This document shows positions 1 to 43,758 of a DNA stretch of 43,758 nt, in pieces. The notes beneath the pieces were generated by a model. That model saw only the letters and a program-made list of their open reading frames with translations, did no database searches and was not told the DNA's origin. The translations under genes were made by a program, and so were the position numbers. Every line of letters starts with the position of its first letter. Position 1 is the first letter of the stretch. Source of the DNA: an uncultured delta proteobacterium (GTDB lineage Bacteria > Desulfobacterota > Syntrophobacteria > Syntrophobacterales > Syntrophobacteraceae); NCBI GenBank assembly GCA_963808625.1, contig CAWEHK010000003.1:1-43758 (forward strand), read 5' to 3'.

Positions 1-166
1 GGTTACGCCCATAACAATTTACCGGCCTTCAGCAGGTAGTCATTGAATTATTAACGGCGGTGACATTTGATGCCCTGGACGTGAGCTCCTGTAACCATTA
101 GGGTCGGGCCAAGTCATGTGCGGGTAGCGGTGAGGCTACACGTGATGCAGTGGCCCCAGGTGGAAA

Positions 167-366
167 GCGCATTTCATACGCTACCCCCGCCGCAATGGCA
201 CCGAAGATCTTGAGTCCTTCTGCACCAGGACCTTCTGAGCAGCCCAGAGTTGCAGGGTCCGTTCATCGTCACCGACGCAATCTTGATCATACCCTTAGAT
301 GTCTTTTTAATCGTGGTTCTCCACCGCCACCACGCGAAACTGCCTTGGGAGAAAGGGGAGCGCCGA
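167..366 (-). pseudogene. Internally deleted remnant of a paralogous Na+/solute symporter-histidine kinase gene
   Basis: The minus strand encodes SALPFLPRQFRVVAVENHD* (intact gene: SAILFLPRQFHVAVIENHDEKHI, ~26495-26563). This is joined directly to gaacggaccctgcaactc..gctcagaagg..ctggtgcagaagg..gccattgcggcgg, matching 28222-28322. Confidence 0.8.
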
Positions 367-413
367 GTTTGGTGAAGGTCCCAGCAGGGCAGCAGGGGGA
401 GGAAGCTGGGCAG

Positions 414-725
414 TCAAGGGCTTGGGCTTCCTCGTTGAAGTCCGGTCCGGTTCGGCAATGGCGGTGCGGGCTGTCGCCCGCACTTCAGGTTCCAGTAAGC
501 CCACGAACGCGAATCAAAGATGCCGGGCGGGGCATGGTCCAAGACCTCGCACAACTCCGCTTGCTCGACTATGCCCGCAAGCGCCTTCAAATCTTCAATC
601 GTGCCGTAGGTCATGACGTGCGCGAGAAAGTGCACGGGATCGGCGAGCGCCTCCTCCGGCTCCTTGAACGATACTATGCGGCGGGCCACGTTCAGCAATT
701 CGGGCGTTCCGGGCAAAGGCTTCAT
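414..725 (-). CDS. Small partner (probable antitoxin) of the AbiEii-type nucleotidyltransferase
   Basis: 103 aa ORF overlapping the stop of the upstream gene (ATGA). The APPGIFDSRSWAYWN motif is typical of this partner family. Confidence 0.7.
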   Translation of the reverse strand: MKPLPGTPELLNVARRIVSFKEPEEALADPVHFLAHVMTYGTIEDLKALAGIVEQAELCEVLDHAPPGIFDSRSWAYWNLKCGRQPAPPLPNRTGLQRGSPSP

Positions 726-1394
726 GGTGCGTGTTCGCTGTCCTCTTTGCGCCTGGCATACGGTGTGAGCACGGGAAGTCCGGTCGGATCGACAGCCTCA
801 ACGGCGGCGATGAGCCGTTGCCTGACCTCGGCGGGCAAGGTTGGCAGATCATCAAAAAAGGTCAGAGCCTTCAATGTAATCATGGGATTGAAACTGCGTC
901 CATAAACGACCTGCCCCGTGGCAAGCATCGTTGCTAAGTCGATGCCGTGCTGGATGAGCGCATCAATGTCGAGATAGTCCCTTGCCTCGGCCCGTTTCTG
1001 CACCACTGCAACCTTCGTACCGGCAAGATCAAGCAGCGAAGACACATAGAGTGATGTGCCCGTGAACTTGCTCACGCGGCGCGGCCTGTCCAAGCCCAAG
1101 GCCGCCGAAGAACGAAAGCAAGACCGGTCCGCCTCGTTCCACGCGACATTTCAGGGTGTTGGGAGCAACCTGCACACGCTCGGCCCCCCTGAGGTAGGGG
1201 ATCGCCTCCGAGAGTTCGTCCGGGTCAAAAGACCGGTTGGAAAATAAATATAAATCGACCGAGCTCCGGTGTCCGAGGCGCAACGCCAGCGCCGTCCCAC
1301 CGTAGAGGGTGAAATGTTCGGGCGTGGCATTAAGCTCCCGCCACAAGAGGAGTTGAGGCGTCGGAAGGATGGTCAGATTGGGCACAAAAACCAT
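722..1394 (-). CDS. Nucleotidyltransferase, AbiEii/AbiGii toxin family (frameshift near 1062)
   Basis: LYGGTALALRLGHRSSVD motif; C-terminal half LAGTK..RAEARDYLDI in a second frame; AGAGGA RBS before ATG 1394. Confidence 0.85.
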
Positions 1395-1898
1395 GCGAAT
1401 TCCTCTTTGGTCAGGTGTGAAGATATTTATATCACAGACGGGAATGCGACCGGTAGCGGTCATTGAGATGGTTTCCGAACTTGAACTTCTGCATGAGCCA
1501 TTCGTCCACACCGTAGGTCTTGAAAACGTCCGGCTGCTTTTCAGATAAGTCAAACAATCCGTGGGTTATTACTCGTCTGGTGATTCCAGCAGGCGCCTCC
1601 CCCAATTGGTCTGCACGCAGAAAATTATTCGGCACGAAGACAGCCATCGATTTTATATGACTGTGAAGCTGGAAGATTGCTGACCACTTGTTTTGCAACG
1701 ACCATAAAACCTTTCCCTTTTAGTTGAAAAATCTTCAACCCGCCATTAAGATAGCAACCTGTATTCTCACTCTGACGGCCAGTTACGCCATTGCAACAAT
1801 CCTTTCTCGTCGCATAGAGGTTGCAACGCCATGGTATAGCTGGTAGTGAGCCGAGAACCATGGATGCGCTCAATCCTGCAAGGGATGGGTAAAGGGAA

Positions 1899-2556
1899 AT
1901 GTCCCAATCAGTTGAAAGACAGGTGGTCTTGCCCTTTGCTCAGGTCGTGAGGATTTCCTTCAATTCCATGAGGGTCCGCCTTTCAAGGTCGCTCATCACG
2001 ACCGCCACCCTCGCCCTTGCTATCGCCTTCGTCGCTTACATCTGGTCTGGTTATGGCATCCTGAATGCGGTCTGGCCGCATGTCGACTCCGCCCTTCAAG
2101 AAGACATCCTCACCAGCGGCTATGAAATGATCGACGGACAATTCGGCAGCAGTCCCAAGGATCGCTGGCTGGCTATTCTGTCACTCATCGTCTGCGTCGT
2201 GGGCATCGTCAACGCGCAACTCATGGCCGTCACGGAAAGGTTCCGAGAGATCGGCACCTTCAAGTGCCTTGGCGCGCTGAACAGTTTTGTGGTGCGCATT
2301 TTCGTTCTCGAAGGGATTTATCAGGGGATCTTCGGCGGGTTTGTCGGCAGCCTGTTGGGCATTCTGGTGTCCACTCTTTCCCTCACCTTGAAACTGGGAT
2401 GGGCCGCCATGCTCTTCTGGCCACCCCTGCAGATGCTGCTGGCCATTGCCTATGCCTTGTTCCTGGCCGCGCTCCTTTCGCTTCCTGGGGGTGATGTATC
2501 CGGCGCTGGTGGCGGCGCGGATGGAACCGGCCGTAGCGTTGCGCGCCGAGGAATAA
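1899..2556 (+). CDS. Small FtsX/MacB-like ABC permease (frameshift near 2485)
   Basis: GIVNAQLMAVTERFREIGTFKCLGA signature; true C-terminus YPALVAARMEPAVALRAEE* in the shifted frame. Confidence 0.85.
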
Positions 2557-2572
2557 TAGAGGAAGAAACGGT

Positions 2573-3308
2573 ATGGAGTCGCAGGGCAACCATAATGTGG
2601 TCAGACTTTCGGAAGTGACGAAAGTCTTCCGGATGGGAAACAACCGGGTTGAGGCCCTCAAAGGGATCAACTTCGCCATCAAGGCCGGCGAATACCTCTC
2701 GATCATGGGCCCTTCCGGGTCCGGGAAATCGACCCTCTTCAATATGATCGGGGCGCTCGACAAACCCACCACCGGCCGCGTCTTCATTGACGAGGTGGAT
2801 GTCGCCCAACTCGATGCCTACGAACTGGCCTGGCTGCGCTGCCGAAAGATCGGCTACATCTTCCAGACCTTCAACTTGATTACGGTGATGACCGCCATCG
2901 AAAACGTGACGCTTCCCATGATTTTCGCCGGCATGAATCGCGACGAATACATGGAAAAGGGCATGGAGCTTCTGCGACTCGTGGGACTGGCCGAGCGCTT
3001 CCAGCACAAGCCCCCCGAACTTTCGGGCGGGCAGCAGCAGCGCGTTGCCGTCGCCCGCGCCCTGGCCAACAGCCCCGCCATCATTCTCGCCGACGAACCC
3101 ACCGGCAACCTGGACCTTACCACGGGAGAGGAAATCATCACTCTGCTCAAACAGCTCTCCACCGAACGGGGCGTGACGATCATCTCGGCGACCCACGACA
3201 TCAAGATGCTGAACGTCTCCGACCGTATCGTCTGGATTCGCGACGGGCGGATCGACCGCGTCGAGGAACGCCGGGATCTGAAGATTTCGGTGGGTCGAGG
3301 TGGGATAG
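2573..3308 (+). CDS. LolD/MacB-type ABC ATP-binding protein
   Basis: GPSGSGKST, LSGGQQQRV, ILADEPTGNLD and ATHD motifs. The true end is probably TAG 3306-3308; the ORF extension into repeats is likely an indel artefact. Confidence 0.92.
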
Positions 3309-3321
3309 AGCCATGTGAGAG

Positions 3322-3385
3322 CAGTGGATCAGTGGTCAGTGGTCAGTGGTCAGTAATCAGTAGCAGTGGTCAGTGGTCAGGTCAG
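3322..3385. repeat. Heptamer tandem repeat (AGTGGTC)n
   Basis: Degenerate tandem copies of agtggtc/agtaatc immediately after the ATPase gene. Confidence 0.8.
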
Positions 3386-3451
3386 CTGAAGCCCGGAGCA
3401 AATGTCATTCCTAACAGGGGGATCCAGGAGGGGATCTCGAGGCAGCGTCTG

Positions 3452-6400
3452 ATGGCGCCGCTGATTCTGGCATGGCTCTTGCTTGCTCCTGGTTTTATGT
3501 GGCGGCCTCAGGCCTGCTTTCGGGCTAAACCAGGTGATGAATGATATTGATTTCTTCAGCAGCCTCAAGGACCGCTCGACCGGCAGCCAGGGGGCGGAAG
3601 ATGCTGCCGATTACATTCTGAAAGTCTTTTCCGACGCCGGCCTTAACGACGTCGGTTCCCAGGAGTTCCTCCTCCCGATCCCGGAAGTGGCCTCGGCATC
3701 CCTGGAAGGGGATGGTGAAAAGCTTGACCTTTACCCCTGGGGCCCCAACCTCGTCTACCTCCCCATGACCCCCGAAACGGGGCTCGAGGGGCCTCTTCTT
3801 TACGCTGCAGACGGAGACTTCGAGCATTTCAACGGCAGCAACGTTAAGGGCAGCATCGTCCTCATGGAAATGTCCTCGTGGGAGAATTGGACCAATGCGG
3901 CCATGCTGGGAGCGAGCGCCCTGATCTTTCTCGGCGACCGTAATGCCATCAAGGGTGAGTTCAACAGAAGAACATTCCCACTCCGGTTGCCTTTCCGCGG
4001 TTTTGGGCAGACCCCGGAAACCGGAGAAAAACTGAAGAAACTGGCCGTGAAGAAGGCCCCGCAGTACCATCAAGTCCAGGACCGGGTGGCACCACAAGAT
4101 GGTCAGGAATTGCTACGGCTTTCTCCCTGGCAAGAACCCGCAACTCAAAGGCGAACTGATCGTTCTGGAAGCCTTCTACGACGCTTCCTCTCAGGTCCTG
4201 GGGCTGGCCCCCGGGGCCGATGAAGCCACGTCCATCGCGCATGCTCCTGCACGGTGGCGCGCCAACTGGCTCGCGATCCCCCGGAACGGAGTGTACTCTT
4301 TCTGGCCACTGCCGGCAATGGGCAGGGTTTTGCCGGGATGCGACAGTTCATCTGGTCGGTAACCGCACGAAAGAAACTGCTGCGGAAGGAATCCAAGCGA
4401 CTGCAGGACCAAAGACAGCGTGCCGGCCGTGAGCTCGATCTGCTGCAAAAGGAAGATCCCCTTGCCGTGGACGACAAAAAAGACCGGGAACTGTGCTGCA
4501 GGTCCTGGTCGAAAGAGCGAAGGACAAAGCGGATGCGCTCATCAGGGAGGTCCAGTATCGGCAGACCTCTCGAAAGCGGGGCGGCCGGCGAACTGGAAGA
4601 CCCGAAACCCTATCGGCACCTTTCCTGGATCACCAGCCTGGGCGAACTGACCCCCGAGCAGCGGCCCATGGCCCTCGATCTCCTCAAATCCGCACGGCCC
4701 AGCTTGAAAGCCAGCAGAAGGAAATCAAGCTGCGGCACCAGGCGATCAAGACCAGTGAGGCGCTGCGGAACCTGGTGGATGAACACAACGCGGTGCTCTT
4801 CCTGAGCCTCCATCTCTCTTCCCATTCCCCTTATCTCGGTTTGGCGGAAATGGGCGCGACCTATCCCCTCCGTGAAAGCGTGAAACGGATGGCGCGGGCC
4901 GGTCGGCTGAACGCCATGCTGAACCAGGTTGCCACCAAGGTTGCCAGTGACGAGAAGTTACCGAACATGTTCGGTGAGCCCGGGGGCGTCAGCGGTGACG
5001 TGGGGGCCGGCAGGGTCCCCGCCGGCTCCCCCTCTGTTGTGATGTGGGGCTGCTCGCCGGTCTTCCGGCGATTTCCCTGCTGACCCTGGATGATGATCGT
5101 TCGCGCTGGTCCACCCCTCATGACACCATGGATCGCATCGACAGCGCCAACATCACCGCTCTCTCGAGGTTCCTCCCTCCCCTCCTCTCCCGGCTGTTTT
5201 CCCATCCCTCCCTTCATCTCGGCATCGAAGGGGGGATAGCCGGCCTGGCGAGTCTCGAAGGGCAGGCCATGTTCATTCGCCAGGGGGAGCTCTTCCCCGA
5301 CCAGCCGGCCCCGGGAACGATCATTTCGGTCATTCAGGGGGACAGCCGTGTTCCGCACGATGGTCTATCAGGACGGCACTTTTTTTATCCCGGGACTGGC
5401 CAACAAAAGGGTCTCTCTCGAAAAGCTCATTCTCGAACCCTACGGACTGGATCCCGACACCGGCAGGGTGGCCTGGACGGCGGACAAGGTCCAAACCCGC
5501 AAGGTCAACTACCGGATCAAGGTGAAAAGCGATCTGGCCACGACCTCCCTGGTCATGTTCCACTGCCTGCAGACCGATGTCATCAACGTCTTCAATCCCC
5601 AGAACATGAGCTACCTCACCAAAGCGACGCTGCTCGATGCGGCCACGGAAGCAACGCCCCTCCGCTACTGGTACAGCCGCGTCGACGGCCGGGACAACAT
5701 GGCGGTTTCCGTTTTCCTCGAGAAAAGCACCCGGTTTAAGCTCCTCATGGCAGAGTCGCTTCTCCGCAAGGAATTGCTGCTCCTGAACAATTCCCCTGAA
5801 AGCACCACGGGAAAAGGCTTCCTCATTGGCGATCCCGCCACCATTCTCGCCGCGCCTTACCAGGCGGCGAAGGACCTGGAAATCTCGGCGGAGAACGCCT
5901 GGGCAACCTGTTCCGGCACGGCATCATGAACTGGCACTGAAGGGCTTTACAAATCATCGGTGCAGGCCATCGATGAATCTCAAGATGACCTGTCAGGAAC
6001 CAGTACGGCCAATTCTGGGACCGCGTGATTGCCGCATGGTCAAGACTGGATACGTCTACAGTGAAATCGAAGGCACCCAGCGTGACGTGCTGACCGGAGT
6101 CATGTTTTTCATTGCCCTGTTTGTGCCCTTTGCCTACTGCATGGAACGATATCTCTTCTGCTTTCGCAATATCTATCAGCAGCTGGTCGCATTTCTCCTG
6201 ATTCTGATCATGACCATCGTCACCATCCGCGCCCTCCACCCCGCCTTTCAGCTCACCTACAGCCCCATGGTGGTCATCATCGCCTTCTTCATCGTGGGCC
6301 TGTCCCTCCTGGTGTCCTGGATCATTTTCATGCGGTTTGAAGAAGAGATGGCCAACGAGCAGGGCCGCGTCGCAGCCAGGGACGCCCCAGGCCAGCAAAT

Positions 6401-8169
6401 GGAAGGCCTTCGGAGCCGGATTCGCCATCGGCGTATCCAATCTCAACCGGCGGAAACTCAGCACGGGCCTTACCTGCATCACTTTGATCATTCTGACCTT
6501 CACCGTCATGTCCTTTACCAATGTGAAGAGCTTCCACAGAACCACCGATACGCGAATTGCCGATGCCGCCGCCTATCGAAGGGGTGCTGTTGCGCCACCA
6601 GTACCGCATGCCCCTAACCCCGGTGACCCTGGAACATGAAGGCACGGTTCGGCGGGGACGCGGCCATCTGGCCCCGGGCCTGGATTGACCCGCGCAGTGC
6701 TGCGGAACGAACCATCGCCAGGGTTTATCGCAGGCCAGAGGGTTGCTCCCGTTGAAGGCATTCTGGGCTGGGGCACAAGGTCCCCGCGTACTTTCGCAAG
6801 ATGGTGAAACACGGGCGCTGGTTCCAGGCTGACGATGACGAGGCCATCCTGATTTCCCTTGCCATGGCCAGGCAACTGGGTCTGGACCCGGATCGCGACC
6901 AGAATGCCCGGGTTCAGCTCCTGGGTTCACCTTTCAAGGTGGTGGGCTACTTCGATGAGGCCCTGCTCCAATCATTGAAAGATCTGGACCAGAACCCCAT
7001 CACCCCGGCTTATCTCGAAATCGAGCCAGAGTGAAGAACTGTCCGAGGTGGAAATTGAGGCCATCCAGTCGGGCGAAGAGGTGCTCCCGAAAAACGAGCG
7101 CTTCCGCTATGCCAGCGCTCAAGCCACCGTCATTCTCCCCTTCCGGAAGTGCATCGATTACGGGGGCACTCTGAAGGCCCTGGCGATCATTCCCGAAGAA
7201 GGGCAAAGTCCGTTGGGCATTGCCGGCGATCTTTCGTCGTGGCTGGCCTTCCCTCTGTTCGTCGGGGAGCACGGGGTATGGTATCACAGCGCCAGCACAG
7301 CGGTTCGGTATCAAGGGGTGGCCAACTTGATCGTGCCGATCCTGATCGTCATTTTCATTACCCTCAATACCATGATCGGGCACGTTCATGAACGGCAGCG
7401 GGAGATCGGCACCTACACTTCGGTGGGTCTCGCTCCCATCCATGTGGGCTTTCTCTTTATCGTCGAGGCCCTTTCCCTGGCCGCCATCTCCACCGTCATC
7501 GGCTACATCCTGGCCCAGCTGAGCGCAAAATTCCTGGGGAATACCGCCCTCTTCGCCCAGCTGACCTTCAACTACTCTTCCATGGCAAGTGTCGCCTGCA
7601 TGTTTCTGGTGTTTTCGGTGGTTTTCCTCGCCGCTCTCTACCCGGCGCGCCTGGCTGCCGAAATTGCCATGCCCGACGTCAACCGTTCATGGACGCTTCC
7701 CGAAGCCGAGGGGGACATGCTTATCATGAATCTCCCCTTCCTCTTGAAAGGTGAAGAAGAAGAGGGGGTGATGAGGTTTCTCTTCACCTTCTTCAGGTCC
7801 TACCAGGAGGCGACGCAGGGGACATTCATCGTGGACCGGGTCGATTTCGACATGGAGGTCCCGGAGGCGAGACCCGGGCAGCTGCCCGCTCCTTTATGCC
7901 CCCTGATCAGGATGAACGTCTGGCTGGCGCCCTTCGATTTTGGGATCAAACAGCATCTCCAGCTTCACTGCTGCCCGTCAATGGACAATCCGGGGTACCT
8001 GGAGATCGGCCTGCTGATGACGAGGCTCTCCGGAGAACGCTCCGCGTGGACCCGGGCGAACAAGAACTTCATCAAGGCATTGCGCAAACAGATGCTCCAG
8101 TGGCGGCTGCTGGATCCCAAGGCCAAGCAGGTCTTCTTCGGCGAGCAGTGGGCTGTGGTTGAGGGTTGA
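3452..8169 (+). CDS. Giant (~1550 aa) membrane protein: PA/M28-peptidase-like ectodomain plus C-terminal FtsX-like permease (multiple frameshifts)
   Basis: Consecutive ORF fragments give a signal-like N-terminus, DRSTGSQGAEDAADYI, a PA-like segment, EAFYD..APGADEA, STPHDT, TM blocks and LNTMIGHVHERQREIGTYTSVGLAP. Confidence 0.8.
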
Positions 8170-8219
8170 GGTTGATGGTTGAGGTTGATGGTTGATGGTT
8201 GAGGGGTTGAGTGGTTGAC
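8157..8219. repeat. Heptamer tandem repeat (GGTTGAK)n
   Basis: ggttgag/ggttgat units overlapping the stop codon of the giant permease. Confidence 0.8.
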
Positions 8220-8252
8220 ATGTTGAGGGTAAAACCTGGATGGCAGGGTATG

Positions 8253-8282
8253 GTAGGGTGGGCACGTCTTTTTGTGCCCACC
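8253..8282 (+). repeat. REP-like element (GTAG plus hairpin)
   Basis: GTAG-GGTGGGCAC-loop-GTGCCCACC. Confidence 0.7.
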
Positions 8283-8356
8283 AGACTTGAGCGCTGACTC
8301 ACGCCCGTCTGCATGGTATTGGTTGGTGGTGAAACGGCGAAAAGAGGAAATCTTGG

Positions 8357-10335
8357 ATGAAAAAGACTCCCATACGCTTTCCGGCGCTCCTTACGGGCTT
8401 GGTCCTGGTCATTCTTTTTTCCGCCTTCACGCCCTACAACAATGCCAAACTGCAGAACAGCCCCCTTGCCGGCGGCCATTTTCCCCTGGCTTCTTTCGGG
8501 TGCTTCCTGCTTCTCCTGGTGGTCATCAATCCTCTTCTGTCGCTCATAAGAAAGAACTGGCGTTTTCATCTTCATGAGCTCCTGCTGGTCTGGGCCATGG
8601 TTACGGTGGCCACGGGCATCGCCTACACCGGACTCATGCGCACTTTCATCATCAACATCACCACCCCCACCTGGTTCACCACAACGACGAGCAACCTCGG
8701 CCAGCTTCTGCCTCCGCTCCTGCCGGATTCCCTTTTTCCCAAAGACCCCGACATGGTTCGCACCCTCTACAGCGGCTTCGAGGGCGGCCTGGATATGAGC
8801 TGGTGGCAGGTGCTTTCGCAGATTCCCTGGACCAACTGGGCCCTGCCCATGGTATGGTGGGGCCTTTTCATGGTCTTCGTCTATACGGCCATGGTGGGGA
8901 TGGTCGGATTGTTCTCCCACCAGTGGGTCGAGAACGAAAAGATGAACTTCCCTTTGCTCCGGGTCCCGGAAATCCTCGGGGAGGAAGCCGAAAAGGGTCG
9001 TCTTTTGAAGTTTTTCACCCACCGGTATTTTATCATCGGATTCAGCATCCCGCTGGCCCTTCACCTGCTCAACGGCCTCACACCTACTTTCCCCAGGTCC
9101 CCCAGGTGCCCACACTCGTTCTTGCTTCACCCTACATCCCCAAGGAAGGACTTCTCTCCGGTTTTTATAAGGCGAAAATTTACATCTATCCCGCGTTCAT
9201 CGGCTTTGCCTTTCTTACGTCAAAACAGGTCTCCTTCAGCCTGTGGAGTTTTTTTATCATGGGCGGGCTTTTGCCGGGATTGCTCGAATCGCTCGGCTGG
9301 CGCCTCCCCGCCGCGGCCCTCGGGACGACCTTTGGGCCGGTTGTCTCCCGGGTTGAAGAGATGCAGATGGTGGGTGCCTTTGCCGTCTTCTTTCTGTTTA
9401 TTCTCTGGCTCGCCAGAGACCATCTCAAGCTGGTGGTCCGATCGGTTTATCAAGGTCGCGATCTGATCCAGGAATGTCATGGTCTGCTTTGCCCGAGGCT
9501 CGCGCTGTTCCTCTTTGTGGCCGGATTCATCGCCGTTGCCGCCTGGCTGAGCCTCTTCGGCATGGATCTTCTGCCGACCCTCATGTTTCTCGTCATCTGC
9601 TTCATGCTGCAACTGGTCAACTCGCGGCTGATCTGCCAGGGCGGCCTCCCCTATCTCACTTTGCCCCTGGCCCCTCCCGACGGCTTCCTGGCCTTTTTTC
9701 AAACGCGCCTGATTGCTCCGGTGACGCTTTACATGGCGCTCGTCGTGCAAAAGGTGACCTTCCTCGACATCCGGGAGTCCCTGATGCCCTCCCTGTTCCA
9801 TTCGGCAAAACTCTCCGAAGGAAGCAGCCCCAGGTTCCGTTTTCTGGTGGGTATTCTTCTGGCGATCGTCGCCGGGGTGGTGGTTTCCTTCGCGGCCTAC
9901 CTGGCGCTCTACTACAAGTTCGGGCTCAATACCCTCCCGGATGAATGGGCCGTTGAAACCACCAGGAGGGTCCATGAAAATTTCGCGCAACTGCTCAACC
10001 ACCCGGAGGGGCCAAAGCACTGGAGCATGATCTTCACCATCATCGGGGTCGGCGTCATGGGCCTTCTCGTGGCGGGATATCACCACTTCATCTGGTGGCC
10101 GCTGCATCCCATCGGCTATCTCACGACTTACAGCTCCGCCATGCAGATCCTGTGGTTCGGTTTTTTCATCGGCTGGCTCTGCAACACCTTGGTCCTGCGG
10201 TACGGCGGTGTGGATCGGTTCAAGGAAGTCAGGCGCCTTTTCATCGGCTTGATGGTGGGCGATATGACGATGGCCATTGTCTGGCTGATGGTCGGCCTTT
10301 TTGCCTCCATCAGCTACCATGTGTTGCCGTTCTGA
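8357..10335 (+). CDS. DUF6785/DUF6784-like polytopic membrane protein (OPT-related; frameshift near 9077)
   Basis: QWVENEKMNFPL and WWPLHPIGY..VLRYGG motifs, many TM segments across two frames. Confidence 0.75.
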
Positions 10336-10390
10336 AGCTAAGCAGTGATCAGTACAAGGCAGTCATGACACTGTCGCACACTGAGAATGG

Positions 10391-12367
10391 ATGTACGAAG
10401 ATAAGGAACTCAAGGAATATCGTGACCTCCTGCAGCCGCCGACGAGTTCGAAGACGGGTTCGGCTGGAAGTCCATCATCGGGGCGATATTCATCGGCTTC
10501 CTGATGATGCCCGGGTCCATGTACCTGGGGCTGGTGATCGGCACGGGAATCGGGCCGGCGGCGCGCTGGGTGACCATCATCCTGTTTGCCGAAATGGCCA
10601 AGCGTGCCTACACGAAACTTCGAGCCAGCAGGAGATCTTCGTCCTCTATTACATGGCCGGAGCCGCCATGGCGTCGCCGTTTTCCGGGCTGCTCTGGAAC
10701 CAGTATCTGGTGCAGTCGGAAGCGGCACAGAATGCTGGGGCTGACCCCGCACATCCCGGCGTGGGTGGCCCCGGCGCGGGATCCGAGGCTCTCGCTGGAA
10801 CGCACCTTTTTCCACCGGGACTGGCTGATTCCCATCCTCCTCATGATCGGCTTCGAAATCATCTCGGCGGTGGACCATTTCGGCCTGGGCTACGCCCTCT
10901 ATCGCTTCACTTCGGACGTGGAAAAACTCCCCTTCCCCATGGCCCCGGTGGGGGCCCTGGGCAACATGGCGCTGGCGGAATCGACCGAAAGGGAAACCAG
11001 CTGGAAATGGCGGGTGTTTTCCATCGGCGGCATGATCGGACTGGTCTTCGGCGCGCTCTACGTGCTGCTTCCGGCCGCTTCGGGGGTGATCCTGTCGGAA
11101 CCCATCCGGCTTTTCCCCATCCCCTGGATTGAGCTCACCCACGTCACCGAAGACTCTTTCCCGGCGGTGGCCACCGGCATCCAGCTGGACCTGGGGCTGC
11201 TTTTCATCGGCATGGTGCTGCCCTTTTGGGCGGTGATCGGCGGGCGGGATCGGTTTCCTGCGTCACCCTCATCGCCAACCCCATCCTCTACGAGCATCGG
11301 CATCCTGCACCGCTGGCACAAGGGGATGGGCAACGGTGGACACGGTCTTTGCCAACAACTTCGATTTCTACATGAGTTTCGGTATCGGCCTGGGGCTGGC
11401 CATTGCGGCGTTGGGCATCTTTCACGTGTTTTTCAGCTTCCGACAGAAACACCTGGGGACCTCTTCAAAGAGCGGCTCAAGTCGCTCTTCTCGCCCCCTC
11501 CGGGCCGCGGTGATTTCAGCATCTGGATTGCCCTCGGGATCTATGTCTTCTCCACGACCGCTTACATCTACCTCTCATCCCTGCTGGTGCCCGGCTTTCC
11601 GTGGATCTTTCTGGTGGCCTACGGTTTCATCTACACGCCCATTCATTTCCTACGTGTCGGCGCGAATGGAAGGGATTGCCGGGCAGTTCGTGAGCCTGCC
11701 CATGGTGCGGGAAGCCAGTTTCATCGCCGCTTCCAAGTTTTTTGGCTACCACGGGCATCGGCATCTGGTATGCCCCCATCCCCATCCACAACTACGGCAA
11801 GGCCACCCAGAGGTGGCGCGAAATCGAACTCACCGGCACCAGTTTCCGGAGCATCATCAAGGCCGAGATCCTGGTGGTCTCCCGGTGGTGCTCATCGCCA
11901 GCCTGCTCTTTTCCCAATACATCTGGCAACTGGCGCCCATCCCCTCGGCAACACTACCCTTATGCGCAGGAACTGTGGCATCTTCAGGCTCTGAACACCC
12001 TGCTGCTGCAGAGCGCCACGCTGGAGGGCAATTCGCCCTTCTTCGAGGCCCTCAAGGTTGACTACATGGCCGTCGGGCATGGGCCTGGGAGTCTTCACCT
12101 ACTGGCGGCTGGCGGCCCTGAAGCTGCCCGATGATGCTGATCTACGGCATCATTCGCGGCCTCGGGCAGTCCACTCCCCACGGGATGTTTCTGGAAATCA
12201 TCGGGGCCTTCATCGGCCGCTATTATTTCATGAAAAAATACGGCCTCGTCTGGCGCCAGTATGCCCCGGTGCTGCTGGCCGGTTTTTCCTGCGGCATGGG
12301 CCTCATGGGCATGCTCGCCATGGGCTTCACTCTCATCATGCGGTCACTGCGCAGCCTCGCCTACTGA
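10391..12367 (+). CDS. OPT/YSL-like 'peptide transporter' membrane protein (multiple frameshifts)
   Basis: Starts MYEDKELKEYRDLL..EFEDGFGWKSIIGAIF; contains DVEKLPFPMAPVGA; ends RQYAPVLLAGFSCGMGLMGM..LAY*. Confidence 0.75.
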
Positions 12368-12481
12368 GAAGTGATCAGTGGTCAGTGGTCAGTGAATCTC
12401 ATCATGTGGTCGCTGCGAAGCCTCACCTACTGAGCACATGAGCACAAATAGCTGCATCCTGTTCACCCTGAAGTGCAGGCC

Positions 12482-12600
12482 TGTTGTGTTCACCTCGGAG
12501 TGTGGGGCAGGCTTTCCAGATGTGAAACGAACCAACGGTACACGACTTAATTCTCATGTTGTGTTCAACTCGGAGTGTGGGGCAGGCTTTCCAGCCTGCC
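12482..12600 (+). repeat. Two 38-bp direct repeats ending in a REP-like GTGG-hairpin, separated by 37 bp
   Basis: tgttgtgttca(c/a)ctcggagtgtggggcaggctttccag at 12482-12519 and 12557-12594; the second completes GGCAGGCT-ttcc-AGCCTGCC. Confidence 0.75.
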
Positions 12601-12639
12601 ACCAGCAGGCCTGCGACTGGTTGCCAATCGCAGGATGAA

Positions 12640-12857
12640 TGCCCTGAAAGGGCTTGATAAAATAGCCCAGGGTCAGCGCCAGCGCCACCCTGGGGATTGT
12701 GGCCATCCCCTTTTCCCTTACCCTGAAAGGGTTAAATCAAGCATTGTGTCGGTATGTTTTATGTAACCCCTTCAGGGTAAATATTCATGTTGTACTTGGC
12801 ACCCCAGGATGGCGCTGTCGCTGACCCTGGGCTGATTTGTCGAGCCCCTTCAGGGCA
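12640..12857. repeat. REPIN/MITE-like nested inverted repeat
   Basis: Outer arms of ~55 bp (tgccctgaaagggc..cccagggtcagcg..ccctgggg and complement) with inner arms ttaccctgaaagggtta / taaccccttcagggtaa. Confidence 0.8.
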
Positions 12858-12970
12858 GAAAAGTTAGCTTGATGCATAGGCCCTTGCCCCCTGCTGGAAA
12901 CATGCAGGGGTGACAGCCGAGTTGATGCGCCCATACTCATTGAGAAGTTACTGAGGCGACCCCCAATCCC

Positions 12971-14470
12971 ATGAAATCCTCTCGAAAAGCCCTGATCGTC
13001 TTCATGCGCTACCCCGAATCCGGTCGCGTGAAAACCCGCCTGGCCGCTGCCATGGGACCGGTTGCCGCGGCCCGAACCTACGAGAAGCTTATTCGCAGGA
13101 CCCTCGGTGTTGTGGGTGATTTCAAGCGGGAACGGCCCGAAGTCGAGGTTTTCATTTATTTCACTCCCCCCGAAAAAAGACACGAACTTGAAGCAGGCTA
13201 CCCCGGACCATGGCGTTTCGCCCAGCAGCAGGGCGCCCACCTCGGAGAGCGGATGGCCGAGGCCATTCAACAAATGATGCATCAGGGTCACTCGCAGGTT
13301 GTCCTGGTGGGTACCGATCTCGCCGACCTGCAGCCCCCGGACTTCAACGAAGCTTTTCAGGCCCTTGAAAACGGTTACGCCGCATTGGGTCCCGCTGCCG
13401 ATGGCGGCTTTTACCTCATCGGTCTCGACCGCCCCTGCCCTTCCGTTTTCCAAAGCGACGCCTGGGGCACGGAGGAAATCTTTGCGAGGACCGAAGGCTT
13501 GCTTTTGAAGGCGGGATTTAGGGTAAAGCGCCTGAAAGAGAGACGCGACATCGATTATCCTGAAGACGTCCCGTTTCTTGAGACCAAACCCTGGTTCCGT
13601 GCAAGGCTCTCGGTGATCATCCCCACCCTGCGTCCAATCAACCGGCTTGCACCTTCTCTGCAAAGTCTTCAGAAACAAATCTGGCCCGAAGACGAAATTA
13701 TCGTCGTGCAGGCAGAAACGGACTTCCTTGACCTAAATAGAAGGCTACAGTGCAACGTGAACATAGACCTGACGCGTCATTCCGGTGAAAACCTTAATCC
13801 AGAACATTACCTGGATACCGGCTTTCGCCGGTATGACGATCTGAATCCGGACACTTACTTACGTGGTTCTGTACTAAGCCAGCGTGCACCGCAACCCATT
13901 GCCCCGCACATCCTTTCTGCCTTTGCTCCCCGGGGGCGAGGGCTTCAGCTCAACCGAGGAGCGGCCCTGGCCAACGGGAATCTCCTCTTTTTCCTCCACG
14001 ATGACAGCCTTCCGCCCCCAAATTTCGCCTACTCCATCCGTAAAATTTGCGAAGCATCAGACGTCAGCCTCGGTTGTTTTCGGCTCGCCTTTTCTCCATC
14101 AACTCCATTGTTGGACGGGATCGCCCGGTGGGCCAACTCTCGCACCCGCGTATTCGGCCTCCCGTACGGTGACCAAGGACTCTTCTGTCGTCGTGACATC
14201 TACGAAAAAGCGGGAGGCTTCAAGAAACCGTTCCTGATGGAAGACGTCGATTTTGTCCGCCACTGCCGCCACTTGGGACGCTTTATCATGCTTCCGGACA
14301 GCATCGCGACCTCTCCTGAGAGATACCTCCACCGAGGAACCCTTCGCGCCTCCCTGCGAAATCATCTGACGATGCTCCTTTATCACCTCGGCGTCAGTGA
14401 TAAGAGACTTTATTCATTCTACTATGGCAGCGCTCCCTCTTCACCGGCACGGAGCGATCTCCCGACTTGA
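12971..14470 (+). CDS. Fused TIGR04282-type (DUF2064) and TIGR04283-type (GT2) glycosyltransferase
   Basis: N-half: GRVKTRLA, QQGAHLGERM, LGPAADGGFYLIG, RDIDYPED. C-half: LSVIIPTL, GRGLQLNRGA, FLHDD, PYGDQGLF, LMEDV. Confidence 0.88.
   Translation: MKSSRKALIVFMRYPESGRVKTRLAAAMGPVAAARTYEKLIRRTLGVVGDFKRERPEVEVFIYFTPPEKRHELEAGYPGPWRFAQQQGAHLGERMAEAIQQMMHQGHSQVVLVGTDLADLQPPDFNEAFQALENGYAALGPAADGGFYLIGLDRPCPSVFQSDAWGTEEIFARTEGLLLKAGFRVKRLKERRDIDYPEDVPFLETKPWFRARLSVIIPTLRPINRLAPSLQSLQKQIWPEDEIIVVQAETDFLDLNRRLQCNVNIDLTRHSGENLNPEHYLDTGFRRYDDLNPDTYLRGSVLSQRAPQPIAPHILSAFAPRGRGLQLNRGAALANGNLLFFLHDDSLPPPNFAYSIRKICEASDVSLGCFRLAFSPSTPLLDGIARWANSRTRVFGLPYGDQGLFCRRDIYEKAGGFKKPFLMEDVDFVRHCRHLGRFIMLPDSIATSPERYLHRGTLRASLRNHLTMLLYHLGVSDKRLYSFYYGSAPSSPARSDLPT
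13775..13838. repeat. Palindromic GTCATTCC..GGWATGAC element inserted in frame in the glycosyltransferase
   Basis: cgtcattccggtgaaaaccttaatccag..ctggataccggctttcgccggtatgacg; same family as the intergenic copies at 36673 and 40400. Confidence 0.75.
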
Positions 14471-14604
14471 GATCGCGTTCTTCGCGGTAAAGCACTACCA
14501 TTGCCTCCTCGGCAGCGGTGCCGGCGGTATAAAGGATCTGTAATGCGTCGCCGAAGTCGCCCAATTTGGTCCGACCAAGCACATCCACGTGTGCATAAGC
14601 CTGT

Positions 14605-14959
14605 CGTACATAGACCTTGCGAAGCCAGCCCTTTTCGCCTATCCTTCAGGTGACGGTCACCATGGAAGCGGAGCAACTTTCCTTTTTGCAAGAGCACAGT
14701 TGCTTGGCACAGGGAATACTTGTGCCTGCGGATCTTGTTGGATACTCGACGCAACTCACCTTGGCCAACACCCTTCCCGCACCGGTCGTTTTATTCAAGA
14801 CGTCGGTACTGGGCTAACACATTGAAACCAAAATAGAAAGGCAGAATAGGATAAGCCTGTATCGTTAAGGAATACGGTATTTAGGCCGTCTAGTTTATGT
14901 CTTTCTGGCTACCATATCATTTGTAACGATAGCCAGAACTGGACAATCAATTGTTGGGC
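14605..14959 (+). other. Conserved non-coding leader ending in an attI-like site (copy A, filled)
   Basis: Collinear homology to 29005-29408; ends tggacaatcaattG/TTGGGC, immediately followed by an attC-bounded ORF. Confidence 0.7.
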
Positions 14960-14995
14960 GCACGCTATTGCGAATTGACAATCGGGAGTTCCATC

Positions 14996-15493
14996 ATGCC
15001 AGAAGATCCACACGAATCCACAAAGCTCCAAAAGGATGTTCTCTGGGGTTTGTATCTCGAATATCGAACTCATGCGCGGCATAGCGAGACGTTGCGTTCA
15101 AACGTGAACAACAATCTACTGCTGGCAGCCTCCGGACTTACAGCAGTCATAGCAGTTGGCCAAGGAATTGATCACAACGACTGGCCCCTGTCGGTGCTCA
15201 TGATTCTTCTCGGCCTAATTGGAGCATTGTTTTCGGCCTCGTATACCGAGCGCTATCACCGAAACAGGGAGAGAGCGTCAGAAGTGAAGAATCAGATTGA
15301 CTCTTTGTTATTCGTTGGCCACACGCAACGAACGATGAAAGACCTTCAGGTAAGTGCAGATCGACAGCACTATGACAACGCACGCCATAGATGGATACGC
15401 CGCAGTACCAGTGCGCATTGGTTTTGGCTTGTTTTTCCACTCATGGTTGCCCTACTCGGCGCTGTTCTTACCGTTTTGTCGTTCGCCCTCTAA
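14996..15493 (+). CDS. Hypothetical 3-TM membrane protein in an integron gene cassette
   Basis: 165 aa, GGGAG RBS, three hydrophobic stretches, lower GC than core genes; flanked by GTTGGGC and an attC site. Confidence 0.75.
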   Translation: MPEDPHESTKLQKDVLWGLYLEYRTHARHSETLRSNVNNNLLLAASGLTAVIAVGQGIDHNDWPLSVLMILLGLIGALFSASYTERYHRNRERASEVKNQIDSLLFVGHTQRTMKDLQVSADRQHYDNARHRWIRRSTSAHWFWLVFPLMVALLGAVLTVLSFAL

Positions 15494-15512
15494 AGGCACG
15501 CCGTAACTGGCC

Positions 15513-15600
15513 GCCCAACGAATGCGTCAACCGGACGCGGGGGGCTACGTGGTCGCATTTTCCTGAAGTCCTTGGCCCCGCACCGGTTACGCTGTTGGGC
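15513..15600 (+). other. attC site
   Basis: R'' GCCCAAC and R' GTTGGGC; gcgtCaaccggAcgcgggg pairs with ccccgcaccggttacgc leaving two extrahelical bases. The L'-R' spacer is ~4 nt shorter than canonical. Confidence 0.8.
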
Positions 15601-15610
15601 ACAAGGGCTG

Positions 15611-15679
15611 GTGCGTTCTGCGTTGGATCTGCGTTGCTGTGTTGGGTCGGGCTGCGTTCTGCGTTGGGTCGGGCCAAGC
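15611..15679 (+). repeat. Stuttered CTGCGTT repeats interleaved with GGGTCGGGCCAAG element-end pieces
   Basis: About 6 copies of (c)tgcgtt mixed with gga, g, gggtcggg and finally gggtcgggccaagc. Confidence 0.75.
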
Positions 15680-15786
15680 TAAGTGATTTATGTTTCAGGA
15701 AAACTTACAGGACAAAGGGTTTTCTTAATCTTAGAAGTGCATTTTTGGTGGGGAAATTGAATCCTTGAGGCCAAGAGCAAAAGGAT

Positions 15787-15977
15787 ATGGCGAGAACCAA
15801 ACGGCACTTCCCGTCCGCGTATGCCTGGCATTTAATTCATCGGTGCTACAAGAAGGAATGATCCTGAAGCTCGCAAGGGACCGCGGCTGATGGCTCTGCT
15901 GGCTGTTCGAGGCAAAGAAACGGTATGGACTACGTACTCTGAACTATGTGGTCACATGACAAGCACATCCATTTGCA
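15787..15977 (+). pseudogene. RAYT/IS200-like HUH transposase 5' fragment
   Basis: MARTKRHF..WHLIHRCYKKE*..WLFEAKKRYGLRTLNYVVT..HIHL with stops and frameshifts. Confidence 0.8.
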
Positions 15978-16056
15978 ACTTGACCATTCCGCCGGGTTGC
16001 AGGTTTCGCATTGGTCAGCCCGGATCCGATCCGTTGAACGAGAGGAGTCACGGCAA

Positions 16057-16296
16057 TTGTCACCAACTATCCTAAAGACTGGTCCGTATAGGTTTTATTT
16101 TGTCAGTCACGACCTGCACGAACCCCCTCACGTGCACATTGATCGTGACGACCTTTCTGCGAAATTCTGGCTTAAGCCTGTCAGGTTGGCATTCAATATT
16201 GGTTTTTCGGCCAGAGAATTACGCATACTGGAGGCACTTACCACGGAACATCAGCAACAGCTCTTGGAGGCATGGTATGGTTACTTCGGAACTTAA
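16057..16296 (+). CDS. DUF4160 family protein (putative toxin)
   Basis: PTILKTGPYRFYFVSHDLHEPPHVHI..AKFWL; TTG start after AGGAG. Confidence 0.85.
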   Translation: MSPTILKTGPYRFYFVSHDLHEPPHVHIDRDDLSAKFWLKPVRLAFNIGFSARELRILEALTTEHQQQLLEAWYGYFGT

Positions 16297-16552
16297 AGCC
16301 GGTGAACGAGTCAGAGATGTCCGCTTCACCGAAGACACAATCAGCGTAGACCTTGCCGATGGACGCACCATAACGGTTCCTTTGGTTTGGTACCCTCGCC
16401 TTCTCCATGCAACCACCCAGCAGAGGGAGAAGTGGCGAATATCTGGGGCTGGCTACTGCATTCACTGGCCGGATATTGATGAAGACTTAAGCACCCAAGG
16501 CCTGCTCCAGGGCGCGCCTGCGCCTCACAACGCAAGAGAAGTCGCAGCTTAA
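16277..16552 (+). CDS. DUF2442 family protein (putative antitoxin)
   Basis: VDLADGRTITVPLVWYPRL..IHWPDIDEDLS; overlaps the DUF4160 gene. Confidence 0.88.
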   Translation: MVTSELKAGERVRDVRFTEDTISVDLADGRTITVPLVWYPRLLHATTQQREKWRISGAGYCIHWPDIDEDLSTQGLLQGAPAPHNAREVAA

Positions 16553-16570
16553 GGTCGGTAAAGAACCATG

Positions 16571-16660
16571 GGCGAAGGATGCACTCAACCCGACGGCGGG
16601 TGCAGAGCTGCAGTTACCAGTGAGACCTGGGTGCGCCGCCGGCTATCGTGATTGTTGAAT
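16571..16660 (+). other. Degenerate attC-like site
   Basis: gcactcaacccgacggcg..cgccgccggctatcgtgattGTTGAAT shortly after the TA pair; R'' box eroded. Confidence 0.4.
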
Positions 16661-16722
16661 CTGCGCACGAATTCGGCTATGGCGAGTCACAGGCTTGCGG
16701 CATAATCTGGAGAGGGTCACCG

Positions 16723-16810
16723 ATGAAGAAACGTAAATTGCTATAGAAATTGCTATTCGGCTCCAAGAACATCCGGTTTTCGGAAGCAGTGACCTGTGCC
16801 AAGGCATTCC
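16723..16810 (+). pseudogene. HicA-like toxin 5' fragment (copy 1)
   Basis: MKKRKLL*KLLFGSKNIRFSEAVTCAKAF, ending just before ggggtcggaccaagg. Confidence 0.6.
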
Positions 16811-17161
16811 CATCGGCGGGGTCGGACCAAGGCAAGTGCTTGCCCCTTCGAGGATTATGCTCCTGGGTTTCATGGTAAGTACTTGAAATCACAGGACCAC
16901 TTTTCGGAAAACAGGCTCATTTTCAGGCCCATGGAGGGTGGTATTGACACTCTCATGTAGAACGGGATCAGACTGCTCTCGGGACTATGCGGATATAAGG
17001 ACACGGCATCATAGCTGAAGTCCATGTTCCACAATAATGACCTCATAGTAACCGCGCGCTTCCAGTTGGACCGTTAGCTGGTCGATCCTCAACGAAGATG
17101 CCCTCATCACTTTCCAGGGGAGAAATGTGATATATTGTGAACCAATCCCAGAGGGTCACCG

Positions 17162-17213
17162 ACGAAGAAGCGCAAATTGCTGCAGAAATTGCTTTCCGGC
17201 TCGAAGAACATTA
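17162..17213 (+). pseudogene. HicA-like toxin 5' fragment (copy 2)
   Basis: (ACG)KKRKLLQKLLSGSKNI, with the same agagggtcaccga leader as copy 1. Confidence 0.55.
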
Positions 17214-17302
17214 TCCGGACGTCAGAGGGCCGGACGCCGGACAGGGTTGAATTTTCCTCCAGCACTGCGGGTAGAGGCAGTGGCTGGTTGAAGGGATTGC
17301 GC

Positions 17303-18630
17303 TCAGGGGGAGTCCCCCCAGGGCGTTCTCGTGCCCATTTCCAGCAGCCACTGCCATACGGGGACAACGTCGATTTTCCCGCCGTCCACGGCAATGGACT
17401 CCGATTCATCAAAGGTGAGAATCGTCCCTTTTTTGAGCTTGAATTCCCTCATGGCCTCAAGAAGGCCCTCAATCTCCCTTTTTCTCGTGCCGGCATCCTT
17501 CAGGGAATAACTCACCTGTATGGCGTCCCTGACGGCCTTGCCCTCTTTCACGATGAAATCGCATTCCTTTTTTCCCTTCCAGTAATAGCACTCCAGGCCT
17601 CCTCGTCTTGAACCCGGCAAAAACCGCATTTTCGAGGAGCCTGCCCGCGTCTTCCGAAAACTTGAAGGAAACGGCGTTAATGAATCCGTTGTCCACACAG
17701 TAGGCCTTTCTTGGATAGGTTATCTGTTTCTTCAAACTGTATGAAAAATGATTGAAGCCGAAGAGGAGATAGACATCTTCGAGATAACCGATATACTCCT
17801 CAAGGGTATGCGCGTTGACATCAAGGAGCCCGGAAAGGTTCTTGACGCTGAATGAGGCCGTCGCGTTGCTCATCAGATAATGCGCGGCTTTTTCGTATTG
17901 TTTCGTCCGCCGTATGGCATATCTCCTGATGACGTCCCTCGTCAGAATGCCATTGTAGTATTCCTTCAAAAGAGCGGATCTTCAGCTTTGTGTTTTCCTC
18001 GTTGACAACCTCGGGAAAACCTCCGTACAAAAGGTATTCGCTGAAGGCGTGCCGTATCTGCGCTTTCCTGCTTATGATGGCGGGCAACGAGAAATCCGTG
18101 AGAATGCCCCTGTGCTTCACAATTTCCCGAAAAGAGAAGGGATAGACCTCATGCGGAATCGTCCTCCCGGTCAGGAGCGTTGCATATTCCCCTTTCAACA
18201 GGGAGGAGTTTGATCCCGTGACAACGATTTTCAAACCCCGTACGCCGTCGTAGAGCTTCCTCAGGTCCTTCTGCCAGCCCTCAATCTCCTGGACCTCATC
18301 AAGGAAGAGATGAACCTTGCCGGAAGGGTTCATGAACGCGAGATACTTCTCGTAAAGATCATACAACGATGCGTCCTTGAAGGCACGGATCTTCGAGGTT
18401 GAGATGGAGGATATTGCGGGCGGGAACGTCCTCTTTCAGCAGAAGATCGATAAGGAGATGCAGCATGGTCGTCTTGCCGCTTCTCCTGACGCCGCTGATC
18501 GTGAGTATCTCTTTCCTCCCGAAAAGCTGTCTTCAGAAACGATAAGTCGTCTCTTTCACTGGGCTTTCAGCCAGTCTTTTTCTCCAACCCACCATGGATT
18601 CCAGAAAACAAAAGCGTCATAGAATGTCAT
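17303..18630 (-). CDS. AAA_14 plus DUF4143 ATP-binding protein (frameshifted)
   Basis: MTFYDAFVFWNPWW, FLDEVQ, VTGSNS, YGGFPEV, KAYCVDNGF, ECDFIV..AIQVS. Confidence 0.85.
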
Positions 18631-18946
18631 TTTCTATCTCCATATCAATGATATATGAAGCATTATACCGCTCCATATTTGCAATGTAAAGGCTTTGTTG
18701 CTGTTTCGCTCCTCGCCGTATCAATTGTCCGGCAAGGAATGCCGGTCATCGCCTCCTGCATGGCGCCGCAGGCGTCAAGCGAGAAGATCGAGAAAAGAAC
18801 CCATTCGCGTTCTTCAACGCGACCGCTTCGTCTTATACGTATCTACGATCATGATCGAACTACCGTCATATTGACAACGCAGAAATCAACACCATAATTC
18901 AAAGGGCTTGTTTGACAAAGGAATGATGAAATGGAGGGCATTCTAA

Positions 18947-19616
18947 ATGGCCAATTATGTTTTGATTCATGGTGGCAACATGGCTACAGAAACCTGGAAT
19001 AGACTTGTCCAAAGGAATGACTATCCGCCCGGAGGCCATTTGGGCGCCAAGTATTGGGATGGGACCGTTTCTGTTCTCACGGCACATAATCACCGCGTTT
19101 TTGCGCCGACACTCAAGGATGAACACAGCTGCAATCTGACTGGCCATATTGAACAAATCTGCATGCTGATAACCGAAAACGATCTCAGGGATGTAATCCT
19201 GGTCGGGCACAGTTACGGCGGGATGGTTATTACCGGGGTCGCCGCCAAAATGGCGGACAGAATCAGCCGTTTGGTATACGTTGATGCCGCATTGCCAGAT
19301 CCGGGACAATCACTGTTTGACGTTATTGTTTCCGCGTGGTTGCGACCCCATGTCGTTTGCCGGATTGGAACCGGCTGCGGCTTATGTGGAAAAACTGCAG
19401 TTTGACGCCCAGAAAATAAAACGGTTGCCTAAAACCTATATTCTCTGCACTGAAAGCGAGTTTGCATCCGTGACGCATGTCGCCAGGCAGAAAATTGCCG
19501 CCGCCGGAAAAGAATGGACCTACCTGGAGTTGCCGACATCCCACGTGCCGATGGCCACCATGCCGGACAAGTTTACGCAATTATTGCTGGAAGCCGGAAT
19601 ACAATACCAACAGTAG
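18947..19616 (+). CDS. Alpha/beta hydrolase (esterase; frameshift near 19335)
   Basis: VLIHGG, GHSYGG nucleophile elbow, LPTSHVPM His motif. Confidence 0.88.
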
Positions 19617-21366
19617 GGACAACTCCCATGCTTTCAGAAACGACAATCCGGACTTCAAGGGTTGTGGGAGGAGGCCTTAATGAGTATCAACGTCATTCAG
19701 CCGGCCGCCAAATGCCGCAATGAGAATTGCTGCTGTTACTTCTTTACTTCTTGTTGTTTATGTCAAGGGTTTGATATCCTCCTGCAAAAAGTTTGCAAGG
19801 AGGACAGGGATGTCAGGGATGTTTCTCAGCTATCGTCGGGATGATTCCGCGGGTTACGCCGGTCGATTAGGAAACGATTTGAGGGAGCACTTTGGCCCAG
19901 ACCGCGTTTTCATGGATATCGAAACTATAGAACCTGGCCTAGATTTTGTTGAAGCAATTGATAAGGCAGCAGAATCATGTGATGTTCTATTAGTTGTAAT
20001 CGGGAGACAATGGCTCGCCGCTGTTGATGCGAAAGGCCAGCGTCGGCTTGATGATCCAAACGACTATGTACGGGTAGAGATCTCGACTGCGCTAAAACGG
20101 AAGATTCGTGTGATTCCAATCCTTCTTCAGAATGCTTCTATGCCAAGCCCAGAGGATCTTCCAGAGGACTTAGTATTCCTCACACGAAGGCACGCGATTG
20201 AGGTCGCAGATACTCGTTGGAAGTACGACATACAACGCTTGATCGAGACCCTGGAAAAAGTGCTAGGAGTGCCACATAAGGGACAGGCAAAGCCATCTCT
20301 AGATTCCTCCCCGCCACCCCTAGCCCGACTTTACCGCGTTCGGGATGACATTACGGCTAACCACTCATTATCACAAAGAAAATTAAACACAATACGTATG
20401 ACCTAACAAATGTAGGCGAAATACTTATCAGAGCTCGCCATATTATCCTTTATTTAAAGCTTTTTAAAAAAAGTAATTGACACGATGTGGTGCATAATGT
20501 ATGACCTAATTAATGGCAAGCTTAACTAAAAAAATTATCCGCGGGCAGACTTATTACTACGCCCGCGAATGTCAACGCGTCGACGGCAAGCCCAAGATCG
20601 TTTGGCAGAAGTATCTTGGTCGCCTCAACGATATCCTCGCGGCTGCGGCTATGCGCAACCACGCGATCTCGCTTCCCCAACCCGAACGGGAGGGACTGTT
20701 GGTCGAGCTCGGGGCCACTGCTGCCTTGTACGATCTCTCAGCACGCATGAACCTGAGCGTCCTCATTGATCGACAGGTTCCCAAACGCGGCAACGGTCCT
20801 TCGGTCGGCACCTATCTCCTGGTGGCTATCCTTAACCGTTGTGTGGACCCGCGAAGCAAAGCCCAGATAGCTGAATGGTTCGATAAGACCATACTCCACC
20901 GTCTGATCGACATCCGAAGCAGTCAACTGACGAGTCAACGCTACTGGGACAACATGGACCGGCTTTCGGCCGAGGCCATGTTGGCGATTGAGGCTGAGTT
21001 GACGGTCCGAGTAGTGGAACAGTTCCAACTCAACGTGCGCCGGCTCCTGTTCGATGCCACCAACTTCTTCACGTTTATCGACACCTTCAACAACAAATCA
21101 ACCCTGGCGCAGCGGGGTAAGAGCAAGGAAGGACGGAGCTCCCTTCGCATCGTGGGGGTAGCGCTCTTGGTGACCGCCGACTTTCATGTGCCGTTGTTCC
21201 ATCACACGTATCCCGGAAACCAGCCCGATGCCCCTACTTTCGCCGGTCTCACAGAGGCGGTGGTTGCCCGCTGCAATCGCTTCGTAGAAGGCGTTGAGGA
21301 CGTCACTCTCATCTTCGACAAAGGCAACAACTCTCAGGACAATCTCCGTGCCGTCGACGTTTGGAC

Positions 21367-21600
21367 TTAGCGCCCTTCGGGCGGACTTTTGATCCCGGTG
21401 TATTGCATAGTCTCCCGGTTACAGCCAGGACACCCAATAACAGGCATAACTACTTCTCTTCCCTCAAACTCGGCAAAGCCAAGCTCGAAATCGATGATCG
21501 CCTCGTTGACCCACACTTCACACCCGCACAGGGAACAGCGATAATTGTACTCCTCCGGAGGGGGGCCAAAGGGAATATCCTCCCCATCCTGAAGTTCCAT
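21367..21600 (-). CDS. Small CxxC..CxxC zinc-finger passenger protein of the IS91-like element
   Basis: 77 aa with CSLCG and CPGCN; overlaps the transposase 3' end. Confidence 0.55.
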   Translation of the reverse strand: MELQDGEDIPFGPPPEEYNYRCSLCGCEVWVNEAIIDFELGFAEFEGREVVMPVIGCPGCNRETMQYTGIKSPPEGR

Positions 21601-22840
21601 CTCTGTTCTTAGCGATTCTTTCGTATTTGCCCGCTTTGAGGTTTTCCCACTCATCGTAGATCGTCCCGTACTTGGGGTGCCATATCTTCCAGAGATCCAT
21701 CTCCCGACCACAGAATCTGCAAATCAGCGGATCTCAACCGCTCATCTCCTGGAACCTTTCACGATACTTCTTGGATGCAACCACCTCATAAGTACCCTTG
21801 ATAACTCGCCCTACCCTACGTAATCCTTCCCTAATCACCTCCACCCATTTCTTGAAGGTCTTCGTTGCTTGCAGACCATAGTAGCGGAGCCGCTGAAATC
21901 CTTTCGGAAAAATATGTTGAACCATCCGTCCAATGAAGGTCATCACGTTGACCGTGACCACTTCTTTTTTCTTTGTCTGGTGATCCTTGTACCAGTACGT
22001 CACTTCCTGACCGGTGTAGCCCATGATCCGTCTTACGGCTATCGGAGGAGAGGCAACATATTTGGCCAGGTATTTGGCCAAGCCTCGGCATTGCTCTGGA
22101 ACTTTTCCTTTGGTCACATGGGCAACAAGTCCTCTCGGGTACTTCTTCCAGAGAGCATCAATCAAGGACCTCATCTCCGTCGTTGGAACCATCTCCTTAA
22201 GCATCTTGAAGAGATGATATTGCCACTTCTTGTGGATGATCTCATACGGAAAATACCCCAACTCCACCCACTTACCCGTCTCTTCGTTGACCCCTCCACT
22301 GCTCATGATAATGTGAAGATGCGGATTATAGTGCCCAGACCGACCATGAGTTTGCACCACACCGATCGCTCCAATCTTCACCTGCTGCCTCACCGCGCAG
22401 CTCACCACATCTTCAAGGCACTCATACCCACAACGCATCAGTGCCGACAAGAGCTTCCCCTCATGCCGATCTCGATAGAAGATAATCCGTTGTTGCTCAG
22501 GAACCGTCAGGATCATATGACGGTATCTCACTCCAGGCTGCAATACACGGCTGACCTGCGCCACAAAATCATCCGTGTATCCTTTGCAACACGACAAACA
22601 AAAGCAACTCTTACAGGTAAAGGCAATCCGCCGCATATCCTTCCCGCAACAGGTGCACAGGTATTCGCTGTATCCTCCCGCTTCCTTTCCACAACCCAAC
22701 ATCTTTTGCACCACCTCTTCGTAATACCCTCCAGCATACGGCGGATGGCGCTCTTTGAACTCGATCCAATGTTCCTCGAATATCTGACGGAAGATGTTCC
22801 GATCAATCGCTTCTACCCTCTCCCCCTACTCTCGGTCCAC
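21518..22840 (-). pseudogene. IS91-family (Y2 HUH) transposase with in-frame stops
   Basis: Zn motif CTCC..CKSCFCLSC, HYNPHLH (HUH), YLAKY, FQRLRYYG. In-frame TGA at 21734-21736 precedes DPLICRFCG; TAG near the 5' end. Confidence 0.88.
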
Positions 22841-24434
22841 CTACCTTTCTATCATGACTCAATTGATTTCATTGAGGAAAAATGCAAATTCCTATACTAT
22901 CAAGTTACCATTTCGTAGGCTCCCTGGTTCCCACCCAACACCCGGATCTTCTCCAGATTTCAAGAGACGAGCTCCGATCACTGGCCGAAGAAGGGTTGCC
23001 TACCGTCTACGCGTACCGCACGACGAAGACCGTATTCGGCCGGAAGCGCACCATCGTGGTCACGTACAACGACAACCTCTTTGTCGCCCAAGCCAAAACA
23101 CTTCAGCGGGAGATCGCCAAACGATGCCAACGGCTTCGGGAACTGCATATGCACTTGGAGAGTTGGAGGGCCGGGCAACTGCGTGGAGGCAAAAAACCCA
23201 CCGTTGCCGCCACCGAGAAGAAGGTCAAGGCTTGGCTTAAAGCCAGGCACATGAAAGATCTCTTTAGCGTCGAGATTAGAGAGCGAGACGGCCTGCCGGA
23301 CGTCATTTGCCAGTTCAATAACGATGCCTGGGAGAACCTTCAAACCACCTTGCTTGGGAAAACCCTCCTGTTCACCGATAATGACCAATGGTCGGATGGC
23401 GAAATCGTCCGCGCCTATCGCTCGCAGTATCATGTCGAAGCAGCCTTCCGCGAGATGAAGAATCCGCACCACATCGCGCTACGCCCGCAGTATCATTGGA
23501 CCGATCAGAAGGTCCGCGTTCACGTGTTCACCTGTGTGGTAGCACTGATGTTGTTGAGCCTTTTGCGCCGGGAGCTACACCACAAGGGGATTAACCTGTC
23601 TACCCGACGAATCATCGAATCACTCAGCGAGATTCGGGAAATGACAATGTTCTTCCCATCTGAAAATGGGAAGGGCAAACCAATGATGAGGACCTCTCTC
23701 AGCACGATGACTAAGGAACAAAAGCAAATCTACCAAGCTCTCGATCTTGAGCGCTATACCAGTTAGGTCATACAAAAAATGGGCACTTTCTCCTTTAGGA
23801 ACAACTACTTACAGAATTAGCGCGGTAAAGTCGGGCTAGTGAGAAAGCATCGGGCATTGAAGGTTCTTTTCTACCTCTTGTTGGCGGGACTCGCCCTCTT
23901 GGGGGGACTCGTTCTCTTGGCGAAACTCGCTGCTCTCATGTCCTCGCGATAGGAAAGTTGCACCATATTTCTTCGTTGCAGGCATGCTAGTTTGGAGGCG
24001 ATGGACTCGGCAAAGAACCCGACACCAAATTTTCAAAAGAAGCTTCGTTTTTCCAAGTGCCGTAGGATAGGGCAAAAGTGAGGTGTAGCCCGTCAACCGG
24101 CGTTGTAATGCCTAACATCTATAGAGCCTCCGCTTGTCAAGGCAAAAACCTCCCCAAAGGAAAAATATATACATCTTCCGCTGACGCGTAGGGGGTGAGA
24201 GGGTCGCAGCAACTGTGTCGATCTGTCTTAGCTTCCGTGCGTCGGTTCCACGCGCCGTGCCTGCACCAAACATCTATCGAGGATCAGGCTGCTTGCTTGG
24301 AGAAGCAACCAAGGCAAGGAGAACTCGCATCAGGAGGCTCTCAGTAATCCCTGCACGACGTTCTGCATGATCCTCTCTGACAGGTGATTCAAGGTGCACG
24401 AGCGCCAATTCACCCGCATCCACCAACACCATTT

Positions 24435-24469
24435 TGTACAATTTGTAAAATTGTTTGACAAATTGTGCA
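24435..24469. promoter_or_regulatory. AT-rich inverted repeat (possible operator) upstream of the AAA pseudogene
   Basis: tgtacaatttgtaaaa-ttg-tttgacaaattgtgca, 14/16 match, contains TTGACA. Confidence 0.4.
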
Positions 24470-24489
24470 GGACGACGTAACCGGCGGTT

Positions 24490-25280
24490 ATAATTGGACG
24501 AACAGCACACGCTACGCTCATACGCCTGGCCAGGGGCTTTCCGGTCGTTGCCGTTACGGGACCGCGCCAGTCGGGGAAGACCACCCTTGCCAGGGCCGCT
24601 TTCCCTGACAAGCCTTATCTGTCTCTGGAAGATCCCGATACCCGACTCCTGGCCGAAAGCGATCCGCGCGGGCTTCTCTCCCGCTTCCCCGACGGTGTCA
24701 TCCTGGATGAAGCGCAACGGGTCCCAGGGCTCTTCTCCTACCTGCAGACGAAGGTCGACGCCAACCTTCACCCCGGCACCTACGTGCTGACCGGTTCGCA
24801 GCAGTTCGGCCTCCTGATAGGCATTACGCAGTCTCTGGCCGGCCGGGTCGGGATGGTGCAACTCCTGCCCTTTTCCCTCGCCGAACTGCAGCGGGCGGGC
24901 AGGCTCCCGCCAGACCTCGACAAACTTGTGTTCCGCGGCTCTATCCTCCTCTCTATGACCGTGACATGACTCCCGGCGACTGGTGTGCCGGTTATGTCAG
25001 CACCTATGTTGAGCGCGATGTCCGCCAACTCATCGCGGTGCGTGACCTGTCGGCGTTTCAGCGGTTCCTCAGGATGTGTGCAGCCCGTACCGGACAACTC
25101 CTGAACCTCTCATCTCTGGCGGCCGGCCTCTACGTCGCCCTTTACTGCCTCGGCGGTTGCGCCGGCTCGGTTCTTCCCGGTTTTCTATGGAAGCAAACGG
25201 GATGGTTCGGGTGCGTGGCAATGATCGTCAGCATGCAGGTTATCACCGTCCTGATTGCCAATAAATTGTGGCAAGACTGA
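24490..25280 (+). pseudogene. Chimeric remnant: AAA_14/DUF4143 ATPase 5' part fused to an MFS transporter C-terminus
   Basis: TGPRQSGKTT, ILDEAQR, LTGSQQ, ESLAGR-like and TYVERDVR motifs, then GLYVALYCLGGCAGSVLPGFLWKQTGW (YnfM-like last helices). ATA in place of ATG; frameshift near 24940. Confidence 0.8.
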
Positions 25281-25493
25281 TTGCCCACCTAATCCCCGTT
25301 GCATCGCGACGAGCAGACTTCTTGACCTGTCTCGGCAGATTCTTTATCGTAAGTTCACCGGCAAAAACACTGACTCTCAATCCTGATTACTGTTTCTTGG
25401 TGCTGTCATTGATGAGGAAGCGCCTGCAGGCGGGAAGCGGGACACGGCGGCTTTCCCCTGGGGGACTCTTCACCAATCGAGGAGAAAAACCTG

Positions 25494-25754
25494 GTGAAAC
25501 GGTTAAGAAATCTTCTGCGGCAGGCGGAGTTCCAGACCCTGCTGTTCATCCTCGGTTTTGCTCTGCTCAATTGGCCGTTTCTCGGCATATTTCGGTCGAA
25601 GCGGCCAGAGGTCCTCCTGGTCTACCTCTATTTCCTCTGGGCCATTGGCATCTTCCTCCTGTTTCTGGTGAGCAGATTCGGCGATGAGCCTGCCTCGCGG
25701 GACAACGAAGAGCAAGCGGAAGGACCACCGTGCTTGATTCGGGGATGGTGCTGA
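25494..25754 (+). CDS. Small 2-TM partner of the symporter-kinase
   Basis: LLNWPFLGIF..LYFLWAIGI pattern; overlaps the kinase start. Confidence 0.7.
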   Translation: MKRLRNLLRQAEFQTLLFILGFALLNWPFLGIFRSKRPEVLLVYLYFLWAIGIFLLFLVSRFGDEPASRDNEEQAEGPPCLIRGWC

Positions 25755-28700
25755 CCGTATTCTGCCTGTATCTGGCGTGCCTCTTCCTCATCGCCCTGTG
25801 GGTGGAGCGGAAAGCGGCAGCAGGCAAAAGCCCGGCCAACAACCCCTACGTCTATTCCCTCTCCCTGGCGGTGTATTGCACGGCCTGGACGTATTACGGA
25901 AGCGTCGGCCAGGCCGCCACCTCAGGGCTTCTCTTCCTGCCCATGTACCTTGGCCCGACGCTCGCCATCATGCTCTGGTGGTCCATCCTGCGGCGACTGG
26001 TTCAGCTCAAGAACAGCCGTCGGATCACCAGCATCGCCGATTTTATTTCAGCCCGCTACGGGAGGTCCCAAGCCCTTGCCGCCATGGTCACCATGATCGC
26101 GCTGGTGGGCATCACACCCTATATCGCGCTTCAGCTCAAGGCGATTATTTCCACCTTCGAAATCATCACCGCTGCCGGCACCACGTCCTGGGTCCGGGCC
26201 GATGTTGGTCCGGTGGTCGTGGTGCTCATGGTGGTCTTCACGATCATTCTCGGCGTAAGGCGGCTGGATCCCACCGAACGGCACGAAGGCATGATGATGG
26301 CCCTGGCGGTGGAATGCGTCGTCAAACTGCTGGCCCTTCTTACCGTCGGCATCTTTGTGACCTACTTCATGAACGACGGCTTCAGTGACATCTTCCGGCG
26401 GCTCTCAGAAAGTCCCTTTCATAATCTCCTCGAATTTGGGAAGCAGGATGCCGCTGCCTATGTTACGTGGGCAGGCTACCTTGTGCTTTCCATGTCGGCG
26501 ATCCTCTTTCTCCCGAGGCAGTTTCATGTGGCGGTGATCGAGAACCACGACGAAAAACACATCCTGACGGCCATGTGGCTCCTGCCGCTCTACCTCCTTC
26601 TGATCAGCATGTTTGTCCTCCCGATTGCCGCGGGCGGCTTGCTCGACGGCCAGCCGCTTTATGACGCCGACACCTTTGTTTTGCGCATCCCGCTTCAGCA
26701 TGGCAAACCCTGGCTCTCTCTCCTGGTCTTCATCGGCGGCTTTTCCGCCGCTGCCGGTATGATCATGATCTGCTCGGTAACGATGGCAACCATGATCACC
26801 AACCATCTTCTGCTGCCTCTGGTGCAATGGGTTCGCTGGCTGGCTTTCGTGAAGCGCCATCTCCTGAAATGCCGGTGGGGCGCCGTGGCCGGCTTCATTG
26901 TCATCGGTTACTGGTTCGAGGAGCGCATTGGTGAATCCTACATGCTGGTCAATATCGGCCTCATTTCTTTTGCCGCCGTGCTTCAGTTTGCTCCGGCCAT
27001 TCTGGGAGGCCTTTTCTGGCGGCGGGGGAATAAAGCCGGCGCGATCCTCGGCCTCGCCGGGGGGTTTGCCGTATGGTGCTACACCCTGCTCGTGCCATCT
27101 TTTGTCAAGAGCGGCTGGGTCACCTCTGCGCTGCTCGAAAAGGGACCGTGGGGAATAGCGCTCCTCAAACCGGAGGAACTCTTCGGCCTGACGGGATTCA
27201 ATCCTCTGAGCCACGCCGTCCTCTGGACCATGCTCTGCAATATCGGTCTTTATGTCGCGGGCTCCCTTTACTCCTGGGAAGGGGACGAGGACCGGAGCCT
27301 TGCCGAAGAGTTCGTCGGGGTTCTCGAGACGACAGCTCCCCTGCGCCGTGCCCGCCGCAGGGACGTTTACATCGAGCTGGCTCCCAAGAAAAACGAAATC
27401 GAGAAGGTCCTTTGCCAGTATTTTGCCGAACCGGAGACGGAGGCCATGGTTGAAAGGTGCCTCATCGAGACGGGAGTTCATAGCGCAGAGCAGATTTCGA
27501 TTGTTCAGCTGGTCGAGCTGCATAACAAAGTGGAGCGCTCCCTGGCCGGGGCCATCGGGTCGGCGGCCGCTCACAAGGCGTTGCAGCAGGGGACGATATT
27601 CACGCCCAGGGAAGCTCGGGAGCTGTCGGAAGTTTACAGTGAGATCCTCGCGGACCTGAAGGTCCTGCCGAGCGAGCTGTCAGAGCGAATCGACTACTAC
27701 CAGGAAAGGGAAAGGCTCCTCCTCCAGCAGGCCAAAGAGCTGGAACAGAAGGTCGATGAGCTGCGCAAGCAGATCCGGAAGCGCAAGCAGGCGGAGGTGG
27801 CGCTCCGGGAATCGGAAGCGCGCTATCGAACGCTGGTCGAAAGCACTTCGGACGCCATTCTGCTGGTGGACAAAGAGCGCATGATCGTTTCCGCCAACCA
27901 GGCGTTCCTGGATCTTTTCGGCTACGAACGCACGGAACTCGAGAGGCAGTCGATACGGATCGTTCATCCTTCGGAAGAGAGCTTCATCGCCTTCGGGAAA
28001 AGGGCTCATTCGGCGGTCGCCACCGAAACTCCCTTCTGGACGGAGTGGAACCTCGTCCGCAGGGATGGAACCATCTTCCCCATTGAGGGGTCATACTCGG
28101 CGATCAGAGGCCCTGACGGTTCACCGGCGGCTTATGTTGCCATCATCAGAGACATCACCGAACGGAAGAAGGCGGAAGAAGAACTGAAGAACTATCGCGA
28201 TCACCTCGAGAACATGGTCAAGGAACGGACCCTGCAACTCGAGGCGGCTCAGAAGGCCCTGGTGCAGAAGGAAAAACTCAAAACCCTGGGCGCCATTGCG
28301 GCGGAGGTGGCCCATGAAATACGAAACCCGCTCATGTCCGTGGGTGGCTTTGCCATGCGTCTCCAGAAGAAATTTCCGGACCTCCCCGAAGTCGCGATCA
28401 TTCTGGAGGAATCCAGGCGCCTGGAAAAAATCCTGGACCGCATCAGGGACTATCTCCGGCCGGTGGAAATGCGCTCCCGGGAATGCTCCGTGAACACCGT
28501 GGTCGCCGAAAGTGTGGGTTTGCTCGCCCCCGACCTCGAACGGGAAGGCGTCGTCTGGCAACTGGATCTTGCCCCCGATCTGCCTCCCGCGCTGGTCGAC
28601 CCCGACATCCTGGCCGAGGTTTTCAATTACGTCATCACCCATACCGCAAAGGTCATGGATAAGCAGGGAGTCCTGATCATACGGACCTATGAAACCGAGC

Positions 28701-28954
28701 AAAACATCCAGATCGACTTTCGCAGCCCGGTCCCGGTCGAGAAGCCCATCAAAGATCCCGAACGATTGCTGCTCCCTTTCGAAGAAGGCGAAGCAATCGG
28801 CGGAGTGCCGCTGAGCTACCGCCTCCTGAAGGCCATGGGCGGTCTTCTCTCCTTCACCCAGGAAGGCCGCGACATGCTCTTCACCGTCTCCCTGCCCCGA
28901 GTCCCCGAGTCGGATACGGACACGCCGAAGAGCCCTGCGGGATTGCGGACTTGA
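25730..28954 (+). CDS. Na+/solute symporter (SLC5)-STAC-PAS-histidine kinase (CbrA/CrbS-like architecture)
   Basis: SLAVYCTAWTYYGSVG, LPRQFHV, LAGAIGSAAA (STAC-like), PAS ending RDITERKKAE, H-box AHEIRNPL. Confidence 0.92.
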   Translation: MLDSGMVLTVFCLYLACLFLIALWVERKAAAGKSPANNPYVYSLSLAVYCTAWTYYGSVGQAATSGLLFLPMYLGPTLAIMLWWSILRRLVQLKNSRRITSIADFISARYGRSQALAAMVTMIALVGITPYIALQLKAIISTFEIITAAGTTSWVRADVGPVVVVLMVVFTIILGVRRLDPTERHEGMMMALAVECVVKLLALLTVGIFVTYFMNDGFSDIFRRLSESPFHNLLEFGKQDAAAYVTWAGYLVLSMSAILFLPRQFHVAVIENHDEKHILTAMWLLPLYLLLISMFVLPIAAGGLLDGQPLYDADTFVLRIPLQHGKPWLSLLVFIGGFSAAAGMIMICSVTMATMITNHLLLPLVQWVRWLAFVKRHLLKCRWGAVAGFIVIGYWFEERIGESYMLVNIGLISFAAVLQFAPAILGGLFWRRGNKAGAILGLAGGFAVWCYTLLVPSFVKSGWVTSALLEKGPWGIALLKPEELFGLTGFNPLSHAVLWTMLCNIGLYVAGSLYSWEGDEDRSLAEEFVGVLETTAPLRRARRRDVYIELAPKKNEIEKVLCQYFAEPETEAMVERCLIETGVHSAEQISIVQLVELHNKVERSLAGAIGSAAAHKALQQGTIFTPREARELSEVYSEILADLKVLPSELSERIDYYQERERLLLQQAKELEQKVDELRKQIRKRKQAEVALRESEARYRTLVESTSDAILLVDKERMIVSANQAFLDLFGYERTELERQSIRIVHPSEESFIAFGKRAHSAVATETPFWTEWNLVRRDGTIFPIEGSYSAIRGPDGSPAAYVAIIRDITERKKAEEELKNYRDHLENMVKERTLQLEAAQKALVQKEKLKTLGAIAAEVAHEIRNPLMSVGGFAMRLQKKFPDLPEVAIILEESRRLEKILDRIRDYLRPVEMRSRECSVNTVVAESVGLLAPDLEREGVVWQLDLAPDLPPALVDPDILAEVFNYVITHTAKVMDKQGVLIIRTYETEQNIQIDFRSPVPVEKPIKDPERLLLPFEEGEAIGGVPLSYRLLKAMGGLLSFTQEGRDMLFTVSLPRVPESDTDTPKSPAGLRT

Positions 28955-29004
28955 TGACGAGGTCGGGAGACTTTGAGAGGGTTGGGCCAAGCTTTGAGCT
29001 TGCG

Positions 29005-29408
29005 CGTACATAAACCTTGCGAAGTCAGCCCATTTCGCCTAATTTTCGGGTTCTTGCAACTGCCATGGAAGTGGAGCGACCCTGCTATCGCCCATGAACG
29101 CATTTGACCAACGCCTTTCCCGTATCTTTCGCTTCGCCCAACGCTTCGGCACCGGGCTAAAAACTGGAACCGAAACAGAGGCCCATCTGAGTATGGGCCT
29201 GCGTCGCTGAAGAATGCGGCTTTAGGAAATCTAATATGCGGTTTTCTGAGTATCACACCATTTGTAACGATACCAAGAAGTGATGGATTCGTAGAAAGTC
29301 CCAAAATGGGCATTTTGCGGAACCTAACACGTTGAATTTATTAGATGCCACTTTGCAAAAAATGACTTTTTACGAGACCATCAAGAAGTGGACAATCATT
29401 TGTTGGGT
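29005..29408 (+). other. Conserved non-coding leader ending in an attI-like site (copy B, empty, MITE-interrupted)
   Basis: Homologous to 14605-14959; ends tggacaatcatttG/TTGGGTACAA, matching the sequence after the attC of copy A (GTTGGGCACAA). Confidence 0.7.
29281..29383. mobile_element. MITE, 103 bp
   Basis: TIRs TGATGGnnTCGTAnAAAGTC (17/20), AGAAG target duplication; removing it restores ungapped alignment with copy A. Confidence 0.85.
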
Positions 29409-29458
29409 ACAACTGAATGAACAGGTGAGGAGGTGGATGCGGAAATGAAACGAGGCAA

Positions 29459-29556
29459 TCGGGCAGGGTCGGACCAAGTCGGGCAGTCGGGCAGGGTCGG
29501 AATCGGGCAGTCGGGCAGGGTCGCCAAGCGGGCAGTCGGGCAGGGTCGGACCAAGC
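29459..29556 (+). repeat. Stuttered TCGGGCA repeats interleaved with GGGTCGGACCAAG element-end pieces
   Basis: Seven (t)cgggca copies alternating with full or truncated gggtcggaccaag. Confidence 0.8.
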
Positions 29557-29670
29557 CAACTGGTTGAATCAACATATACAACACCTGTCGACAGGGAGTT
29601 TTTCTCAGCTTAGAGCCACCATTTAGCAGTCAAAATGACCCAGCTAAGCGGGAGTGGGGAGCTGGAAAGC

Positions 29671-29832
29671 ATGCCAGAAGCAGATCGGCATTATATACCG
29701 GGCAAAGTGCGGCACATCACCCATCGTTGTCACAGGAAGGAACTCCTCCTGAGGTTTGCCGAAGATCGGCAGAAATGGCTCGACTGGCTGATCGAGGCCA
29801 AGTAACGGTATGGGGTCGTCATCCTCAACTAC
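29671..29832 (+). pseudogene. RAYT/IS200-like HUH transposase 5' fragment
   Basis: MPEADRHYIPGKVRHITHRCHRKELLLRFAEDRQKWLDWLIEAK*RYGVVILNY. Confidence 0.82.
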
Positions 29833-30018
29833 AAGTCGATCGCTGACGACCCCGAGGTCGCCAGCATCGAAATCAGCCCAAACATAACTGCAGAACTCAA
29901 CGAGAAGGGTGAACTCATCGGCATTGAGATTCTGAACACAAGTACCTACGTGCGGGATGCAATTTTGGAATCTGTCCAGGCCAGGATGCTCCAACTCTCG
30001 GAAGCCAAAAGCGCTTGA
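29833..30018 (+). pseudogene. DUF2283-like protein 3' fragment
   Basis: SIEISPNITAELNEKGELIGIEILN..SA*, in frame with the transposase fragment. Confidence 0.7.
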
Positions 30019-30113
30019 TGGGGTGATTGCTGTCGCGATGCTCTGATCATATTGTCTTTTTCGAACAGGATGGCTTCTCTCCCAATGAATGCCTTTTATT
30101 CCTTCATTATACT

Positions 30114-30262
30114 CAGGGGGCGTCCAAGAATAGAGGGCCTTCTTTTACCACGAAGAATACGAAGAGCACGAAGTGATTTCTTCGTGCTCTTCGCGCTCTT
30201 CGTATTCTTCGTGGTTCAAAAAAGGGTTGAAATGGGTGCAAGCTATTTCCGGACGGTTTCTA
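30114..30262. mobile_element. MITE with internal CACGAAG-type palindromic repeats (copy 1)
   Basis: Near-identical to 41497-41636; imperfect TIR around gtccragaatag / ytatttyyggac. Confidence 0.75.
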
Positions 30263-30330
30263 AGGATCGGCAGAAATGGCTCAACTGGTTGTTTGAGGCC
30301 AAGAAGCGTTATGGGCTCATCATTCTCAGT
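30262..30330 (+). pseudogene. Third RAYT-like transposase fragment
   Basis: KDRQKWLNWLFEAKKRYGLIILS. Confidence 0.7.
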
Positions 30331-30381
30331 CAGCGCCGCGGATGGCCTGCACCTACTGATTCTCATGAGAGGAGCGAACGT

Positions 30382-31626
30382 ATGCGAACCAACAGTATGC
30401 TTCAAAGATTGCAAAGGCCGCAGTTCTTCTGCTTACTGATGGTGATTTGCATGATGTTAACGATCACGAATACGGCAAGCGCGGCGGATATCAATCCGGA
30501 GATTCCGCTAATGGTCAAAGGGGTCGAGGGCGAGTTTGCCCTTTACCATACGATCAAGGTTCAAGTCGAGAATCTTGAAAAATGGGTCGGACAGCCGGGC
30601 CATGATCCTTCTAAGTTTACCCTCTATGTTGATGGGAATGCCTTCAACGGCCTTAGTCCATCACTCATTGATAACAATACAAAACTACAATTTGACCTCA
30701 AGCGCACACCTGAGTCCAAAGATGCGTGGACGGCCGTCTTAAGTAGAGGGCCAAGGGATTTCAGCCGTAATGTGCCCGTCACCGTGCGCCAGGAAGGCGT
30801 TAAAGTGCAGGGTGAAGCGATGGCCAGTCTCATCGTGATAAATTTGTTTTGGTTCAAGATATTCGTGGGCTGCTTCACGGCAGCCATCGCCCTGTTTTGG
30901 TGGCTGGCATACCGGAGTGACATCATTCGCGATCCTGGTCCCCAACCAAAGGGAAATAATAAAGAGGGTAAGCCAAACCGAAAGCCTTATAGTCTCGCCC
31001 GCACCCAGATGGCTTTTTGGTTCTTCATAGTCATTATTGCCTATGTGTTCATATGGATGGTGACAAGTGATCTCTCCAATTTGACACCATCAGTGCTGGG
31101 ACTTATAGGCATCAGCGCGGCCACAGGCTTAAGCGCTGCCATCGTGGATTCAAGTAAGCGGAGCGATCAAGAGAATCAACGACGAATTCTTGAAGAGAAA
31201 GCGACGAGCGACGAGGTTGAAGCAGAAAAACTTCGAAGCAAGATAAGCACGCTCAATAGCGCAATCAATGCGACCCCTCCTCCCGCAGACATGGCCGATC
31301 AAAAAGCGGCAATGGCAGCCAAACAAGCAGAACTGGCAGCCAAACAAAAAGAGATTGAGCACACGAATACGAAGATTCAGGAAATAGCTGATGCAACACA
31401 ACCCACCGCCTCGAAGCGTTTTATCGACGATATACTCAGCGACGATGAAGGGGTCAGCTTTCACCGTTTTCAGATATTTGCCTGGACTATCGTGTTAATT
31501 TTCATCTTCATTGCGTCAGTATACAATGCTCTGGCCATGCCGGATTTCGATGCGACCTTGCTGGCTCTGATGGGGATTAGCGGCGGAACCTATATCGGCT
31601 TTAAGCTGCCCGACCAACAGGGCTGA
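30382..31626 (+). CDS. Uncharacterised membrane protein with signal peptide, ectodomain, duplicated TM motif and coiled coil
   Basis: AGGAG RBS; two SxxRxQxxxW..LxLxGIS repeats separated by a charged helical segment. Confidence 0.8.
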   Translation: MRTNSMLQRLQRPQFFCLLMVICMMLTITNTASAADINPEIPLMVKGVEGEFALYHTIKVQVENLEKWVGQPGHDPSKFTLYVDGNAFNGLSPSLIDNNTKLQFDLKRTPESKDAWTAVLSRGPRDFSRNVPVTVRQEGVKVQGEAMASLIVINLFWFKIFVGCFTAAIALFWWLAYRSDIIRDPGPQPKGNNKEGKPNRKPYSLARTQMAFWFFIVIIAYVFIWMVTSDLSNLTPSVLGLIGISAATGLSAAIVDSSKRSDQENQRRILEEKATSDEVEAEKLRSKISTLNSAINATPPPADMADQKAAMAAKQAELAAKQKEIEHTNTKIQEIADATQPTASKRFIDDILSDDEGVSFHRFQIFAWTIVLIFIFIASVYNALAMPDFDATLLALMGISGGTYIGFKLPDQQG

Positions 31627-31998
31627 CCTAACTTCATTTGCATAAGCACAGCCTTGTTGAGCGACCGGTGCGGTCCGACCCATGGCCTTGCACCAGGGCC
31701 GCACAAGCGAATTCCTTAAGGTTCCATCAAGGTTCGGCGCACGGCCCGGTGAACCGGCCGTTCATGCCGGCGCTTAGGCCTCGGCGTGAATCGCGGCGCC
31801 AGACTTCGTCAAGTGCTTTGCCCGGCGCGTAAGCGCGGGAGAAAAAGGCACTTGACCCGACTGCGCTCGCTGGATGCTCGCAGACAATCCGGCTCCCTTC
31901 CTCCGTGCTCGCAGGTCATCACCGCGATTCGGCGAAGAAACTCTTCGTGTACCTTCGTGTCCTTCGTGGTCAGGGAAAAATCCCGTGCGTCAACCCGA

Positions 31999-33060
31999 TC
32001 AATGACCGGTGTCGGTGACGCCGGCTTCCGCGAAGGTCTTGATTTCCTCGAGCACCTTGGCGGCGGCTTCAACAAGGGTCATCGCCAGCACCGAGCCCGT
32101 GCCTTCGCCGAGGCGCATTCTCAGGTCAAGGATGGGCTCGAGCCCGAGCAGCTCTACCATGGTGGTGTGACCGACCTCCTGGCTGCGGTGGGAAAGAAAG
32201 AGGTAATCTTTCGCCGCCGGCGCCAGGTGGCAGGCAATCAGGGCCCCTGCCGTGGCGATGAAGCCATCACAGATGAGGGGCGACTTCGCGGCCGCAGCTC
32301 CAAGGAGGGCGCCGCCCAGGGCAGCAATTTCGAAGCCGCCGACTTTGCTCAAGATGTCCAGGGGATCGCCGGGATCGGGGCGATTGACGGCCAGCCCCTT
32401 TTCGATGACGGTGATTTTCCGGGCGAGGGTTGTGTCGTCAATGCCGGTGCCGCGTCCGGCCAGGCGGGCAACGGGCTTGCCGCTCAGCACCGCCACGATC
32501 GCGGTGGACGGTGTGGTGTTGGCAATCCCCATATCACCGGTCCCAACCAGTTGATATCCTTCCTCACGATATGCGTTCTCGACCAGTTCCGCGCCAAGGA
32601 GCAGGCCGGAGATCGCATCTTCGCGACTCATCGCCGGGCCCTGAGTGAAACTGGAGGTCCCCTTCCCTATCTTTCTGTGAATGATTGGCCAATCATGCGG
32701 GAGATCGCCCGCCACGCCGCAATCGACCACCCGCACCTCGGCGCCGACGTACCGGGCCAACACGTTGATCGACGCCCATCCCTGCACGAAGCTGAACACC
32801 ATTTGCGGGGTGACTTCCTGGGGGTAGGCGCTGACCCCTTCGTGCGCCACGCCATGGTCTCCGGCCATGGTGAAAATGAGCTTCCTCCTGAAATCAAACG
32901 ACAACCTCCGTTCGATTCCGGCCAACCGCGCCGCGATGGTCTCCAACTCGCCCAGGGACCCGCGCGGTCGAATCTGTGAATGCAGCCTTTCCCAGGCTTT
33001 CTGTTCCCACGTCTTGTCGGCAGGTTCGATGCGCGCCAGCAATTGATCGAGCTCGTGCAT
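31999..33060 (-). CDS. cobT: Nicotinate-nucleotide-dimethylbenzimidazole phosphoribosyltransferase
   Basis: GSLGELE, AGDHGV, GDMGIANTT, GGFEI, MRLGEGTG. Confidence 0.96.
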   Translation of the reverse strand: MHELDQLLARIEPADKTWEQKAWERLHSQIRPRGSLGELETIAARLAGIERRLSFDFRRKLIFTMAGDHGVAHEGVSAYPQEVTPQMVFSFVQGWASINVLARYVGAEVRVVDCGVAGDLPHDWPIIHRKIGKGTSSFTQGPAMSREDAISGLLLGAELVENAYREEGYQLVGTGDMGIANTTPSTAIVAVLSGKPVARLAGRGTGIDDTTLARKITVIEKGLAVNRPDPGDPLDILSKVGGFEIAALGGALLGAAAAKSPLICDGFIATAGALIACHLAPAAKDYLFLSHRSQEVGHTTMVELLGLEPILDLRMRLGEGTGSVLAMTLVEAAAKVLEEIKTFAEAGVTDTGH

Positions 33061-33169
33061 GGTTCTGCTCCTTCAAAAAAAAAATCCTTCAAACCTCTCC
33101 CCGAGGTCTGAAGGATTGCGTAATGGTTTCGGCAATCACACAGCCTTGCCCCACACGGAGTGGGCGCCC

Positions 33170-33355
33170 TTTTCACGGCAGGTCTTCTGACTCGCGGTTC
33201 GCTTTACTCTCTGAACCTTCCCATCCCGGAAAGCAGATCACTGCTTCCGAAACAGTGGCTGATCTCAGATTTCATCGCCGCTTACAGCGCTGACCAAACG
33301 TGCCGGTATTTCACCGTCTTCCCTTTTAAGCCGGGTTTCGGCACCGAGAAAAGGC
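33170..33355 (-). ncRNA. Cobalamin riboswitch
   Basis: Minus strand GGTGCC..TTAAAAGGGAA..CGGTGAAATACCGGCACG..GCTGTAA..GCCACTG..GGGAAGG..GAGTCAGAAGACCTGCC, upstream of cobT. Confidence 0.92.
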
Positions 33356-33360
33356 AAGTT

Positions 33361-33417
33361 TCTTGGCTCTTGGCTCTCTTGGCTCTTGGCTCTTGGCCTT
33401 GGCTCTGGCTTTGCTCT
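33361..33417. repeat. Heptamer tandem repeat (TCTTGGC)n
   Basis: Degenerate tcttggc units directly upstream of the riboswitch. Confidence 0.8.
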
Positions 33418-33521
33418 TAGACCTAGCTGTAGCTCTTTGGTGATTGGTGATTGATCCTGTTGCCAATCAGGCATCCGCAAGGCGAAGAGGCTAGAGACAA
33501 AAAGAATTCAGGCACCAATTA

Positions 33522-33800
33522 TTATGCCTTCTTTACGATCCTCTTCAGAAATTTCATGGCCTTGTCCGTCTCCATAACCGGAATGATCTCCGCCACACCC
33601 AGGTCCGTCCAGTTATAGATCGAAGAGGCAAGATGGACGTCGTCATCGGTTTCGAAAAGCCGGAAAACACGGTGGCCCGAAATGTCAAACCACTCGCCTT
33701 TGACGACCACTCCAACATCTTTGTCCATTCCCTTCATCCGCCGTTCGATGACGACATTGCGATCTTCCGGAGCATAGTTGAATATCGCCAAAAACAACAT
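33522..33800 (-). CDS. DUF3303-like small protein
   Basis: 92 aa, GVVVKGEWFDISGHRVFRLFETDD..WTDL..IIPVM; AGGAG RBS. Confidence 0.75.
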   Translation of the reverse strand: MLFLAIFNYAPEDRNVVIERRMKGMDKDVGVVVKGEWFDISGHRVFRLFETDDDVHLASSIYNWTDLGVAEIIPVMETDKAMKFLKRIVKKA

Positions 33801-34079
33801 GTTTGGACTCCTTTCTTGGGGGTTAGATCCTCGACAATCAGGCTCGATCAAGATTTCTCGCCCGCACCGCGCGGGGTCGCCATGGCAATGTTGCATAGCT
33901 CGCGACAAAACACCCGACTGCTGTTGCCAAGCATTATAGATGAACCCCTGCTGCCATTGCAAGTTTTCCAAACGGTTTTCTGACCGGAGTCAGCTCAATT
34001 CCCACCGACGCAAACCAGCTCCTTTTTTGAAATGATTGTCGTAAATAACAACAGTGGCGCCTGTCTCAAGGTCAACCGC

Positions 34080-35063
34080 TCAGTAGAAGATCGTCCGGCA
34101 GCGATGATAGGGTCTCTTCCTGAACGGCCCGAGTTGTCCAAGCTGCCAGAGCCACTGATCAACCCGGGGGCCGTCACTTTCTTTCCCAGGAGGCTAAAGG
34201 TTTTCTTCAACGCTTCTACGGCCCAGATGGTCATGGCCCTGATTTCAATCTCTTCCTCACCGCCGGCGGTGAGGTTCTGTCTCCGGTCAACCCTTTCGGC
34301 CAGGTCCGGATGATAAGAAAGGATTCCCAGCTCCCTCAGGACCTGCGGCAGTTTGTAGTCAGCAAACGCCGTCAGCTCGCCGATATCGTCATACCGCCCC
34401 CATCCCTCTCCGGCGAAGGCAGCATTCACATCGGCCACAAAGAGCTGTGCCCGCTTCCAGAACAATACCTTCTGCCCCCGGTATTGGGCCTCGTCTTGAA
34501 AACTCGGGAAGGAAGCGACGACCTGTTGCACCGTCTCGACCGCATGGCCGCGCGTTTCTTCGAGAAGATGAATGATATCTCCCTGCCAGCTCGACAGAAG
34601 GACCTGACCTGCTTCCCTGAGATTGGCAAGCCGCGCATCAAAGAGGGGAATTTCACCTGCTCCCGAGAAGATTTCTCGCAGATCTGCAGGAGAGAGCTCA
34701 GCGAGGCAGGCGGGATCGGTAATCGCAAATCCCCGCTCCAGGGCCCGCTTGAGGCTTGCCGCCAGGCCCCAGTAGCCGGAATAGTCCTCCCCGCCGTAGG
34801 CCACGGTCCACGTTGGTTCACCAACTCCCGGCCAGAAGCAGTGGTTGAGAACATCCAGCACAAAAATCCAGCGGACTGTCTCTGCCGTTCCATCAAAATA
34901 GTGGCAGGGATGATGCCAGGCCGTCTTGCCCGGCCAGGGCCAATCGCCCCATTTTGAAATGGCAGGTTCAAGCTGTTCCGGATGGAACTCGACCCATCGC
35001 CTCTGCATCAATACTCGCTCGAATCGAAGGCAAGACCGGCAGTTCTGTTTGGCAATGTGGCAT
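34080..35063 (-). CDS. Queuosine salvage protein (DUF2419/QNG1 family; frameshifts near both ends)
   Basis: LDVLNHCFW, YSGYWGL, FWKRAQLFVAD, LTAFADYKLPQVL, EIEIRA; C-terminus DQWLW..PYHRCRTIFY* in the shifted frame. Confidence 0.88.
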
Positions 35064-35375
35064 AGGTAAGCGATCCTTTAGATGGTCCTAATCGGTGCAA
35101 TAAGGATCCTTGAAGCGGCCAAGAATGCAGTGTATCCGGGAATCAAGGGCTTTTTGTGCTCAGCACCCAGCACCCAGCACTCAGCACCACTTTCTATAGC
35201 TTGACTTTCTCCCCAATTTTATATTAATTTTACCCTGTCTTTCGGCTCCATTTTAAAATTCCCCGTTTTTGTTGTTCACCATACTGGAAGCTCGTATACG
35301 TTGGACGCTCTTTTGGGAGTAGCTTAAGGGTTGAGGTGTATTTCCATCCATTTTTTCACACAAGGAGGAACGAAC

Positions 35376-36570
35376 ATGAAAAGAAGTATGGTTATCCTAA
35401 TCGCTTTGCTCTTTTCCATCGGGTTGTTCCTTTACCCGGCTTGGGCGCAGGAAGCCATCAAGGTTGGAATCATTCTGCCGGTAACGGGTGACAAAGCCAA
35501 GTTTGGAGAGATCGAGAAAAAATCGTTCGAAATGGCCCTCGACGAAATCAACGCCGCCGGTGGCATCAACGGCAAGAAACTGGAGTTCCTTTTTGAGGAT
35601 GACACCGGGAGACCGGATGTGGCCAGATCAGCGGCCGAAAAGCTCATCACCAAGGACAAAGTGGTCATGCTCGGCGGCGGTTATGGCAGCTCTGAAACCT
35701 TCGCCATTGCCGGAGTGGCGCAGCAGAGCCAGATACCCTTTCCTGGTCAACACGGGCTCGGATGACAAAATTACCGAACAGAAATGGGATTATATTTTCC
35801 GCTTGAACCCGCCGGTGAGTGAATACCCGAAGGGCCTGGAATCGTTCCTGACCGATGTCGTCAAACCAAAGACGGCGGTCATTCTTTATGAAAACACCAA
35901 CTTTGGTTCTTCCGGTTCGAAAGAATTCCAGCAGACCTGTGAGCGCCTCGGTATTAAAGTGCTCATGTCGGAGGGTTACGAACACGGCGGGGTGGACTTC
36001 AAACCCCTCCTCGTCAAGGTCAAGCAGGCCAACCCCGACCTGGTCTACATGATCTCCTATATCATGGATGCTTCTCTCCTGATGAGACAGAGCATGGAGC
36101 TGCGGCTCAACCCCAAAGTTTTCGTGGGCGGCGCGGCCGGCTTCACGCTGCCCGAATTCTCCAAGAACGCCGGCAAGGCCTCTGATCTGGTCTTCTCAGC
36201 AACCCTCTGGTACCAGACCCTTCCGTATCCGGGTGCGAAGGAATACTTCGACAAGTTTGTCAAGAAGTTCGGTACGGACACCGAATATCATGGTGCAGAA
36301 GCCTATGCCGCCGCCTATGTGATTGCCGACGCTCTCAAGCGTACGAAATCTCTCAAACCGGATGATGTTCGCCAGGCGTTAGCTGAAACCAACATGATGA
36401 CCGTTTTTGGCCCGGTGAAGTTCGTTGCTTACGATAAGATGACCAATCAGAACAAGCTCCCGACTTATTTGGTGCAATGGATAGAAGGCAAGCTGGAACT
36501 GGTGTGGCCCAAAGAGATTGCCAGCAAACCTTACGTGTTCCCCATTGAATGGGAAAAAGTCTGGAAGTAA
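35376..36570 (+). CDS. Branched-chain amino acid ABC substrate-binding protein (frameshift near 35730)
   Basis: Signal peptide, IKVGIILPVTG, EINAAGGINGKKLE; AGGAGG RBS. Confidence 0.9.
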
Positions 36571-36672
36571 CGGTACGCATGCTGCCATGAGTGCTGCGGT
36601 GCGTCATCGGCTGAAGTCCCTGCTTTTCAAGAGATTCTTCCGGACACCGAAGTGCCGGAAACAATCCAAGAT

Positions 36673-36839
36673 CGTCATTCCCGCATGCTTTACCGTGAAA
36701 ATGACCCCCATGAAATCATTGGCCTTTTGGGGTGTCAATTTGCATCATCGGGGGTGAAACATCCTTTCATGAACATTTAAGCGGGAATCCAGATGCGTTT
36801 TAATCAATGGACCCCCGCCTGAAGCATGCGGGGGTGACG
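36673..36839. repeat. Palindromic GTCATTCCC..GGGTGAC element carrying an 83-bp insert flanked by TTTA
   Basis: cgtcattcccgcatgc-TTTA-[36693-36775]-TTTA-agcgggaatccag..cccccgcctgaagcatgcggggtgacg. Confidence 0.7.
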
Positions 36840-36932
36840 AGCGGAGGATCATCCTGGCCACACTGTAACAATGAGCGATTGAGGATCTTTTTGGACTCAC
36901 TGCAACACTGAGCGATTGAGGACAGGTTATCC

Positions 36933-37808
36933 ATGGAAGTTTTTCTTCAGACATTGGTGTCGGGGGTGCTCATCGGGGGCATTTATGCTCTGGTTGGCCT
37001 TGGTATGACCCTGATTATGGGCGTCATGAAGATCATCAACCTGGCTCACGGTCAGCTCATGATGGTCGCCATGTACATCACGTTCGTGCTCTTCGAGTAT
37101 TTGCACCTGGATCCCTATTTTTCGCTCCTGGTGGCAATGCCCTCGCTTTTTGTGCTTGGAGCCGTCATCCAGAAGTACTTCTTGAACCCTCTGCTCAAAA
37201 TCGACTCCATTCTTCCCGAAAACCAGGTCCTCATGACGGTGGGGATCGGCATGGTGCTGACCGAAATCATCCGTTTCATCTTCCAGTCGGACTATAAATC
37301 CGTTCAGACTTCATATAGCTCCGCGTTCATTTACGCCGGAGGCATTTCTTACAATCTGGCCATGGTGATTGCCTTCTTCATCGCCGCATTGCTGACCCTG
37401 CTCCTGTTCTTTTTTCTGCTGAAGACCGATATCGGCAAATCCGTTCGGGCAACCGCCCAGAACAAGGAAGCCGCTCTCATGCTGGGGGTCAATGCCGAGC
37501 GGATCACCATCTTCACCTATGGTCTCGGCTCTGCCCTGGCGGCCGCTGCCGGGACGCTGCTCCTGCCCATCTACTATCTCTTTCCCGACATCGGTGGTCC
37601 TTTCACTCTAAAAGCCTTCGTGATCACCATTTTGGGGGGCATGGGGAGCACTGTGGGCGCCATTGTCGGCGGCGTTGTTCTGGGAGTGGCCGAATCCCTG
37701 GGCGCAACCTACATCTCCATGGCCCTCAAGGATGCTGTCGGCATGGTTATCTTCCTCCTCGTGCTGATTTTCCTGCCGGGCGGCCTCAAAACCTTGACCA
37801 AGGTCTAA
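36933..37808 (+). CDS. livH: Branched-chain amino acid ABC permease
   Basis: GVMKIINLAHG, AFVITILGGMGS. Confidence 0.9.
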   Translation: MEVFLQTLVSGVLIGGIYALVGLGMTLIMGVMKIINLAHGQLMMVAMYITFVLFEYLHLDPYFSLLVAMPSLFVLGAVIQKYFLNPLLKIDSILPENQVLMTVGIGMVLTEIIRFIFQSDYKSVQTSYSSAFIYAGGISYNLAMVIAFFIAALLTLLLFFFLLKTDIGKSVRATAQNKEAALMLGVNAERITIFTYGLGSALAAAAGTLLLPIYYLFPDIGGPFTLKAFVITILGGMGSTVGAIVGGVVLGVAESLGATYISMALKDAVGMVIFLLVLIFLPGGLKTLTKV

Positions 37809-37821
37809 ACAGGGTAACGCT

Positions 37822-38802
37822 ATGAAAACGATTCGCTGGTCAACACTTATCCCCATCCTCATCCTTGTTCTTTTCCCGCTGCTTGTTGCCTCAGACTATT
37901 ACCGGCATATCCTCATTATTGCCCTGATGTGGGTGGTGATCGGGTCGTCATGGAACCTTCTGGCGGGATATACGGGGCAGGTTTCCTTCGGGCATGCCAT
38001 ATTTTTCGGCACCGGGGCCTACACGGCAGGTTTGTGTGTGACCAAGCTGGGTATTTCCGCGTGGTGGGGGATGTTGCTTGGGGGACCGGTGGCGCTGCTG
38101 GTCGGGTTCATCATCGGGTGGATCTGTTTTCGCCTGCGCGGGCCCTATTTTGCCCTCGCTACCATTGCCGTCGGAGAGATCTTCCGGATTGGCGCCACCG
38201 TCTGGCGAGACCTCACCGAAGGGATGCAGGGAATTCTGATCATGCAGACCTTTCGCAGCAAGATCCCCTATTACTATCTGGCCCTCTTCCTTGCTGCCGC
38301 CTGTGTTTATGCCATCTACCGGGTGATCAATTCCAAGTGGGGCTTCTATTTTGTTGCCATACGCGAAGACCAGGATGCGGCGGAATCCATGGGCATCAGC
38401 GCGTTCCGGTACAAGAGCCTCTCCCTCATGGTCAGTTCCTTCTTTACCGGGCTTGCCGGGGCTTTTTACATGAATTACATGGCTTTCATCGACCCGCATG
38501 TCGTTTTCTCGCTGCACTATATTTCCATCATGGCCATCCTCGTCGGCATCATCGGCGGGGTGGGGACCCTCTGGGGACCTCCTGCCGGCGCGTTCATTAT
38601 GGTGTTGCTCCAGGAGACCTTTCGCAGCTCCTTCTTCGGGTTGCTGCCGAAATGGGTCAGTGAAGGCCATGTGCTGGTCTTCGGTTTGCTCGTCATCTTT
38701 GTCATTCGTTATATGGCCAACGGCATCGTTGGCGACTGGCCTAAAATCAGCCAACTCTGGTCGAGGGGAAAAGCTGTGCCCTCGGCATCTAGTGGAAATT
38801 GA
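37822..38802 (+). CDS. livM: Branched-chain amino acid ABC permease
   Basis: GYTGQVSFGHA, RLRGPYFALAT, AIREDQDAA. Confidence 0.9.
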   Translation: MKTIRWSTLIPILILVLFPLLVASDYYRHILIIALMWVVIGSSWNLLAGYTGQVSFGHAIFFGTGAYTAGLCVTKLGISAWWGMLLGGPVALLVGFIIGWICFRLRGPYFALATIAVGEIFRIGATVWRDLTEGMQGILIMQTFRSKIPYYYLALFLAAACVYAIYRVINSKWGFYFVAIREDQDAAESMGISAFRYKSLSLMVSSFFTGLAGAFYMNYMAFIDPHVVFSLHYISIMAILVGIIGGVGTLWGPPAGAFIMVLLQETFRSSFFGLLPKWVSEGHVLVFGLLVIFVIRYMANGIVGDWPKISQLWSRGKAVPSASSGN

Positions 38803-38804
38803 TT

Positions 38805-39519
38805 ATGAGCTTTTTTGAAACAAGTCATCTCACAAAGGCTTTTGGTGGGTTGGTCGCCGTCAACGATTTGAGCTTTCGCGTGGAGCCGGGACAGATCTTT
38901 GGGCTGATCGGGCCAAACGGCTCCGGCAAGACGACGGTCTTCAACTGCATCAACGGTTATTATCCCATCACTTCGGGGACTATTGCTTTCGAAGGGAAAG
39001 AGCTGAACGGGCTTCCTACCTGGAAAATCTGCAAGCTGGGCATTGGGAGGACGTTTCAGATCGTCAAGCCGCTTACGACGCATGAGCGTGCTCGAAAATG
39101 TCATGGCCTCCGCTTTCAACCAGACGCCAAAACAGGAAGTGGCCAGGGAGAAGGCCCTCCAGGTCCTCGAATTTTGCGAATTGGTTAAGAAACGGGATTA
39201 TCTTGCCAAGGGTCTCACCATTGGCGACCGAAAGCGGCTCGAAATCGCACGAGCCCTCGCCACCGGTCCCAAGCTTCTGCTGCTGGATGAAACCATGGCG
39301 GGCCTAACCCCCCAGGAACAGGCCGAGGGCGTGCAGCTCATCCGCAAAATCCGCGAATCGGGAGTGACGATCATCATTGTCGAACATATCATGCAGGTGA
39401 TCATGAACATCTGCGATCAGATCCTGTGTATCAATTACGGCCAGGAGATCGCTCAGGGCACACCGGCGGAAGTCGCAAACAATCCATCGGTCATTGAAGC
39501 GTACCTCGGAAGGGAATAG
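38805..39519 (+). CDS. livG: Branched-chain amino acid ABC ATPase (frameshift near 39075)
   Basis: FGGLVAV, GPNGSGKTT, LLLDE, VIEAYLG. Confidence 0.9.
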
Positions 39520-39524
39520 AAGCC

Positions 39525-40230
39525 ATGCTCAGGGTGGAACATGTCAACGCCGGTTACGGAGATATTCAGGTCCTCTGGGACGTGTCCTTCCAGGTGGAGG
39601 ACAAAGAGTTCGTCGTCCTGGTGGGTGCCAACGGGGCCGGAAAAAGCACGATCATGCGAACCATATCCAGCATCATCAACCCCACGAGCGGCGCCATCTG
39701 GTTCGAAAACCAGCGCATCGACCATGTGCCTCCCTATCGCATCATCAATTGTGGAATCGCCCATGTGCCCGAGGGAAGGCAGCTCTTCCCGGAAATGTCG
39801 GTGGTCGAGAATTTGGAACTGGGTTCGCTGGCGCCCGAGGCAAAAGCGCACCGCAAAGAGACGCTGGAATGGGTTTTCACGCTTTTTCCGAGGCTTCGTG
39901 AACGGCGAAAACAAATGGCCGGCACGCTCTCCGGCGGCGAACAACAGATGTGCGCCATTGCCCGCGGGTTGATGTCCCGCCCCAAGATGATCCTCTTCGA
40001 CGAACCCTCTCTTGGTCTCTCGCCCCTGCTCACCCAGGAGATTTTTCGCCTGCACCGGCAAGATCCACGCCGAAGGAATCACCATTCTCATGGTGGAGCA
40101 AAACGTCAAACAGACCCTGGCCATTTGCGACCGGGCCTACGTCCTCGAAAACGGCAGAGTCGTCCTCGAAGGCAAAGGCAGGGAACTCCTGGAAAACGAA
40201 CAGGTGAAGCAGGCGTTTCTAGGGATCTGA
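39525..40230 (+). CDS. livF: Branched-chain amino acid ABC ATPase (frameshift near 40050)
   Basis: GANGAGKST, HVPEGRQLF, LSGGEQQM, DEPSLGL, VEQN. Confidence 0.9.
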
Positions 40231-40232
40231 TG

Positions 40233-40343
40233 GCGGATTTCGGATTGCGGATTGCGGATTGCGGATTGCGGATTTCGGATTGCGGATTTCGGATGTCGGA
40301 TGCGGATTTCGGATTTCGGATGTCGGATGTCGGATCTCGGATT
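40233..40343. repeat. Heptamer tandem repeat (K)CGGATT, ~15 units
   Basis: gcggatt/tcggatt/tcggatg units directly after the livF stop. Confidence 0.88.
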
Positions 40344-40399
40344 TGAAAGCCGGGCGTCTGAGGTCACATTTTCAGAGCGTGCCAAAAAGGTCCTCCAGT

Positions 40400-40478
40400 C
40401 GTCACCCCCGCTTGCTTCTGGCGGGGGTCCGGAGATCAAAAGGCATCTGGATTCCCGCCAGAAGCATCAGGGAATGAC
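40400..40478. repeat. Palindromic element, inverted relative to the copy at 36673
   Basis: cgtcacccccgcttgcttctggcgggggtcc..ctggattcccgccagaagcatcagggaatgac. Confidence 0.7.
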
Positions 40479-40687
40479 AATGTGAGACTCCTATGGTCTC
40501 TTGGGTATCTGTAGTGGTTTAGAAGTGATGGTCCCCAGGCTGGAGCTTCGGAACCGGTTTAGACCAGTCCTGGCCAGTCTTAAGTTTGAGAACCAGAGTT
40601 AACGGAGATTTTCACTCAGCCTCTGAGCTTCTGCGGTTTGTGAGCCTCCGGGTCCTTGCGTTCAGTGGGCTTGCGAGTATCAGGCGA

Positions 40688-41477
40688 TTACACTCCCTTG
40701 AACTTGGGGGTGCGCTTGGCAATAAAGGCGGCGACTCCTTCGCGTCCATCGGCACTGCCAGCCATGGCCGCAATGGCGCGGGATTCTCTCTCCATCTGGG
40801 ATTCGAGGCTTTCCGTCGCCCCGGACAGGATCAGGCGCTTGGTTTCACCGAAACACCGGGTCGGGCCCTTGGCCAAATGGTGCGCCATTTTCAGGGCCTC
40901 GGGCAGCACCTGATCATCGGCGACCACCTGATTGATGAGCCCCCACTCCATGGCCTGCCTTGCCGACAACACCGAATTCAACAGCGCCATCTCCTTGGCG
41001 CGGCGCAGCCCGACCATGCGCGCCAAGAAAAAGCTGGAACTGCCGTCCGGGGCCAGGCCGGCCTTGGTGTAGGCCATGGTGAACTTGGCTGATTCCGCGG
41101 CTATGGCGATATCGGTGGTCAGCGCCAGGCTGAGACCCCCACCCGCCGCCGTTCCATTGATGGCACCAACCACCGGCGCATCCATCCAGTTGAATCGGGA
41201 TATCGCTGCATGAAAAGCCTGGGTGATCTCTTTCAGATGAGCGACTGACGCTTTCACCCTGGGCGGCAAAGGTCTTCAGGTCGCCTCCCGCGCAAAACAT
41301 CTTGCCGTTACCCGTCAGCACCACCGCGCGGACCTCGGGGTCTTCGTCACAACGGATGGCCACATCCAACATTTCCCGAGCCATCTCCAGGGTAATCGCA
41401 TTGCCGTCCTCGGGGCGGTTGAGGCGGATGACCCCAACACCGTCGTCTATTTCGAAAATAATTGAATTGTATGGCAT
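40688..41477 (-). CDS. Enoyl-CoA hydratase/isomerase family protein (frameshift near 41250)
   Basis: LNRPEDGNAI, FCAGGDL, INGTAAGGG, GLAPDGSS, DGREGVAAF. Confidence 0.9.
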
Positions 41478-41496
41478 GACTTTGCATCCTTGTGAT

Positions 41497-41636
41497 TAGG
41501 GGGCGTCCGAAAATAGAAGGCCTTCTTTTACCACGAAGAACACGAAGGACACGAAGTGAGTTCTTCGTGCTCTTCGTGTTCTTCGTGGTTCAAAAAAGAG
41601 TTGAAACGAGTGCAAGTTATTTTTGGACAATTTCTA
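41497..41636. mobile_element. MITE with internal CACGAAG-type palindromic repeats (copy 2)
   Basis: Homologous to 30114-30262; TA at both termini. Confidence 0.75.
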
Positions 41637-41812
41637 AGTGTTAGCGGCCAGGTGCGAAAAGCTCGAAGCGAAAGGACCACCGGCGGCCCGACGACCCCGC
41701 CACAACCATGCCTGGTCTCTCCGAGGCTCTCCGCCCAAAACGATAAACAATGCCAGCATCCAGGTCTCCGTGTTCCATCAGCCAATGTTGCCAGACTGGC
41801 CGCTGAGTTTCC

Positions 41813-42633
41813 TTACGATAAAGCTTTATCGACCAGGCCCTTCAAAACCTTCCGATAATCAGGATCCGTGATCCTCGTGCTCATGCGTTGGCTCGAGATT
41901 GGACACAGCTCTACCTGCCCGGCAGCCAGCCAGTTGAGGCATTGAGCGTACAGTTCGTATTCGAGGGCTAACCCCCGATTGCGGACTGTTTCCAGGTCAT
42001 CATCGGGCCAGATGGGATAAACCGCCTGGGCGATGATCGGGCCGGTATCCTCCCCTTCATCGGCAAAATGAATGGTAATGCCGCCCCATTTGCAGCCGTA
42101 GCCAAAGGTGTCTTCATAGCCATGGGCCCCGGGAAAAGCCGGCAGCAAGGCCGGATGGATGTTGACCACCCGCCATTGGCCGCCGCAGTTATAGTGACCC
42201 AGAAAATAGGGACTCAACAGCCTCATGAAACCGGCTAGGCAGATGGTGTCCGGTCGGTAGCCGTTGAGGACGCCGATGAGCTCCTGTTCGGCCAGCACCA
42301 GCCTGGCCAGGCGCTGCAGCAGCTTCTCCGGATCAGATATTTTCAGGATCTTTTGACGGTTGGCCAATTCCTCGAGATTTACCGGGAGCTTCAACTCGAG
42401 CGGGTTGCCCAGTTCCTCTTGCAGGTGGGCTTTGTAATCCACAACATGGGTGGGAACCCCTGCCCTTTCGGCTCGCACCAAACCATAAGCGTCGGCACGG
42501 TCGCTCACCACAGCCACGATCTCAGCACGAATTGCCCCGTTGCCGAACGGTCAAGTAAGGCCTGGAGGTTGGTGCCACTGCCTGATACGAGGACGGCTAT
42601 GCGCAATTTATTCGTGCTTTGCTGACGAATCAT
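41813..42633 (-). CDS. purN: Phosphoribosylglycinamide formyltransferase (frameshift near 42530)
   Basis: IAVLVSGSGTNLQAL, LAGFMRLL, NIHPALLPAFPG, GITIHFADEGEDTGPII. Confidence 0.92.
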
Positions 42634-42728
42634 TTCTCAAAAGCCTTATCCACAAAGACACACAAAGGATTTCGAAGTCACACGAAGGAAAACAGAGCAA
42701 AATCAAAAGGCGGGGTCGCAAAAGGAGA

Positions 42729-42977
42729 TTACGCCACAGCCATCTCTCGCAACGGTACTTCGACCATTTTTTTCGGCTTTTCCCTGGAATGGACCAGTCG
42801 TTCCATCTCTTTAACAATCTCCGCCTTAAAATATTGTTCTCCACACACCTGGCATACACCCGCTGGGACATTCTCAATCAAAGCCAACAATTTCTCTCCC
42901 CAGCGGTAGTCAACCGTGATCTTTCTCTCCGTGACGTCTCCGCCGCAGAAATGACACTTGTGATAGACCCTTGGCAT
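42729..42977 (-). CDS. YgiT/MqsA-type zinc-finger protein (putative antitoxin)
   Basis: CHFCGG..IENVPAGVCQVCGEQYF. Confidence 0.88.
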   Translation of the reverse strand: MPRVYHKCHFCGGDVTERKITVDYRWGEKLLALIENVPAGVCQVCGEQYFKAEIVKEMERLVHSREKPKKMVEVPLREMAVA

Positions 42978-42979
42978 CG

Positions 42980-43294
42980 TTATCCCCTTCTTGTGTAACC
43001 CTCAACCCATTTTTCAGGTCTCTTGGAGGGATCATAGACCGTGATCAGCAGCAACTCCTGTGGATCAGCTTTTATCGTACACACGGCATGAATGGGCCTG
43101 GAGCCACAAAATCCCAGAACCAGGCAACTTTGCCCTCGTTGGTCATCGGGATAACTCTCAATAATCGTGCAGGCCTTTAGAGCAGCTTCCAACTCCCAAA
43201 CAAAAATCATATCGAGTTCTCGTTCTCGCTCTGCATGTTTTGAGAACTCATACTTCCCCGTAAGAACAAGAGACCTAATCTCTTTCGCATCCAA
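42980..43294 (-). CDS. DUF4258 family protein (putative toxin)
   Basis: FSKHAERE..IIESYPDD..SCLVLG..PIHAV..ITVYDP. Confidence 0.88.
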   Translation of the reverse strand: MDAKEIRSLVLTGKYEFSKHAERERELDMIFVWELEAALKACTIIESYPDDQRGQSCLVLGFCGSRPIHAVCTIKADPQELLLITVYDPSKRPEKWVEGYTRRG

Positions 43295-43758
43295 AAGAGC
43301 GAATTCCTTTCTGGGTAGGGCTCAGAAGAGTAAGATGGCCAACATCAGCAGCATGAGCATATCCCCCCGCCACCTGGCAAGGGCTGGAAATCCGCGTTGC
43401 AACACAAGCAAAACGGACGCCTGTTTGCGATGAGCTGTACTTGGAATCCCCACGCCCTATTCTAACATGCACTTTCTTTTCTGCATATTTCCATACTCAT
43501 TGCGAAAAAACCTAACTTCTCAATCAGTGTGCGGGCACAGGCTCATCTGCAGCGTCCGGATTTCCGCTAGAAGCGTGCGAAAAGAATGACGATCTGAGGC
43601 TCAGATGGTTCCTTCTGCACTTGGGGTTATGGCGAAGAGACAAATAACCTTATCCACGCAGTCACACCAAGGAAGACGAAGCAAAAAGAAGCAACGTTTG
43701 GGATCCCAAGGCTACTTCTATTCCAGTTTTGTGATTCGTGTGTCTTCGTGGTTTTTCT

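Follow-up and report, generated by a model that had tools for sequence, protein, structure and literature searches.

Integrase-less heads of putative degenerate integrons dispersed in an uncultured Syntrophobacteraceae bacterium

Integron cassettes apart from integrases

Clusters of attC sites without an integron integrase have been named CALINs, and single attC sites of the same kind SALINs; as far as the two sources set out, both integrase loss and insertion in trans have already been proposed as their origins (PMC4889954; 10.1101/2022.09.11.507474). Recognisable intI pseudogenes are, in the later account, lacking near about 95% of CALINs (10.1101/2022.09.11.507474). IntegronFinder, as described, does not search for unknown attI sites (PMC4889954), and integrase-less heads such as those reported here would therefore go unreported by it.

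The locus considered here lies in a window of 43,758 nucleotides (the whole stretch of DNA that was analysed) on contig C3 of a MAG that is 84.6% complete with 4.5% contamination. The window holds one attC and its contig no intI, which places the locus within the CALIN/SALIN definition. As in those systems, attC cassettes lie without a functional integrase nearby, head A being SALIN-like, while its orthologue in the sister species G029 and the head C40a elsewhere in the MAG are CALIN-like; unlike CALINs and SALINs as those sources describe them, the heads are bounded on the left by a conserved putative attI and an intI stump, occur in about nine places in one MAG and have many relatives. Degenerate integrons of Xanthomonas (10.1101/2025.06.18.660453) likewise keep a decayed integrase beside attI and array and are chromosomal with no known mobile element, but they are presented there as single orthologous loci, whereas here truncated heads have multiplied with a common cut at about codon 53-63. 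Insertion at attG sites also takes place outside a complete integron with the integrase acting in trans, yet in that account attG sites are very numerous, share a GWT consensus only and are structurally unlike attI (10.1101/2022.09.11.507474), in contrast to the conserved module of about 60 nt found here beside an intI stump. The HEC-01, TIR, PtuB-like and PDC-S14 genes behind the heads recall sedentary chromosomal integrons that store anti-phage cassettes, described as one long array (10.1101/2024.07.02.601686), where each integrase-less head here has one or two cassettes. Literature searches on orphan or solo attI and on integrase-less integrons found no integron paper describing such heads, and a search on attC together with RAYT gave nothing relevant by title or abstract. 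The heads appear to be a variant of degenerate integrons, namely CALINs or SALINs with an attI.

Leaders, docking site and cassette in the window

The leaders of head A (14605-14959) and head B (29005-29408) were confirmed as the homologues that the earlier note had taken them to be, through a collinear alignment and through BLASTN against the whole MAG (76% over 76 nt, E 3e-8; 67% over 181 nt, E 1e-7), a search that returned no further copy of either leader within the MAG. Direct reading likewise bore out its claim that a cassette sits exactly at a G/TT point in A and that the same site is empty in B: copy A reads ...CAATCAATTG/TTGGGC, followed by an ORF, an attC and then G/TTGGGCACAA, whereas copy B reads ...CAATCATTTG/TTGGGTACAA, with its G at 29402 and no insertion (Table 1). 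About 120 nt of A (14650-14760) are partly missing from B and wholly missing from the G029 orthologue. Head B carries a MITE-like insert 20 nt upstream of G/TT, with further copies on C37, C6 and C38 at 75-84% identity.

Table 1. Features of the two heads and their surroundings, in window coordinates
Feature	Position	Strand	Description
REP-like palindrome left of head A	14566..14579	.	TTGGTCCGACCAAG; direct read
Decayed integron-integrase gene, 5' end	14605..14770	-	Roughly 53 codons from the gene start; truncated at the left edge, right limit approximate
intI-attI intergenic region	14771..14900	+	Ends in putative relic attI of its own integron class, ...GTATTTAGGCCGTCTAGTTTATG before T; junction 14899/14900
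Module of about 60 nt	14901..14961	+	Inverted repeat TTCTGGCTA..TAGCCAGAA plus core GGACAATCAATTG/TTGGGC; junction in use, G at 14953
Integron cassette A	14954..15594	+	ORF 14996-15493 (165 aa, two predicted membrane helices) and attC 15513-15600
Right half of docking site beyond cassette A	15595..15605	+	TTGGGCACAAG, matching TTGGGTACAAC of empty B; direct comparison
Stuttered repeats after A	15610..15679	+	Stuttered GGGTCGGRCCAAG, partial repeats ending in REP-like GGGTCGGGCCAAG; repeat and motif comparison
RAYT-like (Y1 HUH) transposase gene, 5' fragment	15787..15975	+	Broken, ends at HIH codons; tblastn link to the gene at C31:51251
REP-like motif left of head B	28981..28993	.	GGTTGGGCCAAGC; direct read
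Head B	29005..29402	+	A-like architecture, internal deletion in intI stump; empty docking site ...GGACAATCATTTG/TTGGGTACAA
MITE-like insert in head B	29283..29381	+	99 nt; 9-bp direct repeat CAAGAAGTG on each side; alignment gap and duplication
Stuttered repeats after B	29452..29555	+	Stuttered GGGTCGGRCCAAG, two full REP-like GGGTCGGACCAAG; repeat and motif comparison
RAYT-like 5' fragment after B	29671..29835	+	TAA in frame at 29803; cut short by a DUF2283-like gene fragment; 61% over 54 aa to the C31 gene

The leaders are no new kind of platform, nor did they arise independently of an integrase. By homology, the leader is instead a relic integron head, made up of the decayed 5' end of an intI gene on the bottom strand and an attI region. 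A leader profile (nhmmer) matched the intI locus of the congener G032 (E 4.8e-12), the sole match among nine intI loci of the genus, in an alignment that runs from within intI across the start codon into the attI region. A bottom-strand frame of A (ELRRVSNKIRRHKYSL..LLRFHGDRHLKD) shares 18/40 identities with the N-terminus of the G032 IntI (BLASTP, E 8e-6), which itself matches TIGR02249 (E 1.4e-57), and tblastn with the G032 protein recovered residues 1-53 in C40 (E 2.5e-7). The heads are truncated before the IntI-specific insertion near patch III. The same integron class is present in congeners as a near-full-length pseudogene (G032) and an N-terminal half (G034), and the relic attI of A aligns with ...GTTTAGACCGTCTAATCCATG/TTATGG in G032 and ...GTCTAATCCATG/TTCGAC in G034:C14, the points at which the first cassettes start there. 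The intI stump is recognisable in the heads, which therefore descend from ordinary integrons.

Other readings of the leader were set aside. A sigma-70 promoter (TTGCGA-17-TATCCT) had seemed present in the 5' block, but a promoter scan was blank in both copies and the block is intI coding sequence; a first bottom-strand frame (RIGEKGWLRKVYV...) looked conserved but had no Pfam match, the IntI homology lying in another frame. Folds of 14755-14962 and 29095-29412 (z -1.5 to -2.1) gave no attC-like single hairpin that would make the 3' part a long attC. Rfam returned nothing credible in 14400-16100, its cobalamin riboswitch match lying elsewhere in the window.

The 3' end of the module reads in general CAATNAYTTG/TT. 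A core-module profile found 18 distinct copies among the examined loci and the MAG, with divergence beginning directly after TTG/TT, and by BLASTN the module was present in 11 of 122 genomes of the class, all in one family and spread over four genera of Syntrophobacteraceae. The inverted repeat is 77.5% paired, with covariation no better than in shuffled alignments. Cassettes join the 3' end of the leader at G/TT, and the earlier suggestion that this end is an attI-type site appears correct: position, orientation and repeated use by different cassettes all fit, although G032 and G034, which keep more of intI, lack the 60-nt module, and their first cassette joins at ...CCATG/TT, about 55-60 nt upstream. 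For this reason the core module may be either the cognate attI or a later insertion. Profiles of two other attI types of the genus miss the leaders (at E<100 for type 2 and E<50 for type 1), and what likeness there is to the core (CAAT-N3-TTG/TT) is limited to a short motif.

The attC of cassette A is genuine. It is 88 nt long with R'' GCCCAAC and R' GTTGGGC, folds into an imperfect hairpin (-23.4 kcal/mol), and its R'' is complementary to the left end of the cassette, TTGGGC, as befits a cassette bounded by G/TT; the same complementarity is seen in the G029 and C25 cassettes. Four homologues were found, two in the MAG and two in other genera, and the five-sequence consensus has an R''/R' stem, L''/L' stems, two bulged bases and one compensatory pair, with flanks that diverge directly after G/TT. 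These calls were made by hand, by homology and by fold; home-made attC scanners were either too strict or too unspecific (487 matches, with the window's own attC missed) and served for leads only. The ORF of cassette A has a weak Pfam match to 8xMP (E 3e-4, under the cut-off).

Head B belongs to the family because it is homologous to A: its match to the leader profile (E 1.6e-100) arises by construction, B being one of the three sequences in the profile, and it was missed by the independent delta-intI profile (E<0.01) and by the core profile. At locus B in congeners, the histidine-kinase gene was found in G031, G032 and G035 with no head after it.

Dispersed heads and the movement of cassettes

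Cut at about the same point of intI, the heads form a dispersed family, with nine in the MAG and several in congeners. At E<0.01 the delta-intI profile matched the MAG eight times (C40 twice, C44, C16, C42, C1, C30 and head A), head B being the ninth head, and BLASTN found relatives in 17 of 81 family genomes, with eight matches in G029. By tblastn, IntI residues stop at about 53-63 in six loci (five distinct copies, as L055 and L062 are one C40 unit); longer remnants reach full length in G032:C3, residue 151 in G034:C14, about 80 in L058 and about 98 in L067. Dispersed copies with different cassettes or none, as the earlier note had pictured, are supported, and of the two simpler readings that it had itself set against its proposal, a decayed intI 5' end and a one-off segmental duplication, the first applies and the second does not. 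The wider family is visible only through the profile and with a better-preserved copy as query: leader A as a BLASTN query matched G029 alone among 96 genomes of the order, and exact-pattern scans led back to the same G029 contig and, outside the genomes, to a single metagenome contig with the 5' block alone in common. Public reads yielded only 151-nt contigs at depth 2-3, covering small parts without the joints. The number of copies per cell is uncertain, since the heads are spread over different contigs and the MAG has the contamination given above. We also noted a mosaic head in G031:C2, in which one attI module lies behind another, and, on C39, an orphan attI of 77 nt that belongs to a second integron class and comes immediately after an rsgA-like gene.

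The orthologue of head A in G029 follows the same DUF2064/GT2 gene as in the MAG, and is itself followed by an ATPase+DUF4276 cassette (an HEC-01-like pair) and then by an MtlR-like cassette, with R'' boxes that complement the left ends. Over 1956 nt, the first of these matches the cassette behind head C40a of the MAG at 96.4% identity, whereas orthologous flanks in the two species share 75-79% identity. The right end of the shared stretch coincides exactly with the attC G/TT. Its left end in the BLAST alignment lies in the conserved core, about 27 nt upstream of the G/TT at which the cassette itself starts, and by eye the core modules of the two heads are far more diverged than the shared cassette. 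The difference between cassette and flank identity therefore indicates that cassettes moved into integrase-less heads, presumably through IntI acting in trans, which the earlier note had supposed and which is the most economical explanation of one such cassette behind two heads in two species. Selection on the genes could account in part for the high identity of the cassettes.

The cassettes behind the heads include HEC-01A/B, TIR and PtuB-like plus PDC-S14 genes, and most are candidate phage-defence genes. That scattered heads bear different and mostly such cassettes suggests that the docking sites stayed working without an integrase of their own. We consider it likely that the leaders represent heads of degenerate chromosomal integrons, which stayed attI-competent and are served by an IntI encoded elsewhere. 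The heads would have kept attI competence after integrase loss, and an integron integrase from elsewhere in the cell or from an incoming element would insert and remove cassettes; copy A would have taken in one cassette, and copy B would be an unloaded paralogue, possibly crippled by the MITE close to its site.

The heads might instead be inert integron remains copied by segmental duplication, their cassettes differing through differential loss from longer ancestral arrays with no trans integrase since truncation. That every intI copy in the MAG is broken, that a MITE adjoins the site in head B and that no relative of cassette A was found in the 80 other genomes of the family would all fit. 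So would the state of the arrays: where A has one attC, a complete attC in the G029 orthologue and in C40a is followed by a truncated last one, which breaks off within its loop at the junction with a REP-led unit, and non-integrase rearrangements therefore occur here. Inert heads sit poorly, however, with the nearly identical cassette behind two far more diverged heads and with the edges of the shared stretch, and the loss of an array's first cassettes would also need recombination at the head's own G/TT; we regard this alternative as unlikely.

An ordinary SALIN, produced by chance insertion of a cassette at an attG with paralogue B merely never struck, is disfavoured and seems highly improbable. 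The genomic GWT sites that integrases use are very numerous, and an attC standing singly with no integrase is a common finding, as far as the survey reports (10.1101/2022.09.11.507474), but the site here is a conserved one whose flank is the module in all its copies, with varied sequence after G/TT. Different cassettes occupy it at the G029 orthologue and behind at least three other heads of the MAG, the copies listed from other genomes also diverge directly after it, and an intI stump adjoins it.

The absence of a functional integrase beside the leaders, already remarked on, was borne out: contig C3 has no TIGR02249 match, and in place of an adjacent intact integrase there are only the decayed codons of the stump. 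Against service in trans, no intact IntI was found in the MAG, which is incomplete at the level stated above and whose four TIGR02249 matches (C51, C15, C44 and C1) are all truncated or frameshifted. Intact IntI genes are present in five of eight genomes of the genus, which speaks for it; none of these genes belongs to the class of the heads, however, and an IntI usually acts on its own attI specifically.

REP-like neighbours and the reach of the heads

The REP-like motif before both leaders, and the stuttered end, homologous spacer and RAYT-like fragment after them, were recovered by direct reading as earlier described, the spacer lying between stutters and transposase-like fragment. The motif family GGYCGGRCCAAG has 16 members in the MAG against 4.3 expected, and other copies there are also preceded by site-specific stutters; the core GGTCGGACC, a 4-bp palindrome around one base, is too short for a stable hairpin alone. 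Every RAYT-like gene seen is broken, with fragments ending at or before the HUH codons (three C8 copies stop at the same place), and no intact Y1 HUH gene flanked by REPs was seen. The longest, on C31, has a frameshift at the HUH motif; the two halves match NF047646 at E 0.041 and 2.8e-9 (13.8 and 37 bits, under the 80-bit cut-off). The system resembles REP/RAYT (NF047646) in its short, partly palindromic motif and in fragments whose longest relative gives these sub-cut-off matches; it differs in low copy number, in the stutters before the motif, in its broken genes and in a link to the heads that is co-location only.

The earlier note had drawn from these neighbours the idea of satellite attI platforms, possibly spread by a HUH transposase; in full, such platforms would be purpose-built, would never have had an integrase of their own and would be spread by a RAYT-type enzyme acting on REP-like ends. 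REP-like motifs do lie 44-102 nt to the left of A and C40a (for B, by eye) and 0.1-2.7 kb downstream of A, B and C40a, where genome-wide density predicts about 0.02 per 6 kb, and RAYT-like fragments follow A, B and the orthologue of A, and those heads only. But six of the nine heads have no REP-like motif nearby, a single duplication may explain the common REP/RAYT neighbours of A and B, the C31 gene is as broken as the rest, and the intI stump speaks for ordinary integron descent; the REP-led units at C40a and G029 differ and interrupt attC, which looks like insertion into an array, not carriage. Of the proposed spread, co-location stands and nothing beyond it; the motifs and fragments are neighbours with at most a possible role, and the reading as purpose-built platforms spread in this way seems very unlikely.

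Beyond the reading of the heads as attI-competent remains of degenerate integrons, a broader one is conceivable, if rather doubtful: a distributed integron, in which the truncated intI-attI head would be a docking module complete in itself and able to multiply, and in which many scattered heads, with one or two defence cassettes each, would share one integrase encoded elsewhere. Such heads may move as oversized cassettes, with the integrase recombining at a secondary G/TT inside intI, an idea suggested by the common left boundary of the heads, which lies about 10 nt to the left of a conserved ..ACATG/TTGCTGAC within the gene; alternatively, a RAYT-type HUH enzyme may move them between REP-like ends. 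The mosaic head and the orphan attI suggest that attI modules are themselves mobile units.

Integron surveys count integrases and attC sites, and the attI sites of most chromosomal integrons are unknown and unsearched. An attI head defined by its sequence can be traced in these genomes without its integrase, and such heads appear to multiply and disperse, to go on exchanging cassettes across species and to carry candidate phage-defence genes. The system lends itself to direct testing, since the 60-nt site and its attC partners are defined and the genus offers several candidate integrases. If the integrase-less heads are functional landing pads, part of what is recorded as CALINs and SALINs would be organised, not debris, and the effective integron system of the cell would be larger than its intI-linked array.

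The integron-integrase stump and probable attachment site of the leader

The two leader copies in the window, A and B, which the earlier note had interpreted as filled and empty copies of an integrase-less attI-like platform, were found to be collinear homologues by MAFFT alignment and by BLASTN against the whole 4.8-Mb metagenome-assembled genome (MAG), with matches of 76% over 76 nt (E 3e-8) and 67% over 181 nt (E 1e-7); no third leader copy was detected in the MAG at that BLASTN sensitivity. Direct comparison of the two copies bore out a single cassette exactly at the G/TT point of A and an empty site in B (see table). As in the note's description, each copy is flanked by REP-like motifs (short and palindrome-like), by stutter repeats, by a spacer homologous in the two, and by a short transposase-like 5' fragment. 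Because the homology, the cassette at G/TT and the matching neighbours were all found, the original observation is confirmed.

Copies A and B, with the A orthologue of a sister species (G029), were combined into a profile that was run on nine integrase loci of the genus. It matched one, the intI of the congener G032 (E 4.8e-12), on the strand opposite intI, from within the gene, across its start codon, to the region of the first cassette. The bottom-strand frame of A (ELRRVSNKIRRHKYSL..LLRFHGDRHLKD) has 18 of 40 identities with the G032 IntI (BLASTP, E 8e-6), the N-terminus of which matches the integron-integrase model TIGR02249 (E 1.4e-57). On these grounds the 5' two-fifths of the leader is identified, from sequence, as the start of an integron-integrase gene, decayed and ~53 codons long; what had been called its conserved 5' block codes for ...KD..SQ.L.... 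The spacer that follows ends in sequence homologous to ...GTCTAATCCATG/TTATGG in G032 and ...GTCTAATCCATG/TTCGAC in a second congener, G034 (contig C14), where the first cassettes start and where the R'' boxes (CCGTAAC and GTCGAAC, respectively) fit the left ends of those cassettes. The separate 3' module of about 60 nt is missing from both of these copies, which keep more of intI. It may be the true attI of this class, or it may have entered at an older ...CCATG/TT junction and later become the preferred site. Conservation of its inverted repeat is at the level of sequence (77.5% of cells paired vs 26–50% when slid); no covariation above shuffles was seen, and no fold is claimed for it.

Heads of this kind, in which the leaders show stump, attI region and core module, form a family rather than a one-off duplication. 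The leader profile also recovered the 3' module on contigs C40 and C42 of the MAG and, at a weak E of 0.092, on C44. A tblastn search with the G032 IntI picked up residues 1–53 twice on C40 and residues 13–34 on C44; C30 has a longer piece, also decayed. At E<0.01 a stump profile gave eight matches (C40:13786, C40:17121, C44:89939, C16:23712, C42:1165, C1:6040, C30:62800, and A), while a core-module profile found four places (A, the C40 head termed C40a, C42, and C44); as the MAG comprises 54 contigs with 4.5% contamination, head copy numbers and linkage are provisional. Copy B is too eroded and was missed by both of these profiles, so its link to the family runs through A. When BLASTN was run with the C40 copy, which is better preserved, matches were obtained in 17 of 81 family genomes and 5 of 16 genera, including eight matches in G029; a search with only the 60-nt module gave 11 of 122 class genomes, every one in Syntrophobacteraceae.

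Truncation of the integrase gene is a recurrent feature. G032 (contig C3) alone has both halves of intI, in a pseudogene interrupted by stops and a frameshift, and residues 1–151 are left in G034:C14. In six other loci, which represent five distinct copies since two of them (L055 and L062) are one C40 unit, IntI homology ends at residue 53–63; in two further loci it extends to ~80 and ~98, respectively. When 17 left ends were aligned, similarity began within a few bases of ..TGAAACATGTTGCTGAC, about where A and B also begin, and the sequence to the left was unrelated except within sub-families. Both the left truncation point and the right limit of the stump are approximate boundaries.

Coordinates of features in the window and of related sites elsewhere in the MAG
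Feature	Position	Detail	Evidence
Head A	14605-14959		
A, leader middle	14899/14900	intI-attI spacer ending ...GTATTTAGGCCGTCTAGTTTATG/T	
A, 3' module	14901-14961	~60 nt; 11-bp inverted repeat TTCTGGCTA..TAGCCAGAA, then ACTGGACAATCAATTG/TTGGGC	
A, left of junction	G at 14953	...GGACAATCAATTG/TTGGGC	sequence read directly
A, cassette ORF	14996-15493	165 codons	
A, cassette attC	15513-15600	88 nt; R'' GCCCAAC, R' GTTGGGC	
A, right of cassette		sequence resumes as G/TTGGGCACAA	
Head B	29005-29408		
B, MITE-like insert	29283-29381	99 nt, with 9-bp duplication, 20 nt upstream of site	
B, docking site		...GGACAATCATTTG/TTGGGTACAA, no insert between	
GGYCGGRCCAAG sites (examples)	102, 15667, 16820, 29467, 29544; C24:2802; C39:4759; C31:27341		
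AAA_14/DUF4143 ATPase gene	17469-18366 (-)	two overlapping ORFs, probable frameshift	
Hairpin MITE, two copies	30099-30264, 41482-41638	85-87% identity; ACGAAGAACACGAAGAGC-type repeats	
Cobalamin riboswitch	33160-33363 (-)		Rfam RF00174, 95 bits, E 1.5e-22
Tandem heptamer array	40219-40358	~20 units, GCGGATT / TCGGATG	
L059, orphan second-type attI	C39:7699-7775	77 nt, directly after rsgA-like gene stop	nhmmer E 1.7e-12
L060, second-type attI	C6:245-625	just ~75 intI codons left	nhmmer E 1.2e-77

Cassettes and their exchange

The 18 distinct core modules listed by profile are conserved through ..TTG and differ from TT on. Within the MAG, head A is followed by a gene for an 8xMP-like membrane protein (a weak match, below the Pfam cut-off), C40a by an AAA_21 ATPase with DUF4276 (PADLOC HEC-01A, 7.6e-60; HEC-01B, 1e-15) and then a small two-gene cassette, the C42 head by a PtuB-like HNH protein and then a PDC-S14-like protein, and the C44 head by a TIR-domain protein. 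Chromosomal integron cassettes carrying defence genes are described in an earlier study (10.1101/2024.07.02.601686).

The attC of cassette A, which folds as an imperfect hairpin, has two relatives in the MAG (C53 and C25) and two in other genera (G026 and G075). In the consensus of the five, the R''/R' stem and the L''/L' stems are present, together with one compensatory pair and two bulged bases; flanking sequence parts ways directly after G/TT. In the C25 copy, R'' (AGATAAC) is complementary to the left end of its cassette (G/TTATCT). By these features the attC of cassette A is genuine; attC sites throughout were assigned by hand, by homology and by fold.

A contig of G029, itself a Syntrophobacteraceae MAG, is orthologous to locus A: it shares the DUF2064/glycosyltransferase gene upstream and the leader, the intI stump being deleted further. 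After ...CACTTG/TTGGGC this contig carries an ATPase+DUF4276 cassette and then an MtlR-like cassette. The first of these and the cassette behind C40a share 96.4% identity over 1956 nt. On the left the match extends ~27 nt upstream of G/TT into the conserved core; on the right it stops at the attC G/TT, beyond which the two sequences are unrelated. Since orthologous flanks of the two species are only 75–79% identical, and the two heads are visibly far more diverged than their common cassette, the cassette evidently changed place later than the split of the two species, entering heads, or passing between heads, that have no integrase of their own. The anatomy of the heads, their multiplicity and cassette exchange are regarded as established.

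REP-led units and RAYT-like fragments

The MAG has 16 copies of the motif GGYCGGRCCAAG, against 4.3 expected; five of them are inside the window. The motif is nearly always preceded by a short tandem stutter of site-specific unit (CGAACGC, TCGGGCAG, CTGCGTT, AAACCAA and others). A looser pattern, with an expected density of about 0.02 per 6 kb, was found 44–102 nt to the left of A and C40a and 0.1–2.7 kb downstream of A, B, and C40a; it was found near none of the other six heads. In G029 and behind C40a, the last attC is broken in its loop and runs into stutter and REP. A longer, frameshifted gene on C31 is related to the transposase-like fragments that follow A and B; its halves match the model for REP-associated tyrosine transposases (RAYT) at E 0.041 and 2.8e-9, both under the cut-off. 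Three more RAYT-like fragments, on C8, stop at the same HIH codons, with other small genes after each. REP-led units are thus genuinely associated with the ends of these small cassette arrays. A and B are not independent of each other, all the transposase genes are broken, and nothing indicates that the heads are carried by them.

Several other features were observed around these elements. GGYCGGRCCAAG heads several unrelated repeat units, such as a 730-nt unit (window 72–801 and C35) and a 306-nt unit (C24/C39) that lies upstream of an ORF, presumably DUF4338-like. A DUF4160/DUF2442 pair (15946–16552; Pfam E 8e-20 and 6e-24) begins where RAYT-like fragment A stops at its HIH codons. In G034, an intact integron has on its cassette side (C45:32011–32075) sequence 88% identical to the DUF2283-like fragment (29836–29900) that truncates fragment B. 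Directly behind the MITE, at 30248–30328, is a third RAYT-like fragment (KDRQKWLNWLFEAKKRYGLIILS), shorter and 79% identical to fragment B; hairpins like this ACGAAGAACACGAAGAGC-type MITE occur on many contigs (C10, C12, C51, C54, and others). In G032, an intact relative of the AAA_14/DUF4143 gene follows the histidine-kinase gene, where the MAG has head B.

Other attI types and the source of the integrase

A second attI type, that of the genus integrons with a long N-terminal extension on IntI, is also present without an integrase in the MAG (L059 and L060, see table). L059 continues with G/TTGGAC and one cassette with a degenerate attC. At C8:54889–54981 and C8:56400–57203 (L011), a homologue of the hairpin behind this orphan attI, also attC-like, lies beside a tyrosine recombinase that overlaps another ORF, presumably IS91-like, and is just upstream of the three RAYT-like repeats. 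In the congener G031, a mosaic head (L067; G031:C2:1122469–1125622, reverse strand) opens with the decayed stump of an intI of the same class as that of the leader; next come an inverted-repeat module in degenerate form, a complete second-type attI region (...TTCAATAATTTG/TTGGCG), and a cassette, so that attI modules appear stacked one behind the other.

CALIN and SALIN elements, with a possible origin through integrase loss or insertion in trans, and cassette insertion at non-classical attG sites are all described (PMC4889954; 10.1101/2022.09.11.507474). The present heads differ from CALIN and SALIN in being dispersed and multiplied and in retaining attI together with a uniformly truncated intI, an arrangement for which no account was found in print in a narrow search that took in few subscription journals.

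All four TIGR02249 matches in the MAG, which is 84.6% complete, (C51, C15, C44, and C1) are truncated or frameshifted, and eight genomes of the genus yielded no intact integrase of the class to which the heads belong. Intact IntI genes of two other types are present in five of these eight. The earlier note had proposed loading by an IntI acting in trans; likewise, exchange at the heads would most likely be catalysed by an integron integrase encoded elsewhere.
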